This document shows positions 1 through 64,000 of a DNA stretch of 64,000 bases, piece after piece (positions within the stretch are counted from its first letter, which is position 1; each line of letters starts with the position of its first letter). A program made the position numbers and the translations under genes. Location of the stretch: IMG/VR virus record IMGVR_UViG_3300021962_000031. One strand, written 5' to 3'. The notes under the pieces are model-generated. The model had not been told where the DNA came from, did not search any database, and saw only the letters and a program-made list of their open reading frames with translations. This DNA is from a virus.

Positions 1-1
1 G

Positions 2-1798
2 ATCGAGTTTGCCTGCCAGGGGATTGACCTAGTCCACCCAAACCCCCGCATCGAGAAGTTCTTCAAGGAATGGTTCAACAAGGTCAACGGCAAGGAGCGC
101 ACCGAGCGCATCCTGAACATGCTGTTCCGTGCGGGCAATGTGGTCATCAAGCGTTCGACGGCCCGTCTGGCCGATGAGGACGCCGCCGCCCTCCAGCGTG
201 GCAAGGCAGCCGATGTCAAGCCGGACATTGCAAAAGCGCCCGACCCCATGGAAATCCCGTGGGAGTACACGATCTTCAACCCTCTTTCCGTTGACGTATT
301 CGGTCAGGAGTTGGCTCCTTTCCTCGGCACCAAGTATTTCCGGTACGGTGTCCGGGTCTCCGAGGTTGTCAGCAAGAAGATCAAGAAACCCGAGGTCACC
401 ATCGAGAAGCAGATGATGACCAAGCTGCCTCGGGAGGTGTTGAACCTAGCCCGTCAAGGTGGCAAGCTCATCCCGTTGCCGCCCGAGAAGACGGTGGCCA
501 TCTACTACAAGCGGGACGACTGGCAGGTCTGGGCGCGACCCATGACCTACGCCATCCTTGAAGACCTGATCATGCTCCGCAAGATGAAGCTGGCCGATCT
601 GGCTGCGCTGGACGGTGCAGTTTCCTATATCCGTCTGTGGAAGCTGGGTTCTCTCGACCACCGCATTCTGCCGACCGAAGCGGCGATTGCCCGCTTGGCC
701 GACATGCTGATGAACAATGTTGGCGGTGGCTCCATCGACCTGATCTGGGGGCCGGAGCTTCAGCTTCAGGAAACCTCGACCGACATCTCCAAGTTCCTGG
801 GCGAAGAGAAGTACCGTCCGATCCTCAACAACATCTTTGCCGGACTGGGAATACCGCCCGGATTGACGGGCCTGCCCGCCCCTGGCGGCTTCGGCAACAA
901 CTTCATCAGCCTCCAAACGCTGGTCGAACGACTCCAGTACGGGCGTGACCTGCTGATCCGATTCTGGGCCAACGAGGTTCGCATCGTACAGCAAGCCATG
1001 GGCTTCCGCTTGCCAGCACAGGTGGTCTTCGACCAGCAAACTCTCACGGACGAGGCCGCCCAGCAGCGACTGCTGATCGACCTCGCCGACCGCGGTCTCA
1101 TCTCCGACGAGGCCCTCCAGGAACGGTTCGGCCTCATCCCCGAGATCGAGCGTGTCCGCACCCGCCGCGAGGCCCGCATGCGAGACAATGGCAATCTCCC
1201 CGCCAAGGTTGGCCCGTTCAACGCCGACACGAAGGAAGCGGTCAAGAAAATCTTCGCCCAGAACGGATACATGACCCCAGAGGACTTCGGCATCGAGGCA
1301 TCCGGCCAGCCCAAAAATGCGGGCGGTCAGCCGGTGTCCGAAGAACTCAAGGGTCAGCCTGGACAGGGTCGCCCGCCCGGCTCGACGGATACCCAGCCAC
1401 GACAACGGCGGGAAGTCAAGCCGGAGAAACCCGCCCAGGCCGAATATGCAGCCGCCTTTGTGTGGGCCGACTCTGCCCACCGCCAAGTCTGCGAGTTGAC
1501 CCAGCCAGCTTACCTGAAGAGCATCGGCAAGAAGAACCTGCGCGAGGCCTCCTCGGAAGAGATCGCCGCTCTGGAAGAGTTCCGCTTTGCCGCCCTGTGC
1601 CAGTTCTCTGTCGGCGATGAGATCACCAAAGAGAAACTCAAGGAAGTGCTGTCGAAGCCGATCACCGTGCCCGCACCGGTCCAGGCACTCCACAAGGAAA
1701 CTCTCTCCAAGTTCGTTCAGCAAAAAGGCTCCATGCCAACCGCAGAAGAACGCCGACGGATAGAAGCCTCTGTTTATGCGGTTTATTCCTGCCTGTAA
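2..1798 (+). CDS. Portal protein (5'-truncated by window edge)
   Basis: The frame is open from base 2 (IEFACQGIDLVHPNPRIEKFFKEW...). It lies directly upstream of protease, decoration and capsid genes. It has a portal-like GLGIP..L segment, a helical body and a disordered C-terminal GRP tail. Confidence 0.8.
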   Translation: MEFACQGIDLVHPNPRIEKFFKEWFNKVNGKERTERILNMLFRAGNVVIKRSTARLADEDAAALQRGKAADVKPDIAKAPDPMEIPWEYTIFNPLSVDVFGQELAPFLGTKYFRYGVRVSEVVSKKIKKPEVTIEKQMMTKLPREVLNLARQGGKLIPLPPEKTVAIYYKRDDWQVWARPMTYAILEDLIMLRKMKLADLAALDGAVSYIRLWKLGSLDHRILPTEAAIARLADMLMNNVGGGSIDLIWGPELQLQETSTDISKFLGEEKYRPILNNIFAGLGIPPGLTGLPAPGGFGNNFISLQTLVERLQYGRDLLIRFWANEVRIVQQAMGFRLPAQVVFDQQTLTDEAAQQRLLIDLADRGLISDEALQERFGLIPEIERVRTRREARMRDNGNLPAKVGPFNADTKEAVKKIFAQNGYMTPEDFGIEASGQPKNAGGQPVSEELKGQPGQGRPPGSTDTQPRQRREVKPEKPAQAEYAAAFVWADSAHRQVCELTQPAYLKSIGKKNLREASSEEIAALEEFRFAALCQFSVGDEITKEKLKEVLSKPITVPAPVQALHKETLSKFVQQKGSMPTAEERRRIEASVYAVYSCL

Positions 1799-1814
1799 TT
1801 GACCAATCCCCCAC

Positions 1815-1841
1815 CCTCCCCGGTGTAAAAACCGAGGGAGG
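1815..1841 (+). promoter_or_regulatory. CGGTGTAAAA motif inside a hairpin that pairs the GGGAGG RBS of the protease gene
   Basis: CCTCCC-CGGT (1815-1824) pairs with ACCG-A-GGGAGG (1831-1841); loop GTAAAA; ATG at 1853. Confidence 0.6.
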
Positions 1842-1852
1842 CTTAGCAAACC

Positions 1853-3268
1853 ATGGAAATCGCCGTTTATAAAGCAGAACAGGAAGCCGGTCTGGAAGAA
1901 CAGATCAGGGCCAATGCTTCCGTTGCTTGGCAGTCCGATGTCCAGCTTTGCGATGCCTTTGACCTAGGCAATGCCAAGGCCAACCTCCTGCCCGAACACG
2001 CCACGGCAGAGAACAAAAACCAGATCGATCTCCACTACCTGCGCACCATCATGGTGACCTCGGCGTGGAACCTGAACGACGATGTCTTCACCCCCCACGA
2101 AATGTGGCTGGCCCGGGCGACCCCGGAAGACAAGCCGTTCAACTACATGCACGAGCAGCACGACATCATCGGCCACATCACGAATGCCGTTGCCGTCGAT
2201 GACAGCATGCAGCCGATCCCGGAAGAAACCCCCGCCGACAAGCTGCCCGAACACTACCACATCGTCACCAATGCCGTTCTTTACAAGTTCTGGGAGAAGC
2301 CGGAACTGCAAGAGCGGATGAACAAGCTCATCGCCGAAATCGCTGAGAACAAGTGGTTCGTGTCGATGGAAGCCTTGTTCTACGGCTTCGACTATGCGTT
2401 CAAGACCGCCAAGGGTTGGCAAATCATTGAGCGCAACGACAAGACGGCTTTCCTCACCAAGCATTTGCGCGTCTACGGCGGCAAGGGCGAGTTTGAGGGT
2501 AAAAAGCTAGGCCGCGTGTTGCGGCGGATCGTGTTCTCCGGGAAGGGACTCGTCAGTAAGCCCGCCAACCCGGAAAGCGTAATCCTCGAGGCCAACAAGG
2601 CTTCGGGGTATGAACTTCCCAGAGAGGAGACTCACACCATGAGCGTTGAAATTGAAACTGTCCAGGCCGAAGCCGCCGAGGCCAAGGCAAAAGCCGAACA
2701 GCTGGCCACCGAGTTGGCTGCCGCCAACGAGAAGCTGGCCCAGGTCGAAGCCGAGAAGCGTCTGGCCCGCCTGACCGCTTCCGTCGCCGAGAAGCTGGAA
2801 GCCGACGCCGTTCACGCTTTGGCTATTGCCACCGCCCTGTCCGGCCTGACCGACGAGGCCTTTGAGGCCGCTGTCGCCAGCGCCAACGAGTACATGGCCG
2901 CCAAGCTTGCCGCCTACAAGGGCCAGTCCGAGAAGGTGAAGGCTGCCGAAGACCTGACCGCCACCGTGGAAGCCCTCAAGGCCCAGGTGGAAGAGTTGAA
3001 GAAGATCGCCGCCGAAATCACCCCCGCCCCCAAGGGTCTCGGTGACGCCAACCCGCCTAAGCCAGCACCCGTGATGTCCATCCCCATGGACAAGGGCGCT
3101 ATTCCCCCCGAGGCCGCTCCTGTTGTGGCCGGGGTTCTCGACAAGGTCATTCCGAGCGAGGAGCCGGCCCTCGCCGACCCCGCAGCCAGCCCTGTGGTGA
3201 ACAAGGTGGCTGCTCAGATCGCTGCGTTCTTCAACGCAGACGAGACTGAAAGCCCGGAAGCCGAGTAA
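1853..3268 (+). CDS. Prohead maturation protease fused to a scaffold domain
   Basis: N-terminal half has WNLNDDVF, H..HDIIGH, VSMEA and FSGKGLV..PAN motifs typical of phage prohead proteases. C-terminal half is an Ala/Glu/Lys coiled coil. Located between portal and capsid genes. Confidence 0.8.
   Translation: MEIAVYKAEQEAGLEEQIRANASVAWQSDVQLCDAFDLGNAKANLLPEHATAENKNQIDLHYLRTIMVTSAWNLNDDVFTPHEMWLARATPEDKPFNYMHEQHDIIGHITNAVAVDDSMQPIPEETPADKLPEHYHIVTNAVLYKFWEKPELQERMNKLIAEIAENKWFVSMEALFYGFDYAFKTAKGWQIIERNDKTAFLTKHLRVYGGKGEFEGKKLGRVLRRIVFSGKGLVSKPANPESVILEANKASGYELPREETHTMSVEIETVQAEAAEAKAKAEQLATELAAANEKLAQVEAEKRLARLTASVAEKLEADAVHALAIATALSGLTDEAFEAAVASANEYMAAKLAAYKGQSEKVKAAEDLTATVEALKAQVEELKKIAAEITPAPKGLGDANPPKPAPVMSIPMDKGAIPPEAAPVVAGVLDKVIPSEEPALADPAASPVVNKVAAQIAAFFNADETESPEAE
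2639..3268 (+). CDS. Probable nested in-frame scaffold protein (internal start MSVEIETV)
   Basis: AGGAG at 2625-2629 lies 9 nt before an in-frame ATG located at the protease/coiled-coil boundary. Confidence 0.55.
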   Translation: MSVEIETVQAEAAEAKAKAEQLATELAAANEKLAQVEAEKRLARLTASVAEKLEADAVHALAIATALSGLTDEAFEAAVASANEYMAAKLAAYKGQSEKVKAAEDLTATVEALKAQVEELKKIAAEITPAPKGLGDANPPKPAPVMSIPMDKGAIPPEAAPVVAGVLDKVIPSEEPALADPAASPVVNKVAAQIAAFFNADETESPEAE

Positions 3269-3296
3269 GTTTCTCACCCACAAGGAGACGAGAGAG

Positions 3297-3761
3297 ATGG
3301 CACTGAAACCTGATCGTCACATTCTGGAGACCGACATCTCCCTCGTGTGCAATGACGTCCACGAGAAGGGAGCTGTTCTGGTCTACAGCACCGCGTCCAG
3401 CGGCACGGGGCTTTACACCCCGGGCGTTGCGACCGTTGCCGCCAACCCCTCCGGCAAGGTTCCCGCAGGCGTCAGCCTGGCGGCCTTTGTCAACATCGAC
3501 CAGACCCGCCAGAAGAGGAACTTCCAGCGCGATGAGCAAGTCATCGGCGAGAAGGCACCCCTGCTGAAGAAGGGCTGGGTGGTCACCGACATGATCGTGA
3601 GCGGCCAGGCTGCTTCCATCGATGCTGGTGTGACCGCTTACCTCGGCGCCAGCGGCAAGCTGACCACCGTGGCCAGCACCAACCCCGTTGTCGGCCAGTT
3701 CGCCAACAAGGTGGACGCCGAAGGCTTCGTGAAGGTCTACATCGACCTCCCCGCAGTCTAA
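3297..3761 (+). CDS. Capsid decoration/cement protein
   Basis: 154-aa beta-rich protein immediately before the MCP; AAGGAG RBS; codon bias similar to the MCP. Confidence 0.7.
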   Translation: MALKPDRHILETDISLVCNDVHEKGAVLVYSTASSGTGLYTPGVATVAANPSGKVPAGVSLAAFVNIDQTRQKRNFQRDEQVIGEKAPLLKKGWVVTDMIVSGQAASIDAGVTAYLGASGKLTTVASTNPVVGQFANKVDAEGFVKVYIDLPAV

Positions 3762-3792
3762 TCACAGGTAACCTCTCAAGGAGACAGAACAA

Positions 3793-4812
3793 ATGAAGAA
3801 GCCCAGTGATGAGATGGTTGGCCTGCTGAAACGAGCCGGCGACCATGGTTTCGAGACCGCCAGCGCAGCTCAGCATGAGCTGGCCAAAGCCCTCACCCTG
3901 CCCCTGCGTCAGGGCATCCTGAAGGGTGACATCGTCAGCGGTATCTACCAGCCGATTTACTTCGCGCCTGGCACCGCTGTTGAGTTCCCCCTCGACTTCT
4001 TGGCCCCCGGGACCGAGAAGGACTTCGTGGCCTACACCGTGCCTGCTCAGGGTCGCATCCCCGAGAAGCATGTGAGCGGTGACTTCGTGATGGTTCCGAC
4101 CTACGAAGTGGCCGACTCCATCGACTTCGCCCTGAAGTACGCCCGCGACGCCCGTTGGGACATCGTCGGTCGCTGCATGCAGGTGCTGGAAGCGTCCTTC
4201 GTCCGCAAGATGAACGACGACGGCTGGCGCACCATCCTGTCGGCTGGCAACAGCCGCTCCCTGGTGGTGTACGACTCGGCCGCCACCCCCGGCCTGTTCA
4301 CCAAGCGCCTCGTGGCCCTGATGAAGACCATCATGCGCCGCAACGCTGGCGGTAACAGCACCTCGGTGAACCGTGGCGCTTTGACCGACCTGTATGTCAG
4401 CCCCGAAGCCATGGAAGACATGCGCTCTTGGGACCTGAGCCAGGTCGATGACTTCACCCGCCGGGAAATCTTCCTCGCCGGCACGGGCAACGAAGAGTAC
4501 GGCCTGACCCAGATTTTCGGCGTGAAGCTGCACGATCTGGACGAGCTGGGTGTGGGTCAGGACTACCAGACCTACTTCACCGGCACCCTCGGTGGCTCCC
4601 TGGACTTCGGCAGCGGCAACGACGAGAAGCTTGAGCTTTGCGTCGGCCTCGACCTGTCCAAGGACGACTCCTTCGTGATGCCCTGGCGTCAAGAGATCGA
4701 AGTGTTCGAGGACCCCACCTTCCATCGTCAGCGTCGCGCTGGCTTCTATGGCTTCGGTGAGTACGGCTTCTCGATCCTCGACAACCGTCGGGTTCTGCTG
4801 GGCGCCCTGTAA
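3793..4812 (+). CDS. Major capsid protein (HK97 fold)
   Basis: 339 aa with AAGGAG RBS and strong C-ending codon bias, followed by a terminator. C-terminal G.YG..EYGF..LD.R pattern; canonical position in the head module. Confidence 0.85.
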   Translation: MKKPSDEMVGLLKRAGDHGFETASAAQHELAKALTLPLRQGILKGDIVSGIYQPIYFAPGTAVEFPLDFLAPGTEKDFVAYTVPAQGRIPEKHVSGDFVMVPTYEVADSIDFALKYARDARWDIVGRCMQVLEASFVRKMNDDGWRTILSAGNSRSLVVYDSAATPGLFTKRLVALMKTIMRRNAGGNSTSVNRGALTDLYVSPEAMEDMRSWDLSQVDDFTRREIFLAGTGNEEYGLTQIFGVKLHDLDELGVGQDYQTYFTGTLGGSLDFGSGNDEKLELCVGLDLSKDDSFVMPWRQEIEVFEDPTFHRQRRAGFYGFGEYGFSILDNRRVLLGAL

Positions 4813-4840
4813 TAGGGACCTCCAAACGGAGCTAGCTTGC

Positions 4841-4872
4841 GAGGGCGGCCATCTGGCCGCCCTCCTTGTTTT
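4841..4872 (+). terminator. Rho-independent terminator after the MCP
   Basis: GAGGGCGGCC-ATCT-GGCCGCCCTC perfect 10-bp stem followed by CTTGTTTT. Confidence 0.75.
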
Positions 4873-4874
4873 GA

Positions 4875-4884
4875 CGGTGTAAAT
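4875..4884 (+). promoter_or_regulatory. CGGTGTAAAT putative late promoter motif
   Basis: Immediately after the MCP terminator and 27 nt before ATG 4902; the motif recurs in other intergenic gaps. Confidence 0.6.
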
Positions 4885-4901
4885 TCCGGTGGAGGATAGA
4901 T

Positions 4902-5168
4902 ATGAATGCCTACCGGATCGTCACTCGAATCCAGGATCAGGACGACTTCAGCGGCGTCCCGCAGTCCGGTCAAGTCGTTTACTTTGATTCCTCTTCCGGC
5001 AAGTTTGTTCCCGCCGACCTCCTGCCTCTTATCCCCCCTGTGGGCAGGACTCTTGCTGGCTTAACGGACGTTCAGGTGGTGGCCCCATCGGGCAATGACG
5101 TCCTCATGTACCGCTCTGGCGACCAGAAGTGGATGAACGAACACATTCTTGACGGAGGCAACTGGTAA
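4902..5168 (+). CDS. Small fibre adaptor protein ending LDGGNW
   Basis: GGAGG RBS; LAGLTDV..PSGNDVL.Y..KW.N fibre repeat; TAATG coupling to the next gene. Confidence 0.6.
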   Translation: MNAYRIVTRIQDQDDFSGVPQSGQVVYFDSSSGKFVPADLLPLIPPVGRTLAGLTDVQVVAPSGNDVLMYRSGDQKWMNEHILDGGNW

Positions 5169-6661
5169 TGGCTAACACGATCAGAATCAAGCGCAGGACA
5201 TCGGGCCAGGCCGGTGCGCCGTCTTCGCTTTACAACGCCGAGTTGGCTTTCAACGAGGTGGACAAGGTACTCTATTACGGCTTCGGCACGGGCGGGGCGG
5301 GTGGAACCGCAGGCTCGGTCATCGCCATTGCGGGCGAGGGCGCCTTCCTGCCGTTGTCGGGCGCCGGTACTGCTACTCTGGGCAAAGCGGTCAATTTCAC
5401 AGGCACCGTGGACTTTCAGGGCACCACCACCGCTCTGACCGTCACCGCTGCGGACAACTCCACCAAGGTCGCCACCACCGCCTGGGTGAAGAACCAAGGC
5501 TATCGTACCGGCAACGAAACCATCAATGTCTTCGGGGACGCCACTGGTTCGGGCACGACTTCGATCACGGTGACTTTGGCCAATACCGGCGTGACCGCCG
5601 GGACCTACACGAAAGTCACGGTCAACTCCAAAGGCCTTGTCACCTCGGCCACCACCCTGGCCGCTTCCGACATTCCGACTTTGACTGCGTCAAAGATTTC
5701 GGACTTCGACACGCAAGTCCGCACCAGCCGTCTCGACCAGATGGCCGCTCCATCGTCGTCGCTGAGCCTGAACAGCCAGAAGATCACCAGTCTGGCCGAT
5801 CCGACCAACGCCCAAGATGCTGCCACCAAGAACTATGTGGACTCCACGGCGCAGGGACTTGACCCCAAAGCTTCTGTCCGCGTTGCCACCCAATCGAACC
5901 TGAACCTGTCATCGCCCGGCTCGACCATCGATGGTATCACGATGGTTTCCGGCGACCGCGTGTTGGTCAAAGCCCAGACAACGGCCTCCGAGAACGGTAT
6001 CTATATCTACAACGGCTCGGCCACCGCCCTGACCCGCGCCTCCGACGCCAACAGCACCAGCAACCTGACCGCTGGCGCCTTCGTCTTCGTCGAGGAAGGC
6101 TCCGATTCAAGTGCCGGTTATGTGTTGCAGAAGCCTGCCGGCTCCTATGTACTGGGCACGAGCAGCCTGACCTTCGTCCAGTTCAGTGGCACCGGCCAGA
6201 TCACGGCTGGCGCAGGTTTGACCAAGACCGGAAACAGTATCGATGTGGTCGGCACCGCCAATCGCATCACCGTCAACGCTGACAGCATCGACATCGCCAG
6301 CACCTACGCTGGCCAGAACACCATCACCACCGTTGGCACGATTGCCACAGGCACCTGGAACGGCACAGTCGTTTCGGTCTCCTACGGTGGCACGGGCGCA
6401 TCAACCCTGACCGGCTACTTGAAGGGCAACGGCACCTCGGCATTCACCGGCTCCTCGACCATCCCCGGCTCCGACATCACCGGCAACATCTCCGGGAACG
6501 CCGCCAATGTCACCGGCACCGTGGCCGTGGCGAATGGCGGTACTGGAGCCACCACGCTGTCGGGTATTTTGAAAGGGAACGGAACTTCGGCGATTAGTGC
6601 AGCGACTGCTGGCACCGATTATCTGGACCCCAACAGCACCCTTGATGGCGGCAGCTTCTAA
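5168..6661 (+). CDS. Head/tail fibre protein with Mtd_N-like N-terminus
   Basis: N-terminal IRIKR..GAPSSL..ELAFN..LYYG; GVTAGTYTKVTVN.KG repeat; LDPKASV..GDRVLVK.Q..ENGIY domain; NGGTGA repeats; ends LDGGSF. Confidence 0.75.
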   Translation: MANTIRIKRRTSGQAGAPSSLYNAELAFNEVDKVLYYGFGTGGAGGTAGSVIAIAGEGAFLPLSGAGTATLGKAVNFTGTVDFQGTTTALTVTAADNSTKVATTAWVKNQGYRTGNETINVFGDATGSGTTSITVTLANTGVTAGTYTKVTVNSKGLVTSATTLAASDIPTLTASKISDFDTQVRTSRLDQMAAPSSSLSLNSQKITSLADPTNAQDAATKNYVDSTAQGLDPKASVRVATQSNLNLSSPGSTIDGITMVSGDRVLVKAQTTASENGIYIYNGSATALTRASDANSTSNLTAGAFVFVEEGSDSSAGYVLQKPAGSYVLGTSSLTFVQFSGTGQITAGAGLTKTGNSIDVVGTANRITVNADSIDIASTYAGQNTITTVGTIATGTWNGTVVSVSYGGTGASTLTGYLKGNGTSAFTGSSTIPGSDITGNISGNAANVTGTVAVANGGTGATTLSGILKGNGTSAISAATAGTDYLDPNSTLDGGSF

Positions 6662-7308
6662 TGCCAAATACGATCCGGCTGAAGAGAAACACCTCCACGG
6701 GGGTGTCCCCCGCAGCGGGTTCTCTTTCGACCGGCGAATTGGCGATCAACACGGCAGATGGTGTCCTGTTCACAAAGAACGAATCGGGCACCGTCCTCAA
6801 GCTCGTTCCATTCAATCAATACGGCCTTCTCGTCGTCGGCACCGGAGCCACCGCCCGGTCAGTTACCTGTAGTGCGTATGCCAACGGCAACTTTGCGGCG
6901 ACGGGAGACGCCCAGTACAGGACGGGCCTTCTCAGGGCTTCGACCACCACGGCGACCACCACGGAACTGAGCCTGGATGGGGCGGCCGCCAGCAACTCCA
7001 ACACCTTCGTGTTGCCGAACAACGCCACCTTCCATTTTGACATCAGCGTCGTCGCCCGCAGGACAGACACGACTGGCGAACATGGGGCTTGGCACTTTTC
7101 CGGCTGTATCTCCCGCGATGCCACCGCTGCCACCACGGCTATTGTCGGCACCGTTGGCAAGACCACGGTCGCCAAGACAACTGATGCCTGGGACTGCAAT
7201 GTCGTGGCTGACGCCACCAATGGTCGGCTCGTTGTCAATGTCACCGGCCAGGCAGCCAAGACGATTCGCTGGGTGGCCACCGCCAAGATCACGGAGGTGA
7301 CCGCCTAA
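6661..7308 (+). CDS. Fibre protein with Mtd_N-like N-terminus and C-terminal beta-sandwich tip
   Basis: MPNTIRLKR..SLSTGELAINTADG.LF; C-terminal VTG.A.KTIRWVA domain shared with the next two genes. Confidence 0.7.
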   Translation: MPNTIRLKRNTSTGVSPAAGSLSTGELAINTADGVLFTKNESGTVLKLVPFNQYGLLVVGTGATARSVTCSAYANGNFAATGDAQYRTGLLRASTTTATTTELSLDGAAASNSNTFVLPNNATFHFDISVVARRTDTTGEHGAWHFSGCISRDATAATTAIVGTVGKTTVAKTTDAWDCNVVADATNGRLVVNVTGQAAKTIRWVATAKITEVTA

Positions 7309-8855
7309 TGCCAAAGAGAATCGACCAGCTTGGGGATCGCGCACCGGTCAACAATGATTGGGTGGTTTCCACGATCACCAGCGGCCCGGCTACCCGCTCC
7401 CGGCTGTACCAGCTGATCCGCAACGGCCTCGACCAGTCGGTGGACACGGGCGGCAACTCTTTACCAATCATCGGCCCCGAGAGAACCGTTACTGGCTCGG
7501 GCGGTCACATCCTGTTTGTCCCAGGCAAGAAGGCGGGTGGACCTGGAAACGCCCCCTCCGATTACTACGGCAGGGTTTACTTCGTCGCCTCGGGCGGCAC
7601 CTCCCCGACCAACGCCGACTTCTACTTCGCCTTTGACACCGACAAGGTCCTGATTGTCTCCGGTCAGACAGGGTCGGGCAAGGCGATCCTCCTGCAAAGC
7701 GGCACAGCCACAGCCTGCTCGGTCCACATCGGCCAAACCCTATCCTCCGGCCCGGCGGTGGGGATCAGCGGGCCTCTTATTTCCAACGGGTTGTTCGTCA
7801 ACGGCACGCAGGGCGTCTTCCAAGAAGACTTCTCCTCGTTTGATGTTGTCAATCCAAAGCTCCTCTGGCCCCGCAAGGTCTCCACGCTGGCCACCTCGGG
7901 TTCCGGTGCGCCCGATGTGGGCATTGAGCGGGCGTCCAAGGGCATCCTCAAGGTCACCGATGGATCGACCGGGGGCGGCTCCTTCTCGTCGCCGTCCTCC
8001 ACAATCACCGTCTCCAGCGAGACCACCAACAATCTGGCCATCGGCTCGACCAGCTATGTCCGCCTGAATGTCACCATTTCCACGACTTTGACCGGGATTG
8101 CCCCGCCCACCGATGGCAGTCACGCCGACGGCAGGAAGGTCAGCCTGTTCAATGTCGGCACAGCCAATATCGCCTTAGCCAACAACAACACCGGTAGCAC
8201 GGCCAGCAATCGCCTCCAGGTCAACGGCACCCAGATAGTTCCCCCAAGTACAAGCGTGGACTTGACTTATGACTCGACGGTGTCGAGATGGGTCGTGTCT
8301 GGCGGCAGTTCGGGGGCCTCGGGAGCGCAGGGTTCTAACGGGGCCGTGCAATATGCCTCCGGGGGATTTCTTGCGGGAGCCACAGGTGTATTTACAGATG
8401 GATCGGACTTGCGAGTGCAGGGGCCGCTCCTGACCGGTTCAACGAACACGCGGTGCGGCCTCTATGTTGTCCACAAGCTGACCCAGTCGGCCACCCCGGA
8501 AAAGTTGACCACGGACGGGCAGGCGGTGACTGGCAGCAATCAGGTGATAATGCCTGATAACGCAACCTATCTCTTTGATATTCTTGTCAGCGCACAGCGC
8601 GAAGATGCTATCGGGGAGAGGGCGGCGTTCCGCTTTGAGGGGGTCGCCTTCCGGAATACCGGGGCGGCAACGGTAGACATCCTCATCGGTGGCGTCAGCA
8701 AAACCAGCATATCCAAGTCCGAAGTTCCCTGGGATGTCTCCGTGACCACGGACACAGCCAATGGGGCGATCAGCATTGTGGTAACCGGCGAGTCAGCCAA
8801 GTCCATTCGTTGGGTGGCCGCCGTCAAGACAGTCGAGGTGCGCCGTGCCAATTAA
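7308..8855 (+). CDS. Mosaic fibre protein
   Basis: Gly/Ser/Thr-rich; GIAPP..H.DGR..NVG module; C-terminal VTGE.AKSIRWVA module. Confidence 0.7.
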   Translation: MPKRIDQLGDRAPVNNDWVVSTITSGPATRSRLYQLIRNGLDQSVDTGGNSLPIIGPERTVTGSGGHILFVPGKKAGGPGNAPSDYYGRVYFVASGGTSPTNADFYFAFDTDKVLIVSGQTGSGKAILLQSGTATACSVHIGQTLSSGPAVGISGPLISNGLFVNGTQGVFQEDFSSFDVVNPKLLWPRKVSTLATSGSGAPDVGIERASKGILKVTDGSTGGGSFSSPSSTITVSSETTNNLAIGSTSYVRLNVTISTTLTGIAPPTDGSHADGRKVSLFNVGTANIALANNNTGSTASNRLQVNGTQIVPPSTSVDLTYDSTVSRWVVSGGSSGASGAQGSNGAVQYASGGFLAGATGVFTDGSDLRVQGPLLTGSTNTRCGLYVVHKLTQSATPEKLTTDGQAVTGSNQVIMPDNATYLFDILVSAQREDAIGERAAFRFEGVAFRNTGAATVDILIGGVSKTSISKSEVPWDVSVTTDTANGAISIVVTGESAKSIRWVAAVKTVEVRRAN

Positions 8856-10815
8856 TTTTGATAAGAGTCCATCCGGGTCCATTACCCTCAAGGCGCCCTC
8901 CTCCGGCTCGGTCTCGCTGACCCTGCCATCAGCGGACGGCACCAACCGTCAGCTACTTTCGACCAATGGCTCGGGTACGCTCAGCTTCATCACGCTGATC
9001 GCCTCCGACATCCCGACGCTGACCGCGTCCAAGATCAGCGACTTCGACACGCAGGTCAGGACGAGCAGGCTGGATCAGATGGCGGTGCCAACCGCCTCGG
9101 TCAACCTGAACAGCCAGAAGATCATCAACCTGGCCACCCCCACCAACGCCACCGATGCGGCTAACAAGGATTATGTCGATAGCGTCAGCCAGGGGCTGGA
9201 CCCGAAGAACTCCGTCCATGTCGCTACGACAACCAACCTGAACCTGTCCTCGCCTGGTGGCACAATTGATGGCGTCACCATGGTGTCGGGCGACCGGGTC
9301 CTGGTGAAGGATCAGACCACCGCCAGCCAGAACGGCATCTATGTCTGGAACGGTGCCGCTTCGGCCATGACGCGGGCCTCGGACGCCGACAGTGTCACCA
9401 AGCTCAACGGCGGCGCCTTTGTCTTCGTGGAAGAGGGTACTACCTACGCCACCACAGGCTGGGTGCTGCAACAGCCGGTCGGCAACTATGTGCTGGGCAC
9501 CACCGCCCTGACATGGTCGCAGTTCTCCGGCGCAGGCCAGATCACCGCCGGGACCGGCCTGACCAAGTCGGGCAACACGATTGCGCTGATCACTCCCGTC
9601 ACCACGGCGAACGGCGGCACCGGCCTGACCACGGTCGGCACGGGTTTCCTGAAAGGCAACGGTTCTACCCTCAGCTACGCTACCCTCACCTCCGGTGATA
9701 TCCCCGACCTGTCGGCCACCTATGTGACCCTGTCGGGCAACCAGACGATCTCGGGCATCAAGACCTTCTCAGCAGCTCCGATCCTCTCGACATTGACCGG
9801 CTACCTGAAAGGCAACGGGGCCAGTGCCCTCACGGCCTCCTCGACTGTGCCAGCCTCTGACATCTCGGGCACACTGGGCGTCAGCAACGGTGGCACCGGA
9901 GCCAACACGCTCACCAGCAATGGCGTGCTGTTGGGCAACGGCACCTCGGCCGTCCAAGCGACCGCCGCAGGAACTGCCAATCAAGTGCTGCGTGTCCCCG
10001 GGGCCGGTGGGGCACCCGCCTTCGGGGCCATCAACCTCGCCAGCACCTCGGCTGTCACCGGCACGCTCCCCATTGCCAACGGCGGTACGGGCCAGACGGC
10101 GTTCGCCTCGGGCATCCTCAAGAGCGACGGCACCAACCTGTCCTCCGGGTCGCTGTCGGCGTCGGACATCCCCGACCTCTCCTCGACCTATGTCACGCTG
10201 AACACAACCCAGACAGTCAACGGGGTCAAGACCTTTGCCAGCGGCATGTTGGTCAGTCAAATCGCCCCATCGGCCAACAACTACTTTGGCATCGGTGCTT
10301 CCGGCACTCCCCTTCGCCAGTTTGACATCTGGGTCGGCTCCAACAGCTCCAAGACCACAGACCTTTTTCCCTACAACACCTCGACCTCGTCCACTCCCGT
10401 GGACTTGTATATCGATGGTTCCAGCAATGTCATGGATTTGACCACCGGAGAGACTTGGTACTACGACGCCAGAGTTTTGGGAACCCAGACCGGCGGCACC
10501 TCGGGTACGGTAGGTGACAGCTTTGCGACCCGTTTCACGGGCGTGATCAAACGGTCTTCGGGCGGCACGACTGCGATGGTTGGATCGACCTCTCAAGATA
10601 TCGATGCCCGCGACACCGGAGCAGCCAACTGGTCGGCCACCACTACCGCTGACACAGTCAATAACGCCCTGAAGATTTCCTGCACGGGCGAGGCCAACAA
10701 GACCATCTACTGGCAGTCGAAAGTATCGTTGATCCGTGTTGGTACGCCAGCTGCTAGCGGCGGTGGCGGTGGCGGTGGAAGCGGCGCACCATTTTCTCCT
10801 CCCCCTCCAATTTGA
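8845..10815 (+). CDS. Mosaic fibre protein
   Basis: Shares a ~200-aa block with 5168-6661; NGGTG repeats; C-terminal TGEANKTIYW module and Gly/Pro tail. Confidence 0.7.
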   Translation: MPINFDKSPSGSITLKAPSSGSVSLTLPSADGTNRQLLSTNGSGTLSFITLIASDIPTLTASKISDFDTQVRTSRLDQMAVPTASVNLNSQKIINLATPTNATDAANKDYVDSVSQGLDPKNSVHVATTTNLNLSSPGGTIDGVTMVSGDRVLVKDQTTASQNGIYVWNGAASAMTRASDADSVTKLNGGAFVFVEEGTTYATTGWVLQQPVGNYVLGTTALTWSQFSGAGQITAGTGLTKSGNTIALITPVTTANGGTGLTTVGTGFLKGNGSTLSYATLTSGDIPDLSATYVTLSGNQTISGIKTFSAAPILSTLTGYLKGNGASALTASSTVPASDISGTLGVSNGGTGANTLTSNGVLLGNGTSAVQATAAGTANQVLRVPGAGGAPAFGAINLASTSAVTGTLPIANGGTGQTAFASGILKSDGTNLSSGSLSASDIPDLSSTYVTLNTTQTVNGVKTFASGMLVSQIAPSANNYFGIGASGTPLRQFDIWVGSNSSKTTDLFPYNTSTSSTPVDLYIDGSSNVMDLTTGETWYYDARVLGTQTGGTSGTVGDSFATRFTGVIKRSSGGTTAMVGSTSQDIDARDTGAANWSATTTADTVNNALKISCTGEANKTIYWQSKVSLIRVGTPAASGGGGGGGSGAPFSPPPPI

Positions 10816-10824
10816 GAGTGAACA

Positions 10825-13800
10825 ATGGCAACTAGAGTAATAGCAGCCCAGGACAAAACCTCGTCGGGGGCGGGTGATGATGTCCAGATCAAGGCCGGTA
10901 ATGCGAACACCAGCGGGGCTGGCGGCAGCATCATTATCCAGCCGGGCGCTCAGGCGACTACAGGCGGCAATGGCCTTTTGATTGTCCGCCAACCCAGCGG
11001 CGTGGCGGGGACGGACGAAATCCAGCTGTCGCACGATGGCGGCAAAGGCAGCGTCATCAACAAGGATGGCGTTTTGCAACTTGGCGGCAGCCACATCGCT
11101 CTGAGGACTACCGCCAACAATGCCAAGACCAACCTGACCGCCGGGACCATTTATTGCGATGGACTCTATTCGTCCAATATCATCAACGCTGACGGCCAGA
11201 CCAACGACAGTTATGGTTGGGCGATTGATGGAAATGGACCAAACTGGAACCAAGGCTTTAATCTGCGAGTAGGCTGGTCACACATCAAGGGGTATGCCAA
11301 CTTCGGGCTGGCCTATACTGGCGACAACACGAATGGCAAAAAGGCCACCCTTGAACTGACAGACGGCAGTACGGGTGGTGGGGCCTGGGCCTATCGGTCG
11401 TCCACGACAACAGTCAACACTTCTTACAACGATCTGAATCTGGCCGGACACTCTGCGTTCCAAAGGCTGAACGCCACCGCAGCGACCACCATCACGGGGA
11501 TCGCCCCCGCCTCTACGGCTGGTGGAGGCGTTTCTGGTCAACCCACCTGGGTTCACACCGATGGTCGTGTGTTCTGGCTGTACAATGTCGGCACCTTTAA
11601 CATCACCATCGTAAACGAGAGCGCATCCAGCACGGCGGGCAACCGCATCACCACTCAAACCGGAGCCAATGTGGTTCTCGGCCCGGGCAGGATGATGCAG
11701 ATCGTCTATGACGGCACTTCTTCTCGTTGGCGTACCAGCGGTGAAACCTACCCGTATGTCTTCCCCACCACCGACGGCACCAACGGCCAGGTTCTGACAA
11801 CGAACGGAAGCGGCACGCTGTCGTGGACGACGGTCAGCGCAGGTGCCTCCGCAAGCGGCACGACCAATTACATTGCCAAGTTCACGGGGACTAGCACGCT
11901 CGGCAATAGCCTCATATTCGACAACGGGACGAATGTCGGAATCGGTACGGCTACGCCGGGCGCAAAGTTGGAAATTCAAACGGCTGATGGCGCAGACGCC
12001 CTCGCCATGTCTGGCTACAAAACAATGAAATGGGAGTCAAACAACCACCTTGTTTATGGTGGTTACTCCGCTGGCCAATGGCAGGTTCTAAAGTTTTACA
12101 CTAATGGTTCAGAACGCATTAGGGTTGATGCAACAGGAAATGTTGGCATCGGCACGACTTCACCATTGGGTCGCCTTGATGTTGTTGGCGCCAATGTTTA
12201 CGAACCAATTCGTGGTATTACGGATTCAGCTTCCAATTTAGAGTCTGGCTCCAATAACACTTTGGGTTTGTCGGTAAACAACAGCAACACAACCGCTGGC
12301 AATGGTATTGCTATTGGCTTTAATACGGCCACAACCAACTCCACTCTTTATGGGGTTGGCGCAATCGGGTTCAACAACTTAACCCACACTACTCTTGGCG
12401 TACCCCAAGGCAAATTCCAGGTGATCACACGGGATAGTGGTGGTGGTTTGACGCCGAAGTTGACTATCGATACTTCAGGCAATGTTGGAATTGGCACGGC
12501 TTCGCCGAGCAACAACCTGTCCATTGGTGCTTCGGCTGGCAAGATTGGCTTTCAACGCGGTTCGGGGGACGGCGAATACTGCACCATCGGATTCAAATCG
12601 ACAACGGGCAATGATCGTTATGTCTTTGAGATAAATAATAGTTCGGGAACTGGCGAACTCAGGCTCAATCAGGGGGGAACCTCCACCCCCATCGGCATGA
12701 CCTTTTATACAAACAATTCCGAAAAGATGAGGATAGATTCTTCTGGAAATGTCGGCATCGGCACCACAACGATGAACGACACCCTAAATATTTATAATAC
12801 GACTTATCCCTACATTCGCCTGACCGGTAGCGTGGCCACTGCTGGTATGCGAATTGGTGTTGAATCAAACTCATTTGCCCAGGTCGGCGTTCTTCAAGCC
12901 AACATGCCCCTCACTTTTAGTACTTCGGGCACGTCTAACAACGGCTATTACGAAAGAATGCGGATTTCTCACGACGGACTCGTAGGAATTGGTTCTTCTT
13001 CGCCTGGTGCGAAGCTCCAGATAGACACCGGAGCAACCGGCACCAAAGGCCAAATCATCAAGGCTTTCCTTGGGCAGTCGGCGAATCTGTCGGAATGGCA
13101 AAGCAGCACGGGCACAGTCCTCGCATCAATCGATTCTGCGGGGCGTATGACACTTGCGGCTGGGGCTGCTGCTTCAAACGCTGATTTGTATTTCAATAAC
13201 TCAGCCTCTGTAAATCCGGCCATCAAATGGAATAATGTATCCGCACAAACAGGCTTGAGATTTTATAGCGGCTCTAACCTTATTGCAGCCATTCAAGAAA
13301 ATGGAGCAATAAGATCTACTTCTTTTCAGACTTGGGGAGGTGTGTACCTATCTGATTTTTCTGTGCAGCGTTCAGGCAGTGCTAGTATTTCATTTGGAGC
13401 AAGCGCATCTGAAGCTGGCGTAGAAATATCTAACGGAAGCAATTCTACTTTAGGCATAGCCTCAAGAATAAGCACTACTTACAGTGGCACTAAGGGTCTT
13501 GTTGTCAAAGGTGTGGCCTCGCAGACGGCCAACCTGACGGAGTGGCAAAACAGTTCAGGCACAGTCCTAGCCAGCGTTTCTTCTGCTGGACAGCTTAATC
13601 TTGGCACGGCTACTTCTGGTAGCAAGCAGTTGACAATTGCCAGCAATGCTGGCGATCCAGGGATTTTGATTTACAAATCTCCCGATGGCTCACTGAATTC
13701 TTCGCAGTTGGTAGCTGGAATAGGCACCGGAAGCAGCTCAAGCAACACCGGAACTTCCGGAGGTTCCGAGTATGGCATAATCAATGTTTACCACAACGGA

Positions 13801-16800
13801 ACAGAAAGAGCTAGGCTGTATGCCTATGATGTAGGCACTGGGCAAACTGCTAACTTTGCTTTGGACCCATTCGCTTTTGGCGCAAACACATCGCTTGCCC
13901 AAGTTTATGTGACTCCAAAAACCAACGCTATTCCAGGCATAATTGTCAGAGGCAAGGCTTCGCAAACTGCCAACCTGACGGAGTGGCAAGACAGCACTGG
14001 CACCGTGGTTGCGGCGGTAAGCCCTACGGGAGCCTTCACGGGTTCGTCGTTCACGCCCTACGGGACGTTTAACTCTACAACCACTATATTCGGGAATAAT
14101 TATTGGACCCCGAACTACACCGGAGGTGTCACCTCCCCTAGTGCTGGCACTTACACGAAGAGTACCGGCAATAATGCTTCGTGGGATGCTCAGGTATATT
14201 CGTCCGAAGGCTACACAAAGAATGTCTACTGCGCAGCGCGTGCCTCGCAAACTAATGGCTATATCATGTTTGGCCTCAATGAAGATACGGCCAATTCAAG
14301 TTACAACACAATCGATTATGCTTGGTACTTTATCGGCGACGGTGGTAGTCTGAGCATTTATGAAAATGGCACTCAGTTTTCTGGTAGCTACGGAAACTAC
14401 ACGACTTCTACTGTGTTGTCTATCACTTATGACGGAGAAAATGTTCGATACTGGAAAGATGGCGCCCTTATGCGGACGGTGGCTAGGTCAACGGGGAACC
14501 CGTTGTACTTCGACACCTCCTTCTATTCTGTCAGCGCCTCGCTGAACAGTGTTCAGTTTGGCCCCATCGGCCAGCCCTTTGGCATCTCCGGCACCGCCGG
14601 TTATCATCCGAAGTTCACGAGCCAACAGACGCTGGGCAACAGCATTGTCTACGACAATGGCACGAATGTCGGCATAGGAACAACTTCCACAACAGGTAAA
14701 TTAACGATTGCTAATAATGGCAATCAACTTACTCTTAAAGCGTATGACGGGTCACAGAACAACACAGTAAGCTTTCAGGCTATACGCGCTAATTACTCTG
14801 ATGCTGCATCGGTTCTTGCTATCTACACAAATAGCGGCAGTTCTGAGAACGAACGCGTTCGCATTATGCACACGGGAGAAATGGGTATCGGCACCCAATC
14901 TCCTGGCGGTATGCTGGATGTCCAGCAATCCAACGCTGGAGATATGCTCGTCCGAGCATGGAACACTAGCACCGCAGGCACCGGGAAATCAATAGTCCGT
15001 ATCGCCAACAGCGGCAACAATGCCCAGGGCCAGCAGATTCAGTTTTCGGACAACAACTATTACACGGGTACTGTTTCTTCTGACCGCACCAATGGTATGT
15101 CTTTTTATGTCGGTCAGATGGCCACGCCGTTGGCCTCCGAACGGGTGCGGATTGACACATCGGGCAATGTGGGGGTTGGCGCAGGAGCAAGGATTGGCTC
15201 AGGAACCGGCTACATAAACGCCGGGGCGACGGCTGCTGGGTATCTGGAGCTTTACAACGCCACATCGGGCGCCACCACCCTGATGAACACGGGCGCCTTC
15301 AATGTTCTTGTGGGCACCAACAACACCGAACGCATCCGCGTGACTTCCAGCGGGTTGGTTGGTATTGGCACAAGCACCATTGCTGGCAATAACCCGCTTG
15401 CTGATCTTCATGTTAACGATGCAAGTGGGTACGGTTCTCTACAGCTGTCGCAGTCTCCAGCTGGAGCAACCATTGATACCGGCGGCGAAATTCAGTTTGC
15501 TGCCACCTATCGGTCAACTTCTGACCTCACCCAAGTCGCCCGTATCCGTGGCCTTCGGGAAAATGCGACCAACAACAACTGGGCTGGATACCTGGCGTTT
15601 TATACCTCGACAGGGTCGGACAATCCTTCGGCGTCTACGGAGAGGATGCGAATCAACTCCAGCGGCAATGTCGGCATCGGTACGGCTTCGCCGTCATACA
15701 AGCTACAAGTAGATGGAGCTAGTGCTGACATAATTGTTGCCAACGCCACTTCTGGTTATGGTGCAATCGCTCTTTATTCTGCCGGAACAGCCAAGGCAAC
15801 AATTGGCTATGCTGGTTCTAATGCGAATTATGGTAGTCAAACGGTTGCTGGCGACGTCTCTTTTAAGACCAACAACACCAATCTCCATATTGTAAATGGC
15901 TCTGGCAACTCGGTTACTACTGCTTACTTTTCGTCAGCAGGAAATGTCGGGATTGGTAATGTCTCGCCCGGGGCGAGACTTCAGGTTGATACCGGAGCCA
16001 CCGGCACCAAGGGTCAGATTATCAAGGCGGTTGCTTCGCAGACCGCCAATCTTTCAGAGTGGCAGAACAACAGCGGCACAGCTTTAAGCTATGTCGCAAG
16101 CAACGGCGATATTTATTCAACAACTTCTTTTGTTCATTACAGTTCAGGCAACTCTGGTTATTACCTAAAACGCCCGTCGGATAACGCTACTGTAGCTTCT
16201 CTCACATGGTCATCTGGTTCTATTGAAACTAATCTGTACGCATTGACTTTCTTGAATTTAGATTCAAGTGGTGCTGGTATCCGTATGGGTAGCTGGACTA
16301 CTTGGGCTGATTCCGTCAACGCTCAGGTTATGTGGCTGAAAAACAGCAACATTATTTGGGGCAACAACGCTCTCGGTGTTACCGGCAGAACAGCGTTCAA
16401 CACTTCCGCTTTTCAGATTACAGCCGGAAGTTATGCCACCATCCCTGCCCCGACCTCGCGGTTTGAAGTGTACGGCGACTCGCAGTTCTTGAGCCAATCG
16501 ACATCGGCTAAGACAGTTATCGTCAAAGCTGCTGCTTCGCAGACGGCCAACCTTACCGAATGGCAGAACAACGGCGGTACGGCCCTAGCCTACATGGACG
16601 CCAACGGCAATTTCGCCGCCGTGACCAAGTCGTTCCTTATCCCCCACCCGACTCCTGCAAAGGCCGCTGAAGGCAAGAAGCTCCGCTACGCCTCATTGGA
16701 AGGTCCAGAAAACGGCGTCTACTTCAGGGGCAGGCTGGAAGGGGAGAATGTCATCATCCTGCCGGACTACTGGGTTGATCTCGTTGATCCAGACAGTATT

Positions 16801-16968
16801 ACGGTCAACCTGACTGCCCGAAAGTTTGCCCAACCCTCGCTCTTTGTTGTTGACGCCAACGCAGAGAGGGTCGTCATCGAATCCGACCGCCAGGTCTGCT
16901 GTGATTTTATTGTTTACGCAACGCGTAAAGATATCGCCAAGCTGGAGGTGGAGCCAGATGGCAACTAA
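10825..16968 (+). CDS. Long fibre protein (2047 aa) with NVGIGT repeats, an internal lectin-like domain and a C-terminal chaperone-like domain
   Basis: Many RI..SGNVGIGT repeats and five SQ.ANL.EWQ repeats. C-terminal KSF.IPHP..LRYASLEGPENGVYFRG..LPDYW..RKD domain, of the type found at the ends of aquatic phage fibres. Confidence 0.8.
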   Translation: MATRVIAAQDKTSSGAGDDVQIKAGNANTSGAGGSIIIQPGAQATTGGNGLLIVRQPSGVAGTDEIQLSHDGGKGSVINKDGVLQLGGSHIALRTTANNAKTNLTAGTIYCDGLYSSNIINADGQTNDSYGWAIDGNGPNWNQGFNLRVGWSHIKGYANFGLAYTGDNTNGKKATLELTDGSTGGGAWAYRSSTTTVNTSYNDLNLAGHSAFQRLNATAATTITGIAPASTAGGGVSGQPTWVHTDGRVFWLYNVGTFNITIVNESASSTAGNRITTQTGANVVLGPGRMMQIVYDGTSSRWRTSGETYPYVFPTTDGTNGQVLTTNGSGTLSWTTVSAGASASGTTNYIAKFTGTSTLGNSLIFDNGTNVGIGTATPGAKLEIQTADGADALAMSGYKTMKWESNNHLVYGGYSAGQWQVLKFYTNGSERIRVDATGNVGIGTTSPLGRLDVVGANVYEPIRGITDSASNLESGSNNTLGLSVNNSNTTAGNGIAIGFNTATTNSTLYGVGAIGFNNLTHTTLGVPQGKFQVITRDSGGGLTPKLTIDTSGNVGIGTASPSNNLSIGASAGKIGFQRGSGDGEYCTIGFKSTTGNDRYVFEINNSSGTGELRLNQGGTSTPIGMTFYTNNSEKMRIDSSGNVGIGTTTMNDTLNIYNTTYPYIRLTGSVATAGMRIGVESNSFAQVGVLQANMPLTFSTSGTSNNGYYERMRISHDGLVGIGSSSPGAKLQIDTGATGTKGQIIKAFLGQSANLSEWQSSTGTVLASIDSAGRMTLAAGAAASNADLYFNNSASVNPAIKWNNVSAQTGLRFYSGSNLIAAIQENGAIRSTSFQTWGGVYLSDFSVQRSGSASISFGASASEAGVEISNGSNSTLGIASRISTTYSGTKGLVVKGVASQTANLTEWQNSSGTVLASVSSAGQLNLGTATSGSKQLTIASNAGDPGILIYKSPDGSLNSSQLVAGIGTGSSSSNTGTSGGSEYGIINVYHNGTERARLYAYDVGTGQTANFALDPFAFGANTSLAQVYVTPKTNAIPGIIVRGKASQTANLTEWQDSTGTVVAAVSPTGAFTGSSFTPYGTFNSTTTIFGNNYWTPNYTGGVTSPSAGTYTKSTGNNASWDAQVYSSEGYTKNVYCAARASQTNGYIMFGLNEDTANSSYNTIDYAWYFIGDGGSLSIYENGTQFSGSYGNYTTSTVLSITYDGENVRYWKDGALMRTVARSTGNPLYFDTSFYSVSASLNSVQFGPIGQPFGISGTAGYHPKFTSQQTLGNSIVYDNGTNVGIGTTSTTGKLTIANNGNQLTLKAYDGSQNNTVSFQAIRANYSDAASVLAIYTNSGSSENERVRIMHTGEMGIGTQSPGGMLDVQQSNAGDMLVRAWNTSTAGTGKSIVRIANSGNNAQGQQIQFSDNNYYTGTVSSDRTNGMSFYVGQMATPLASERVRIDTSGNVGVGAGARIGSGTGYINAGATAAGYLELYNATSGATTLMNTGAFNVLVGTNNTERIRVTSSGLVGIGTSTIAGNNPLADLHVNDASGYGSLQLSQSPAGATIDTGGEIQFAATYRSTSDLTQVARIRGLRENATNNNWAGYLAFYTSTGSDNPSASTERMRINSSGNVGIGTASPSYKLQVDGASADIIVANATSGYGAIALYSAGTAKATIGYAGSNANYGSQTVAGDVSFKTNNTNLHIVNGSGNSVTTAYFSSAGNVGIGNVSPGARLQVDTGATGTKGQIIKAVASQTANLSEWQNNSGTALSYVASNGDIYSTTSFVHYSSGNSGYYLKRPSDNATVASLTWSSGSIETNLYALTFLNLDSSGAGIRMGSWTTWADSVNAQVMWLKNSNIIWGNNALGVTGRTAFNTSAFQITAGSYATIPAPTSRFEVYGDSQFLSQSTSAKTVIVKAAASQTANLTEWQNNGGTALAYMDANGNFAAVTKSFLIPHPTPAKAAEGKKLRYASLEGPENGVYFRGRLEGENVIILPDYWVDLVDPDSITVNLTARKFAQPSLFVVDANAERVVIESDRQVCCDFIVYATRKDIAKLEVEPDGN

Positions 16969-17647
16969 TTACAATCCAGGGATCACCGTATCCAATTTGC
17001 TATTTTGTTTTGACATAGGTAACCCCAGGTCTTACCCAGCTAGTGGTTCAAGCCTTACTGACATAGGAATAAGTGGCAACAACGGCTTGTTGTACAATAG
17101 CCCGGCTTATAATTCGTCTAATGGTGGATTTCTTACATTAAATGGAACAAATAACTACATTGATTTTGGAAGTGCATCAAATCTTAAAAATACAACTTGT
17201 TCTTTTGAAGCTTGGTTTAACCCAAACGCCGTTACGGGCTATGGCGATGGTGCAGTTTTATTAAACATAACAGATGGAACTAATTGGCGAAATGGCGCAG
17301 GTCTTTATGTTTACAACAGCAGTCTTTTTGGTGGAGTGGCTAACGGTACGACGAATTATTCTGCCGGTTATGCGATAAGCACAAATAATTGGATTCAAGC
17401 CGTTATGACCTTTAGTGCTTCTTCCGGAAACTTGAAAATTTATACCAATGGCACATTGCGTAACACAACAACTGGAGCTTCTTGTGTTTTTCACGCCAAC
17501 AATAAACTTTGGTCTGGCTGGGGTGGTCCTGGCTACACTTCTTACTTAAATGCCAAAATTTCTTGTGGTCGTGTGTACTCTACGGAATTAACAGCTGATC
17601 AAGTATTTCAAAATTTTAACGCCATGCGCGGGAGGTTCGGACTCTAA
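16958..17647 (+). CDS. LamG/concanavalin A-like lectin domain protein 1
   Basis: Start reassigned to ATG 16958 (GGAGG upstream). L..D.GN.RSYP.SG, F.G..NY and Y...L...V.QNFNA.RGRFGL motifs. Confidence 0.8.
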   Translation: MATNYNPGITVSNLLFCFDIGNPRSYPASGSSLTDIGISGNNGLLYNSPAYNSSNGGFLTLNGTNNYIDFGSASNLKNTTCSFEAWFNPNAVTGYGDGAVLLNITDGTNWRNGAGLYVYNSSLFGGVANGTTNYSAGYAISTNNWIQAVMTFSASSGNLKIYTNGTLRNTTTGASCVFHANNKLWSGWGGPGYTSYLNAKISCGRVYSTELTADQVFQNFNAMRGRFGL

Positions 17648-18342
17648 TGGGACTCTCGCACTCCCCCTCCGTGCCAACCCAGAGCCTCATGCTCTACTTG
17701 GACGCAGCCAATCAACGCAGCTATCCGGGCAGTGGCACGACTTGGTTTGACCTAAGCGGCAACGGGTACAACGGCACTCTTGTCAATAGCCCCACCTTCT
17801 CGTCGTCGGGCTTCTTTACCTTCAACGGCACGAACACTACTGTCTCGGTTGCCAAACCTTTTCCCAACATTGTCGGTCAGATTTCGGTGGAAATTTGGGT
17901 AAATTTCACCAACTACGCTAGCAATCCGGCTTTGATGCATAAGGGGACTCACTACACCCTCTATATGCCTAATTCGGCGGGTGTGAATCAGTGGGCGTGG
18001 GCTGACTCTAGTAACTACAGCTATGCCAATTTCGGTTACCGTCAGGTCAGCGGTCTTTACGCTACCAACACCTGGATGCAGTTGGTTTGCACTAAAGACA
18101 CCTCCAATAATGTCCGGCTTTACAAAAACGGCGTTCTGGTAGACACCCGTACCGCTTTCGGCTCTGCTCTCTCAGCCACCAACTCCACCCTGTGGATTGT
18201 CGGATACAGCGACAATGACACCACCCCTTCCAGCAATGTTTTGAACGGGAGCGTGGCCGTAGCCAAGGTTTACAATTCCACCCTTTCCGATGCCGATATC
18301 CTTCAGACTTTCAATGCCCTTCGGGGGAGGTTCGGCTTATGA
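17647..18342 (+). CDS. LamG-like lectin domain protein 2
   Basis: LYLDAAN..SYPGSGTTWFDLSGNG; ends RGRFGL. Confidence 0.8.
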   Translation: MGLSHSPSVPTQSLMLYLDAANQRSYPGSGTTWFDLSGNGYNGTLVNSPTFSSSGFFTFNGTNTTVSVAKPFPNIVGQISVEIWVNFTNYASNPALMHKGTHYTLYMPNSAGVNQWAWADSSNYSYANFGYRQVSGLYATNTWMQLVCTKDTSNNVRLYKNGVLVDTRTAFGSALSATNSTLWIVGYSDNDTTPSSNVLNGSVAVAKVYNSTLSDADILQTFNALRGRFGL

Positions 18343-19004
18343 GTGTTCATGGTGGCCCGAACAATACCGGCACAGGTCTTCTTCTGTCGTTGGATGCTGG
18401 CAATGCTCGTTCTTATCCAGGGTCGGGGTCGATTTGGTACGACCTGAGCGGCAACGGGCGGAACGTCACTCTGAACGCCAATTGCAGTTTCACCAGCACC
18501 AAGGGCGGGGGAATCGTCTTTAATGGCTCAACCGCCTATGGCGATTTCGCCATCAACAATGTTTTTGCTGGGTCCGGCCCATTCACCTTTGAGGCGTTCT
18601 ATTACAACGCTTCGGGGACAGGGACGATTATCAACAACTACGGCGCAGGCTATACCACCAACAGTCTGTGGTTGTTCGGCGGGGGCATCTGGCTGAATGC
18701 CACCACCGGGTACATCACGACCAGCAACTACTCCATGATTAACGGAACGCACCACATTTTGGTAACAAGAGATAGCAGTGGCTATTTTAACTCGTGGTTT
18801 GACGGCGTGCAGTATGTCACCAACGGCGGTCCCAACACCGCCTCGGTTGTGTCCAACATCAACTGGAGAATCGGGGCTGATGTCAACACGGGCGCCGAGC
18901 AGTTCAACGGCCATATTTACCAGATCAAGGTTTACAATTTTGCCCTGACCCCCACCACGATTCGCCAGCATTTACACGCTCACAGGAACCGCTTCAGCCT
19001 GTAA
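18339..19004 (+). CDS. LamG-like lectin domain protein 3
   Basis: LSLDAGN.RSYPGSG..WYDLSGNG; ends RNRFSL. Confidence 0.8.
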   Translation: MSVHGGPNNTGTGLLLSLDAGNARSYPGSGSIWYDLSGNGRNVTLNANCSFTSTKGGGIVFNGSTAYGDFAINNVFAGSGPFTFEAFYYNASGTGTIINNYGAGYTTNSLWLFGGGIWLNATTGYITTSNYSMINGTHHILVTRDSSGYFNSWFDGVQYVTNGGPNTASVVSNINWRIGADVNTGAEQFNGHIYQIKVYNFALTPTTIRQHLHAHRNRFSL

Positions 19005-19025
19005 TACAGGTAAGGAGACACTACG

Positions 19026-22000
19026 ATGCCGCAAGACATTCTGATCACGCCGAATAAGGGAAGTGCGACTACCCAAGGGAAGATTGACTTCACAGGGAAG
19101 GGGGCGAGTGCGTCTACGATTACTCTGAAGGTTCTGGACGATTCCAGCCTGTCCTTTGAGGGGACCGCAGGTCAACTGTTCTCCATCACCCCTGTCCTCG
19201 CCTCGGGCACGATCTTCTCCGTCAACGATGTGTCGGGCATCCCGATGATTGACGTCGATGCCTCCGGCCTTGTCCGACTGGCTCCGTTGGGAGGGACTGT
19301 CTACAGCAACACGCTGTATGCGGTGCCGAGGACGGTGGCTGGATCAGGCAACAGCGTCACTGTTCGTGCCGCTGACGGATTGACGAGTGGTGCGGGCGGA
19401 AACATTCTTCTGTTGCCGGGATTGCAGGCAACAACGGGTGGAGATGGCAAGATCATTGTTCGTCAGCCTGGTGGTACGGCTGGCACGAACGAAGTGCAGA
19501 TGTGGCATGATGGGTCGCAGTTCCACATTAAGAATTTCACGGCTGTCGCCGACTACGGAACATCCAGCTCAATCATACTTAAATCTTCAAATGATTTCGG
19601 CGTACAAATCGGTCGTGTTGGTCCTAGCACTGTCGGGGTTTATCCAGTTGGCACAAGCACAATTGCTATTGGCAATCCAAGCAGTCAGACCGTTTATGCT
19701 GGTTGGTGGTATTCAAATTTTTATTCTGGCGCTTGGGAACCAAGTAATTCGACTTACCCCATCAACTGGACCGATGTTGGTTTTTATCGCGGATCAGTTA
19801 GGCAGCTGGTTGTAGGTAATTATTCTTCGGGCGGTGGGTCGCTGTGCTACACTTCTTCGACGCCATCTGCGCTCTCTACTAATCCGACCAATGATCTTGC
19901 GCTAAGCGGCTCTGCCTTCCAGCGCCTCTCTTCTTCGTCGGCGTTAGCCGTGACTGGCATTGCTCCCCCATCCGGCGGCGCCCATGTCGATGGCCGCGTC
20001 ATGTGGCTGCACAATGTCGGCTCCTTCAACATCACCCTGAAGCACAGCCAGACCAGCACCGCAGCCAACCAATTTATCAACGAAGGCGGCGGCGACATTG
20101 TTCTCGGCCCCAACCGGATCGTCCAATGTACTTATGACTCGACTTCTACTAAGTGGCGCGTCAACGGTGAGATGTATCCGTACAATTTCCCCACCACCGA
20201 CGGCACTAATGGTCAAGTTCTGACGACCAACGGCAGCGGCACGCTCTCCTGGGCGACTTCTTCTGGTGGGGTCAGCGGTAGTGGCACCACCAATTATGTG
20301 ACGAAGTTTACTGGGACGAGTGCGGTTGGCAACAGCCAAATTTTTGACAATGGCACAAATGTTGGCATTGGTACGGCTTCGCCAAGTGCCAAGCTACATG
20401 TTGTTGCTGATAGCGCCCTAACAAATCCTGAGTCTGATATCGGCGTTTATTCTCTCTTTTTGAACAGTAATGCGACCACCAACGCAGGTTCAGCGATAGG
20501 CTTAGGAGCAAATGGAACTGCTGGCGCCATCATAGTGGGCCAACGTGTTGGTGCCAACAATGAATCTGTTATGAAGTTGCAGACTCGGGATAGTGCTGGA
20601 ACCGCAGCAACCCGCGTCACAATTTCTAGCGGTGGAAGTGTTGGTATTGGTACGACTTCGCCAGGGACCATCCTCGACATAATCGGAACTGGCGGGTCGG
20701 GAGTTAACAGTCCCGGTACGGCCCTGCTGCGCGTATCGCCGTCGGCACAAAACACCTACGCCGCCCTTGAGCTTCGCACCCTGAACGCTGGCACTTACGG
20801 CGGCGCAGGATTAATGGCTGTCAATGATACCAACTATGACAGCAATCTTTTGTTCTACACAAACGCTGCTGGAAGCACAACTCGCACCGAACGGATGCGG
20901 ATCACCAAAAATGGCGATGTTGGGATTGGTAATACTTCGCCTTCTGCAACGCTTCATGTGACTAAGGCTACGACTGCTGTAGCTACCGCTATTGCCGCAT
21001 GGCCTACTTATGAGCCGGACACCCAAACCCACGCCCGTGTGACTGCGTTCTTCACAGACGGCGGCAACGGTGGAACAGCCACAGTTGCTACTGGCACTAC
21101 GACCATCATTAAGTTTGGTGAGTATTACACGGGTCGCGTTGTCTTGATGCCCGAGGGAGCGGGTGGGCAGACTCCTGCGGATCAAAACAGCGGTGCTGGT
21201 CGGGATATCATGTTGTTGGGTGGGAAGTCCGATAACACCGCCGGGAAGACCGGCGGACGAGTGTTCATTCAGGGCGGTTCAGGATTCGCCGGGGCTTACG
21301 GCTCCAACTTCGGCAATGTGATTTTGCAGGCCAATGGTGGGGCAGTCTGCATTGGTGGCACCAGCCCCGTCTCCACGTCGCCGGGCCTTGACATCACTTC
21401 CGATGCTTCCAGTCAACTCACGGGCCAGTTGATGATCAAGCGGGCCAGCACTAACGACCGCTTCCGTCTCACCTGCGGTGTGCATACTAGCAACTATGCT
21501 TTTGTCCAGGCTTACGAAAATGCCATTGGCGGTTTGGTTCTTGCCCTTCAGCCTAACAGCGGGACTGTTGGCATCGGCAACACTTCTCCTGGAGCAAAGC
21601 TCCAGATTGATACGGTTGCTGCTGCCACGAAGGGGCTGATTGTAAAGGGTGCTGCTTCGCAGAATGCGAACTTGCAGGAGTGGCAGAATAATAGCGGAAC
21701 TGTTTTAGCTAGCATTGAATCTACAGGAAGAATAGTTCCAACTGGCGCTCTGATTTACAATCAAAGCCCATCAGTAGCTACACTCCAAGTTCGTAGCGGC
21801 AATCCCTCAACTACCAACATCCAAGAGTGGCAGAATTTTTACGGATCGGTTCTTTCTAGAGTTGACGCAGACGGAAATATCATTGCTCCCACAGCTTCTG
21901 CAACAATTTTTTATTCCGAGCAATGGTATGGTGGTTCAACATATACATTTAGTCGAGTTTTTACATTAAGCGGCAATTTGCCGAGCGTTGTTGGCAATTA

Positions 22001-23255
22001 TATAGAACTTTTTGAATGTACCAATTCAAGATCTCTTCCGATTAGAATATCGATTAATGCAAACGATCCACATCAAGGTAAAGTATACGACTTTGTTTTT
22101 GGGTCTACTTATGCTGGTGGCGCTGGTACTGGAAGCATTATTCCACCGTTGCATTCGGCAGGAGCAAGCAGCTCAAATGATTTTGAGCTAGAAGTTTATC
22201 ATGTTGATTCAAATCTAAGTCGTTTTAGATTAAGGCGAACTGCTGGAACAAGCAATCGTGCTTTTCAAGCTCACATCAATGTTCAAGTCGGTAATACTGG
22301 TGTAAATTTCACACGCTTGTCTGGAACTGGCACATCGACTCTCGGCAGCACTGAAAATCCAGGTTATGGGATAAACACTCATTATATTTCCCCAATCCAC
22401 GCATCGACATATTCTGGTGCGGGTCGGTCTTTAACTTTAGCTGCGGCAAATGGGCAAACAAGCGGTGCTGGTGGGTCGATTATCCTTCAGCCAGGGGCGC
22501 AAGCGACCACAGGAGGGAACGGGTCGATCCGGTTTATTAACCCGTCCAATACCGCTCAGTATTTTTATATTGCACCCAGCACTTCTGCGCTCGACATTGG
22601 TTTGGTTGGTATTTCCAATGATGTTAATACTGGCGGTATCAATTTCAACGGCACAAACATAAGAGGGTTGGGAACTGTAAATACTTCTGCCCTTTTTGCT
22701 GGCTCTTTTTATCTTTCTTCAACTACTTTGCGTTCAACATTTGGAGCAAGTGTTCAGCTTGGTTCTTCCAACGGCACCAGCACTGATAACATCAATTACA
22801 TCTGGATGCGTCAGGACGGCCATATCGCATGGTATGGCGATATCGGTTTAAGACGGGATGGGGTCGGGGTACTGAGTGTAACCAACGGCTCGACTGGCGG
22901 TGGATCGCTTGCCTACAAGAGCAACACCACCAACATTTCTGCTCCCACCAACGATTTGGTTTTGAATGGCAGCGCCTTCCAGAGGCTGAACTGCACGACC
23001 GCCTGCAACCTGACGGGCGTTGCCCCGCCCAGCGGTTCCCACATCGATGGCCGTATGATGCGCATCTACAATGTGGGCACGGCCAATCTCACCCTGAAGC
23101 ACAACAGCACCAGTTCCGCAGTCGCTAATCGGTTCTGCTGTGTGCAGGCCGTGGATATCATTCTTGCCCCGCGTGACTATGCCGAACTGATCTACGACGG
23201 GACGGACGGGGGTCTCGTTGGTGGTCAGAATAACCCATGCTGGAGAGTCCACTGA
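19026..23255 (+). CDS. Second long mosaic fibre protein (1409 aa)
   Basis: AAGGAG RBS. Contains the same modules as 10825-16968: TSGAGG.I..PG.QATTGG.G twice, H.DGR module twice, and VGIG repeats. Confidence 0.75.
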   Translation: MPQDILITPNKGSATTQGKIDFTGKGASASTITLKVLDDSSLSFEGTAGQLFSITPVLASGTIFSVNDVSGIPMIDVDASGLVRLAPLGGTVYSNTLYAVPRTVAGSGNSVTVRAADGLTSGAGGNILLLPGLQATTGGDGKIIVRQPGGTAGTNEVQMWHDGSQFHIKNFTAVADYGTSSSIILKSSNDFGVQIGRVGPSTVGVYPVGTSTIAIGNPSSQTVYAGWWYSNFYSGAWEPSNSTYPINWTDVGFYRGSVRQLVVGNYSSGGGSLCYTSSTPSALSTNPTNDLALSGSAFQRLSSSSALAVTGIAPPSGGAHVDGRVMWLHNVGSFNITLKHSQTSTAANQFINEGGGDIVLGPNRIVQCTYDSTSTKWRVNGEMYPYNFPTTDGTNGQVLTTNGSGTLSWATSSGGVSGSGTTNYVTKFTGTSAVGNSQIFDNGTNVGIGTASPSAKLHVVADSALTNPESDIGVYSLFLNSNATTNAGSAIGLGANGTAGAIIVGQRVGANNESVMKLQTRDSAGTAATRVTISSGGSVGIGTTSPGTILDIIGTGGSGVNSPGTALLRVSPSAQNTYAALELRTLNAGTYGGAGLMAVNDTNYDSNLLFYTNAAGSTTRTERMRITKNGDVGIGNTSPSATLHVTKATTAVATAIAAWPTYEPDTQTHARVTAFFTDGGNGGTATVATGTTTIIKFGEYYTGRVVLMPEGAGGQTPADQNSGAGRDIMLLGGKSDNTAGKTGGRVFIQGGSGFAGAYGSNFGNVILQANGGAVCIGGTSPVSTSPGLDITSDASSQLTGQLMIKRASTNDRFRLTCGVHTSNYAFVQAYENAIGGLVLALQPNSGTVGIGNTSPGAKLQIDTVAAATKGLIVKGAASQNANLQEWQNNSGTVLASIESTGRIVPTGALIYNQSPSVATLQVRSGNPSTTNIQEWQNFYGSVLSRVDADGNIIAPTASATIFYSEQWYGGSTYTFSRVFTLSGNLPSVVGNYIELFECTNSRSLPIRISINANDPHQGKVYDFVFGSTYAGGAGTGSIIPPLHSAGASSSNDFELEVYHVDSNLSRFRLRRTAGTSNRAFQAHINVQVGNTGVNFTRLSGTGTSTLGSTENPGYGINTHYISPIHASTYSGAGRSLTLAAANGQTSGAGGSIILQPGAQATTGGNGSIRFINPSNTAQYFYIAPSTSALDIGLVGISNDVNTGGINFNGTNIRGLGTVNTSALFAGSFYLSSTTLRSTFGASVQLGSSNGTSTDNINYIWMRQDGHIAWYGDIGLRRDGVGVLSVTNGSTGGGSLAYKSNTTNISAPTNDLVLNGSAFQRLNCTTACNLTGVAPPSGSHIDGRMMRIYNVGTANLTLKHNSTSSAVANRFCCVQAVDIILAPRDYAELIYDGTDGGLVGGQNNPCWRVH

Positions 23256-23521
23256 TGGCTGGAATTACTCGTCGGTGCAAAAGGCGTCCGAACAGCGGTG
23301 TACAGGGGTGTCCCGCCCAAGGGCCGGGCACGCCCATTACGGTATACCCAGGTGGAACCTCGACGGGGGTTATCAAAAGAAGCCCAACCAACCCGCCAGC
23401 GCCCCCGCCGAGGACGCCCCCAAAACCCGTGGTCAAATCAAGTACCACGATTGTCATTCCCTTCACGGGACCAGTAGTACCCACCGCCTCTGGTATAACA
23501 GTCACGGTGACCAAGGTTTAA
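23255..23521 (+). CDS. Small Pro/Thr-rich hypothetical protein
   Basis: TGATG coupling at 23255; fills the gap up to the RBS of the next gene. Confidence 0.55.
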   Translation: MAGITRRCKRRPNSGVQGCPAQGPGTPITVYPGGTSTGVIKRSPTNPPAPPPRTPPKPVVKSSTTIVIPFTGPVVPTASGITVTVTKV

Positions 23522-23531
23522 GGAGAGTATT

Positions 23532-24533
23532 ATGTCTGGGACATCGCCCCCAACAACTAGTGGACCCACGACCTCGGGACCAACGACTTCGGGGCCAACG
23601 ACCTCGGGACCAACGACTACCACGACAACCACCACAACTACGACCACGACTACGACAACAACCACCCCCGCCCCGGTTGTTGCCACATTGACTCTTGCTA
23701 CTAATGATCCTCTATATAACGACGAAGCCGTTGTTTTCACTCTGTCTGGAGTTACCGTTTCGCCTGGCGACACCATCTCCATCGCAATTGCCGACAACAC
23801 CATCCAGTCTGCTGTCGACGGCGCTTTTGTCACAGGACAGACTTTCAACAACACGGATGTTTTCAACTGCGTGGGAGCGACACTTTTCCTAGATCAGTAT
23901 GCCACCAATTTCGGACCCAACAGCGGGACCTGGAACGATTTAAGCTACAGCGGCAACGACGCCACCTTTGTCAGCAATCCCACCTATTCCATCAATAATG
24001 ATGGCTATTTTATTTTTGACGGAACTGCGTCTTATGCTTACGGCAACTCCGGCCTGACCAACAACGCCGATTTCAGCGTCAATTTCTGGATGTACTACAT
24101 CAGCAACAATGCGACCGAACAGGGTATTCTTTCGACCTGGGATACCAGCTGGAATGGGTTTGCCATTGCGACCGGCGGGACTGGGGCGAACATCCGCTCG
24201 TGGACGAACAACGGCGGGGGTGGGGGTCTAAACTGGGCAACCACAGCCTCCGTCCGGAACGGCTGGCATATGTTCACCCTGACCTACAAGTTTTCGACCA
24301 AGACCCAGACAGTCTACATCGACGGAGTGCAGAAAGGGACAGAGTCCTACGGATCGGCTATCACCCACTCCACCTTGCAAATAGCGCGGGGCGGGGCGAC
24401 CGGTTCGGCTCAACTCTCCTCCTATCCACTCACTAACTGCTACTTAACAAATATAGCTTTTTATAACTCTGTTATGACAGGAACGCAAATCAGTAATGCA
24501 TTCAATAAAACGAAAAGCAGGTTTGGCCTGTAG
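23532..24533 (+). CDS. Mucin-like Thr-rich N-terminus plus LamG-like lectin domain (paralogue 4)
   Basis: AAGGAG RBS; (PTTSG)4-P-T18 tract; W.DLS.SGN and F.FDG..Y motifs; ends KSRFGL. Confidence 0.75.
   Translation: MSGTSPPTTSGPTTSGPTTSGPTTSGPTTTTTTTTTTTTTTTTTTPAPVVATLTLATNDPLYNDEAVVFTLSGVTVSPGDTISIAIADNTIQSAVDGAFVTGQTFNNTDVFNCVGATLFLDQYATNFGPNSGTWNDLSYSGNDATFVSNPTYSINNDGYFIFDGTASYAYGNSGLTNNADFSVNFWMYYISNNATEQGILSTWDTSWNGFAIATGGTGANIRSWTNNGGGGGLNWATTASVRNGWHMFTLTYKFSTKTQTVYIDGVQKGTESYGSAITHSTLQIARGGATGSAQLSSYPLTNCYLTNIAFYNSVMTGTQISNAFNKTKSRFGL
23550..23666 (+). repeat. Four 15-bp PTTSG repeats followed by 18 Thr codons
   Basis: Read directly from the sequence; all four ACN codons are mixed. 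Confidence 0.9.
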
Positions 24534-24579
24534 TTGCTAGTGTATTATCTTACGGTTCCCCTTTTTAGGAGTATTTTTG

Positions 24580-24930
24580 ATGTCTAGCTACATTCCCGCC
24601 AGTCAGCCCACCGTGGTTCCGTCCATTGGCGAAAAAGTGTTCGACAAATGGCGGATTGAGCAGTTCAGCACCGTCGGGGAGGGGACGCAAACCCCCACCC
24701 AGCTGCATGTAATCTTCGTCAAGGCAAGGGTTTACGACGAGCAGGTCACCAATCCGGAGACCAACGAGGTCACCACGGTCACCCGCACCGAGTTGAATCC
24801 CAATGTGAAGACCAACCTGTTCGTGCCCGACCTGTACGAACTGATGGTGGCCGATCCAGATGTGATGGATGCCTTCAACAAGGTCATCGCAGCCCTGACC
24901 AAAATCGCCACCGACAAGGGCGTCATCTAA
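24580..24930 (+). CDS. Hypothetical protein
   Basis: AGGAG RBS at 24567-24571; abuts the next gene. Confidence 0.6.
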   Translation: MSSYIPASQPTVVPSIGEKVFDKWRIEQFSTVGEGTQTPTQLHVIFVKARVYDEQVTNPETNEVTTVTRTELNPNVKTNLFVPDLYELMVADPDVMDAFNKVIAALTKIATDKGVI

Positions 24931-25569
24931 ATGTACAAGGCGACGATTGGCGTTGTCCTTGGGGTTTCCAAGACGGGCCAGAGCCTTTCGGCTCAACTTG
25001 TCAGCCCCAGCGGCACGCCAGTCGGCAGCCTTATCTCCAGCGGGTTCGTGGAGATCGGTCAAGGCAACTACATGTGGACTTACGACCAGTTCCCGGCCAG
25101 CTTCCGGGGTGGCGTTAAGTTCTTTTCTGGCAACAACTTAATGGCTTTCATGACCATTAATCCAGAGTTGCTGGAATATGTAGACGCTCCGATCTCCTCC
25201 CGCCTGACTTCTGCTATCAAAGTCCCGACCTTCAGCATTCCCGTTGTCGCCGACGAGGGAACGCCGGTCGTGTTTCGTCAGACGGACGATTACTTTGCCG
25301 CCGAAGGCCGGTCCATTGATGTCATCAGCGAGGCCTGGCCACCCCTAGCTGAGTCCATCGTCAGATTGACTGTTAAGTCCAAAAGGACTGGCTTTACCAA
25401 GACTCTCCCCGTCCTGCCTGACAATACCGTAAGGGTCGAGCTATCCAGCCTGGAACTGGCCCAGATGGGGAGCGGGCGGTGGCCCTTTGAAATCAACACC
25501 CGGCTTCCCAACGACCACCTGTTGACCCTGCTCAAGGGCATCTTCCAGATTGTGGCCCCGTTCAACTGA
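24931..25569 (+). CDS. Virion-associated protein with a C-terminal BppU-like beta domain
   Basis: C-terminal RVELSS..G.GRWPFE...L.N.H.LT...G pattern. Confidence 0.5.
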   Translation: MYKATIGVVLGVSKTGQSLSAQLVSPSGTPVGSLISSGFVEIGQGNYMWTYDQFPASFRGGVKFFSGNNLMAFMTINPELLEYVDAPISSRLTSAIKVPTFSIPVVADEGTPVVFRQTDDYFAAEGRSIDVISEAWPPLAESIVRLTVKSKRTGFTKTLPVLPDNTVRVELSSLELAQMGSGRWPFEINTRLPNDHLLTLLKGIFQIVAPFN

Positions 25570-25874
25570 TGTTGATCCAACTGCCCGATTTTACCGTCCC
25601 GCACCTCGACTTTGGATTGAGGGTGGACAGGTATACCGACCCGCTGGTTTTCACGGTCGATTCTCCCGAGCCATCAAGTGCTATCATTTTATTTCGGGAT
25701 GACTTCTACAAGCCCCTTCCCTTCGTCGGCGGCAAACTAGAAATCATGATCGCCCGGGCCACCATGTACTTCCTGGGCAATGGTTTCCACCCCTTTGAAG
25801 TCCGCATCACTCTCGCCAACGGGCACACCCTAACCCCCGCCACCGGCCATCTTTCAGTCTTTATAGCCGAATAG
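25569..25874 (+). CDS. Paralogue of the C-terminal half of the preceding gene
   Basis: GNGFHPFEVRITLANGHTLTPATG aligns with GSGRWPFEINTRLPNDHLLTLLKG. Confidence 0.5.
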   Translation: MLIQLPDFTVPHLDFGLRVDRYTDPLVFTVDSPEPSSAIILFRDDFYKPLPFVGGKLEIMIARATMYFLGNGFHPFEVRITLANGHTLTPATGHLSVFIAE

Positions 25875-25878
25875 ACTG

Positions 25879-25888
25879 CGGTGTATCT
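25879..25888 (+). promoter_or_regulatory. CGGTGTATCT putative late promoter motif
   Basis: Intergenic, 28 nt before ATG 25907, upstream of AGGAGG. Confidence 0.55.
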
Positions 25889-25906
25889 CCAGTAGGAGGT
25901 GCGCTG

Positions 25907-26446
25907 ATGGCATGGCAGACAGAAATGGGGACCCTCTTGAGGGTTCTACTGAATGACTTCTCGGTTCCGTATCAATTTTCGGACCAGAGAGTCTATCAGA
26001 CAATCTGCGCCGCCGCCCAGTTGGTCTTGAGCGAACTGAACTTCCCACTCGTTTACGAAGTCGATGTTCAGTCGTTGTCAATCACCCCCGACCCTACCGA
26101 CCGCGACGAGGCCAGTCCCACCAGGGATGATAACTTCATCAACCTCGTAACCTTGAAAGCTGCTTGTATCACCGAGCGTGGCGAGGCCCGTAATGCGGTT
26201 CGACAAGGCATCTCCATTCGCGATGGCTCTTCGGCTATCGACTTGAGAGGTCCGCTTGAGGGGCGTATTGCTCTCCTCAAACAGGGTTACTGCAAGGCAT
26301 ATGACGATGCCAAATTAGAATACAAGACTGGTCGGGCCGGGGTCGTGGCTGGCGCCGCCATTCTCAGCCCCTTCCGCATCTTCGCTGGCTACGGCGATCA
26401 GAACTACTATCCGGTGCCGGAGGGTCGCCAAACCTTTATTCGCTAA
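25907..26446 (+). CDS. Head-tail adaptor protein
   Basis: LR.LL.D...Y.FSD and I.I.DG.S.IDL patterns typical of helical adaptors; first gene of the neck block. Confidence 0.6.
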   Translation: MAWQTEMGTLLRVLLNDFSVPYQFSDQRVYQTICAAAQLVLSELNFPLVYEVDVQSLSITPDPTDRDEASPTRDDNFINLVTLKAACITERGEARNAVRQGISIRDGSSAIDLRGPLEGRIALLKQGYCKAYDDAKLEYKTGRAGVVAGAAILSPFRIFAGYGDQNYYPVPEGRQTFIR

Positions 26447-26457
26447 CGGAGGGTGTC

Positions 26458-26673
26458 ATGGGAAAAGAAGCAACCTATTTTGCAATTTTCATAATTTGCG
26501 TGGTTGCCGGAGCTTACGACATTTACGCCATGGTGTTCCTCGGGTACGAGGCGACTTTTAGCTCCGTGCTTCTGGAACTCGCCCATGCGACCCCCATTGT
26601 GCCGTTTTCGTTTGGTGTCTTGATCGGGCACCTCTTTTGGCCACAGAAGATTGAAGTGAAGGAGAAAACCTAA
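26458..26673 (+). CDS. Small two-TM membrane protein (holin-like)
   Basis: 71 aa with two hydrophobic segments and a charged C-terminus; GGAGG RBS. Confidence 0.5.
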   Translation: MGKEATYFAIFIICVVAGAYDIYAMVFLGYEATFSSVLLELAHATPIVPFSFGVLIGHLFWPQKIEVKEKT

Positions 26674-27200
26674 TGGCAATTGCATACCAGCCCGGTGGCA
26701 ACTCAATCAAGGACGGTTCTGCGGTCATCACCGCCGTTCCCCAGAGCGCCCCTTCCGGCCTCGTCACCACCCTCGACCGGCGTGCCAATGTTGTCGCCGA
26801 CATCAATACCGGCAAGGTGGGTGTCTCCCTCGATCAGCGTTATTTGTCTTGGAACGAAGACAAATTTGAGACTCTCCCGGTTGCTTCAGGGGACTACGCT
26901 ACCGGCACCAATGCTGCCGCCGTTATCACCCTCCCTGCGGCTGGTCCGGGTCGCAACCATGTCATCACCGGCCTTTCTTTTGGTTACAACGCTACTCCAG
27001 CTTCCGGGGCTGTGATCAAAATCGAAGACGGCTCCGGGAATGTGGTCTACAAGGCTCCTATTACCGACGCTGGTTTTGAGTCGGTAAACTTCTACCCCCC
27101 CAAGGTCTGCTCTCCCAACACCAATGTCACCATCACCTTGTCGGCGGGCGGGGCTGGCGTGGTTGGCGATGTGAACATCATCGGACGTCGGATTCAGTAA
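26673..27200 (+). CDS. Putative virion structural protein (beta-rich)
   Basis: AAGGAG RBS; Gly/Ala/Thr beta-rich; lies within the neck block. Confidence 0.5.
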   Translation: MAIAYQPGGNSIKDGSAVITAVPQSAPSGLVTTLDRRANVVADINTGKVGVSLDQRYLSWNEDKFETLPVASGDYATGTNAAAVITLPAAGPGRNHVITGLSFGYNATPASGAVIKIEDGSGNVVYKAPITDAGFESVNFYPPKVCSPNTNVTITLSAGGAGVVGDVNIIGRRIQ

Positions 27201-27721
27201 TGGCTTTCCTCTTCTCCATCGATGATGAGATTCGGTTGGTGGCTGAACAGGCCATCACCGATCTCATCGATCAACTTGGGAAGAACTGCCTGTTGGTGTA
27301 CCCGCCGACATGGGAGCCGTGCAGCAATTGCCTTTATGACGAGATTGGGCAGAAGTCTTCCAACCATTGGCGAAGCGGTGGCCCCCTACCCTTCCCCAAT
27401 GGTTCTGTTTGTCCAGCTTGCAGCGGCCAGGGTCTTCACGCCAAGGAGCTAAGTCGGCCCGTCAAGCTGCTCGTCAGCACCGTTCCGGCCAAGTTCGTTG
27501 CCAACATGCCCCTGAAATACCAAGTGCCGGATGGGGTTATTCAGACCAAGGGCAAGATGGCCGACCTGGCCGATGTCCTGCAAACGCGAAAGATCATCGT
27601 CCAGAGCGACCTCCAGTCCGCCATCCGGCTCACCTACGAACTGTACGGTGAACCGGTCGATACGAACAATATCGCACAGGGCAAGTTCTGGACGGCCACC
27701 TGGACGAGGGTCGGGGCGTGA
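27200..27721 (+). CDS. Head closure/neck protein with a Zn-finger insert
   Basis: CSNC...CPACSGQG motif, beta-rich C-terminus, and position in the neck block. Confidence 0.55.
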   Translation: MAFLFSIDDEIRLVAEQAITDLIDQLGKNCLLVYPPTWEPCSNCLYDEIGQKSSNHWRSGGPLPFPNGSVCPACSGQGLHAKELSRPVKLLVSTVPAKFVANMPLKYQVPDGVIQTKGKMADLADVLQTRKIIVQSDLQSAIRLTYELYGEPVDTNNIAQGKFWTATWTRVGA

Positions 27722-28401
27722 TCGGTTTTGATGTAAAGGTCAATCCGGAAGAATTCGGACCTGCTCTCATGGAGCGCTGGGCAATTCGTATTAATCTAGC
27801 TCTTTCCGGGGCTGCAAGAAATGCCCGCAACGAATGTCGCAGAATCCTTCGTCAGTCCCTAAAAAGCAGCAGAGAATACAAAGCTTTATTTATGGAAGTC
27901 CAGTCGGCTCGAGAAATGGGCCTTCAGGGCGAATTAGGTATTGAGGACCCATCTTCAACGGTTGATCCTATTGTTGAAGCCGTGGTCGGAGCATTAAAAG
28001 TCGATGTAATAAAATCTACCGGAAAGTATTATTTTGGAACCGTTTCTTCTTTGGGTGGATTGAGAGTGGTAATTGTTCCTCAAGACTTGAAGTTTCTTTT
28101 AGGTCTTGGCGAAGCTTCTTATGACAGCTATGGCGGTGAGGTTGATTGGCTTTCTTGGCTTCTGTACAGCGGAACAGAAGTAATTATTAGTGATTATTAT
28201 GTGATGTATGGTAGCAGAAGTCGCGCTTCTCGTACCGATGATGCCATCATGGTAGAGAGTGGAGATTCTAGGCTGAACTTCCGAATAGCACCTTTTTATG
28301 CTGGTACAGCTGGCAATAACTGGATTACCAGAGCTGGAGCTAGAGCAGAAGAAAGAATTAGGGAAATTCTCGTTCAAAAAATTAGGGACGCTTTGTCATG
28401 A
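27718..28401 (+). CDS. Tail completion/neck protein
   Basis: Located between head closure and tail terminator genes; WL.WL..G and GT..NNWITRA motifs. Confidence 0.45.
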   Translation: MIGFDVKVNPEEFGPALMERWAIRINLALSGAARNARNECRRILRQSLKSSREYKALFMEVQSAREMGLQGELGIEDPSSTVDPIVEAVVGALKVDVIKSTGKYYFGTVSSLGGLRVVIVPQDLKFLLGLGEASYDSYGGEVDWLSWLLYSGTEVIISDYYVMYGSRSRASRTDDAIMVESGDSRLNFRIAPFYAGTAGNNWITRAGARAEERIREILVQKIRDALS

Positions 28402-29378
28402 GTAATTTAACGAGATTATCCGGCGTCAGTCAGTATGGCGATCCCTTGGTTAGCGACCTGCTAGAATGGTCTTGCTACCAGTTCCTGGACTGGGGCCTTC
28501 TTGGCGTTGGCGCATTCACCAATGTGACTTTTCCGTCCGGCACCTACCCGTCCGGGGTGGGTTCTCACGCCGCCGAGCCGTATGTGCTTCGCCCGGCCCG
28601 CGATCCCCGATATACCGCCGGGCAGATTTGGGAAGGTTTTCGATCCAATTGGGTTTATGAATCCGGAGTGGATTACAACCGCCAACCCATCCAAATTAGC
28701 GGTATTTATGTCAACAATGTCTTTAGGTCGAAGAACACGGTTGGAGCTTCTGGGTACAAGATCAATTACCCAGAGGGCAGGGTGATTTTCAACACCCCCG
28801 TCCCGACTGGCTCTAGAGTCGCCTGCGAGTTTTCGTTCAAGAATGTCAGGATTGATATGGACGATGCTCAATGGTTTAAGGCTGTCCAGTTTGATTCTTT
28901 TAATCCTGCCGACCCCCAGTTCCAGTCTCCTGCTGGCTCCGGGGCTTGGGATGTGCTGTCCGCAAACCGCATTCAGCTTCCAGCCGTGGTTATTGGGGCC
29001 GTCCCCAGAGTAGACATGGAAGGCTTGCAGATGGGCAATCTGTCCCGGATGCACTATCAGGATGTGGTTTTTCACATCCTAGCCGAGACCAAATTTGACC
29101 GCAAGCAGCTTCACGACATCGTTGTCAACCAATGGCAGCGCAGGATTGAGGGTGTTGATAAGAAGAGATTGGCCACCGATAACCGCTTCCCCCTTACCTA
29201 CGATGGGCAAATCAATCCATCTGGCTGCACCTATCCGCAAATGGTCGAGCCAGCTGGTTCTGGTGCCTATGCTTGGCGTAAAATAACCTGGGAAGAAATA
29301 AAGTCTGCCGAGATGCCGTCCAAACCCCCCCTTTTCCGGGCTGTTGTTCGGGCTACTTTGTCTGTTGATCTGCCCTAG
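28398..29378 (+). CDS. Tail terminator-like protein
   Basis: Immediately before the tail tube gene; QLPAVVI and V.FHILAE...R..L motifs resemble terminator folds. Confidence 0.5.
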   Translation: MSNLTRLSGVSQYGDPLVSDLLEWSCYQFLDWGLLGVGAFTNVTFPSGTYPSGVGSHAAEPYVLRPARDPRYTAGQIWEGFRSNWVYESGVDYNRQPIQISGIYVNNVFRSKNTVGASGYKINYPEGRVIFNTPVPTGSRVACEFSFKNVRIDMDDAQWFKAVQFDSFNPADPQFQSPAGSGAWDVLSANRIQLPAVVIGAVPRVDMEGLQMGNLSRMHYQDVVFHILAETKFDRKQLHDIVVNQWQRRIEGVDKKRLATDNRFPLTYDGQINPSGCTYPQMVEPAGSGAYAWRKITWEEIKSAEMPSKPPLFRAVVRATLSVDLP

Positions 29379-29379
29379 C

Positions 29380-29389
29380 CGGTGTACTT
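29380..29389 (+). promoter_or_regulatory. CGGTGTACTT putative late promoter motif
   Basis: Intergenic, upstream of the tail tube gene. Confidence 0.55.
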
Positions 29390-29436
29390 GATTGCGGTAA
29401 GCCCATTGGGCCAATTCCCGAATCAAGGAGAACACC

Positions 29437-30414
29437 GTGGCAAACAATCGCGTATTTTACGCTATCACAGCTGTCGGAATCGGCCCGCACGGCGGTGCGC
29501 TGTCTTTTGACCGCGTTCGTGGCTTGCAGTCGGCGACGATTACGACTAATTACAACCTCGAAGCCGCTTACGAACTGGGCATGCTCAGCCTGTACCAGAA
29601 CATCGAAGGCGTGCCCGAAATCGAAGTCCAGCTTGAGAAAGTGCTGGACGGTTATCCCCTGATGTTCGATCTGGCTACTTCTGGCCGCGTCAACAACAGC
29701 TTGATTGGTCGCGCCAACTCCCGTTGCAACTTGGTGTTGTCGGTTCACAACGACACCGCCGTGTCTGCCAGCGGCACCCCGGTCGCCCAGTGCCTGGTTT
29801 CCGGCGCCTATGCCTCGGCCATCAGCTACAAGGCTGCGATGGACGGCAACGCCACCGAGTCGCTGACCCTAGTCGGCAACAACAAGGTGTGGCAGGCTGG
29901 CGGCAGCTACTGGACCCCCAACAGCCCCGCCTCTGAGTCTCCTGCGGCAGCTTCCGGCATCGTTCGTCGGCAGCATGTCCTCGTGGAAGATTCCACCTTC
30001 CCCAAGGTGATTCGCGGCGTGAACTCCAGCGGCAAGCTGGTGGAAATCCCCGGTTCTGGTTACGCCACCCACATCCAGTCGGTGAGCGTCAACTGCAACT
30101 TGGGCCGTGAGCAACTGATGGAACTCGGTCGCAAGGGGCCGTTCTTCCGCTATGTGAAGTTCCCAGTCGAAGTGACCTCCGAGTTTGAGGTTCTCTCCAA
30201 GGACGGCGACTTCACCGATGCCAACGACGGCAACGCCGACCAGCTGCTTGATGAGACCGTGATCATCAAGTTCGCCGACGGCACCACCATCGACCTCGGC
30301 ACCAAGAACAAGCTCCAGTCTGCCAACTATCAGGGTGGCGGTACTGACGGCGGCAACCGGACGGTGACCTACTCCTTCCGGACCTTCAACGACATGACCG
30401 TGACCAAGGTCTAA
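29437..30414 (+). CDS. Major tail (tube) protein
   Basis: GTG start with AAGGAG; MCP-like codon bias; internal duplication (GLQS....NLE..YELG / HIQS....LGRE...ELG); followed by a terminator. Confidence 0.75.
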   Translation: MANNRVFYAITAVGIGPHGGALSFDRVRGLQSATITTNYNLEAAYELGMLSLYQNIEGVPEIEVQLEKVLDGYPLMFDLATSGRVNNSLIGRANSRCNLVLSVHNDTAVSASGTPVAQCLVSGAYASAISYKAAMDGNATESLTLVGNNKVWQAGGSYWTPNSPASESPAAASGIVRRQHVLVEDSTFPKVIRGVNSSGKLVEIPGSGYATHIQSVSVNCNLGREQLMELGRKGPFFRYVKFPVEVTSEFEVLSKDGDFTDANDGNADQLLDETVIIKFADGTTIDLGTKNKLQSANYQGGGTDGGNRTVTYSFRTFNDMTVTKV

Positions 30415-30439
30415 GCTTGACGGTTAGTAAAGGATGACG

Positions 30440-30470
30440 GAGGGGGGGCCGTAAGGCCCCCTCTTCTTTT
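30440..30470 (+). terminator. Terminator after the tail tube gene
   Basis: GGGGGCC-GTAA-GGCCCCC stem followed by TCTTCTTTT. Confidence 0.75.
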
Positions 30471-30480
30471 GGAGGATGCC

Positions 30481-31524
30481 TTGGATTTTGACCTGTTGAT
30501 CGCCCGCATCATTGCGGGTTGTTTTCGCTTTATATGCGAAGGGCGGCGTTTTCTTGTCCGCCAGCCCGGTCGCTTGCGCCGCTACAAGGCCCAACAAGTC
30601 TATTGCGAAGCCCTTGAGGAAGCCATTATAGATGAACTATACAGTGATGACGAAATCAATGTCATGCTGCGAGAAAACGGCCTTTGGGATGACGAAAAAG
30701 AAAGTCAGCTGAAAATACTCTATGACGATGTGGACAAGCTAAAAACCAATTTGTTCAAATCGTTTTTCAAATCAAGAGATCGCGAAAACATACGCAAAGC
30801 ACTTAATGTCGCTCGATCTGAAATCAATTCACTACTTTTGCAAAAGAACATCTATGCCCCCATGGGTGCGACCGGCTTTGCCCAAGTTGCCCGCACCCGC
30901 TATTTGGTAGGTAGTGGTTTGTACGACGACAAGGGAAGGCGGGTTTGGAAGGATGATGATTTTTACCGGGGGAACGATACCCTTCTGGATGACGCTGTCA
31001 CAGCTTATTCTGAGTCTCAAATCTTTGATTGGCAGATGAGGGCGATTGCAAGGTCTGACCAATGGCGTTCTGTGTGGAATTGCAAGTCTGCGTGCGGCGA
31101 TGTGTTCGGTCGCTCGGCAGTAGATTTGACAGAAGAACAGCGTCAACTCCTATCCTGGTCCCAGCTTTACGACTCCGTTGCTGAACACCCCACCCCGCCT
31201 GACGACAGCATTATCAAAGATGATGATGCCTTTGATGGCTGGATGATTATCCAACGCAAGGAGCGTGAGAGACAGCGACGAGAAGCTACGGCTGAAGGCA
31301 CCCTCAATGGCTTAAAGCTTCCAGATTCAGGCGAAATTTTCCTCGTTGCCGAGACTGACGAGGATTTACAAAACATTGAATCTTTGAACAGCCCCCAGGC
31401 TGCTGCGATTAAAAGAGAGAGACTGGCGCACATCGCCAAAAAGGGCGAGGTCGAAGAGCAGCACATGCCCGATTCCAAGCGGGAAATCATGATGATGGCT
31501 CAGCGGGCTTTGCCAGGTAAGTAA
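30481..31524 (+). CDS. Tail assembly chaperone-like protein A
   Basis: TTG start after GGAGG (30471-30475); helical; EHP.PP.D.II.DDDAFDGW motif; lies between tube and TMP genes. Confidence 0.55.
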   Translation: MDFDLLIARIIAGCFRFICEGRRFLVRQPGRLRRYKAQQVYCEALEEAIIDELYSDDEINVMLRENGLWDDEKESQLKILYDDVDKLKTNLFKSFFKSRDRENIRKALNVARSEINSLLLQKNIYAPMGATGFAQVARTRYLVGSGLYDDKGRRVWKDDDFYRGNDTLLDDAVTAYSESQIFDWQMRAIARSDQWRSVWNCKSACGDVFGRSAVDLTEEQRQLLSWSQLYDSVAEHPTPPDDSIIKDDDAFDGWMIIQRKERERQRREATAEGTLNGLKLPDSGEIFLVAETDEDLQNIESLNSPQAAAIKRERLAHIAKKGEVEEQHMPDSKREIMMMAQRALPGK

Positions 31525-31535
31525 GGAGGACCCCT

Positions 31536-31901
31536 GTGGATGCTTATAACCAGATGGAGGCCGCTGCGGATGCGGCCCGTCGAACAGAGGAGGAGGCGAT
31601 AAAAAATCACGAGCGAAACTCGAGAACTCGCCTCCAAAGAATCCTCGCTACGAAAATGCGAACCGCTTTCATTGGTGCTTTAAGTGCCGTGGAACAAAGT
31701 TTCGGTGAGTTGTGGGGCCATAACGGCTCACCGACACAGCGGGAAGCAGACAAGGAAAAGTGGAAGCAGATATGGGAAACCTGTCGTTCCGCAATCCTGA
31801 ACAACGGCAACGCCCAGCTGCGTGCTGTCGAATCGGAACTGGCCCAGTATTCGGTTAGCTGGAACCGTTGTCAGAAGACCCTACCTGTGGAGGAGGAATG
31901 A
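31536..31901 (+). CDS. Hypothetical helical protein in the chaperone region
   Basis: GTG start with AAGGAGG RBS. Confidence 0.6.
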   Translation: MDAYNQMEAAADAARRTEEEAIKNHERNSRTRLQRILATKMRTAFIGALSAVEQSFGELWGHNGSPTQREADKEKWKQIWETCRSAILNNGNAQLRAVESELAQYSVSWNRCQKTLPVEEE

Positions 31902-32737
31902 TGAGCGCCAATAAGAAGGTGATTAAGGTTGAGATTGGTGGCAAGGAAGTCGAACTGGCTGTCTTGCGACCGAATGCAAAAGTGCGCCAGGACGCCCAGA
32001 AAGTCTACAACAAGGCTTTTCGGGATGCCGTTGAGTCCGGAGCCATTCTTCGGGCCAAAATTGAGTCGGTGATGCGGGAACAAAAGCTTTGGGACGATGC
32101 CAAAGAGGCAGGACTCCGCAAGCTGCAAGGCCAGATCGCCGAAAAAGAGCGCAAAATACGCAGCGGTGGCATCAAGCTCTCGGAGGCCCGAGAAATGGCC
32201 ATCCAGCTTCGCCGGGATCGTGATGAACTCCGTGCCCTCAATTCCGAGCGGATGAGCCTGGACAACAACTCCTGTGAGGCTCAGGCCGACAACGCCCAGT
32301 TCAACTTCTTCGTGTCGGCGTGTACTGTTCACGCCAACGATGGGAAGCCCTATTTCAAGTCCTACGAGGACTACATGACCAAGGAGGATGACCCCGCCGT
32401 TGGACCGGCCGCATCCGCTTTGGCCAAGATCATTTACAACCTGGAAGACGACTACGAGAAGAAGCTGCCTGAAAACCAGTTTCTCCTCAAGTTCAAGTTC
32501 GCCGATGACAGCCTCCACCTCATCGACAAGCAGGGCCGGAAGATTGATGCCGATGGCCGACTTGTTGATCAGGAGGGCCGGTACATCAACGAGGCCGGGG
32601 AATATGTGGATCGGGAGGGGAACCGGGTGGATGCCGATGGCAACTATCTGGTGGATGAAAAGCCCTTCCTAGACGACGAAGGAAACCCGGTTTTGACCGA
32701 AGTTTCTACCTCCACCCCGGCTCCCGCCGCGGTGTAA
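31898..32737 (+). CDS. Tail assembly chaperone-like protein B with C-terminal DxxG heptad repeats
   Basis: GGAGGAGG RBS; N-terminal half similar to 30481-31524; directly before the TMP. Confidence 0.55.
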   Translation: MMSANKKVIKVEIGGKEVELAVLRPNAKVRQDAQKVYNKAFRDAVESGAILRAKIESVMREQKLWDDAKEAGLRKLQGQIAEKERKIRSGGIKLSEAREMAIQLRRDRDELRALNSERMSLDNNSCEAQADNAQFNFFVSACTVHANDGKPYFKSYEDYMTKEDDPAVGPAASALAKIIYNLEDDYEKKLPENQFLLKFKFADDSLHLIDKQGRKIDADGRLVDQEGRYINEAGEYVDREGNRVDADGNYLVDEKPFLDDEGNPVLTEVSTSTPAPAAV

Positions 32738-32763
32738 TTCCTGTTGAACCGGACAGGCTTTGC

Positions 32764-32814
32764 GGGCGGTGGTCTCTTCTCCTTCGTGAGGTAGGGCCGC
32801 CGCCCATTTATTTT
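32764..32814 (+). terminator. Stem-loop/attenuator upstream of the TMP
   Basis: GGGCGGTGGTC pairs (with G:U) to GGCCGCCGCCC, followed by ATTTATTTT. Confidence 0.45.
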
Positions 32815-32825
32815 GCGGGGTTAAT

Positions 32826-35800
32826 ATGTCATTTGATATCACAGGACAGCTAAATCTACGCCTCGCATCCGGGGCAATCCGCAATATTGCCAACGAAATT
32901 AACACGGGCCTTCGTGGCACAACCCGTGGCGTGTCCGTCCCTGTTCGGGCTGACATGAACAATATACGGGCGGTAAAGGAGGCAATCAGCGGAGCTGGCA
33001 CGGCCCTCGACAAGTTTGCTCAGCAGTCCGGTCTGGCATTTAAGCGTTTTGCAGCTTTCAGTTCGGCAGCAGTACCTTTTATCGCAGTAGCATCTGGAAT
33101 TCGCAATGCTGTAACTCAAGCCATTGAATTTGATAGGGAAATGGTTCGTCTTCGACAGGTGAGCGTTGAATCTGCATCAGAAGTGGCTCAGGTTGGTCAG
33201 GAAGTCACTCGTTTGGCTACGGCCTATGGTGTTTCCAGCAAAGAACTGATCAAAATGGCTGTGACATTGAAGCAAGCAGATTTTAACATCTATGAAACAA
33301 GAGATGCTCTTGAAGCTTTAGCAAAATCTGCCCTTGCCCCCAACTTTGATTCGATGGCTCAAACCGGTGAAGGTGCCATCGCTGTAATGAAACAGTTCCA
33401 AATCCAAGCAGCCGACCTAGACAAAGCTATAGGCTCAATGAATGCGGTAGCCGGAGCTTTTGCTGTCGAAGCAGGCGACTTGATTGAGGCCGTCCGAAGG
33501 ACGGGTGGCGCATTCAAGGCTACCGGTGGCGATCTCAATCAATTGCTTGCTTTGTTTACTTCTGTTCGTCAAACGACTCGCGAATCTGCTGAATCTATCG
33601 CAACCGGCTTGCGAACCATTTTTACTCGCATCCAGCGCAACGACACGGTAAACGCCCTAAAAGAGTTTGGCGTGAATCTCCGTTTCACTCGCCAGGAAGC
33701 CGAGCGGGCAGGAGACTTAGGTCTCACCAACCAATTTGTCGGGGCATATGAGGCCATTCGGAGACTTTCATCTGCGTTAACTCAGCTTCCAGAAGCCGAT
33801 CCGAGATACAGTGCTATCGTTGAAGATTTGGGCGGTTACCGGCAAATTTCAAAAGTGATTCCATTGATTCAGCAATGGTCAACGACCGAGCGAGCTTTGA
33901 TGGTGGCTGAAGCTGGTCGAGTAAGCCTAACTGTCAATGCTTCACAAGCAACAGAATCATACGCCAATCGATTAACTAAACTTCAAGAAAGTTATCTTTC
34001 GCTTGGGCGTTCCTTGATGGATAGCAATTCTTTCAAGGTAGCATTTTCTGGCTTTGAATCTCTTGCTAAAGGCATGCTGATGGTTTTAGAGGCGGCAAAG
34101 CCACTATTGCCCATGCTTACCGCAATGGCTTCAGCCAAATTAATTCAAAGTATTGCTCCAGTAGCGGCCAGATTCTATCAAGGAGTGACCTACAGCGATA
34201 AGGGTTCTCTATTGGCCCGCAATCAGGGTGGACCTGTTGGCTTTGCGTCTGGCGGTTTGGTTCCTGGTGTTGGCGACAAAGATACCGTTCCTAGCTCCAT
34301 CCCATCCGGCTCGTTTGTGGTTCGTAAATCTGCCGTTCAAAAGTTCGGTTCAGAAAATCTAGCTAGGCTTGGCAGCAAAGCAAATGTGATGCTGACGCCT
34401 GGCGAATATGTCTTCACTCCTGACCAAGCCAAGAAGATCGGTGCCCCTAGCCTCAATCAGATTAATCGCAATGGGAAATTGCCTGGTTATGCTTTGGGCG
34501 GGTTGTTCGACTATGTGAAATCCTACTTCGGCTCCCCCTCGTTGCCGGACGCCAATCAGACGGCTGCCCGCCCAACGGTTCGCTTGATCGACCAGATTTT
34601 GAAGCAAGGCAAGGACCCGAACAAAGAAGCCAAATTCCAGCAGTATGCTAGTCGCCTACAGAAAGAGGCGTTCAAATCAGGTAATTTTGCCGACTTGGCA
34701 AAAGTTATTCCTAGTTTGGCTGACACAAAGGTTGAATATGGGGTTTCATCAAAACCTCTAAGTAAAGCATACGGATTTGTTGACGCAAATGAACAAAAAA
34801 ATAAAGTATATATAACATCTAATTTGAAAAATGCACCGAACCCTTTGAGTACTGTTGTTCATGAAATGGCGCATGTTGCAGACCTAGCGGCTGGCCGAAA
34901 AATAGCTGGCAAGAAAACAGGTCGTAACTTTCTGTCTAATCAAGAAGGAACAGAAACAAATACTATCATTAAAAAATTGGCTCCGTTGTTTGAAAAAGGC
35001 TTGATGGGAATGGAGCCTGACGAGTTTAAGAATACGGGCAAAAACAAACAAGACTATATAAAATATCGCCTTCAACCACACGAGATTCTGGCCAAATCTG
35101 TCCAGGCAATGTCTTTGGAGAATCCTCTGGATGCCTTCAAGGACATGCAGGGGGTGACCAAAAAAGAACAGGCACAGCTGTTGGCTTTGGTTAAGGAGGT
35201 GGATCAGACCTTTCGTAAAGAAGTTGTCGAAAAAATGGGGGCGACCCAGCCAAAGGCTGACTCTGGGCCAACAAAGAAGGTTGAAGAAGCCAGAAAGAAA
35301 GTTGCATCTGTTGGCAAACAAATTAAGGATGCAGCCAAAAAAGTAAAAACACCGGATTCAGAACCAGTACCTGTTGCGGTTGCTGAACCAGCTGTCCAGC
35401 CCATGAGCAGGGAAGAGCGTCTTGAGTACCTCAAACGGCGTAAGGCCGAAATGGACGCAAAGGCAGAAGCAGACGCCAAACGCGATGTCCGGCAGGCCAT
35501 GCGCGATGAAGGAATTGCTCCCGCCCGTGGAAAACGCAAGAAAAAAGAAGGGCTTCCGGCCAAACCTGAAGTCATTGTAAAAGAACCGATCAGGGAAATT
35601 CTCAGCAACGAGAAAACGCCTGGTGGCACTTTTCCAGAAAACTCTCAGGGGTATTTGGCGGCTCACGCCATAACCGAGAGAATGAATCAGGGACGCGCAG
35701 AACGCCACAAAGCTGTTTTGCCTACAGGTGTTGCTGCTAGTGAATTGGCAACTGTTTCAATAAGTAAGGCTACCGACAAAATAACCGGCACCCGTGTTGC

Positions 35801-38800
35801 GCCTCCAGGCCTTACTAGAGAAGATCGTAAGCGTTATGAAGCTTATAGCTCTAAGGTATATGCCGAATTAAAAGAAGCAAGGTATTGGGGATTTAATTCC
35901 GTCAAGGAATATCGAGAGTTTAATGATTATTTTGGTAGGTTAGATGGTAGTGGACCTCCTGGTAAAGGCTCAATTCCTACTGGTGGTGGTGGTGGTGGTG
36001 GTGGTGGTGGTGGTGAACCTCCCAGCCCAACTACTCCTTCTGATGTGTCACCCGGCTCTCCTCCACCGCCCCCTAAAAAAAGGCGTGGTTACGCTGCTTT
36101 TAAATCTGAAATGAAATACCGGGAACTCATCGAATCGGCGATGAAGACTGGCAATCAAATTGGTGCTTACTCTACCGAAATGCCTCAATTTTCAGGCGAT
36201 CAGTCGATTAAGTTTTTGGGCGAACTGCGTAAAATGGGCGGTTATCGACCTCAAATGTTGCAGGAGTCTATTGAGCAGAATTTGCGCACCAACAATCCTG
36301 GCATGAACGAGAAAGGGATTCAGAAGGTCGCTGCGATGCAGACGACCCGCATCATGAAGGCAGCTGAACAGGTTAGTCGTGCCCAGGAGCGTCTTGGTCA
36401 AGTTAGCAACATTCGTGAGCAGGCAAATAGTCGAGCTGGAGACATAGATCAATATTTCCAGTTGAGTCGCAGCATCAATCGACTTCAAAAAAGGGCAGAT
36501 TTTGATCCCGAAGCTGTTGCTGAAGCAAAAAGACTAACTGCAACTCGTCAAGAAGTCGCAAAAAGAATTGCAGACAACGAAGGAATTGATTTTTCAGAAT
36601 TAGGAAAGGTTAGCAAGTCGGGTCGTGTGTCGGCCACAAAGTCGGCCCGAGACCTCCTTAAAGGATACCGTTCTGGATACGAGAGTGATGCCCGCGGCGC
36701 AACAGTAGAAGAGGCTCGACAAAGGGCTATTTTGGAAAAGAACCAGGAGAAACTGCAAGGCGTTGGCATATCTACTTCAATGGATGCTTCTGGCCAAGTT
36801 AAGATTAATTTCCGCGGAACTGATTCAGCTTATGGTGCCGGGACCATTCCTCCGCGCGCAAATATTAATAAAAACAATTTGGGCAAAATCCTGAACGATG
36901 AAGTTCAGAAAATTTATAATGCTATTGATCCCGCTGGTCGTGGGAAAAATATCAGCGATATTCAGAAAAAAGATATTTCTGAAAACGCCAAAAATAATGT
37001 TATGAAAAATTATGTTGATAATGTTAGCTTACAAATTCAACAACAATATAAAATTAAAGATGCTGAGTCGGCCAGGCTAATTGCGACTCAAAAATTTGAA
37101 CATGCACTACGAAGCGGCGCAGAAATTGTTGTTAAGAACAATCAAATTTTTGATGCAGATGCCCTGAAGCAAGGTTATAAGGGTGGTTTAAGACAAAAAT
37201 TTGCCAATGTTTTTTCTTCCACGCAAGGCGCACTAGGTAATGCATTTTCTTCTCAGTCTGGCTTTTTGGGCGGTCAAGTAATTGCTAGTTATGTGTCGAA
37301 CGCATTGTCTAATCTTGCTGGTAGCGCAGACAATGCGGCCGCCAACGACAGAGGCGGTTCTTATAAGGCAGCCAGAGTTTTAAGCGGCGGATTGTCGGGT
37401 CTTGTGACTGGCGCACAGATTGGTTCTGCTTTTGGGCCACTTGGTGCCGGAATCGGTGCTGCAACTGGTGGACTTTTTGGGCTGGTAAATTCATTCAAAG
37501 AAGCTGCTCAAGAAATATCAGATGCAAAAATTGGATTGGCACTCAAGAAAACTACGGATGCACTTTCCAATTTCGCCAAAGGTACTTATGCACTCACTCC
37601 TCAAAATGCCAAGACAATTGATACTAATTTTAACACAATTGATCGTGAAATAGCCGCTAAATCTGGAAGAAATACATCTTACCTTTTTGGTTTGGTTTCT
37701 GGTTCTCAAGAAAATTTTCAGACAGAATTAACCAAAAATATGCGAGAATCAATGGCTGGCCAAGCCACTTCTATGATGGATGCTCTGACTAAATTGATCC
37801 AAGATCAGGCTGTTCGTAATGTGGGAAATGCCGATATTCAAGATATGGCATCTATTCGTAAAGATTTTGATTTAGCACTTGCTCAAAATGGAGGAATAGG
37901 TTCTCGACTCTTTTCAAGAGTTGCTACGGCCACGGAACAAGACCCTGAAATGTTCCGAAAAACCTTGCTTGACATGTTTCAAAGGTCTAAAGAAAGCGAA
38001 GTCTTAAAAAGAAGGCAGCAGACATCAGAAACAGAAATCAATCGATCCACAGCTACATTTGGCGGTTTGTCTTCTGCTGTCGAAGTTGCCACTCAAAGAT
38101 TAACGAGGATGACTACATCCTTGAAGAATGTGTCGGATTTCATGGACGGCAGCATCACTCCATTTTCCGGTTCTGGTTTGACAGAAGCCCTACAAAGACC
38201 TCTTGGTTCTGACCGCGAAGATTTTATGGGCGCTGTTAGGTCTATTACCAAAACTGCCGGTGTGGCTGGTGGAGATGTCGAAAAAACAGCTGACGCTGTC
38301 ACCGTTGCCGGAAGACTTTTGCCAAGCATTATTAATGCCGTGCGTTCTCAGCCCGTCGCCAATTTGGCCACAGGGGCTGACATTAGTGTGCAAATAGGTG
38401 AAAATCTCAGAAAAGGTTTAGCCGCTCGCGGTATTGATAACACTTCAGCAGCCATGGTTACCAACATGGTCTCAAGCCAGTTGGGATCAGAAGATTTTAG
38501 CAAAATGCTTCGTGAGACTGGCCAGGACATGGGCAAGTTGATTCAGAAGCTCCTAGGACCAATGGCAGAACCGCTCAAGCAATCCTTTACGGAAATTGCT
38601 AAAAATCTTGATGAACGCGGTCGTATGTTTGCAGAAGGCTTGTCTGAACTCGCCAATAGAACGCGTGCTGTCGGCGAGTTGATGGACAAAGCCAATATGG
38701 CAGAAATTGCTTCGGTGCGTAATCGGATTCAATTTGGTGTCAGGAGACGCCTGATTTCTGAAGATGCAGCCGATGCTGGCTTATTTAACGCAAGCCAAAA

Positions 38801-41800
38801 CTTACAACGGGCAAGACAAGAAAGACTGACTGGTTTTGGCGGCCCAGGCTCTGGAAACCCTCAATTTATAGCCAGCGCAATGGGTGGTGTTTTTGATGAC
38901 ATTCGTCGAACAGAAGAGCGAATTTCTCAAGCAACCAAAGGCGGAAATATCGCTGAACAGAATGCGGCTGCTATCCAATTGTCTTCTCTTAAAACCAAAG
39001 CGGCAGAACTCGGTCAAGCCTTGAAAAATCTTACGGATGTTTCCGAAAGAACATCACAGGCTCAAGAAAAGCTTTCAAAAATACAATCTGACCGAGAAGG
39101 CAGGCAAGCTCTTGGTCTTCGTTACGCTACAGCAAACACAGAGGGCCGAGCGGAAATAGCTTCTTCTTTTAGGTTGTTATCTGCTGCGGCTCAAATGGGT
39201 ACTGCGGCTACTTTTTCAACCAAGCAACAAAATCAAATCTTCAGTCTACTTTCTTCGTTGTCGCCCCAAATGAAATTGCCTGGTTTGGGTGGTATCAATG
39301 TAAAAGATTTGACTTCTCAATTAATGAAAACTACTTTTGGCGGAGCATTTGATCTTGACCCACAAACGGCTGCTCTTGAGCGGGCTTTAGATAATTTCGT
39401 TCAATCAAATTATGATGTCGCAGTCGAGGCATCTCGTCTACAGGTAGAGATGCAACAGAAGCTGCAAGCTGATTTCTTTTCTAGGCTTCAAAACGGACAA
39501 CAAACCTTCATAAATGAACTTTCTAGAGTTATGATGGAAAATCAAAAACTCATGCGAGAAAGTCTTCAAATGCAGGCGCAAAGTCGCCTTGAAGGTTTGG
39601 AAAAACAAGTTGGTCAATCTTCAATGCTTGGAAAAATCGGAGTTTCGACTGACGATCAATTCAAGGCTTTGAGAGATACATTGAATGATCCAAAAAATAA
39701 AAGTATTGATACTATTTTTGAGTCGGCAAAAAACCAAAGAATTGTGCAAGGCAAAACAGAAAAAGCATTAGATAACACAAAAAGTTTTGTGGATGATATA
39801 ATTGCTTTAGCTGGAAATGACTATGCTAGAGGGACAGCAAAAAGCGATGTTTCTGGAATTTTGATGAACAAATTTGGCGATATGGGATTTACTTCTCCTA
39901 TCGATCAAAAAAAATTGATGTCTTTGTTTTCCGAAAATTTAGACGAAAAAGCTGGCTATTTGTCAACCATTGGTGGAAACAAAGAGAACATCGCTGAAGC
40001 ATTTCGTTATGCAATTACCACATTTCAAAGAGAATCTAATGATCGAAACAACACCGACATATTGCAAGCCGGAAAAGATTTGCGTAACCAAGGCACTATT
40101 GATAACAAGATAATAGACAACATTATTCGGACAGCAAAAGAAAACGCAGATAATATTACTGTCAAAACATTGCGTGAATCTGTTTCTGCCGTAGGTAGCA
40201 CGAATAAGAAGTTTTCAGAGTTAAATGGCGCTCTTGACCAGGCTCGTCAACAAGTTCAGGGATTTGCTGAAGTCTTAGCTGTTAGGCCTGAAGGAAGAGC
40301 CAACGGCGGTATGATTCGTTATTTTAATAAAGGTGGTTGGGGTTCTGGCGGTAGTCTCAGCCCTCACTCTTCTGACACCGTAAACGCCAGAATTAATCCT
40401 AATGAATTTGTTGTTTCGGCAGGGCCTGCTCAAAGAAACAAAAAACTTTTGGAGCAGATAAACGCCGGTTATGCAAATGGTGGAGCAATTGAAGAAGCCA
40501 AACAAAATATTGGAAACGCTCAAAAAAATATTGGCGCAAGTACTGAAGATATTATAAATCCCGTTAAAACTATGGAGGCCGCCGAGCAAGCTCGCAAAGT
40601 AGCTCGCGCAAATTCACAAATTCTTTTCCTTCTTCAAATTAAAAACATGAACCCTGATGAGCGGTTCAAATTTGTCAACAAACAAAAAGATTGGATCAAA
40701 TCAATTTCTGGGAAAGAGACAGGCGATCAACTTGGTATCAAAGATGCTCTTGCTCAATTAATGTCAATCGAAGATCAAAAAAATAAATCTTTGAACTTTC
40801 GTGATCTTGAAAATTATCATGTTGGCAAAAGAAAAATGGGAATTGCAAAAGCAATAAAAACTTTTCCGACTAAAATTGCAGTTGATATTCCAGAAATATA
40901 TCAAGCATTAAAAAAGTTTATGGAAGCAGGAAAAGAAGCTGAAATATTTACAAATAATGTCAACGATAAATTCCGAATCGGAATTGGTTCTAGTTTGAGC
41001 GAAGTAATTCAATCAGAACCAGATTTGAAAAGACATTTATTCCTTAATAATGTTGATCGCATGGCGAATACTCTAAACGAAGATGGCACATTAAAACTTT
41101 TGGGTGACATTGATCCTCTTCGCAGAGAATATGAATCTCTTTGGACTGATACAAAAATATATGCTAAAACGGCAAAAGATTGGACATCAAGTGTCATTTT
41201 TGCAAATGACTATAATGAAATTGGAAACTTGCCTACAATTGGCGATTTGCAAGAAAAAGAAAAACGAAACATTGACAAAAAGATTCTTCAAAAGCATTAT
41301 CCTCCTGGAATTTTTGGCAAAATTTATGGCGATGCCCTTCAACGCTTAGCAATTACTGCTCCGAATGAATTTTCTGGAGACATGGATACATGGGCAAAAA
41401 AAACAGAAAAAACCAAAAAACTTGGTCTAGATTTTGATTTTGAAAAGACGATTTCGGCTCTTATTGATAAGGCTCAAAATGATTTAGTAAATCAAAAAGC
41501 AGAAGTTCAAAAGCTTGCTAAAGCTAATGACTTGGTAAAAATAATTCAGCAAGGACGAATTGGTTCATTGCAGACTCCAGAACAAGGCATCGCCAAGATT
41601 TTTGAAGAGCGCAACAATGCTCAGTTTGGCCCCAAACAAGATATGGAGTTGATGAAGCTCCAGCTTATGGCCATGGAAGCAGACGCTTTCAATAAATTAA
41701 ACCCTGGCGTTCAAACAAAACTTTTGGAGATGAAAAGGCGTCGCATCCTTGAAAACAAATTGAGTCCTGCCGAGCAAGCCCAAATGGCTGCTATGGGTCT

Positions 41801-44432
41801 GGATAAACTTATTAATTCCACCGAAGATGTGACTGGAGATGAAATTCGCGAATACGCTGCCAACCGCAACAAAATGACCTTAATACAAAGAGCAGCCCTA
41901 GATGTTTTAATGGGCAAAATTGCCGCTCAATCTCAAGGCAAATTTAACGAAGACCCAGACAGCTTGAGCGCAGTCGAAAAGGCAGCTTATCTCATTTCTG
42001 TAGATGCTGAGGGTAGATCGGCTGCTCTTGATGAATTTAACAGTCGAAAAAATGCGATGACCTTAAATCGAATCGGGATGTGGATAACTTCCAATCCTGG
42101 CGCAATAAACAATATGTTAAAAAAATCTGAAGAGAAGGGTCCTTTTGGTTATGCTAAAGATTCAGCTCTTCTTGAAATTTTGGCAAGTGCTTATGGCGCT
42201 CCGACAACTTTACCAAAAGCTTCTGATGTGTTTAAGGATAGAAGCCTAAAAAACAAACAGCAACTTGACGAAGCAGAAAAAATTAAAAACGAATTTTTGG
42301 GTCAAAAAGAAAATGCTATTGCTATTGCTCAAGCGGCTTTGGGTTCTGGTGTCACAAACGGACTTATTGAAGCCTTTAAATCTGGAAAAGGTCTTCTTGG
42401 ATTTGCTTCTGGTGGTCTAGTTCCTGGGGTTGGCAATACCGATTCTGTTCGCGCTAATTTGCCAGTTGGTAGTTATGTTGTTCGCAAGTCTTCTGTTCAA
42501 AAGCTAGGCGCAGATACTTTAGCTGCCCTTCCCCACATGGCTAGGGGCGGAGTTGTGCCAGCCATGGTTATGCCTGGTGAACATATTTTTACTCCCAGCG
42601 AAGCTTCAAAGATTGGGAAAAACAATCTTGATCATATTAACTCAACGGGGAAATTACCTGGATACGCAGATGGTGGTGATGTTGTCATCAACGGAATCAA
42701 ATACAATTTGGTTCCATCTGGTGCGGCAAAATGGGGTGGAAACCGAAATGCTCAAATGGGATTCCAACCGCAGACCGCCAAAGGAACAACTAATCCTTTA
42801 GCAAACAATAATAATAATGGCAATCTAAATGAACAACAGTTCCTCGCTATGGAAGCGATGAACCAAATGATTGGCGGTAATGGTGGAATCACCGGGGCCA
42901 AAGCTAAATTTTTCTCTCTTCGTGACGAACTAAAAAATCCAAGAAACAGAACCAAAGAAAAAATTGCTGAATTTCGACAGTTGTATGCGACTTTGACCAA
43001 TCCATTGGTTGCACAAATGGATGCGCAGCGTCAAATGCTTGGCGCTCAAGACGCATTCGCTTCTTTCCAGCAAGACCCAAAAGCCTTTATTGCTCGGTCG
43101 AAAGAGCTTCGAGCTTTGGCTATGAACACCAAAGCCTCAATGGAAGAACGCGTAGCAGCCAAAGAACAACTCAATCAAATGAACTATGCTGCTAGGTTCA
43201 TTGATCCTCGGGCACTTAGAGGCGCGGCAGCAGCAAATCAAAAAGATCAACAGATCAGACAGCAACAGCAATTTATTGCTGCCGGAAACGATCCATTGCA
43301 GGGTGGCCTGCTGCGTCTCAATCCCGCTCTCGCCAACAAAAATATGGCGCCTGCGGCAAATCCAGTAGAAGTACACAACGCAAGAGTTAGAGCTAACGAA
43401 CAAAATCAAGCCGAACCAAATCGTAAAGCAGCAGAAGTTAACCATCTCAAAAAGATGCTGGATATAGCTCAAGAAAACTACCTAAAAACTGGCGATCCGC
43501 GGTTTCTTCAAGAGATTAACAAACTCAAGAACCCAGAAAAAGTAAAAGCAGAAGAAGAAGCCGAAGCCAAACGCAAAATGGATGACTATCGCGCCAAAAA
43601 ACAAAGTGAAGAACATGGAAATGAAATTGGTCGTTGGCATGTGCGAGAAGGCATTGAAGACATCAAAGATCCAAATGGCATTAAGCGTGGAGAAGAAAAA
43701 CTAAGAAAGTTTTACGCAGAGAAAGACAAGAAAAGACAAGAGTTTGAGAGTCGGGTTTTTGCCCACGCCCCGACTTACGAAGAAAATATGCCAAAAATGC
43801 AGAAGGAATGGGACGAAAAGAACAAGGGATTTGTTGAAAACCGATTGAAAGAACTTGAAAAAGAAAGCAACGAGCGTTTCAATCGCAATCCAATGCATGC
43901 TGCGATGTATGCTCGACTGGCAGATTCTCCTTATCTTGACAAAAAAGACATTGTCAAAAAAGCGACAGGCGGCATAGTCCCTGGCGTTGGTTCTGGGGAT
44001 ACTGTTCCCGCCCTGCTTGAGCCTGGCGAACTCGTAGTACCGAAGAAGCAGGTTCAAAAGTTTGCCAACGGCGGTGTGGTGGGCGGTCTCCAAGGATTCG
44101 CCAACGGAGGAATGGCGCAAGGCGGTCCTGAGCTTCTGGACGTCGCCGCCAAGTTCAACCAAGCCGCCACCCAGATCAGCCAGGGACTATCGGGCTTCTC
44201 CACCTCGGTTAGTACCTTCAACGGGGCCGTGGCCAACTTCGGCACCTTTGTGGACAAGTTCGACGAGGCGGTGGGCAAGATTCCCGGCCAGATTGAACTG
44301 TCTGGGGCGAACGACATCTCGGTCAACCTGATGGGCCAGGACTCCATCGTCAAGGCGGTCACCGAAGCCATCGGGCCTATGATCGCCCAGGCGATTCGGG
44401 ACAACCAGCCGGTTGAGCAAAGGGCACAGTAA
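32826..44432 (+). CDS. Giant tape measure protein (3868 aa) with an internal zincin-like domain
   Basis: N-terminal TP901-type TMP core (AIEFDREM.., TRESAESIATGLRTIF.R); position after tube and chaperone genes; four GG..PG.G..D.V..GE.V modules; HEMAH at 34860-34874. Confidence 0.9.
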   Translation: MSFDITGQLNLRLASGAIRNIANEINTGLRGTTRGVSVPVRADMNNIRAVKEAISGAGTALDKFAQQSGLAFKRFAAFSSAAVPFIAVASGIRNAVTQAIEFDREMVRLRQVSVESASEVAQVGQEVTRLATAYGVSSKELIKMAVTLKQADFNIYETRDALEALAKSALAPNFDSMAQTGEGAIAVMKQFQIQAADLDKAIGSMNAVAGAFAVEAGDLIEAVRRTGGAFKATGGDLNQLLALFTSVRQTTRESAESIATGLRTIFTRIQRNDTVNALKEFGVNLRFTRQEAERAGDLGLTNQFVGAYEAIRRLSSALTQLPEADPRYSAIVEDLGGYRQISKVIPLIQQWSTTERALMVAEAGRVSLTVNASQATESYANRLTKLQESYLSLGRSLMDSNSFKVAFSGFESLAKGMLMVLEAAKPLLPMLTAMASAKLIQSIAPVAARFYQGVTYSDKGSLLARNQGGPVGFASGGLVPGVGDKDTVPSSIPSGSFVVRKSAVQKFGSENLARLGSKANVMLTPGEYVFTPDQAKKIGAPSLNQINRNGKLPGYALGGLFDYVKSYFGSPSLPDANQTAARPTVRLIDQILKQGKDPNKEAKFQQYASRLQKEAFKSGNFADLAKVIPSLADTKVEYGVSSKPLSKAYGFVDANEQKNKVYITSNLKNAPNPLSTVVHEMAHVADLAAGRKIAGKKTGRNFLSNQEGTETNTIIKKLAPLFEKGLMGMEPDEFKNTGKNKQDYIKYRLQPHEILAKSVQAMSLENPLDAFKDMQGVTKKEQAQLLALVKEVDQTFRKEVVEKMGATQPKADSGPTKKVEEARKKVASVGKQIKDAAKKVKTPDSEPVPVAVAEPAVQPMSREERLEYLKRRKAEMDAKAEADAKRDVRQAMRDEGIAPARGKRKKKEGLPAKPEVIVKEPIREILSNEKTPGGTFPENSQGYLAAHAITERMNQGRAERHKAVLPTGVAASELATVSISKATDKITGTRVAPPGLTREDRKRYEAYSSKVYAELKEARYWGFNSVKEYREFNDYFGRLDGSGPPGKGSIPTGGGGGGGGGGGEPPSPTTPSDVSPGSPPPPPKKRRGYAAFKSEMKYRELIESAMKTGNQIGAYSTEMPQFSGDQSIKFLGELRKMGGYRPQMLQESIEQNLRTNNPGMNEKGIQKVAAMQTTRIMKAAEQVSRAQERLGQVSNIREQANSRAGDIDQYFQLSRSINRLQKRADFDPEAVAEAKRLTATRQEVAKRIADNEGIDFSELGKVSKSGRVSATKSARDLLKGYRSGYESDARGATVEEARQRAILEKNQEKLQGVGISTSMDASGQVKINFRGTDSAYGAGTIPPRANINKNNLGKILNDEVQKIYNAIDPAGRGKNISDIQKKDISENAKNNVMKNYVDNVSLQIQQQYKIKDAESARLIATQKFEHALRSGAEIVVKNNQIFDADALKQGYKGGLRQKFANVFSSTQGALGNAFSSQSGFLGGQVIASYVSNALSNLAGSADNAAANDRGGSYKAARVLSGGLSGLVTGAQIGSAFGPLGAGIGAATGGLFGLVNSFKEAAQEISDAKIGLALKKTTDALSNFAKGTYALTPQNAKTIDTNFNTIDREIAAKSGRNTSYLFGLVSGSQENFQTELTKNMRESMAGQATSMMDALTKLIQDQAVRNVGNADIQDMASIRKDFDLALAQNGGIGSRLFSRVATATEQDPEMFRKTLLDMFQRSKESEVLKRRQQTSETEINRSTATFGGLSSAVEVATQRLTRMTTSLKNVSDFMDGSITPFSGSGLTEALQRPLGSDREDFMGAVRSITKTAGVAGGDVEKTADAVTVAGRLLPSIINAVRSQPVANLATGADISVQIGENLRKGLAARGIDNTSAAMVTNMVSSQLGSEDFSKMLRETGQDMGKLIQKLLGPMAEPLKQSFTEIAKNLDERGRMFAEGLSELANRTRAVGELMDKANMAEIASVRNRIQFGVRRRLISEDAADAGLFNASQNLQRARQERLTGFGGPGSGNPQFIASAMGGVFDDIRRTEERISQATKGGNIAEQNAAAIQLSSLKTKAAELGQALKNLTDVSERTSQAQEKLSKIQSDREGRQALGLRYATANTEGRAEIASSFRLLSAAAQMGTAATFSTKQQNQIFSLLSSLSPQMKLPGLGGINVKDLTSQLMKTTFGGAFDLDPQTAALERALDNFVQSNYDVAVEASRLQVEMQQKLQADFFSRLQNGQQTFINELSRVMMENQKLMRESLQMQAQSRLEGLEKQVGQSSMLGKIGVSTDDQFKALRDTLNDPKNKSIDTIFESAKNQRIVQGKTEKALDNTKSFVDDIIALAGNDYARGTAKSDVSGILMNKFGDMGFTSPIDQKKLMSLFSENLDEKAGYLSTIGGNKENIAEAFRYAITTFQRESNDRNNTDILQAGKDLRNQGTIDNKIIDNIIRTAKENADNITVKTLRESVSAVGSTNKKFSELNGALDQARQQVQGFAEVLAVRPEGRANGGMIRYFNKGGWGSGGSLSPHSSDTVNARINPNEFVVSAGPAQRNKKLLEQINAGYANGGAIEEAKQNIGNAQKNIGASTEDIINPVKTMEAAEQARKVARANSQILFLLQIKNMNPDERFKFVNKQKDWIKSISGKETGDQLGIKDALAQLMSIEDQKNKSLNFRDLENYHVGKRKMGIAKAIKTFPTKIAVDIPEIYQALKKFMEAGKEAEIFTNNVNDKFRIGIGSSLSEVIQSEPDLKRHLFLNNVDRMANTLNEDGTLKLLGDIDPLRREYESLWTDTKIYAKTAKDWTSSVIFANDYNEIGNLPTIGDLQEKEKRNIDKKILQKHYPPGIFGKIYGDALQRLAITAPNEFSGDMDTWAKKTEKTKKLGLDFDFEKTISALIDKAQNDLVNQKAEVQKLAKANDLVKIIQQGRIGSLQTPEQGIAKIFEERNNAQFGPKQDMELMKLQLMAMEADAFNKLNPGVQTKLLEMKRRRILENKLSPAEQAQMAAMGLDKLINSTEDVTGDEIREYAANRNKMTLIQRAALDVLMGKIAAQSQGKFNEDPDSLSAVEKAAYLISVDAEGRSAALDEFNSRKNAMTLNRIGMWITSNPGAINNMLKKSEEKGPFGYAKDSALLEILASAYGAPTTLPKASDVFKDRSLKNKQQLDEAEKIKNEFLGQKENAIAIAQAALGSGVTNGLIEAFKSGKGLLGFASGGLVPGVGNTDSVRANLPVGSYVVRKSSVQKLGADTLAALPHMARGGVVPAMVMPGEHIFTPSEASKIGKNNLDHINSTGKLPGYADGGDVVINGIKYNLVPSGAAKWGGNRNAQMGFQPQTAKGTTNPLANNNNNGNLNEQQFLAMEAMNQMIGGNGGITGAKAKFFSLRDELKNPRNRTKEKIAEFRQLYATLTNPLVAQMDAQRQMLGAQDAFASFQQDPKAFIARSKELRALAMNTKASMEERVAAKEQLNQMNYAARFIDPRALRGAAAANQKDQQIRQQQQFIAAGNDPLQGGLLRLNPALANKNMAPAANPVEVHNARVRANEQNQAEPNRKAAEVNHLKKMLDIAQENYLKTGDPRFLQEINKLKNPEKVKAEEEAEAKRKMDDYRAKKQSEEHGNEIGRWHVREGIEDIKDPNGIKRGEEKLRKFYAEKDKKRQEFESRVFAHAPTYEENMPKMQKEWDEKNKGFVENRLKELEKESNERFNRNPMHAAMYARLADSPYLDKKDIVKKATGGIVPGVGSGDTVPALLEPGELVVPKKQVQKFANGGVVGGLQGFANGGMAQGGPELLDVAAKFNQAATQISQGLSGFSTSVSTFNGAVANFGTFVDKFDEAVGKIPGQIELSGANDISVNLMGQDSIVKAVTEAIGPMIAQAIRDNQPVEQRAQ
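35982..36014 (+). repeat. Perfect (GGT)11 microsatellite encoding Gly11
   Basis: Read directly from the sequence. Confidence 0.95.
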
Positions 44433-45046
44433 TGGCAATCTTTACGGGAAGACTGGGTGATGTCCTTGCTGCCCCGGGTGGCCTTGTCCTAGGCTACAGC
44501 GGGGAGGCAAATTTAACCTGGCAACCCCTAAATTTGTTCCTCAAGGTCGATGAAATTCCGACCAAGAGCGTTGCCCTGCCCCTCCTTACCGTTGGCGTAT
44601 TCCAGGGTGCCGCCAAGGCACTGCCCCTTTATGTTTCTGGCAAGAACCTGACAAAGTCGCTAAATCTTTATATCTTCTGCAATCTTTCTTCAAGTCAGAG
44701 GAATATGAACCTCTTTGTGGAGGGCGGCTACAAGAAGATATCGGGTGGGGTAGACCTATTCATTACAAACGATGCCGCCGATTTGGTGGACGGCTCCCTG
44801 CCCCTTACCGTTGACGGCCCCACCTTTGGCAAGGGCTTAAATCTCGTTGTTTGGCGCACTCCTGAAGAATATTCGACCCTTCCATTAACCATCACTGGAT
44901 ATGCCCAGGAGGCTAGTGGTAGCTGTGTATTGTATTTAGCTGGCCCTGTCGGTCTCGACGGGTCGCTGGATATGGTCACAGCAGGCACTGGTGTGAATAT
45001 CAATTCTGTTGATCTGATTACTGACGGTTACAGAGGAGACATTTAA
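44432..45046 (+). CDS. Tail protein with ~13-aa LxLxxxG repeats
   Basis: LPLLTVG, LPLYVSG, MNLFVEG, LPLTVDG, LPLTITG and similar; coupled to the TMP stop codon. Confidence 0.55.
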   Translation: MAIFTGRLGDVLAAPGGLVLGYSGEANLTWQPLNLFLKVDEIPTKSVALPLLTVGVFQGAAKALPLYVSGKNLTKSLNLYIFCNLSSSQRNMNLFVEGGYKKISGGVDLFITNDAADLVDGSLPLTVDGPTFGKGLNLVVWRTPEEYSTLPLTITGYAQEASGSCVLYLAGPVGLDGSLDMVTAGTGVNINSVDLITDGYRGDI

Positions 45047-46689
45047 TGCCTGTTCTTTACGGATCACAGGGACAAGAAAAACTCCTGACACCAGCCCCTT
45101 TTGTGTCTATCTCAAATCAAATCGAGAGATTTGAAGACGGTCGTGTTAAGAAGTATTTGTTTAACATCACCCTAAAGGGTCGGATGTTGGCTTATAAAGG
45201 TGGTGTTCTTAACAACACGACTGATCCGCTTCAAGGTGCTTTGGAAGTTGTGCCTCCCAATAGTCGCCAAGCAAAAATTCAACAAAAAATTGGTCAGCTC
45301 AATGAGTTGTTCCGACCCAAATCTCCGCTTAATTCTACCGAGCGAGTGAGCCTTCAGATAACCCCATGGGATGCTTCTGGCGCAAACTCTACAATTACTT
45401 GTAACCCCCGCGTCAAATCAATTGAAATTCCAGAAGGACCATTCACGGATTATTTTGAGTACACGATCACGCTTGAAGCCGATTATTTGAAAATAGGCAC
45501 TCAAATCATAGGAATGGACGCCCAGGATGATGTGGGTGTTGAAGAGTCGTGGTCGATGGAGCCAGACGAAAAGCTCCGTAAGTACAAGCTGACACATCAA
45601 GCTTCTGCGCAAGCCACCACTCGCTGGATTGACGCCCCTTTCAATCGCATGGTCAACGGCTACGAGATAGCCCGCAGGGCCGTCTTAAAAAAACTGTCAT
45701 CTGATGCCGCGCTTGATGACAACACACTTTACTCCCAGCCCCCCTCCGCAAAATTAAAGCTGAATAATCTTCCAGCTGGCATGTCTTATTTTGGTTTGGG
45801 CGGATCGCTAGCCAACGCGTTCAGCGAATCTGCGGCTTCTGGTTCTGATACGGTTCGCGCTTACGATGCAGTCAGAACAATCACAGTAGATGAGGCGGGT
45901 GGCAAGTTCACCGTTTCAGAAAGCTGGACAATTGTAGATTTGGCCGTTGTCAACCCAGACGATCTCGGGGCAAAGGATGGCTCAAATTACATACCAGCCC
46001 TTGAAGAGTTTACCGTCAACATTCGGGACAATGCGGAAAGCGTGTCAAAATCGGTAACAATCGATGGAACCATAACTGCTTTACGGCGCAATCAGTCTGG
46101 TGCTTTTGAGAACCCACAAAATTTTTATCAATTCGCAAAGAAAAAATGGGACAATTTGTCTGCGACAAACTACGCCTTGATTCGTCAACGCGTGGTCGCT
46201 TTTGTGCCTGGTGAATTTTTGGCAGCAAAGCCAAATCAGGTTACCGTTGGACACAATAAAATTGCCGGTACTATTACTTACAATTTAGAATATAATAATC
46301 TATATCGTCCTAGTAGGTTTGCTGACGCAAAATTCTTCCATGTGAACTGGACTGACAATGGTGGGACGCCTTTGTTTGCGGCCATCGATGTAATGGGTCG
46401 TGTAGATAGCGCAAATCCTCAAGGTAAGGGGCCAGTATTTCAAAATCTGTTAAATACCACAAAAATGACAAGAGATATTAGTGTTGAAGCCGTGATGGGA
46501 ACAGTCAATCAAACAAATGGTCTTCCATTAAGACCAGTAAGAGACGATGTCTTTTTTGCGCTTAAGGAAATGAATTTGATACCAAACACTACCTTATATC
46601 CTAAATTATTTGTTGAAAAACTGACTGAAGGTTTTGACTACACGACTGGCCGTTACAACTTTAGCGTGACATATGCCTACGGAAAGTGA
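45046..46689 (+). CDS. Distal tail/baseplate protein
   Basis: Position after the TMP; repeated tube-like beta motifs (ITLKG/VTIDG, EESWS/SESWT, Y...Y). Confidence 0.5.
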   Translation: MPVLYGSQGQEKLLTPAPFVSISNQIERFEDGRVKKYLFNITLKGRMLAYKGGVLNNTTDPLQGALEVVPPNSRQAKIQQKIGQLNELFRPKSPLNSTERVSLQITPWDASGANSTITCNPRVKSIEIPEGPFTDYFEYTITLEADYLKIGTQIIGMDAQDDVGVEESWSMEPDEKLRKYKLTHQASAQATTRWIDAPFNRMVNGYEIARRAVLKKLSSDAALDDNTLYSQPPSAKLKLNNLPAGMSYFGLGGSLANAFSESAASGSDTVRAYDAVRTITVDEAGGKFTVSESWTIVDLAVVNPDDLGAKDGSNYIPALEEFTVNIRDNAESVSKSVTIDGTITALRRNQSGAFENPQNFYQFAKKKWDNLSATNYALIRQRVVAFVPGEFLAAKPNQVTVGHNKIAGTITYNLEYNNLYRPSRFADAKFFHVNWTDNGGTPLFAAIDVMGRVDSANPQGKGPVFQNLLNTTKMTRDISVEAVMGTVNQTNGLPLRPVRDDVFFALKEMNLIPNTTLYPKLFVEKLTEGFDYTTGRYNFSVTYAYGK

Positions 46690-49600
46690 CTTTAAGTTTG
46701 TTGCCCCACAAATCACCTACGGGTCCAACAATAGGACCCTGCTAGGATTTTATGTGCAGCAAGCTAGCGCAACGGTATCGTGGGGCGATAACGGAAGTTC
46801 GCTCAACTTGACTTTAGTCAAAGAAAATGACGACTTTAATTATCTATACAATGATTTTCCGGCGACGGTCGGACATCCCATCCGCCTCAAAATCGGAGGG
46901 TTTTATTTTGGTGGAATTCTTTCCAAGGTAACCAAGAAAAAGGCCACAAACGGTCTCACTTACGACATTGTCGTGGTAGACCCGCGAGAAATTTTGCAGG
47001 CGACATCGGTAATCATAGGTCAATACTCGGGGACTGTTCCTGTTGGCGTCGGCAATATCATCAATGCCTACGGTTTTTGGGAAGACCCGGCAATTGGTGG
47101 ATTCGGCTGGTCAGGCTCCGACAATCTCGGGATGCCCTGGACTTCTTTCTTTAGTGCGGTCCTGCAAATATGCAATAAGCCAATTATCACGCCATACGGT
47201 GGGCCGATGCGGTGGGGCTTGCCCACGCCTGAATTTCCCAACGGCGTTTATTACTCTCTCGACCTTAGCGAACTACCCATCCCTGACCCCTACTACAGGA
47301 TTGAGGGAAACGGGGTTGTCAGCCTGTACGATGTCATCAACAAGGTCTGCCAGGATGCCGGTTACGATTTCGTCGTAGAACTGATTGGGTACACCATCAA
47401 GATCAGGGTGATCAACCGCAAGTTCGCTCCGGCCCTTGGAACCATCGGGGCTATCGTCAACACGCCTGGCAGCAATGCTACCGCCATTGAACACGGCATC
47501 GAGATGGCTCAGGGCCACCAAACAGCCGCCATGCTGATCGGCGCACCACGGGAAGGGATGTTTGCCAAGGCGAACTTCACCTCTTTCTGGGGCTACGATC
47601 ATCTCAAGAACCCCATCCTAGGCCATTCTGGCACAATAGTTTTAGCCCCCAAGATAATGGGCGAACAACCAATTCTTTATCGCTGCGAGATGATGAATCT
47701 ATACGCTTTCAGCGTGGAAGATGTTATTGGTTCGGCGTATTATTTCTGTTCGACTCTTGAACTCCAATTTGCGATGGCTGGTATCGACAGCTGGATGGAG
47801 TTCATCGAAAAGTACCGCCCCGATGTCTTTTTCGCAATGACCGGGTTCGCCAGTAATCGAACCAATCAAGTGCTTTTGAACGGACTGAATGTCGGCGACT
47901 CTGTCCAGACTAATCCACAGGCGATTCTTGCTAGGGCACTTGAGGCAACATATGACCGCTCCGAAGGGCGCAGAAGGTTCTTTTCTTGGTTGTCTGGTGT
48001 CGCCCAGCAGTATCTAGGCAAGGAATTCATTGTCAGCCTTGGTCCGATCACAACAGATATCGGCAATCTCTGGCCCTCATTCTTTCAGTCTACGATTGAC
48101 CCCGATCAACCATTTGATCAAAATTTGCGACCGAATATACGCTACGAGTTTGATGTCTGTCGTAGCGCCTACATGCCGATAGAAGAGGCTTTTCTTTATT
48201 ACGGATTAAAGCCAATTTCTGCTAGTACATTTATGGATGATGGCAATCGCTTTGAACCAATTGCCTTGTACAATTATGTGCGGCTGAATCAAACCAATGC
48301 CTTCATTGAGAATACCCAAGAAACCGTCTTTGATACCTATGGCGTCTACACGAAGGTGTCAATGGGTGATCAAATCGAAGAGATGGCTTTCCCTAATGTT
48401 GTGACTCCATATAGCACTTCACAAAGTATTAGATACATCCTTGATGGTCCCGGATTCGCTTTTGTTGGCGGACCTCTTGTCCGCGCCACGGTGCAAAATC
48501 CGATTTTCTCAAGGGCTACCGATCCATCGGGTGACCATAGCGTAATCAGCAGGGTTTTGGGCACTCCGGCCAATATATATCAAACAAACGCCGAGTCCAG
48601 CAAAACCAAAATGCATCCCCCTCCCGTGAATCCGTCGTTTTTCATTTTGCCTTTGAAGAGCAATCGATTCTGCTACGGACCTTTCTGGACTTACTCTCAA
48701 ATTCCAGGCAGGGTGAAGATTGAAGTCGATTCTGATTTGACTCCGGCTTCTTACGGTTCTGAAATCCTAATGAATCGCATAGCCATTGCAAGATTGTTCG
48801 ATGGCTCAAGTCAGCTAGCTTTGACAGAACACGGACGGGTAACGATTCCAGACTTTCCTCAAGTTTCCATCGGCCAAGCCCTTCAGGTCAACGGTCCTGC
48901 TGTCACTTCAGTAGAGATCAGTTTTGGCACAGGTGGAGTTCAGACCACCTATGCTTTTCAGAATTTCTCGCCAAGGTTCGGCGTGATCCCTCGCCAGACG
49001 CAGGATCGTCTACGGAAAGTAGGCCAACTGAGTTCTCAACTAAGGCGCAACTTATTCAAGCTTGCCATAGAATCTCAGAAGACTTCACAGGGCATGGCGC
49101 GTGCTGCTGTCGGCGCGGCAGGCCTGCAAATGACCGCCGGAGCTTTTGATAAGTTTCATCGAGTGCAAACTCCCCATGAATGCGTGGCGGGTTTTGCTTC
49201 CCAAGCTTCGCAATACGCTGTGAGATTGGATGTCAAATCTGCACCATTGCATGAGCTATTGGCCAACACAGAAGCCAATGATGTGGAGTTGTACGCCAAT
49301 CGCGCCATCACTAGCCAAGACGCACTGTTCAGGCCGTATAGGGCACCAACTTACAACGGCGGCATATCTGTCACAAGAAATGGCGTGGACTATCGTTCTT
49401 TGCCAGACACATCGCTGTTGCCCAAGTTAGAAATCCCTCAGAATATTTACAACACGACAACTTCGCAGAATCTTACCCCCATCATTTATCCTGGCGCTTC
49501 TGACATTTCCATCGTCACTTATCAAAAAGCAAATGGTGAACCTTGTGAAATAAACAACTGGAATACGGGGGCGGGCGCCGGAGCTTTTGAGGCGCGGAGT

Positions 49601-50131
49601 GTCGGACTGCGTGGCCCGATGGTAGTTGTGGGCTACGGCCAAGACATTTACAACAACGGAAATATTGCTCCTACCGGAGTTGGTTTGGCCTATCGCTCAG
49701 ATCAACACAAGGTTGGACCGACAGATTTGCTGTGGGATGATTTGAGGCAGGTCTGGACAGGAGCCGGAATCACAAGAGTTTATGTTTATGCCGAGGGAAG
49801 TCCGGCCTCTGGCTATGTTGTTATTGGAAATTCTATTACCAGCAAAGCCATCGCCCTTTATCCATCGACGCCTGGATCAATCGGTATTGGCTACACATTA
49901 GCAGCCTACTCGCCGAATGAAAAAGTTTGGTATCAAGCAGGTGGCGGCAGCCAAGTATTTTTGGGCAATTCTTTGGGTTACATATATGGTGGATCAAGTG
50001 GTAGCGCCAATGTCTTCAATAGAGGCGTAAAAAATGTCTACAACTATCTTTCCACCCCCATTTCTTCTGGCGCAAAAATAATTGTGGCTGAGTCTAATGG
50101 TAGTTATGTTGTCATTGCGGCGGATTGCTAA
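46673..50131 (+). CDS. Tail tip/hub protein
   Basis: 1152 aa. N-terminal S..L.LV, F.FGGIL, V.DPRE.L and SL.D.I..VC.DAG.DF motifs fit a hub protein; position fits as well. Confidence 0.55.
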   Translation: MPTESDFKFVAPQITYGSNNRTLLGFYVQQASATVSWGDNGSSLNLTLVKENDDFNYLYNDFPATVGHPIRLKIGGFYFGGILSKVTKKKATNGLTYDIVVVDPREILQATSVIIGQYSGTVPVGVGNIINAYGFWEDPAIGGFGWSGSDNLGMPWTSFFSAVLQICNKPIITPYGGPMRWGLPTPEFPNGVYYSLDLSELPIPDPYYRIEGNGVVSLYDVINKVCQDAGYDFVVELIGYTIKIRVINRKFAPALGTIGAIVNTPGSNATAIEHGIEMAQGHQTAAMLIGAPREGMFAKANFTSFWGYDHLKNPILGHSGTIVLAPKIMGEQPILYRCEMMNLYAFSVEDVIGSAYYFCSTLELQFAMAGIDSWMEFIEKYRPDVFFAMTGFASNRTNQVLLNGLNVGDSVQTNPQAILARALEATYDRSEGRRRFFSWLSGVAQQYLGKEFIVSLGPITTDIGNLWPSFFQSTIDPDQPFDQNLRPNIRYEFDVCRSAYMPIEEAFLYYGLKPISASTFMDDGNRFEPIALYNYVRLNQTNAFIENTQETVFDTYGVYTKVSMGDQIEEMAFPNVVTPYSTSQSIRYILDGPGFAFVGGPLVRATVQNPIFSRATDPSGDHSVISRVLGTPANIYQTNAESSKTKMHPPPVNPSFFILPLKSNRFCYGPFWTYSQIPGRVKIEVDSDLTPASYGSEILMNRIAIARLFDGSSQLALTEHGRVTIPDFPQVSIGQALQVNGPAVTSVEISFGTGGVQTTYAFQNFSPRFGVIPRQTQDRLRKVGQLSSQLRRNLFKLAIESQKTSQGMARAAVGAAGLQMTAGAFDKFHRVQTPHECVAGFASQASQYAVRLDVKSAPLHELLANTEANDVELYANRAITSQDALFRPYRAPTYNGGISVTRNGVDYRSLPDTSLLPKLEIPQNIYNTTTSQNLTPIIYPGASDISIVTYQKANGEPCEINNWNTGAGAGAFEARSVGLRGPMVVVGYGQDIYNNGNIAPTGVGLAYRSDQHKVGPTDLLWDDLRQVWTGAGITRVYVYAEGSPASGYVVIGNSITSKAIALYPSTPGSIGIGYTLAAYSPNEKVWYQAGGGSQVFLGNSLGYIYGGSSGSANVFNRGVKNVYNYLSTPISSGAKIIVAESNGSYVVIAADC

Positions 50132-52038
50132 TGAGTTGCCAAGGTCGATGGCCGTGTTGTTGTAATCGCGCAAGCCAATGTCTTGCCTGCGATTCCGATC
50201 CTACAGGCGGCGAGTATGACTACGCTGTCATCGTTCGCTTCGGGGCGAAAGAATCCAGCTTATACAATTCGCAAGAACAAAAATATCTGCCGGATTTTGA
50301 TTTTTCGTCTCCGGAACGCTTTCTGTCATTGAAGCTCAACGGACAGAATTTACCCATCCCCCATTTGGTAGAACGAAACGATTACAATAACGACTACTAC
50401 TATTATTGGTATTGGAACTACCATTATTACGGGTGGGCGGTCTACTACACAAACCCCAGCGTTTTGGGTCCGCTTGTCAACGCCACACGCTGCCCTTGCT
50501 TGAATGATGTCACAACCATGTATGGTTGGAATTACTGGTGGCTTCCCGGCTGGTGGTATCAAGGCCCAGAGTTTCTCAGCGACCCGTCCACGCAATACAT
50601 ACCTATGAGCAAAGGTATGTTTCAAGCCAACAACAATGACATGGACCTGCGCTTCTCTTCGTTGCCGTTCAACTTAGACGAATGGCCCACCGAGAATCCG
50701 CTGAAGACAGCGGATGTCGATGCCAGCTTTGTGGTGATTCGTTTCAAGAATGGTATACCAGAATGTGTCTCTACCAAAAGTAAATTGACTGCTAGTCTTC
50801 GCTCTCAGGAATACGACTACTCTAGTAATTATAACGGTTACTACTACTGGTGGGGCTGGAACGGATACTGGTGGGGGATATCTGTAGGCGGAGCCTATTT
50901 GCCCGGCTCCAACCAACCCCCTTATACGGCAGGTTACTGCCAATGGCCATTTCCCAATAACGGCTATTACAACTACTGGTATGGCTGGTATAACGGCTAC
51001 TACTCAAATTCCAACCGCAGCCTAGACAAGTATTGGGGTAGTGGTGGTCACACATACTTTGACCTGTGCGCCTACGAACAAGACTCCCTACCTCCGTGCG
51101 GCGGTAATTTGCCAGGAACTCTCAATGTCACGGTTGTGACCAAATGCCTAGGGACACAAAGCGCACAGGTATCGGCGGCCACCCCGCTTTTTTCAGACTA
51201 CGACAACACGCAACCCATTCCGTACACCTACACAAATTGCGGTAACTTTACGGAAATCCAAGCAGATACCTCTACCTATTACATGTTCGCCCACGCTCAG
51301 TACGATCAGCCTTATACCTATCAAGGCGACGATCTTAATAAAAAACTACGCGAGTGCAAGTTTCCTTTGAGTAGCGCAGGTGCTTCTTATTACCTTATCA
51401 ACAAGATCGACAAAGGTAGTGAGCCGATTGATTTTGGAATACCCGAAGGACAACAAGAATACTATCTTGGTTATGCTTATGAATATTTTATTGATGATGG
51501 GAACTATACCGCAGAACCACAGAACCCGGTCATACCTGATCATTACAAAGATGATAAAGGAAATATAATTCCGCGTTCTTCTATTATTCAATCCTGGAAA
51601 ATAGGTGACCCATACTATTATTATTGGTATAATTGGTACTACAACACAGATTATGATCTTTATTATATTTGCGAACAAGGTGGAGTTAATTATAAAAACA
51701 AACACGACAATATTGTTTATCAGGACTGGCCGCTTGATTTGCGAGACGAGCCGATTCGATGTAGTCCGTTTGTGACCGGTCCTGCTCGTTCTAGTGCTTA
51801 TTCATATCACTATGCGGTTTCTACTCCGATAGTTACTCGTTTTGAATTAGCGCCCAGATACGATAATACAAAAACCAGCCGTGATTATTACTACTGGCAT
51901 AAAATCAACGGATCTTATGTTCAACTCAAATATAGACTTTGGGACCTTTATGGCATCAGTCGGGTCTGGTCAACCAACTGTCACTCTTGTGAGCTTGGAT
52001 ATAGAGTTGCCCACCCACCAATCACGGTGACACCATGA
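50131..52038 (+). CDS. Cys- and Tyr/Trp-rich tail-tip-associated protein
   Basis: TAATG coupling; N-terminal C...PCCC...C..C; several Y/W/N/G patches. Confidence 0.65.
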   Translation: MSCQGRWPCCCNRASQCLACDSDPTGGEYDYAVIVRFGAKESSLYNSQEQKYLPDFDFSSPERFLSLKLNGQNLPIPHLVERNDYNNDYYYYWYWNYHYYGWAVYYTNPSVLGPLVNATRCPCLNDVTTMYGWNYWWLPGWWYQGPEFLSDPSTQYIPMSKGMFQANNNDMDLRFSSLPFNLDEWPTENPLKTADVDASFVVIRFKNGIPECVSTKSKLTASLRSQEYDYSSNYNGYYYWWGWNGYWWGISVGGAYLPGSNQPPYTAGYCQWPFPNNGYYNYWYGWYNGYYSNSNRSLDKYWGSGGHTYFDLCAYEQDSLPPCGGNLPGTLNVTVVTKCLGTQSAQVSAATPLFSDYDNTQPIPYTYTNCGNFTEIQADTSTYYMFAHAQYDQPYTYQGDDLNKKLRECKFPLSSAGASYYLINKIDKGSEPIDFGIPEGQQEYYLGYAYEYFIDDGNYTAEPQNPVIPDHYKDDKGNIIPRSSIIQSWKIGDPYYYYWYNWYYNTDYDLYYICEQGGVNYKNKHDNIVYQDWPLDLRDEPIRCSPFVTGPARSSAYSYHYAVSTPIVTRFELAPRYDNTKTSRDYYYWHKINGSYVQLKYRLWDLYGISRVWSTNCHSCELGYRVAHPPITVTP

Positions 52039-52391
52039 AGCCGTGCCCGAACGATCCATCGATCTGCAAGTGTGCGATCTGCAAGCTGTACAGCACCGAT
52101 CCAGTTTATCGGGCACATTGGGATGGGGTGGCTTTGCCAACACCCGCACAGCCAGCACAACCACCACCGCTTCCTGGTCTGTTGCGACAAGGACTGAATC
52201 TGGCTACCGCCATCGTCCAACATGTCGCCGGAGGGTTGCAATCAGCTGATAGCGAAACATATCAAAAAAGAATGGAAATTTGCAAAGCTTGCCCCAAACT
52301 TCGGCCCGACAACCGCTGTTCTGGGTGCGGATGTGTTATGAGCGTAAAGGCCTCGTGGGACGAGCAAAAGTGCCCCGATGGCAAGTGGTGA
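52035..52391 (+). CDS. Small Cys-rich protein (resembles DUF6171-type R..IC..CP..C..CGC..K..CP..KW)
   Basis: Ten Cys residues in 118 aa; ATGA overlap with the upstream gene. Confidence 0.65.
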   Translation: MKPCPNDPSICKCAICKLYSTDPVYRAHWDGVALPTPAQPAQPPPLPGLLRQGLNLATAIVQHVAGGLQSADSETYQKRMEICKACPKLRPDNRCSGCGCVMSVKASWDEQKCPDGKW

Positions 52392-52401
52392 CGGTGTAAA
52401 T
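52392..52401 (+). promoter_or_regulatory. CGGTGTAAAT putative late promoter motif
   Basis: GACGGTGTAAAT identical to 4873-4884; 29 nt before ATG 52421. Confidence 0.6.
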
Positions 52402-52420
52402 CTTAAAGGAGGTACTAGAC

Positions 52421-53092
52421 ATGCCGGCGTCAATTTCATTTTATGCGGGTCAGTTCGTAGAGGGGGGAACCTTCTCGACTTTCCAGATTGCCGACCTAGC
52501 CGGTTCCGGTTTGGGCTTTTACGGTGGCGGATTTGGAGAATCCGTAGCCGTTGGCCAAGCCCAAGACAAGACCTTCGTGACCAATGCCACGGGTGTCAAC
52601 CAGGGCGTCGAAGCTTGGAATGTCAAATACGCCAACGCAGGAAGCGGGTTGGTGGGCCGCGGCACCTCTGCCATCCCCCTCCGTGCCATCCCCAACTGGC
52701 AATCCACCGTCAATGTCCGATTCACGAACGACACTTCCGTAAAGACCCAGAATGTCAAAGCCTACATCTTTGATCGGGTTCTTCCAACCAATCCAGCCTC
52801 CGGTGTAACTACTTACCTAGCAGAGATCGTACACCCCGTCACTGTTCAGGACTCGGGAAGTCCTACTGGGTCGGGTTCGACAGCTTGGGAAGTGTTTACG
52901 ACTGCCGGCCAAACTACACCAGCTCAGCGAGACCCGGTCACCTTGACGGCCTCGCCAGGAACCTCTGGTCTGCGTCCCTCGGGCGCAAACACGATGGATA
53001 TCCGCCACGACTGGTATTTGGCATTGTCAGCATCCCCGGACGGGATCGGGAGTAAGCAGTTCGGACTCTGGGTCCAACTGGAATATCTGTGA
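52421..53092 (+). CDS. Putative abundant virion structural protein
   Basis: Has its own upstream motif, an AAGGAGG RBS and a terminator; Gly/Ser/Thr beta-rich. Confidence 0.55.
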   Translation: MPASISFYAGQFVEGGTFSTFQIADLAGSGLGFYGGGFGESVAVGQAQDKTFVTNATGVNQGVEAWNVKYANAGSGLVGRGTSAIPLRAIPNWQSTVNVRFTNDTSVKTQNVKAYIFDRVLPTNPASGVTTYLAEIVHPVTVQDSGSPTGSGSTAWEVFTTAGQTTPAQRDPVTLTASPGTSGLRPSGANTMDIRHDWYLALSASPDGIGSKQFGLWVQLEYL

Positions 53093-53111
53093 TCGATCCC
53101 CTCTTACCGCA

Positions 53112-53148
53112 GCGGAAAGGCCCGCCCAAAAAGGCGGGCTTTTTCGTT
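53112..53148. terminator. Bidirectional terminator
   Basis: GAAAGGCCCGCC-CAAAAA-GGCGGGCTTTTTC between convergent genes. Confidence 0.8.
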
Positions 53149-53149
53149 T

Positions 53150-53872
53150 CTAGGCGAACTCATAGCCACGGTTGGGAATGAAGACTGCCCTTTTCCTCGT
53201 CGCCGTAGGACGGGGCTGGGTGAGGTAAGTGGTTGCCGCCATGGCTAGATATTGGTTTTCGCCACCGGGCGTTTGGAGTGAACGGACAGACATCCAGCCA
53301 TTATCCTGGCTTTCATAGATAACCATGCGTCCCTGGCGCGGTTCAATTTCACGAACCACATTGAAGCCGACATCGTCCCACAACAGATGCTGGCCTTTCC
53401 AACCCACATTCCACTCCGGCGTCAAAAATAAAAGCACATTGACCCGTCGCTCCAAGTTTAGGATGGGATGCAGTTCGTAGCCCATATGGGGGGCAAGGAA
53501 GCCGCCATTGTCATAGCGGTAAATGCCCATCCCGTGCAGGCCTGGGTCAGCAATCAAATTGGGAATACCTATGGCATTGCTAACGATATTGATAAACGAT
53601 GGAGACTGCATCGCCTCCAAAAGGTTCCTGGTAAACGGCGACAGCGAGGGCAGTTCGCGGGTGGTGCGCTTCCTCTCAAAATCATTATTGTAGACCGTCC
53701 AGTTTGGCCAATTGGATGGAGGCAGCGTGTAAAAGGCCTCGTTTAGAACTTGTGGGTCAAAAGCGTTTTCGATGATTAGGTGGGGATATGGTCCGGTTGC
53801 AACATTGCTGACGATGCTGTTGCCACCGAAGCCTGGCACCGGTTCGCCAGCGATCACACTTATTGCTGCCAT
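53150..53872 (-). CDS. 2OG-Fe(II) oxygenase-fold protein with degenerate metal ligands
   Basis: Start MAAISV with AAGGAG. PYPH..I.N, DP.LHG.G, GG.L..H, RR.N.L.FL..W...W.G..LW and P..GR.VI motifs are present, but HxD reads HMG. Confidence 0.75.
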   Translation of the reverse strand: MAAISVIAGEPVPGFGGNSIVSNVATGPYPHLIIENAFDPQVLNEAFYTLPPSNWPNWTVYNNDFERKRTTRELPSLSPFTRNLLEAMQSPSFINIVSNAIGIPNLIADPGLHGMGIYRYDNGGFLAPHMGYELHPILNLERRVNVLLFLTPEWNVGWKGQHLLWDDVGFNVVREIEPRQGRMVIYESQDNGWMSVRSLQTPGGENQYLAMAATTYLTQPRPTATRKRAVFIPNRGYEFA

Positions 53873-53956
53873 TTCGTTCTCCTTCTTTTGATAATAACCG
53901 CCACCACCCCCAGCACGCATAGAACCATATGACACGGGATTGTGCTGGAGGACAGT

Positions 53957-54994
53957 ATGCCTACGCCCTTGCTTACTATCGGAATGGCGACCTTTGACGA
54001 CTTCGACGGCGTCTACTTCACCCTCCAATCTCTTAAGGCTTACCACGACCTGACCGATGTTGAGCTATTGGTCGTTGACAACAAACCCGAAGGCTGCACT
54101 CACACCAAGACTATCTGCGAGTGGACGAAGACACGCTACCTGCACAGGGGCCACGCTACCGGCACCTCCCTCCCCCGCCAACTTGTCTTTGAAGAAGCAC
54201 AAGGGGAATGGGTCATGTGCATGGACAGCCATGTCTTGCTCACGCAAGGGGTTGTGTCCAAGGTTAAGGAGTTCATTCGTTCTGGCAAAGCCGAACGCAA
54301 GAACCTTTACCAGGGACCGCTTCTTTACGATGACCATATCAACATGGCGACGCACTTCGACCCAGTCTGGCGCGACTCCATGTATGGCACCTGGGCGACT
54401 GATGAGCGAGTCAAGCTTGGGGAACCGTTCGACATCCCCATGCAAGGCCTCGGCCAATTCATGATGTGTAAGGAAGAATGGCCAGGCTTCAATACCCTGT
54501 TCAGAGGCTTCGGTGGTGAAGAGGGGTATATTCACTCTAAGGTGCGCAAATTCGGTGGCAGGGCGATGTGTGTCCCTTGGATGACCTGGCTGCACCGGTT
54601 CGGTCGGCCCAAGGGTGTTCCCTATCGCCTCGTTCTTGAAGATCGCGTGTTCAACTACATCCTAGGTCGCCGCGAGATCGGCCTGCCTTATCAAGATGTG
54701 ATTGAACACTTCACGGGCAGGATGCCCGAAAATAATCTCAAGGCGACAGTCGCCGAGGCCGAAGCACTAGATTTTAACGAGGGCGTTTTCCCTGAGCGTT
54801 TCCGCAGTCTGCAAAAAATCGTTCGGACTCAACCGTGCGTTTATCGCACGGAATTACCCATCGACCGGGCTGACTGCAACTGCCCCTTCAAATTCGTTTA
54901 TGGCTGCGAGAAGCACGAGAAGTGCCGACCGTTCACCGACAACGGAGACGGTGTTCGCTGCTGCCAAAAATGCGAAGACTACGAGGAGGTCTGA
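53957..54994 (+). CDS. GT-A glycosyltransferase with ppGalNAc-T-like motifs and a Cys-rich C-terminus
   Basis: LLVVDN, DSH (54224-54232), FGGEE (54509-54523), H.F...PY motifs; GGAGG RBS. Confidence 0.8.
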   Translation: MPTPLLTIGMATFDDFDGVYFTLQSLKAYHDLTDVELLVVDNKPEGCTHTKTICEWTKTRYLHRGHATGTSLPRQLVFEEAQGEWVMCMDSHVLLTQGVVSKVKEFIRSGKAERKNLYQGPLLYDDHINMATHFDPVWRDSMYGTWATDERVKLGEPFDIPMQGLGQFMMCKEEWPGFNTLFRGFGGEEGYIHSKVRKFGGRAMCVPWMTWLHRFGRPKGVPYRLVLEDRVFNYILGRREIGLPYQDVIEHFTGRMPENNLKATVAEAEALDFNEGVFPERFRSLQKIVRTQPCVYRTELPIDRADCNCPFKFVYGCEKHEKCRPFTDNGDGVRCCQKCEDYEEV

Positions 54995-54995
54995 G

Positions 54996-55211
54996 GTGCG
55001 CCTAGAAGACATCCCCAAAGATATTCGAGATGCCATTGAGATGGCAGGCTGGGCGGCAGCAGATGCCTTCCTGGCCAAACTCGAAGAAAGCCTACCCCTC
55101 TGTGAGTGGGGTGGATACCAGCCCGAGATCGGCCCCTGGGTTGGCGGTATTTGTCGTAACTTACGCAGTGCCCTAACCGGTGGGTCAATCCAAGGTTCAA
55201 CCGATGAATGA
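54996..55211 (+). CDS. Hypothetical protein
   Basis: GTG start after GAGGAGG. Confidence 0.5.
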   Translation: MRLEDIPKDIRDAIEMAGWAAADAFLAKLEESLPLCEWGGYQPEIGPWVGGICRNLRSALTGGSIQGSTDE

Positions 55212-55405
55212 GCGAGGATTTTCCAATGTCGGAAGAGATCGAAATTGTACCGGCCCCCGAGTCTCCGATGCCGGAGTTTACGGCGACGGCAGACCAGTCC
55301 GTTCTGATCGACCCGCGGGTCTTTTTGCCGTTCCAGGTCGTCGCCCACCCAATCGATCTGGTCGTGGTCGAGACCGAGCTTCCTAGTCAGCCTACGGCTG
55401 AATGA
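55208..55405 (+). CDS. Small acidic hypothetical protein
   Basis: ATGA overlap; ends just before a terminator. Confidence 0.45.
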   Translation: MSEDFPMSEEIEIVPAPESPMPEFTATADQSVLIDPRVFLPFQVVAHPIDLVVVETELPSQPTAE

Positions 55406-55408
55406 CGA

Positions 55409-55446
55409 GAAAAGAAGAAGACCCGCTCAAAAAGCGGGTCTTTTTC
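55409..55446. terminator. Bidirectional terminator
   Basis: AGACCCGCT-CAAAA-AGCGGGTCT flanked by A-rich and T-rich tracts at a convergence point. Confidence 0.8.
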
Positions 55447-55547
55447 TACAAGATGAGCGTCAACAGGTAGAAGGTGACAGAAGTCCAGATAAAGCAAACG
55501 ATCCCAATCAGGAATAGCAAAGCCAATTCTTTCAAGATTCTGATCAC
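55446..55547 (-). CDS. 33-aa single-TM peptide
   Basis: GGAGG RBS and GTG start; MIRILKELALLFLIGIVCFIWTSVTFYLLTLIL. Confidence 0.5.
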   Translation of the reverse strand: MIRILKELALLFLIGIVCFIWTSVTFYLLTLIL

Positions 55548-55557
55548 GGCATCCTCC

Positions 55558-55593
55558 AAAAAAGAAAAAGCGGGGGACAACGCATCCCCCGCT
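55558..55593 (-). terminator. Terminator ending the - strand operon
   Basis: Perfect 9-bp stem AGCGGGGGA/TCCCCCGCT followed by TTTTCTTTTTT on the - strand. Confidence 0.75.
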
Positions 55594-55623
55594 CCTTCTA
55601 AAGGGTCTCCCGCCAAGGCCCCT

Positions 55624-55989
55624 TTAGTCCTTTTGTTCGCCCCGATAGCGACTCCAGCCGTTGTGTGGGCCGTAAGTGCCGGTCTCACGGTCGGGCTGGC
55701 CGTCCTTGTCCAGCTTGCGGATGGGGAACAGACCCGAACCATCCTGGTACTGGCCGAAAGCCAACTTGGCCCGACACTTGGGATTGTTGCATTGCATCTC
55801 AAAATATTCGTATTCTTTTTTGTTTTTTGAGACTTTGCGCACCCGTGGGACGATGCGGTCTTCACCGCATGCCCCGCACTTGTGATCGCCGAAAACTTCG
55901 TGAGCAGCCGACATTTGCCGGAACAACTCCTTCGTGTCGGCGGATTCGATTTCAATCGTGCCGTAAGCGGTCGGGATGTGGGCTTTCAT
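55624..55989 (-). CDS. Zn-ribbon protein
   Basis: CGAC...C.NPKC; adjacent to the SSAP gene. Confidence 0.65.
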   Translation of the reverse strand: MKAHIPTAYGTIEIESADTKELFRQMSAAHEVFGDHKCGACGEDRIVPRVRKVSKNKKEYEYFEMQCNNPKCRAKLAFGQYQDGSGLFPIRKLDKDGQPDRETGTYGPHNGWSRYRGEQKD

Positions 55990-55992
55990 GCA

Positions 55993-56850
55993 TTACTCCG
56001 TGGACTTGTTAGTGTTCTTCTTCCAGTCAGGATCGTACCCTTTGAACTTGGGATCGATCTTGCTCCTATCCCTCTGAAGCTCGTTCAGATGCGCGATGAT
56101 GAGCGTTGCGCTCTTGTGGGGGATGTTCTCCAGCTTGCCGTCCCAACGGAAGCTTCGTGACGATGACAGATAGGCATCGATATTGATGTCGTTGCGCTGG
56201 CAAAGCGTCTGAATGAAGCTGTGCTGCATTTCGGTTGACTTGCCGTTGTTGGACAAATCATGATCCTGGAACAGGTTGGATGGCTCCTCAGCCGTGATCA
56301 CCCTGCGCAGGCGCAGAGCCTTGCGGAGTGCCCGTCCTTCGGCCCTAGTCTCAGCCATTGCTGTCGCAAAAATAGAAAACTTGCCGTCCGTGTTGCCTGA
56401 ATTGCAATCCGCAGCAGCCGTAAAGGTGACCTCCCTATCGGTGTGGATTGACTCGTAAGTGTACGAAAATTCAGCCACCGCCGTCATGGCGTTTTCCGGA
56501 CTGGGCGCTTGGACAATGCGGACGCTGGAGCTGACCGTCGGTCCAAGAACCAGTTCGGCCACTCGGCGCAGGCCATCGCAAGTCGGGCGCCCTTCGGGCG
56601 ACAGCTCCTCTGGCGACAACTTCGACAAGACATACTCAGTCCAGTCGGGGTCGGTCGGGCAATGCTCCTTGTAAGATTCTGGTTCAAAAGGAGGAATTTC
56701 AGGACTAGGAGTAGCAACATTCACCACGACATCGACTGGGGTAGCTGGGATTTCGTCAACGCTAACCGCCGCATCCAACGATACGGTATCCAGAACACTT
56801 TCCCCATCGAGATCATCAACGGAAACAACAGCCCCACGCTTCTTAGCCAT
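55993..56850 (-). CDS. Rad52/Sak-like single-strand annealing protein
   Basis: DGLRR..., A.A......TF...AD and AMAETRAEGRALRKAL motifs; small C-terminal helical domain; start MAKKR with GAGG RBS. Confidence 0.65.
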   Translation of the reverse strand: MAKKRGAVVSVDDLDGESVLDTVSLDAAVSVDEIPATPVDVVVNVATPSPEIPPFEPESYKEHCPTDPDWTEYVLSKLSPEELSPEGRPTCDGLRRVAELVLGPTVSSSVRIVQAPSPENAMTAVAEFSYTYESIHTDREVTFTAAADCNSGNTDGKFSIFATAMAETRAEGRALRKALRLRRVITAEEPSNLFQDHDLSNNGKSTEMQHSFIQTLCQRNDINIDAYLSSSRSFRWDGKLENIPHKSATLIIAHLNELQRDRSKIDPKFKGYDPDWKKNTNKSTE

Positions 56851-57631
56851 CGGTCGCCACCTCAATTTCGTAATACGATCCCACCCCGGGATCATTGTCC
56901 TTCGCCAATTGTATGATGTTCAACAGCTTCTGTAAAGTATTTTTCATCCGAATTTCGGACGGACTTCCTTTAGTATCTTTGATAATAATCACTAGCAGAT
57001 TACATCCGGTCAAAAGACCGGTCTTTTTGGCGTCTGCCGCAGCCCGTTTCGCATAATAGTCATCCCCCCAGATGGGCCGATAATGGCTGGGGCCGTTAAC
57101 TTCAATCGCAACCCCCTTAAACTTTCCAACCTTACGATTAATTAATATATCGATGTGCTGCCGTTCCAGCTGAACATGAAAGTCTACGGGATAACGAGCT
57201 TGCGTCAGTCCGCGAATCAAATATTTTTCTAGTCTGCTTCCGGTATCGGCGGCTTCCCGAACGGCATCCAAAGCCTTTTTCTGCAAAGATTCTCGCCGAT
57301 CTTCCCCCATTGTTTCCCATTGCTTCTTGGAAATTTCCGAACGGCGTTTGCGTTCCTCCTCGGACATGGTTTCCCATTTCTCTGCCATTCGTTCGCCGAT
57401 TTGGGCCTTGCGCTCCGCAGAAAGCTTCTTGCCCTTGGTGGGGTGTTCCTGACGGCCAGTTTCCAAGGCGAGGACCTGAGCCTCCGACCGACTACGGACA
57501 GGGATACCAAACTTGTTCAAGGCGCGACGCACCCGGTTGGGGTAGGTGCCTAGTTCAGCGGCAATGTCGTGGGTCGAGCGTCCCTTGTTGGCGTACTCTT
57601 CAACGAGATATTCATAGGTCAAACTTGACAT
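56843..57631 (-). CDS. HTH + NUMOD3-like + Vsr/DUF559-type endonuclease (homing-endonuclease-like)
   Basis: S..DIA.ELG...VRR.L..GI; KGKKLS.E.K..I; S.LE..., HID, AIEVNG.SH and D..K motifs. Confidence 0.7.
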   Translation of the reverse strand: MSSLTYEYLVEEYANKGRSTHDIAAELGTYPNRVRRALNKFGIPVRSRSEAQVLALETGRQEHPTKGKKLSAERKAQIGERMAEKWETMSEEERKRRSEISKKQWETMGEDRRESLQKKALDAVREAADTGSRLEKYLIRGLTQARYPVDFHVQLERQHIDILINRKVGKFKGVAIEVNGPSHYRPIWGDDYYAKRAAADAKKTGLLTGCNLLVIIIKDTKGSPSEIRMKNTLQKLLNIIQLAKDNDPGVGSYYEIEVATDG

Positions 57632-58080
57632 AACAACCTCTCAATCTGATCGGGATCAAAATCTTTGATGACTCTTTCGGTGTCAATCGGTCGCCCCCAG
57701 GTGTTTTCCAGAATGCGACGATGATGAAGAGATCGCGCCAACAGGGGGAAAGTCACATAGAACGGTTGCAAATCACGCCAGGCAAACCCCTCATTGCCCA
57801 ACCATTCCAAGTCCCAACAGTAAAACCAAACTTTTCGCCCAGCCGGCGAGTTGCTTACCTTGGCCAAGCTTGACAGACTGGTAACGATGACAGGCGTGTT
57901 CTGCGCATAAGCGTAGGCCGCATCAAATATTGGAAAGTGAGGTTGGGCTGGCGATGCCCCTTTGTCTTCAACAAAAACCGTTATCTCGTGGCCTCGTTTC
58001 GTAAGCTCGTTGCCACAATGAACTATGGCAAGGGAAAGGTGAGATGAAGCCAGGGTCGGGGTCAGAAAGTGGATTTTCAT
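57619..58080 (-). CDS. Glycosyltransferase N-terminal-like small protein
   Basis: MKIHFL.P.L...NEL..RGHEITVF is a GT-B N-terminal pattern; only 153 aa. Confidence 0.45.
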   Translation of the reverse strand: MKIHFLTPTLASSHLSLAIVHCGNELTKRGHEITVFVEDKGASPAQPHFPIFDAAYAYAQNTPVIVTSLSSLAKVSNSPAGRKVWFYCWDLEWLGNEGFAWRDLQPFYVTFPLLARSLHHRRILENTWGRPIDTERVIKDFDPDQIERLLCQV

Positions 58081-58817
58081 GGCCTCAGCACGGCACGGAT
58101 GCCCGCTCCCTGTTGACTGATTTTAAACGGCAGACGCTCAACCCCAGTAATGTTCGCAATAGCATCGTGCCATTCAGACGGAGCCAGGCAAAACAAGGTA
58201 TTTTCGCCACACCAAACACAGCCCCACGCCCCCTGCATCCTGGCGTCGGCGTAAATGCGGATAACTTCGTCTGGTGCTTGGTCGCGATAAAGCTTCCAGG
58301 CCTGTTCAAGAACATCGCCTGATTTTTCCCAATCGCCAGCAGCCATGGTTTTCACCAACATCCCAGCCATAATTGTGTAGCTGGTGGCGTGGCCAGAGTT
58401 CGGGGTTCTAACCCAGTTATTGGAGTTGCCTTCAACGCGCAGAAGAATCCCGTGTTTTTCAAGACCTTCAGCACACGGCAGCGCAAACGGACCATTGATT
58501 CCAATGCTGTCTCGTGCCACAGAAACCAGACCACCTACTCGTGAGCAAATTTCTGTCAAAGATTCCCCTTCCAGCTTGCCCGGATACCATTGCTCGTCTC
58601 TCAAGATTTTGCTTGCCAATTCGCACGCTTCTATCTGGCTCAAATGAGCGTCCGGGAAATCCTGGTAGCACTCGACTCTTTCCTTGTGGCGAACCGCCCA
58701 TACACCAGCCTTAAGATGGACGCGGATAGTATGAATTTCTCCCTCTGAAGAGCCAGATAAATCGGTGCCAACCAGAGTAAAACTATATGGGGCAAACGAC
58801 ACTTTCATTTCTGCCAT
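58077..58817 (-). CDS. GHMP (HddA-like) sugar kinase homologue, degenerate
   Basis: AP....GTDL, GD....G..L...W, Y..A...GA.G and PF.....G motifs; ATP-binding and Gly-rich loops are missing. Confidence 0.55.
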   Translation of the reverse strand: MAEMKVSFAPYSFTLVGTDLSGSSEGEIHTIRVHLKAGVWAVRHKERVECYQDFPDAHLSQIEACELASKILRDEQWYPGKLEGESLTEICSRVGGLVSVARDSIGINGPFALPCAEGLEKHGILLRVEGNSNNWVRTPNSGHATSYTIMAGMLVKTMAAGDWEKSGDVLEQAWKLYRDQAPDEVIRIYADARMQGAWGCVWCGENTLFCLAPSEWHDAIANITGVERLPFKISQQGAGIRAVLRP

Positions 58818-59011
58818 GCTCCGCGACCCATGGTAAAATTCTTCGTGGCCTTTATGTCTTTGTTGCTGAACTCCCAGATTTCGCCGGTCTCGTAAAGAAT
58901 GACGGCGAAGAGTTTTTCGGTCTCGACACCATAGTCGGTGACGAGCCACACCCTCCCACGGCCCTTGGGCGTGTCCACTTCTAGCGATTGCTTGGGTTCA
59001 AGAATAAACAT
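58805..59011 (-). CDS. Small beta-rich phage hypothetical protein (68 aa)
   Basis: V.TPKG.G....DYG.E....GE.W...N......N.TMGR; overlaps both neighbours by a few codons. Confidence 0.6.
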   Translation of the reverse strand: MFILEPKQSLEVDTPKGRGRVWLVTDYGVETEKLFAVILYETGEIWEFSNKDIKATKNFTMGRGAWQK

Positions 59012-59687
59012 CTTCGTAGACGATCCTCGAGTCTCGTTCGCAAAGTCTGGCATAGAGGTCCTTGTCTTCGGACCAACTTTCGCCCGTCCAGAATTGGAAA
59101 CCTTCATGGCGTGCTTTGTAGGTGCTGGCATTCTCATAACCTCCCATGACGTAGTACCAGCGGCAGCCGTTTGACCGGGCAAGCGTGGCCTCGACATATG
59201 TACTAACCGAGCCGAGGGAGAGCTTGGGGTCGGCATAGTCCCAGGCGAACTGAACGCCAACGAAGGAGCGCGGATAGCTAAGGTAGGCAACGAAGGCGAC
59301 CGCCTTGCCATCCACCTTGTAGGTGAGCCAGGAAAACTCTCGGTTGGCCGCCAGTTCCTCAAAAACATGCCCGCTTGCGAACTCGTGGCGAACAAGATAA
59401 CCAGCTACGATCCGCTCGTAAGCATCCTTGTCAGGCTTTTCCGCATGCCAACTGGCGCATTTTAAAGCCCGACGAAAGTTTTTCTCGGCCGTGCGCCCGA
59501 AGCTCATGCGCTCCAGATCGTAACGGACGGAACGAGCAGGGAACCATTTGCCAGCCCACGGCAGAAATCCCATCTCTAGCATCTGATCGTGGGATTCACC
59601 CTCCTGGATGACCCAGCAGGGGGCGTGAATCAGATCGTGCTGGGTGATCTTGCCCCAGCCCTCAATATGATCAAACTCGATCTTCAT
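58998..59687 (-). CDS. ATE1/Bpt-like aminoacyl-tRNA-protein transferase (GNAT fold)
   Basis: L..GF, RSVR.DL, Y..DGK.VA and WDY.DPKLSLG..S...E...AR..G....Y..GY.....YK match the ATE_C signature. Confidence 0.7.
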   Translation of the reverse strand: MKIEFDHIEGWGKITQHDLIHAPCWVIQEGESHDQMLEMGFLPWAGKWFPARSVRYDLERMSFGRTAEKNFRRALKCASWHAEKPDKDAYERIVAGYLVRHEFASGHVFEELAANREFSWLTYKVDGKAVAFVAYLSYPRSFVGVQFAWDYADPKLSLGSVSTYVEATLARSNGCRWYYVMGGYENASTYKARHEGFQFWTGESWSEDKDLYARLCERDSRIVYEDVYS

Positions 59688-60297
59688 CGGGCGGAAAACA
59701 TGGTGCGTCAGTACTACTCAAAACCTCCAAATCGGCATCGACAGCTTTGCCAAGGGCAGGTCGGGCACCATCTAGAACGAACACAGCGGCGTCCACCCAA
59801 GGCCAGTGACGAATATCATCAGGCGCATATTCGCCAGTAATCACGCAAAATGGTTCTTGATCGACTTGGATTTCTGGCGTCTGATGGCGCAACTTCAAGC
59901 AGGCTTGCTTGTAGTCTTCCGGTAGCCAGTAGCTGTAGGGGTCATAATCCAAGATAATTCTTTCTGTCTTGTAAATCTTGGCTTTGCCGAACTCGGCTTT
60001 CTCCAATTCTGCCAAGGCTTCTGCTGTCAACAGGGCGCGATGACTGAGCAGAACCGGGTGTTGCGATTTGGCCAAATGGCACACGGCCAAATAACCAGCT
60101 GTACCTGCGGGACAAATCGCCAGCTTCCAGAAAAACCGGGAACTAAAAGCCTTCAAGATTGGCAGAATTTCTCTTGGCTTGCCTTCCCAAGGCACAATGA
60201 CTTCAGTTTCAGGTGATGGACGATAAGCAGCAATCATGGATAGACACCGGGTCAGAGTGTCGAGATTTTCCGGCTTGTCCAAAACAATGCTCAGCAT
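59671..60297 (-). CDS. GT2-like protein, degenerate
   Basis: LSIV......L.RCL.......EVIV N-terminus; no DxD. Confidence 0.4.
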   Translation of the reverse strand: MLSIVLDKPENLDTLTRCLSMIAAYRPSPETEVIVPWEGKPREILPILKAFSSRFFWKLAICPAGTAGYLAVCHLAKSQHPVLLSHRALLTAEALAELEKAEFGKAKIYKTERIILDYDPYSYWLPEDYKQACLKLRHQTPEIQVDQEPFCVITGEYAPDDIRHWPWVDAAVFVLDGARPALGKAVDADLEVLSSTDAPCFPPDEDRV

Positions 60298-61091
60298 GTC
60301 AGCATGGCCCTCATGAACGCCTGGGCAGAATCGACCGGCGTGTACTGAATAAACAAATCAACCAACTCACCAAAGACTTCTTGTCGTTCAAATTCGCTGC
60401 TAAGAACGAGGTCTTCGACAAGCTTTATGTAAGTTTCAGGAAGGTTGCGAGAAGTCGGAAGGGAATTGTCTCCGGCAACTACAGGGATAGTCCCCACTCG
60501 CAATGTCTCGTAAATTTTACGAACATCACTCGCCTCATCGGCAGACATGGCATGTACATAGGTCGAGGCCAAGGCACGCGCTCTTTCCTCGGTTGTCAGA
60601 GAGCCAGCGTAGTATGGAACAGGCCACGGCTTGTCGGCGTAGATACGGGCCACAAAACTCTCATTCTCAAACAGAGGGATAAAAAAAGCATCGTAGCCCG
60701 GACGGTATTGATCCAGAAAAATCACATCGGTCGCCAAATCGTTGCAATAAAGCGACTTGCCATCCAAACACATGAAAGGCCAACGGATGACAGGCAGCCC
60801 CTGCTCGTTGTCGTCGGTGGTGAACAGAAATGCCCCTGGCGGCAGCTTGTCCAAGAAAGTGAAACTATCCTGCCACAAGGCCAGTCGGCACTTGCCCTGA
60901 TTGCGAAGCAGGGCGGGTGTGATGGCGGATGTCGGGCCGATAAAAAGGTCGGGTTTCTGTCTGGCAAAGGCCTCGTGGGTGGGCATCTTTGACGGAACCC
61001 ACAGGGCCGCATCATGTCCAAGCTGAACAAAACCGCGTGCCAAGGCGCCTGTCCCCACACCATTGTCATCATTCTCAATGAGAATATTCAT
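60291..61091 (-). CDS. GT-B (CgeB-like) glycosyltransferase homologue
   Basis: L.RGF..LGH, KPDLFI, D..F, KIYE.L..G and C-terminal T......F motifs. Confidence 0.5.
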   Translation of the reverse strand: MNILIENDDNGVGTGALARGFVQLGHDAALWVPSKMPTHEAFARQKPDLFIGPTSAITPALLRNQGKCRLALWQDSFTFLDKLPPGAFLFTTDDNEQGLPVIRWPFMCLDGKSLYCNDLATDVIFLDQYRPGYDAFFIPLFENESFVARIYADKPWPVPYYAGSLTTEERARALASTYVHAMSADEASDVRKIYETLRVGTIPVVAGDNSLPTSRNLPETYIKLVEDLVLSSEFERQEVFGELVDLFIQYTPVDSAQAFMRAMLTC

Positions 61092-61861
61092 GCTGTCACG
61101 CCCTTGCGCCTTAGCTTGGTAACCAAACTTTTAGCTCGTTCAATATCCTGAGTGCTGTCAATTTCTACGAGATTGGTCTTGTCTGGGTAAGCCGGCACAA
61201 TGATGCCATGCGCGTCAATAATTCCGTTAAGAACCTCATAGGCAAACCAACGGGCACTCTGATTGCGCGAAGCAACTCGCCGATACAAGTCAAGTTCCTT
61301 GTCTGCCAGTTGCACGGCCTGACCCCATTTGGGCCAGACCCCATAGCTGAAATGGCAGACTCGTTCTTGGTCGATGTTGCATCCGACTTCGCCAGAACGA
61401 TGATTCTGATTCTCGTCAATAATTGCGGCAGAACCTTCTTCTGGTAGGCATTCAAGAAAATCGGGTCCAAAAACCAAATCTCCACACATCAAAATCACCT
61501 TCTTGGCGTTTGCGTGATTTACGCCAACAAGGAGAGAGCGGGCCACATTGGTATCTTCGTGGGATGAGTTTTCTACCCAGCCAACATCCTTTGGCAAAAC
61601 CTTTATCACCCGATCCTTCTGGTAGCCAACAACCACGATGATTTCAGCTTTTGGCAATGCCTTGCGGGCGAACACAATCTGGCGACTGAGAACGGTCTCG
61701 CCGCCGCCGATTTCGATAAGGGCTTTTGGGCCTCGGGCCTTCATGCGGCGCCCAGCCCCAGCCGCGCTAATTACGACAGCAAGGTCTGGCAATGGCGATC
61801 CCTCATGATTTTTACCTGTTTGGCCATGAACTCGGATGGTGTGCGCCTGCTGAGCTGCCAT
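61088..61861 (-). CDS. Sugar/choline-phosphate nucleotidyltransferase (LicC/MobA-like)
   Basis: AAG.G.RM...PK.L, VVGY, GD.VF and EID...D motifs all intact. Confidence 0.85.
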   Translation of the reverse strand: MAAQQAHTIRVHGQTGKNHEGSPLPDLAVVISAAGAGRRMKARGPKALIEIGGGETVLSRQIVFARKALPKAEIIVVVGYQKDRVIKVLPKDVGWVENSSHEDTNVARSLLVGVNHANAKKVILMCGDLVFGPDFLECLPEEGSAAIIDENQNHRSGEVGCNIDQERVCHFSYGVWPKWGQAVQLADKELDLYRRVASRNQSARWFAYEVLNGIIDAHGIIVPAYPDKTNLVEIDSTQDIERAKSLVTKLRRKGVTA

Positions 61862-62520
61862 GTTCCTTCGTTGACGCTCATCATTGGATCGGGCAGATGT
61901 AGGATGACCCGGTCAGCAGCGATTCGCATCCACAATTCATAATCTTCGGCGGGAGGCAGGGCTTCATCGTACAAGCCGACATTTTCCAGAGCAGATTTGC
62001 GAATCACGCAAGCGGAATGAACCATGTTGTCAAAAAAGAGTTCTCGTTTTACGAACGCCTTTTTGCAATGGCGGAACGAGACGCCATCACGCACCTGGAA
62101 GTAATCGGTATAAACCGCACCGGCCATCTCTCCATACTTTTCCAGTAGGTCTACGCAGGCTTTCAGTCTGCCTGGAAGGAAACGGTCGTCCGCATCCAAA
62201 ATGGCAAAATATTTTGTCTTATCCCAACTGACTTTGATGGCCACATTTCGTGCAGCCGCTGGCCCTTGGGATTGGTGGGCAGAGAAAAGATTAACTTGGA
62301 CATCCTTGATCGTGCCGCGGACAAAAGGTATTTGCAAAATTTCATCGTGGGCGGCGTTTTCCATTGATCCCAAAAGAGTGCGCACGGAGTCATCGGTTGA
62401 GCCATCATCAACAACAACGACCAGTCCTGGCTTTTCTGCTGCGGCTGATTCAACCGCGCCCACCAGAAAATGGCCGTAGTTGTGATTAGCAATCACAACC
62501 GCAACATCCTCAAGCGACAT
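61771..62520 (-). CDS. Family 2 glycosyltransferase
   Basis: VVDDGSTD, G.AAARN, LDADD and EDYELW.R motifs intact. Confidence 0.9.
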   Translation of the reverse strand: MSLEDVAVVIANHNYGHFLVGAVESAAAEKPGLVVVVDDGSTDDSVRTLLGSMENAAHDEILQIPFVRGTIKDVQVNLFSAHQSQGPAAARNVAIKVSWDKTKYFAILDADDRFLPGRLKACVDLLEKYGEMAGAVYTDYFQVRDGVSFRHCKKAFVKRELFFDNMVHSACVIRKSALENVGLYDEALPPAEDYELWMRIAADRVILHLPDPMMSVNEGTWQLSRRTPSEFMAKQVKIMRDRHCQTLLS

Positions 62521-63307
62521 GAGGAAGTTTTCCGTCGATGATCAGGTATTTGGAATTCTGTGCCTGAGCGATTCGCCTCAGCTTTTCGGATATGCTGGCG
62601 ATCTTCTCTTCGGTCCCTTCCCAAACCACTTCGTGGAAGCCTCCGGCCATGTTGAAGGCCATGGTTTGCACAAGCGTGCCATGAATCATGCCGGGGTCCA
62701 CCAACACAACCCGCTGCCCCTGATCGTTGATGAGATGATCAAGATCGGACAGGTAACAGTTTTCCAGTTCCTTGCCAGCCTCGGCAAACAAGATGAAAAC
62801 CGATTTCAGGTTGTTCCCTGCCCCCTCCTGAAGCGAGTCAAGTTCGGTGTATGATTCGTCCATTACAAATCGCAGCGAGTAGGGATAAGACAGGGACAAG
62901 TCGCGCAGGGTGGCCAGAACATCCTTGGGCTTGACCACGGAACGGGGAGTGATAACGAACACAACTTCGTTCGGCTTAAGGCTTTGCTGCTCCAACATTT
63001 CTGCGGTGCGGGCGACATCAGACAATTCGCCACGCTCACAGGAGACGATGGCGGCGACGGCAAGGACTCGTTCCTTTCGCGCCTCGGCTATCGCTTGACC
63101 ATCTTCAAGTTCCTTCATCCAATCCAAAGGACGGAATAGGGGGCAGAACCGATCAATCGTTTTGTAGGACTTTGTCCCGCCGATGTCTTCTAGCTCAATC
63201 TTTCCTTCTGACCGAAAATAGTCCAGCATGTTAGCGCGACAGCCGGTCTGGTCTCCGCTGACATTACGAATGGCGAAACGACATTTTTCACACGAAGTGC
63301 TGATCAT
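62510..63307 (-). CDS. Cys-cluster N-terminus plus degenerate GT2-like domain
   Basis: C..C.FA....QTGC..FC; RT...L..Q...P.EVVFV; FAEAG where DxD is expected. Confidence 0.45.
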   Translation of the reverse strand: MISTSCEKCRFAIRNVSGDQTGCRANMLDYFRSEGKIELEDIGGTKSYKTIDRFCPLFRPLDWMKELEDGQAIAEARKERVLAVAAIVSCERGELSDVARTAEMLEQQSLKPNEVVFVITPRSVVKPKDVLATLRDLSLSYPYSLRFVMDESYTELDSLQEGAGNNLKSVFILFAEAGKELENCYLSDLDHLINDQGQRVVLVDPGMIHGTLVQTMAFNMAGGFHEVVWEGTEEKIASISEKLRRIAQAQNSKYLIIDGKLPHVA

Positions 63308-63756
63308 TGACGGATGGCCTCCACATAGCTGGTGAAATCGCTGACATAGGAACGGACGGGGGTCATGCCCAGGCTACTGAGCATGGTGCGAAGCTGGGGC
63401 AGAGTTCCTGCGCTGGTGCGCCTTTGTCCGCCGCCACCGCCGTAAATGAGTTGTATAAAATCAGAAATGTCGCCCAGAGTGACTTTCCGACAAACCTCAA
63501 CAATCTCGCGAGTGCCGACAACCATCACGCCGCCTCTCGCTAGTCTGGAGACCCAGTGGGTCAACAGCTTGGTGCGGAACTCAAAAGGGTAATAATCCAA
63601 GACATCGGTCGCTTGGATTTCCAGGGCCTCGCCCTCTTCGGCAAGCTGACTAAGATCGGCAGGATTGCCGGGTGATTCTTGACTGGCTGGATCGACCTCG
63701 ATAAAGCCGGGTAGGCCGAGCTTTTGGCCTCCCACAGTCATGCGGATTTTGACCAT
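63304..63756 (-). CDS. Class I methyltransferase-like protein
   Basis: GF..VD, EI.A.DVLDY and W...L..GG motifs; start MVKIR with GGAGG. Confidence 0.55.
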   Translation of the reverse strand: MVKIRMTVGGQKLGLPGFIEVDPASQESPGNPADLSQLAEEGEALEIQATDVLDYYPFEFRTKLLTHWVSRLARGGVMVVGTREIVEVCRKVTLGDISDFIQLIYGGGGGQRRTSAGTLPQLRTMLSSLGMTPVRSYVSDFTSYVEAIRQ

Positions 63757-63998
63757 TGCTTCCTCCACCACGGTGCGCGGGCGGCAACTTGCAATGCCTG
63801 TCCCCACTCCCGAACAAAACGCTCCAAACCAAACCGCTGACGGGCCTTTTCCGCAGCAGCTCTACCGATTACCTCGCAGTAGGCGGGATTGCCCAAAAGC
63901 CTTTTGACAATAGCGTTCATTTCCTCGGGAGTGTCCACAAGGAAACCGGTCACGCCATGTTCAATGGCTTCGGTCACCGCCCCAGCCCGGTAGGAAAC
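63738..63998 (-). CDS. GT4 glycosyltransferase, C-terminal part (truncated by window edge)
   Basis: VS...GAV.E.I.HG.TGFLV...L........G.AA......RF...RF...W; the frame is open to the window edge. Confidence 0.8.
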   Translation of the reverse strand, partial: VSYRAGAVTEAIEHGVTGFLVDTPEEMNAIVKRLLGNPAYCEVIGRAAAEKARQRFGLERFVREWGQALQVAARAPWWRKQWSKSA

Positions 63999-64000
63999 AA

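Follow-up and report, generated by a model that had tools for sequence, protein, structure and literature searches.

A GT27-like glycosyltransferase of a freshwater phage and the pairing of its relatives with poly-threonine genes

A freshwater phage (IMG/VR record IMGVR_UViG_3300021962_000031) was found to encode a glycosyltransferase (GT), termed P0001, whose predicted fold most closely matches that of the eukaryotic polypeptide GalNAc-transferases (family GT27). The window, i.e., the whole stretch of DNA analysed, comprises 64,000 nucleotides. P0001 plausibly represents a polypeptide GalNAc-transferase-like enzyme glycosylating the phage's own poly-Thr proteins, a reading to which we assign a probability of roughly 0.6. 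In many other phages and bacteria, relatives of the gene lie directly behind poly-Thr genes, and the protein has the predicted GT27 shape; therefore, the phage probably sugar-coats its own Thr-rich fibre proteins. A GT27-like protein glycosyltransferase had already been proposed in a preliminary description of the sequence, and this interpretation is supported by the fold matches and by the co-occurrence with poly-Thr genes.

The glycosyltransferase gene and the motifs of its product

The GT gene is the final gene of the plus-strand virion/tail block. Read from its ATG, the open reading frame (ORF) encodes 345 amino acids (aa); a GTG at position 53942 likewise lies in the open frame, and the homologues begin at the equivalent of the ATG (M-x-x-P-L-L-T-I-G-M). 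The following features were recognized:

53957..54994, plus strand: GT27-like GT-A glycosyltransferase (P0001), 345 aa (ORF, Pfam, AF2 model, fold match)
54224..54232, plus strand: D90-S-H92, putative DxH metal/nucleotide-sugar motif at the usual DxD position (conservation)
54437..54460, plus strand: P161-MQGLGQF168 (conservation; alignment with PAMAGGLF of GalNAc-T7)
54506..54529, plus strand: G184-FGGEEGY191, candidate counterpart of WGGEN, the Gal/GalNAc-T motif (conservation; GalNAc-T7 alignment)
54587..54610, plus strand: W211-L-H213-RFGRP218, H213 being a candidate third metal ligand (conservation)
54821..54991, plus strand: Cys-rich C-terminal module, residues ~289-345 (57 residues; conservation in ten homologues)

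As judged from its sequence, P0001 is a soluble GT-A glycosyltransferase. Neither a signal peptide nor a membrane segment or anchor was detected in the sequence, and the chain opens directly at strand 1. Glycos_transf_2 (PF00535), a broad model spanning the nucleotide-binding half of many GT-A families, was the sole Pfam family identified (33.2 bits vs. a gathering cut-off of 23.3; residues 8-110 only), and neither Glyco_transf_7C nor a lectin domain was detected by Pfam.

The GT motifs quoted in the preliminary description are all present and in the order given there, although some of the spacings were off by one or two residues; the order in P0001 is R74...E80-AQGEWVMCMD90-S-H92-V, P161-MQGLGQF168, G184-FGGEEGY191, and G200-G...P207...H213-R-F...P222-Y223. 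These motifs represent more than chance, since sets of 30 and 64 homologues retain them with little or no variation. D90 and H92 do not vary in either set, and D90-S-H92 is aligned with DSD of TarP in the profile alignment; DxH is the GT27 form of this motif. Further invariant residues are M162, Q163, G164, G166, and F168 in the second motif, G184, F185, G186, G187, E189, G190, and Y191 in the third, and W211, H213, R214, F215, R217, and P218 in the fourth. FGGEEGY is aligned with WGGENFE of GalNAc-T7, yet with W replaced by F and N by E, and H213 with the His of SRVGH in the same enzyme. The mapping of D90, H92, and H213 onto GT27 was deduced from HMMER alignments.

The separate Cys-rich domain previously noticed in the C-terminal part is real and conserved in ten tail-bearing homologues, featuring the pattern C-x12/13-C-x1/2-C-x7-C-x2-H-x2-C-x12-C-x2-C with seven conserved Cys and one His. 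This tail, occupying the site of the lectin domain in GT27 enzymes, is probably zinc-binding. Its AF2 confidence (pLDDT) was below 50 within the whole protein and about 60 when folded alone with the ten homologues.

Fold and sequence comparison with GT27 enzymes

An AlphaFold (AF2) model of P0001 with a pLDDT of 83.7 was compared with known structures, the question left by the preliminary description being whether GT27 or ordinary polysaccharide and DNA glycosyltransferases would match best. All of the top 50 Foldseek matches belonged to GT27 (best E-value 3.5e-14, TMq 0.6). VIA, an independent all-against-all aligner, likewise placed GT27 polypeptide GalNAc-transferases first, with Z 21.8 for mouse GalNAc-T1 (8v9q; 265 residues aligned, rmsd 3.6) and Z 20.7 for Toxoplasma gondii GalNAc-T3 (8uhv). 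Among GT-A enzymes outside GT27, none exceeded the 18.1 obtained for K4CP, followed by TarS (16.9) and TarP (15.6). Fold likeness among GT-A enzymes is, however, general (K4CP, TarS, and B4GALNT1 reached Z 16-18), which counts against a protein-glycosyltransferase reading. SunS, the glycocin S/O-glycosyltransferase, scored far below GT27 (Z 11.4), and no sequence match to it was obtained in single-sequence and profile searches.

At the sequence level, a single-sequence phmmer search of the PDB with P0001 yielded no match. The family profile matched human GalNAc-T2 (2ffu/4d0t) with an E-value of 0.03 over profile positions 34-215. Furthermore, a profile of the C-terminal half of the catalytic domain had GalNAc-T7 (6iwq) as its sole PDB sequence match, with three motifs aligned (PMQGLGLF with PAMAGGLF, FGGEEGY with WGGENFE, and the distal His). 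The N-terminal half matched TarP, TarS, and PglI-type enzymes in profile searches (E-values 1e-5 to 1e-4). Sequence likeness is what CAZy families are built on, and that to GT27 is marginal (E-values 0.03-0.08, 12-17% identity), which also counts against a protein-glycosyltransferase reading.

P0001 shares with GT27 the top fold match across the whole catalytic domain, DxH in place of DxD together with a distal His as candidate metal ligands, and an agreement in how the PxMxGGLF-like and (W/F)GGE motifs are ordered and aligned; the acceptors inferred for its family, Thr-rich mucin-like protein tracts, would also be alike. In contrast to GT27, P0001 shows the low identity given above and lacks the ricin-type lectin, having a small Cys-rich module in its place where some other members of its family have nothing. 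It also lacks the type II signal anchor and would be cytoplasmic, whereas GT27 enzymes are Golgi-lumenal, and its family is prokaryotic and viral. P0001 probably works like a GT27 enzyme, but it is not a demonstrated GT27 member and cannot be assigned to that family.

Distribution of the family and pairing with poly-Thr genes

Members of the GT family were found on 426 IMG/VR contigs and in 392 bacterial species, and none was detected in 50,697 GenBank phage records, mycobacteriophages included (tblastn, E-value up to 0.01). NCBIfam and PHROGs hold no family for P0001, and no paper on this GT family was found in the literature. The family is large and unnamed, and a functional annotation was not found in the libraries searched.

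A poly-Thr ORF was identified in 29 of 80 phage loci, nearly always directly upstream of the GT gene on the same strand and separated from it by 11-56 nt. The same arrangement (directly upstream, same strand) was observed in at least 15 of 63 bacterial loci from six phyla, the poly-Thr neighbours often bearing Tat-type signals or PqqD domains. After loci had been collapsed to 42 lineages, at least 9 of the 42 had a poly-Thr gene as the next gene upstream in the same orientation, vs. 0 of 39 for the downstream gene; given a poly-Thr background of 1.07%, the upstream enrichment corresponds to a p-value of 6e-10. The preliminary description had pointed to co-occurrence with poly-Thr virion genes across related phages; the association is far tighter than that, the poly-Thr gene being the one next upstream in many independent lineages of phages and of bacteria. 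These neighbours fall into at least nine unrelated protein clusters, among them Calx-beta, InlB B-repeat, and Stig1-like proteins and proteins lacking any Pfam domain. On the GT tree, the poly-Thr-neighbour trait requires at least 20 changes. Conversely, of the 118 random viral loci with a poly-Thr tract among the matches listed, 1 carried the GT, again directly downstream of the tract. About two thirds of the loci have no nearby poly-Thr gene, a further point against a protein-glycosyltransferase reading.

In bacteria, PqqD was fused to the GT in 7 of 64 multidomain homologues, adjoined it as a stand-alone gene in 15 loci, and in one poly-Thr neighbour occupied the N-terminal end. Additional GT2 genes and genes for an epimerase and an AMP-binding enzyme were also encountered near the bacterial GT. 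Neighbours were defined as the longest non-overlapping ORFs, and some of those in high-GC bacterial loci may be mis-framed because this ORF calling is crude.

Poly-Thr proteins and further genes of the phage

Three poly-Thr/TSP-rich proteins are encoded in the genome of this phage. The genes relevant to the function of P0001 within the window are:

23532..24533, plus strand: candidate acceptor, 333 aa, N-terminal (PTTSG)n and T18 followed by Laminin_G_3 (translation; Pfam PF13385)
52421..53092, plus strand: protein of 223 aa, conserved and recurrently encoded near the GT (cluster c13, 13 loci; alignment)
53150-53869, minus strand: 2OG-Fe(II) oxygenase of the P4H type, divergently adjacent to the GT (Pfam PF13640)
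61088-61861, minus strand: MobA-like NTP transferase (Pfam PF12804)
61771-62520, minus strand: GT2 glycosyltransferase (Pfam PF00535/PF10111)

Genes surrounding 23532-24533 match tail-fibre and virion-structural PHROGs, which places the candidate acceptor in a fibre/virion module. A poly-Thr tract had previously been located at 23255-23666 in virion-module genes; the tract does lie in the virion module, but it spans about 23550-23666 of ORF 23532-24533 and does not begin at 23255. A 1345-aa mucin-like protein is encoded elsewhere in the genome, outside the window. For this phage and those most closely related to it (loci L001-L009), no poly-Thr gene was found at a distance of 10 kb or less from the GT, and the assignment of targets in this phage therefore rests on analogy with relatives. 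(ACN)10 tracts were present in 5 of 5 tested contigs of the window clade.

Relative to the GT, the 223-aa protein is encoded upstream in the window clade and downstream in a sister clade. It had no match in Pfam and PHROG searches and contains only a modest Ser/Thr/Pro/Gly-rich stretch. The GT/nucleotidyltransferase cluster mentioned in the preliminary description exists on the minus strand (61088..62520, Pfam) and could supply or extend sugars.

Beside the GT, the oxygenase was found in only 1 of 157 other loci (L004; tblastn against L001-L158) and is accordingly regarded as an insertion and not as a partner of the GT. A Skp1-like hydroxyproline route, in which the oxygenase would prime a hydroxylated residue for the GT, was rejected on the same count.

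Proposed function and alternative explanations

As a protein O-glycosyltransferase, P0001 would be a soluble, cytoplasmic, metal-dependent GT-A enzyme binding a nucleotide sugar via D90-x-H92 and H213 and moving the sugar to the hydroxyl group of Thr (or Ser) within extended Thr-rich protein stretches. Its substrates during infection would be the poly-Thr proteins of the phage, modified before or during assembly. We infer a protein acceptor and Thr as the attachment site; by analogy, the targets would be the 333-aa poly-Thr/LamG protein of the fibre module and the 1345-aa mucin-like protein. Stiff, protease-resistant, sugar-coated linkers on virion appendages would be the outcome.

The main competing explanation, a DNA glycosyltransferase acting on a hypermodified base (e.g., 5-hydroxymethyl-pyrimidine) for anti-restriction, is considered highly improbable. 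It draws on a clade of about 20 phage loci in which the GT lies in a replication module with DnaB, primase, and dNMP kinase, located between a PD-(D/E)XK nuclease and the DNA polymerase III alpha gene (e.g., L059), and both complete genomes of this clade are without poly-Thr tracts (no (ACN)10 tract). However, at L063 and L065, two loci belonging to that clade, the GT gene immediately follows a poly-Thr fibre gene. The phage studied here also encodes a dNMP kinase, and the adjoining 2OG-Fe(II) oxygenase would suit base modification as well; against this, the oxygenase is of the P4H type and all but absent from the other loci, and a ThyA-type family was not found in this genome. A Tet_JBP search of the genome gave no match, its control likewise matching in no genome. 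GT-A enzymes are common phage DNA modifiers, and those acting on 5hmC are coupled to 5mYOX or a ThyS homologue, show the pattern R...DDD...EDY/F, and resemble TarP and the base-J glucosyltransferase (JGT) (bioRxiv 10.1101/2023.12.21.572611). P0001 is likewise phage-encoded, soluble, and abundant in IMG/VR as a family, but it has DSH where DDD would be, and its best matches are GT27 enzymes, with TarP well below. Furthermore, the pairing with Tat-signal poly-Thr proteins and PqqD in bacterial chromosomes would be senseless for DNA modification.

That P0001 is an ordinary GT2-type enzyme with a glycan, a lipid-linked sugar, a teichoic-acid-like polymer, or a small molecule as its acceptor, for instance in host-surface modification or at a later step of a glycan pathway, appears unlikely. 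The poly-Thr genes would then merely be frequent neighbours, both lying at the variable end of tail modules. The restriction of the Pfam match to Glycos_transf_2, the N-terminal similarity to TarP, TarS, and PglI-type enzymes, the many polysaccharide GT-A enzymes with Z 15-18, the GT2, epimerase, and AMP-binding genes in bacteria, and the GT2/nucleotidyltransferase cluster of this phage are consistent with such a role. Yet the poly-Thr pairing is directional, also occurs in bacterial chromosomes, which lack tail modules, and involves partners having only the tract in common; PqqD-type peptide-binding domains are fused or adjacent, and the best polysaccharide GT trailed GT27 by about 3-4 Z units with fewer residues covered. 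Very unlikely, in our view, is a protein glycosyltransferase whose acceptor in this phage is not poly-Thr but the 223-aa neighbour or a residue hydroxylated by the oxygenase (cf. Skp1 hydroxyproline). The constancy of the 223-aa neighbour in the window and sister clades (13 loci), the divergently adjacent oxygenase, the distance of more than 10 kb to any poly-Thr gene, and the Cys-rich tail, which is present in the window clade and absent from the poly-Thr-adjacent clades, would fit this alternative. On the other hand, the oxygenase accompanies the GT only in this phage and L004, the Ser/Thr/Pro/Gly-rich stretch of the 223-aa protein is modest, and poly-Thr tracts occur elsewhere in all tested contigs of the clade. 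In addition, P0001 and the poly-Thr-adjacent enzymes have 45-57% identity in the catalytic domain, where every motif residue is retained.

Relation to known glycosylation systems

Serine-rich-repeat adhesins of Gram-positive bacteria are glycosylated by GtfA/GtfB in conjunction with accessory Sec, GtfA and GtfB being GT-B enzymes. The systems would be alike in that a long Ser/Thr-rich protein is glycosylated in the cytoplasm prior to export and in that the enzyme and substrate genes are linked. They differ in the GT-B fold of GtfA/B, in the poly-Thr acceptors proposed for the P0001 family, and in the Tat-type appearance of the bacterial export signal. According to PMC12619734, which cites Freeman et al. 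2023, mycobacteriophages encode glycosyltransferases that modify their own structural proteins, the glycans being located at the C-terminal ends of capsid and tail-tube subunits. This system corresponds to P0001 in the proposed use of phage enzymes on the phage's own structural proteins, and differs in that P0001 would act on long poly-Thr linkers in fibre-like proteins. Moreover, the tblastn search described above detected no P0001 homologue among GenBank phages, including mycobacteriophages. The linear polyphosphorylated peptides of Bacillota (PMC13381572) represent RRE (PqqD)-guided peptide modification. Bacterial GT relatives are fused to or located beside the same leader-peptide-guiding accessory set, namely PqqD, HprK-like, and NTP_transf_5 genes. 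The phage enzyme differs in having no PqqD partner, and the acceptors would be large as well as small.

Implications for phages and bacteria

To our knowledge, mucin-type O-glycosylation initiated by GT27 has been regarded as a eukaryotic process. A family featuring the GT27 fold and metal motifs and tied to poly-Thr genes is present in hundreds of uncultured phages and bacterial species. Tentatively, and at slightly less than even odds for the parts taken jointly, this family may comprise the initiating enzymes of a bacterial and viral counterpart of that process, building 'phage mucins', i.e., poly-Thr fibre stalks with a dense cover of glycans. In soil and freshwater bacteria, the cytoplasmic substrates of the enzyme would then be Cys-rich poly-Thr miniproteins destined for Tat export, with PqqD domains acting as guides in some cases, and the animal GT27 enzymes would gain a prokaryotic sister group.

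If P0001 indeed glycosylates Thr tracts, the role of the frequent poly-Thr linkers in aquatic phage fibres would be explained, and phage virion glycosylation would be known from a second case, unrelated to the first. One would also expect bacteria to have a class of proteins that are glycosylated in the cytoplasm and exported by the Tat route. The GT/poly-Thr gene pairs would represent ready-made enzyme-substrate combinations, and mucin-like glycopeptides could be produced with P0001, an enzyme that is small and soluble.

Genomic Position and Enzyme Class of P0001

The virus record containing the window is a complete genome of 149,106 bp with direct terminal repeats. Its plus-strand block running through the tail-fibre, tape-measure, and distal-tail genes closes with the gene for P0001, a glycosyltransferase of the GT-A type, and the strong hairpin terminators of a convergent minus-strand block lie 3' of it at 55.4–55.6 kb.

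Features of the phage genome referred to in the text
23532–24533, plus strand: poly-Thr/LamG protein, 333 aa; (PTTSG)n, T18, then a Laminin_G_3 domain
50125–52038, plus strand: tail-module protein, 637 aa, with many aromatic runs (YYYYWYWNYHYYGW, YYYWWGWNGYWWG and similar)
52035–52391, plus strand: Cys-rich DUF6171/phrog_13558 protein, 118 aa, with homologues in nine related loci
53150–53869, minus strand: P4H-type 2OG-Fe(II) oxygenase (PF13640), divergent from the P0001 gene
53957–54994, plus strand: P0001 gene, ORF with a 345-aa product
89788–90522 of the genome (L277:3789–4523, a segment outside the window), minus strand: GT7-like enzyme, 244 aa, Glyco_transf_7N/7C
92973–97010 of the genome (L277:6974–11011, outside the window), minus strand: mucin-like protein, 1,345 aa, with poly-Thr stalks

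An alternative GTG start is open at 53942; however, the N-termini of the homologues align with the ATG-equivalent position. Strand 1 begins at residue 6 of the AlphaFold2 model, and neither a signal peptide nor a membrane segment was found in the P0001 sequence. The G+C content is approximately 0.60 at window positions 1–12000 versus 0.38–0.44 at 36000–44000, within a 3,868-aa tape-measure-like gene, representing strong compositional heterogeneity for one phage genome.

Pfam reported Glycos_transf_2 alone for P0001 (33 bits, residues 8–110, the nucleotide-binding half), and no matching family was found in NCBIfam or PHROGs. The AlphaFold2 model, built on 30 homologues, was confident over residues 1–284 (mean pLDDT 83.7). 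The preliminary description had proposed a likeness to the polypeptide GalNAc-transferases (CAZy family GT27), to be checked by structural comparison with other glycosyltransferases, and GT27 indeed ranked on top in both Foldseek and VIA-align, a fold aligner independent of the former. The best 50 PDB matches listed by Foldseek were all polypeptide GalNAc-transferases (best E 3.5e-14). In VIA-align, GalNAc-T1 scored best (Z 21.8; 265 residues aligned, rmsd 3.6), ahead of T. gondii GalNAc-T3 (Z 20.7); chondroitin polymerase (Z 18.1), TarS (16.9), B4GALNT1 (16.5), and TarP (15.6) ranked below GT27.

The family profile matched GalNAc-T2 with an E-value of 0.03 over profile positions 34–215; TarP and TarS outscored it, but span just the first 110 positions. 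For the C-terminal-half profile, GalNAc-T7 was the one PDB sequence matched (E 0.07). In that alignment, PMQGLGLF stands opposite PAMAGGLF and FGGEEGY opposite WGGENFE, and the distal His coincides with the one in SRVGH. Judged from these alignments, the sequence-level tie to GT27 is weak but specific. The GT27 metal site consists of DxH and a distal His. Because of the fold matches, the specific sequence link, and the presence of DxH plus distal His, GT27 is, among the solved GT-A families, the one that P0001 resembles most. P0001 is nevertheless not assignable to GT27, since identity amounts to 12–17%, the E-values are non-significant, and both the lectin domain and the membrane anchor are missing; where GT27 enzymes carry the lectin domain, P0001 carries a Cys-rich tail.

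The four motifs quoted in the preliminary description were present in the proposed order, although their spacing had been given slightly wrongly. They map to invariant columns in alignments of 30 and 64 homologues, the invariant residues being D90, H92, M162-Q-G164, G166, F168, G184-F-G-G187, E189-G-Y191, H213-R-F215, and R217-P218. The separate Cys-rich domain noted there corresponds to the final 57 residues, a distinct module for which AlphaFold2 gave no confident fold. Seven Cys and one His are kept at fixed positions in the ten homologues bearing this tail, and the module probably binds zinc.

Distribution and Architecture of the Family

In total, 2,514 proteins were retrieved at E ≤0.001 by a word-indexed search, and 1,713 clusters by an exhaustive representative search (1,051 below 1e-30). 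The family is encoded by 426 IMG/VR contigs and 392 of approximately 185,000 species genomes, and its core of approximately 260 residues is 45–58% identical from phages to six bacterial phyla, which is unusually conserved for an accessory glycosyltransferase. Since tblastn against 50,697 GenBank phage records returned no homologue even at E 0.01, the phage carriers known are uncultured phages only. Members occur as stand-alone enzymes (~280 aa), with a Cys-rich tail (the clade of the window), or fused to DUF7164 (~597 aa); MauE/DoxX, additional glycosyltransferase, HprK-like, redoxin, and ATP-grasp fusions were also found. PqqD, a peptide-binding element in RiPP pathways, is fused in 7 of the 64 multidomain members.

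Pairing with Poly-Thr Genes

To evaluate gene neighbourhoods, ORFs were called in 80 phage and 63 bacterial loci (numbered L001 onwards) encoding homologues, and a Thr-rich tract was defined as ≥16 of 20 residues T/S/P and ≥7 of 10 T. Co-occurrence with poly-Thr genes, as anticipated, was observed, the partner often being the adjoining upstream gene. In phages, the partner and the glycosyltransferase gene (GT) typically share a strand, the partner lying directly 5' and separated from GT by 11–56 nt (L032, L033, L041/42, L048-50/53/57/80, L052/56, L054, L063, L065, L069/71, and L076); members of the DUF7164-fusion group have it 1.8 kb upstream. The same layout was found in Chloroflexota, Planctomycetota, Actinomycetota, Gemmatimonadota, Acidobacteriota, and Proteobacteria (L086, L089, L091, L093, L094, L098, L103, L109, L110, L112, L122, L132, L140, L157, and L158).

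The partners fall into at least nine unrelated clusters; some feature Calx-beta, InlB B-repeat, or Stig1-like domains, others none that is known, and the only feature common to them is the tract. One carries an N-terminal PqqD domain. In many bacterial partners, the sequence itself shows a twin-arginine-type leader (FDxLxKxL...SRRxxLK), then small modules rich in Cys, and finally a tail of poly-Thr; those of L089, L091, L092, L093, L094, L103, L109, and L110, with the extended leader consensus (R/K)FDxLxKxL...(S/T)RRxx(L/V)(K/R)G ahead of the Cys-rich modules, appear to form a family of miniproteins exported via Tat. In one phage clade, the upstream poly-Thr proteins share the C-terminal word C-x(2-5)-C-N-K-L-G-Y/F or its variant C-K-T-L-K-F (L048/L049, ends 3422/9978; L069, end 6796; L076, end 1385; L052, end 9981).

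In a FastTree phylogeny of 144 GT domains, the poly-Thr-neighbour state required at least 20 changes and was scattered across phage and bacterial clades. After collapsing at 70% identity, a poly-Thr gene was directly upstream in 9 of 42 lineages and downstream in 0 of 39, compared with a background of 21 in 1,965 (1.07%) among all other ORFs in the loci (binomial p 6e-10 for upstream; Fisher upstream versus downstream 0.002). Conversely, among 118 viral loci chosen solely for an (ACN)10 tract, GT was listed in one, directly downstream of the tract. An enzyme–acceptor pair would be expected to look like this directional, repeatedly re-created pairing with proteins alike only in poly-Thr.

Poly-Thr Proteins of the Studied Phage

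In this phage and its closest relatives (L001–L009, 66–82% identity), the upstream gene encodes a conserved protein of 223 aa that has no poly-Thr tract; in the window, the DUF6171 protein gene lies just 5' of this gene. The 637-aa tail-module protein matched no Pfam or PHROG family and has a homologue in one related locus only. The Pro/Thr-rich tract noted earlier in the virion module was confirmed in the 333-aa protein, whose surrounding block matches tail-fibre and virion-structural PHROGs. The 1,345-aa protein, for which no Pfam or PHROG family was found, contains many poly-Thr stalks of 10–30 residues between repeated small disulfide modules (VAGxYC...GPY...AC). Furthermore, (ACN)10 tracts were detected in all five tested contigs of the window's clade (reversed-pattern control, 0). 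Because these genes sit away from GT, we infer from relatives and genome co-occurrence, adjacency being absent, that P0001 may act on them. Also among the poly-Thr proteins encoded away from GT is the 244-aa β-1,4-galactosyltransferase-like enzyme, which ends in a Thr/Ser/Pro-rich C-terminal tail; the phage thus encodes GT27-like and GT7-like enzymes, GT27 and GT7 being the two animal families with the Gal/GalNAc-T motif in common.

Alternative Functions

The strongest rival explanation is glycosylation of DNA, as in approximately 20 phage loci of one clade GT lies between a PD-(D/E)XK nuclease and DNA polymerase III alpha, near dNMP kinase, helicase, and primase, and both complete genomes of this replication-module clade are devoid of a poly-Thr tract. 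The order in L059:3727–14230 is DnaB, primase, dNMP kinase, HTH protein, PD-(D/E)XK nuclease, GT, a 332-aa protein, Pol III alpha, and exonuclease; the 332-aa protein is kept beside GT in 18 loci. However, L063 and L065 fall in the same clade with GT directly behind poly-Thr fibres, and the studied phage shares the replication module, yet its GT stands at the tail end, indicating that the gene changes its place. A role in DNA modification makes no sense in the bacterial contexts, and no ThyA-type enzyme was found in the genome of this phage. A Tet_JBP search was blank, but uninformative, as the control matched in no genome either. A further point against DNA glycosylation is that described phage DNA GT-A enzymes feature R...DDD...EDY/F and a likeness to TarP and base-J glucosyltransferase (bioRxiv 10.1101/2023.12.21.572611).

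An ordinary polysaccharide GT2 is also possible, but would leave unexplained the directional poly-Thr pairing, the PqqD links, and the GT27-specific character of the domain's second half. A hydroxylase–GT pair involving the 2OG-Fe(II) oxygenase was rejected: among 157 other loci compared, L004 alone also has the oxygenase next to GT (87% identical), and hence it represents an inserted gene and no partner. At the HxD position, the oxygenase seems to carry H-M-G.

Proposed Function

The analysis establishes the GT-A fold, the DxH plus His residues, the conservation of the family, and the gene pairing. Going beyond these, according to the preferred reading, modification of poly-Thr proteins, P0001 would bind a divalent metal along with a nucleotide sugar and glycosylate Thr within extended poly-Thr tracts in the cytoplasm. 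Phage acceptors would be fibre-like virion proteins modified ahead of assembly, whereas bacterial acceptors would be exported afterwards, often via Tat, which takes folded cargo. Dense O-glycans may stiffen and shield the linkers in a mucin-like manner. Possible glycan extenders are the GT2 and nucleotidyltransferase encoded at 61–62.5 kb, the GT7-like enzyme, and the GT2-DUF7164 proteins of relatives.

Ser/Thr-rich repeat adhesins of Gram-positive bacteria are glycosylated in the cytoplasm. Mycobacteriophages provide a known case of virion glycosylation in phages, according to work cited in PMC12619734, and peptide modification guided by an RRE has been described (PMC13381572). No description of a phage and bacterial family of GT27-like enzymes linked to poly-Thr proteins was found in the literature searched.

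Follow-up and report, generated by a model that had tools for sequence, protein, structure and literature searches.

Gene identity and family assignment

The gene at positions 58998..59687 (minus strand) of the window, i.e. the whole 64,000-nt stretch of viral DNA analysed here, raises the question of whether a phage encodes its own aminoacyl-tRNA transferase and, if so, what such an enzyme would modify. Based on ORF calling, the gene starts with ATG and encodes a protein of 229 aa. Since its N-terminus, MKIEFDH, is also the start of 20 homologues, the start codon is fixed. A sequence-only reading of this DNA had proposed an ATE1/Bpt-like aminoacyl-tRNA transferase and pointed to an ATE_C-like signature. 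This signature, WDYADPKLSLGSVSTYVEATLARSNGCRWYYVMGGYENASTYK, is indeed present in the translation.

The best single Pfam match of the protein is Acetyltransf_6 (E 7.5e-6, 26.6 bits, cut-off 22), while ATE_C is matched slightly below its cut-off of 25 (E 8.3e-5, 23.6 bits). No FemAB match was obtained from Pfam, and NCBIfam returned weak arginyltransferase matches only (E 2e-3, well under the cut-offs). Among 21 metagenomic homologues with 33–83% identity, 20 match ATE_C, several of them above the cut-off and with a best E-value of 2.2e-8. A Pfam match to ATE_N was found in none of the 31 members scanned. A profile of the family retrieves the K. lactis and yeast ATE1 proteins in the PDB with an E-value of 2e-6 when built from 21 rows and about 1e-8 when built from 98 rows. 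Next, the alignment of 98 relatives was compared using hhalign to 24 Bpt genes gathered from proteobacterial genomes. The two sets align at 99% probability (E 4.8e-18), and the 215 matched columns extend across both halves. With shallower input (21 phage rows and four Bpt), the C-terminal half alone was aligned, at 39% probability. As the deep comparison spans both halves, the first half is a degenerate ATE_N rather than an unrelated domain.

An AlphaFold2 model of the protein (pLDDT 81, pTM 0.80) was searched with Foldseek. The top matches are all ATE1 (E 1.6e-9); the next places go to MprF, FemX and Sba18, a streptothricin enzyme, all of which are aminoacyl-tRNA-dependent. VIA-align gives a similar ranking, with human ATE1 at Z 16.2 (215 of the 229 residues, from residue 1 to 221), klAte1 at 14.0, MprF at 13.7 and FemX at 12.8, and the best acetyl-CoA GNAT at 11.2 over about 140–150 residues. 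Because tRNA-dependent enzymes outrank the CoA GNATs, the nearest fold relatives are not acyl-CoA users, and the outcome that would have spoken for a different family, a fold nearer to the acetyl-CoA GNATs, was not observed.

The 229-aa protein is a homologue of Bpt/ATE1 along its whole length, including the degenerate ATE_N region, which upholds the identity first proposed for it. It is a distinct clade of a known kind and not an ATE1 or Bpt orthologue, since the Cys cluster and the GFRRSG Arg, both defining for those enzymes, were looked for and are absent. The simplest reading of the gene product is a compact, metal-free offshoot of the ATE1/Bpt branch of the tRNA-dependent GNAT aminoacyl transferases. 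Homology, fold and a conserved Lys together make it very likely that the protein depends on tRNA.

Residues of the acceptor side

Residues 1–60 (59508..59687, minus strand) correspond in the hhalign columns to the acceptor side of ATE_N. In this degenerate region H7 is retained, GFLPW (residues 40–44) takes the place of GFRRSG, and W48-F49 are followed by R52 and R55 in an RSxR motif. At the site of the Bpt CxxCxxC, the phage protein has a 7-residue deletion. All four metal-binding Cys are lost in the alignment, one falling in a gap and two in this deletion. The absence of the N-terminal Cys cluster, already noted from the window protein, is borne out family-wide: in 81 of the 98 relatives, the first 60 residues contain no more than one Cys, and a CxxC occurs in a single relative, whereas all 24 Bpt have at least four Cys in this region.

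With klAte1 numbering as the anchor for mapping, and residue roles taken from PMC9351520 and PMC11283454, the first Arg of GFRRSG (R80) corresponds to L42, R81 to P43 and Y87 to W48. In the 98 rows, position 42 is occupied by Leu, Ile, Ala or a similar residue, and never by Arg or Lys. According to PMC9351520, R80 of klAte1 is essential, and the Arg is needed for activity on N-terminal Asp/Glu. The GWRRSG arginines of the human ternary model lie more than 10 Å from the substrate N-terminus (PMC11283454), and the role of these arginines in acceptor recognition is disputed. Given this distance, their loss indicates a remodelled half, not a proof of a new acceptor. G40, R52 and R55 are invariant in the 98 relatives, R52 being a new invariant Arg and R55 the conserved ‘VRI/TIR’ Arg. 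In addition, Y298 of human ATE1, a residue near the substrate (PMC11283454), has Y97 as its counterpart in the alignment.

Residues 59–82 (59442..59513, minus strand) align with the basic tRNA-acceptor-stem helix of Bpt/ATE1. The helix at residues 65–77 of the model, RTAEKNFRRALKC, is aligned with ‘RSQRR..’ of Bpt and ‘SKSHKKVLKK’ of human ATE1, in which K88 and K92 of the helix are required (PMC11283454; a tRNA-binding basic helix is also described in PMC10115844). The aligned segment, RTAEKNFRRALK, is basic in the window protein, while the median net charge over the family, +2.5, is only moderate.

Catalytic lysine and donor pocket

K191 (codon at 59115..59117, minus strand) is, by HMMER alignment to 7wg1, the equivalent of the catalytic Lys of klAte1 (K304) and FemX (K305), and this position is Lys in 97 of the 98 relatives. 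The K304A variant of klAte1 is inactive (PMC9351520). The alignments further place E166 (59190..59192, minus strand) at the position of klAte1 E277 (human E387) in the arginine pocket. Glu is found here in 78 of the 98 relatives, including all phage-type rows sampled, and the position is variable in a cellular clade linked to Mur ligases (see below). The complete arginine pocket of klAte1, S255/S273/E277/Y289, corresponds to G144/S162/E166/Y178 in the phage protein. At these four positions, ATE1 has S/S/E/Y and Bpt A/A/Q/L. As the G/S-S-E-Y pocket resembles that of ATE1, a basic amino acid donor is predicted, with about an even chance of being correct; the simplest candidate is Arg. Alternatively, Glu166 could serve catalysis instead of donor choice.

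Genome and neighbourhood of the gene

The source phage, an IMG/VR virus record, looks complete: its 149,106 bp carry terminal repeats of 127 bp. That the window is phage DNA is also evident from its plus strand, which encodes portal, head-decoration, fibre and depolymerase-like proteins. Read from 5’ to 3’, the minus-strand run containing the gene consists of DnaE, SSB, two GT1, PhoH, another GT1, two genes without a family, a GT2, an NTP_transf_3, two further genes without a family, the ATE-like gene and four more genes. A GT1/GT4 glycosyltransferase of 343 aa is represented by its 3’ part at 63738..64000 (minus strand) and extends past the end of the sequence; upstream of it, the same strand encodes PhoH, two more GT1, SSB and DnaE. 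Then follow a family-2 glycosyltransferase (61771..62520, minus strand; Pfam Glycos_transf_2, E 1.1e-14), a MobA-like nucleotidyltransferase (61088..61861, minus strand; NTP_transf_3, E 2.2e-14) and, within the run of overlapping genes, a 266-aa gene with no assigned family (60291..61091, minus strand). Beyond the run lie a second GT2 with a Cys-rich tail (53942..54994, plus strand; Pfam E 6.4e-8) and a 2OG-Fe(II) oxygenase of the prolyl-hydroxylase type (53150..53881, minus strand; PF13640, E 4e-9), bringing the sugar-gene set of this phage to two GT2, three GT1/GT4, one NTP_transf_3 and one 2OG oxygenase.

The gene was said to overlap its neighbours. This holds on the upstream side, where a 208-aa gene without a family match (59671..60297, minus strand) overlaps it by 17 nt, but not on the downstream side, where a gap of 48 nt separates it from the ORF at 58077-58949. 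The 208-aa gene is kept as a neighbour in the window’s own clade only (six of 44 groups, see below), with a 48% identical counterpart in locus L002. Because L001 does without it and no more than these six groups have it, the idea of an obligate partner was dropped. PHROGs yielded no match for the 229-aa protein or four of its neighbours. A single tRNA gene, tRNA-Met(CAT), was detected in the phage genome using Rfam, and the genome therefore gives no evidence for a dedicated donor tRNA. Elsewhere in the genome, a 1345-aa ORF with 18% Thr was observed, a candidate glycoprotein.

Distribution and phage gene contexts

Relatives are found in at least 543 IMG/VR contigs. A library of representatives at 50% identity contains 442 matches below E 1e-3, and 164 clusters lie below E 1e-10. 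Searching 185,579 species genomes by motif gave only seven matches, all on MAG contigs, and the ESM Atlas, used as a lead only, shows mainly viral clusters and some bacterial ones. With tblastn, no match was obtained in 50,697 GenBank phage records. An initial statement that close relatives are viral only had to be toned down, given the seven MAG contigs, a Bacteroidota chromosome (G242) and a cellular clade. No report of phage-encoded ATE/Bpt-like enzymes or of Mur-linked ATE-like genes was found in the literature. The family is a large, undescribed and mostly viral branch.

To survey the phage contexts, ORFs of 91 loci were called, clustered and dereplicated into 44 groups. The order GT2, NTP_transf_3, a gene of about 264–266 aa, the 208-aa gene and the ATE-like gene is kept in six groups, down to 54% identity. 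In the largest syntenic class (13–17 groups), the gene is directly preceded by a PD-(D/E)XK exonuclease and followed by a 170-aa gene without a family; a small GNAT, an HU-like protein, PhoH, terminase and portal are encoded nearby. More distant members are surrounded by small accessory genes, and some of these loci also encode a GT2, a Fic protein, methylases or lysis enzymes close by. In most phage lineages, the neighbours include neither glycosyltransferase nor cell-wall genes, and linkage to Mur or peptidoglycan-precursor genes was not seen in the phage loci surveyed. A recognisable glycosyltransferase lies within 10 kb in eight of the 44 dereplicated groups, based on a phmmer/HMM screen of limited sensitivity; L001 and L132 also have glycosyltransferases near the gene. 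The sugar-modification operon that had been described around the gene is real in the window phage but not a conserved partner of the family. With eight groups out of 44, the glycosyltransferase link is a lineage feature and was dropped as a general rule. Two apparent paralogues in one 221-kb phage (L014 and L022) have the same neighbour order and look like a concatenated assembly; they were set aside.

Cellular relatives beside Mur ligases

Rows P0145-P0167, the weakest in the alignment of 98 relatives, stem from contigs that look cellular. Rooting the tree on Bpt places them in one clade with all phage rows and G242 (SH-aLRT 97). This clade leaves out Bpt (support of 99 for the Bpt clade) as well as a second Cys-less type from Bacteroidota that has ‘GGWRHFG’/‘GWRHFG’ and keeps the Arg. 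In three of six informative cellular contexts (P0145, P0160 and P0166) the gene has a Mur ligase gene directly upstream and overlaps it. The locus of P0166, present in 35 blocks of the collection, is a dcw cluster with the order MraZ-RsmH-x-PBP-MurA-MurE-x-MurE paralogue-ATE-like gene-MurC/Mpl-like ligase, in which stops and starts overlap. On the Bacteroidota chromosome G242, the member lies behind a TMEM164-family membrane protein gene, with an Amidase_3 gene nearby. A Mur ligase is absent from two other cellular contexts, and two more are too short to judge.

The phage and the Mur-linked proteins have in common G-[FW]-L-P, [WYF][YF], RSxR, Y179, Y184, K191, G202 and W205. They differ in the donor pocket, which reads (G/S)-S-E-(Y/L) in the phage rows versus Y-M-variable-hydrophobic in the Mur-linked rows. 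Their sequence identity is 17–20%, a level at which function transfer between the two is risky. For the cellular members themselves, the simplest reading is a FemX/MurM-like activity on peptidoglycan precursors with a small or hydrophobic donor.

Proposed function and alternatives

In the mechanism proposed here, the GNAT half would bind the acceptor end of a host aminoacyl-tRNA, and the remodelled N-terminal half would hold the free amine that receives the aminoacyl group. K191 would stabilise the tetrahedral intermediate, the role of K304 in ATE1 and of K305 in FemX. The donor would be a basic amino acid, most simply Arg. The acceptor may be an amine on a substrate resembling a peptidoglycan precursor or linked to a glycan, i.e. 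a FemX/MurM-like job performed on an ATE1-like scaffold. In the window phage, this acceptor could be the host wall precursor or, equally, the product of the adjacent glycosyltransferases. Taken as a whole, a metal-free ATE1/Bpt-branch enzyme with Arg as donor and a peptidoglycan- or glycan-type amine as acceptor is the best explanation, held tentatively and at somewhat less than an even chance. That the acceptor belongs to a non-protein, glycan- or wall-type class is likewise a possibility falling a little short of even. This suggestion is based on the acceptor-side motifs common with the Mur-flanked clade and on the run of glycosyltransferases in the window lineage. N-terminal Asp/Glu is probably not the acceptor. 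It is doubtful, extending the idea to these widespread phages, that Arg is moved from host aminoacyl-tRNA onto a wall precursor or, in this lineage, onto a glycan destined for a Thr-rich virion fibre.

The closest alternative is an aminoacyl transferase of protein N-termini with a new specificity, which would move Arg or another amino acid from tRNA onto host or phage proteins. As a result, N-degrons would be made or masked (through ClpS/ClpAP, possibly via Aat), or a virion protein would be tuned. ATE1 and Bpt, both characterised members of the branch, modify protein N-termini (PMC9351520), the homology to Bpt is full-length, and Y97 matches a residue that lies close to the substrate in human ATE1. 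Moreover, the gene is mostly a stand-alone accessory in early/replication regions with no pathway partner beside it, which would fit an enzyme acting on substrates that the cell already contains. However, the phage protein has lost the metal finger and the Y21–Y25 stretch that in human ATE1 form the lining of the peptide groove, it has Leu in place of R80, and genes of the nearest cellular clade are found among Mur ligases, not by clpS or aat. Protein N-termini are accordingly considered an unlikely target. Two functional options had been put forward for the window gene, and the balance between them has shifted: rerouting of N-degrons is weakened, since the protein lacks the metal finger as well as the GFRRSG Arg and the closest cellular clade is tied to Mur ligases, while a non-protein, glycan-type acceptor is strengthened.

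It is improbable that the protein makes no use of tRNA and is instead an acyl-CoA GNAT (e.g. an amino-sugar N-acyltransferase) or a catalytically silent scaffold. The rank of Acetyltransf_6, a GNAT acetyltransferase domain, among the Pfam matches fits such an activity, and the structural matches include glucosamine N-acetyltransferases (Z 10.4–10.7). Yet both fold searches rank tRNA-dependent enzymes higher, with 215 residues aligned versus about 140; hardly any relative lacks the Lys that is peculiar to the Fem/ATE mechanism, and conservation is strong across the at least 543 viral contigs. A modifier like Mom of phage Mu, which would aminoacylate an exocyclic or appended amine of phage DNA or of a nucleotide precursor and thereby evade restriction, appears very improbable. 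According to PMC13219725, Mom moves Gly from Gly-tRNA to adenine N6 in dsDNA and, as a tRNA-using phage GNAT, it sets a phage precedent for the chemistry. The gene belongs to a replication/nucleotide-metabolism arm in several lineages, with DnaE, SSB and PhoH in the window phage and the exonuclease and HU-like protein beside it in the largest class. Against this, the top 50 structural matches consist of ATE1, MprF, FemX, Sba18 and CoA GNATs and include no DNA-modifying enzyme, the HTH-like insertion needed by Mom is not seen in the secondary structure of the model, the family is acidic (median pI 5.8), and the cellular kin are tied to cell-wall genes.

Comparison with known systems

Among known enzymes, Bpt, the Leu-tRNA-protein transferase composed of ATE_N and ATE_C (about 240 aa), has the same size and two-half architecture as the phage protein. 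Both have the G of GFRRSG, the R55 ‘VRI’ Arg, the YxxG.Y core, the catalytic YK Lys and a C-terminal Trp. In the phage protein, however, the four Cys are gone, Leu-Pro replaces Arg-Arg and the pocket is G/S-S-E-Y instead of A-A-Q-L, while the invariant R52 and a C-terminal GFxWWTGxxWSxD...LCxRDS tail are gained. Eukaryotic ATE1 (PDB 8tzv, 7wg1, 7tif and 8e3s) is the best structural match, with Z 16.2 and 14.0 over 214–215 residues. Compared to ATE1, the phage protein has under half the length and a sequence identity of 14–17%, and lacks the variable domain, the Zn/Fe-S finger, R80 and Y25.

FemX, MurM and the other FemABX enzymes belong to the same superfamily and have the same Lys-based mechanism (fold Z 11.4–12.8, about 150–176 residues aligned). 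The likeness to the niche of FemX belongs to the cellular sister clade, whose gene lies between Mur ligases in a dcw cluster. Fem enzymes are about 330–400 aa long and have two GNAT lobes, often with a coiled coil, whereas the phage protein has an ATE_N-type first half. Like Mom, the protein described here is a phage-encoded GNAT that would use the amino acid of a charged tRNA for a non-ribosomal purpose. Mom differs in belonging to another GNAT family with an HTH-like insertion and essential R111, S124 and R151, and in acting on dsDNA (PMC13219725). Mom-like entries are absent from the listed structural matches of the model, and the likeness to Mom noted here goes no further than the GNAT fold.

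Mom was solved in 2026, and viral non-ribosomal uses of charged tRNA are thus a recent discovery. The family described here is a second candidate for such a use, unrelated to Mom and far more widespread. If the preferred reading, with Arg as donor and a wall- or glycan-type amine as acceptor, is true, ATE1/Bpt-type enzymes would not be limited to N-degron tagging, and tRNA-dependent arginylation of a cell-wall or glycan substrate would form a testable link that connects phage infection and the pool of aminoacyl-tRNAs with virion glycans or the cell envelope. It would also imply a new FemX-analogous ATE/Bpt branch in bacteria with the gene inside the dcw cluster. For those bacteria with the sister gene between Mur ligases, an unusual peptidoglycan branch would be predicted. 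Finally, at 229 aa and free of metal, the phage protein might be a handy minimal model for the mechanism of ATE1.

Relatives in cellular and viral genomes

Cys-less ATE-like transferases also occur in cellular contigs, as part of a three-gene module with a MurE paralogue and a MurC/Mpl-like ligase. This module was identified in a metagenome contig (locus L149, 6739-10113) as well as in L150 and L147, and is located within a dcw cluster or adjoining one, with stops and starts overlapping between its genes. The prediction is that the carrier bacteria, which are probably uncultivated, build their peptidoglycan precursors with the help of an as yet undescribed tRNA-dependent step.

On the Bacteroidota chromosome G242, the family member is located 39 nt downstream of a gene for a TMEM164-family membrane protein (L148:9619-11199); genes for an Amidase_3 protein and an ABC-F ATPase lie in the vicinity. 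The transferase and the TMEM164-family protein could form a pair for lipid or envelope aminoacylation. Bacteroidota chromosomes (L136, L139, L141, L142 and L144) also encode a second type of Bpt-like protein, which is Cys-less and about 220 aa long. Its members carry the motif 'GGWRHFG ... PLRI', retain the GFRRSG-type Arg and form their own clade, intermediate between the Bpt proteins and those of the phage family.

Among the viral relatives, the 221-kb IMG/VR contig 3300024509_000007 contains two copies of the ATE-like gene (L014 and L022). Since the order of neighbours is identical on either side of both copies, true paralogy is disfavoured, and the contig looks more like an assembly join of two genomes that are related to each other and about 110 kb each.

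Genomic context in the phage

The only tRNA detected in the phage genome is a tRNA-Met (CAT) on the minus strand (G000:C1:113258-113329, equal to L130:759-830); an Rfam search of C1 112500-117500 revealed no other tRNA-like RNA. Next to each other in the window, a prolyl-hydroxylase-type 2OG-Fe(II) oxygenase (53150-53881, minus strand) and a GT2 with a Cys-rich tail (53942-54994, plus strand) are arranged back to back, and this pairing suggests that a protein is both hydroxylated and glycosylated. A candidate for a heavily O-glycosylated fibre is a 1345-aa ORF with 18% threonine, located 23,969 bases past the window end (G000:C1:92973-97010, equal to L129:1974-6011, minus strand), for which Pfam gave no match; it may be among the clients of the glycosyltransferase cluster. 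Within the glycosyltransferase run, a 262-aa ORF (56843-57631, minus strand) with weak HTH and restriction-endonuclease-like matches (MTES_1575, DUF2726) may be a homing-endonuclease-type insertion.

The composition of the window is strongly mosaic, as the GC content is about 0.60 in the initial 12 kb, 0.38-0.47 in the stretch holding a very long 3868-aa ORF in the structural arm (32826-44432, plus strand), and about 0.52 elsewhere.
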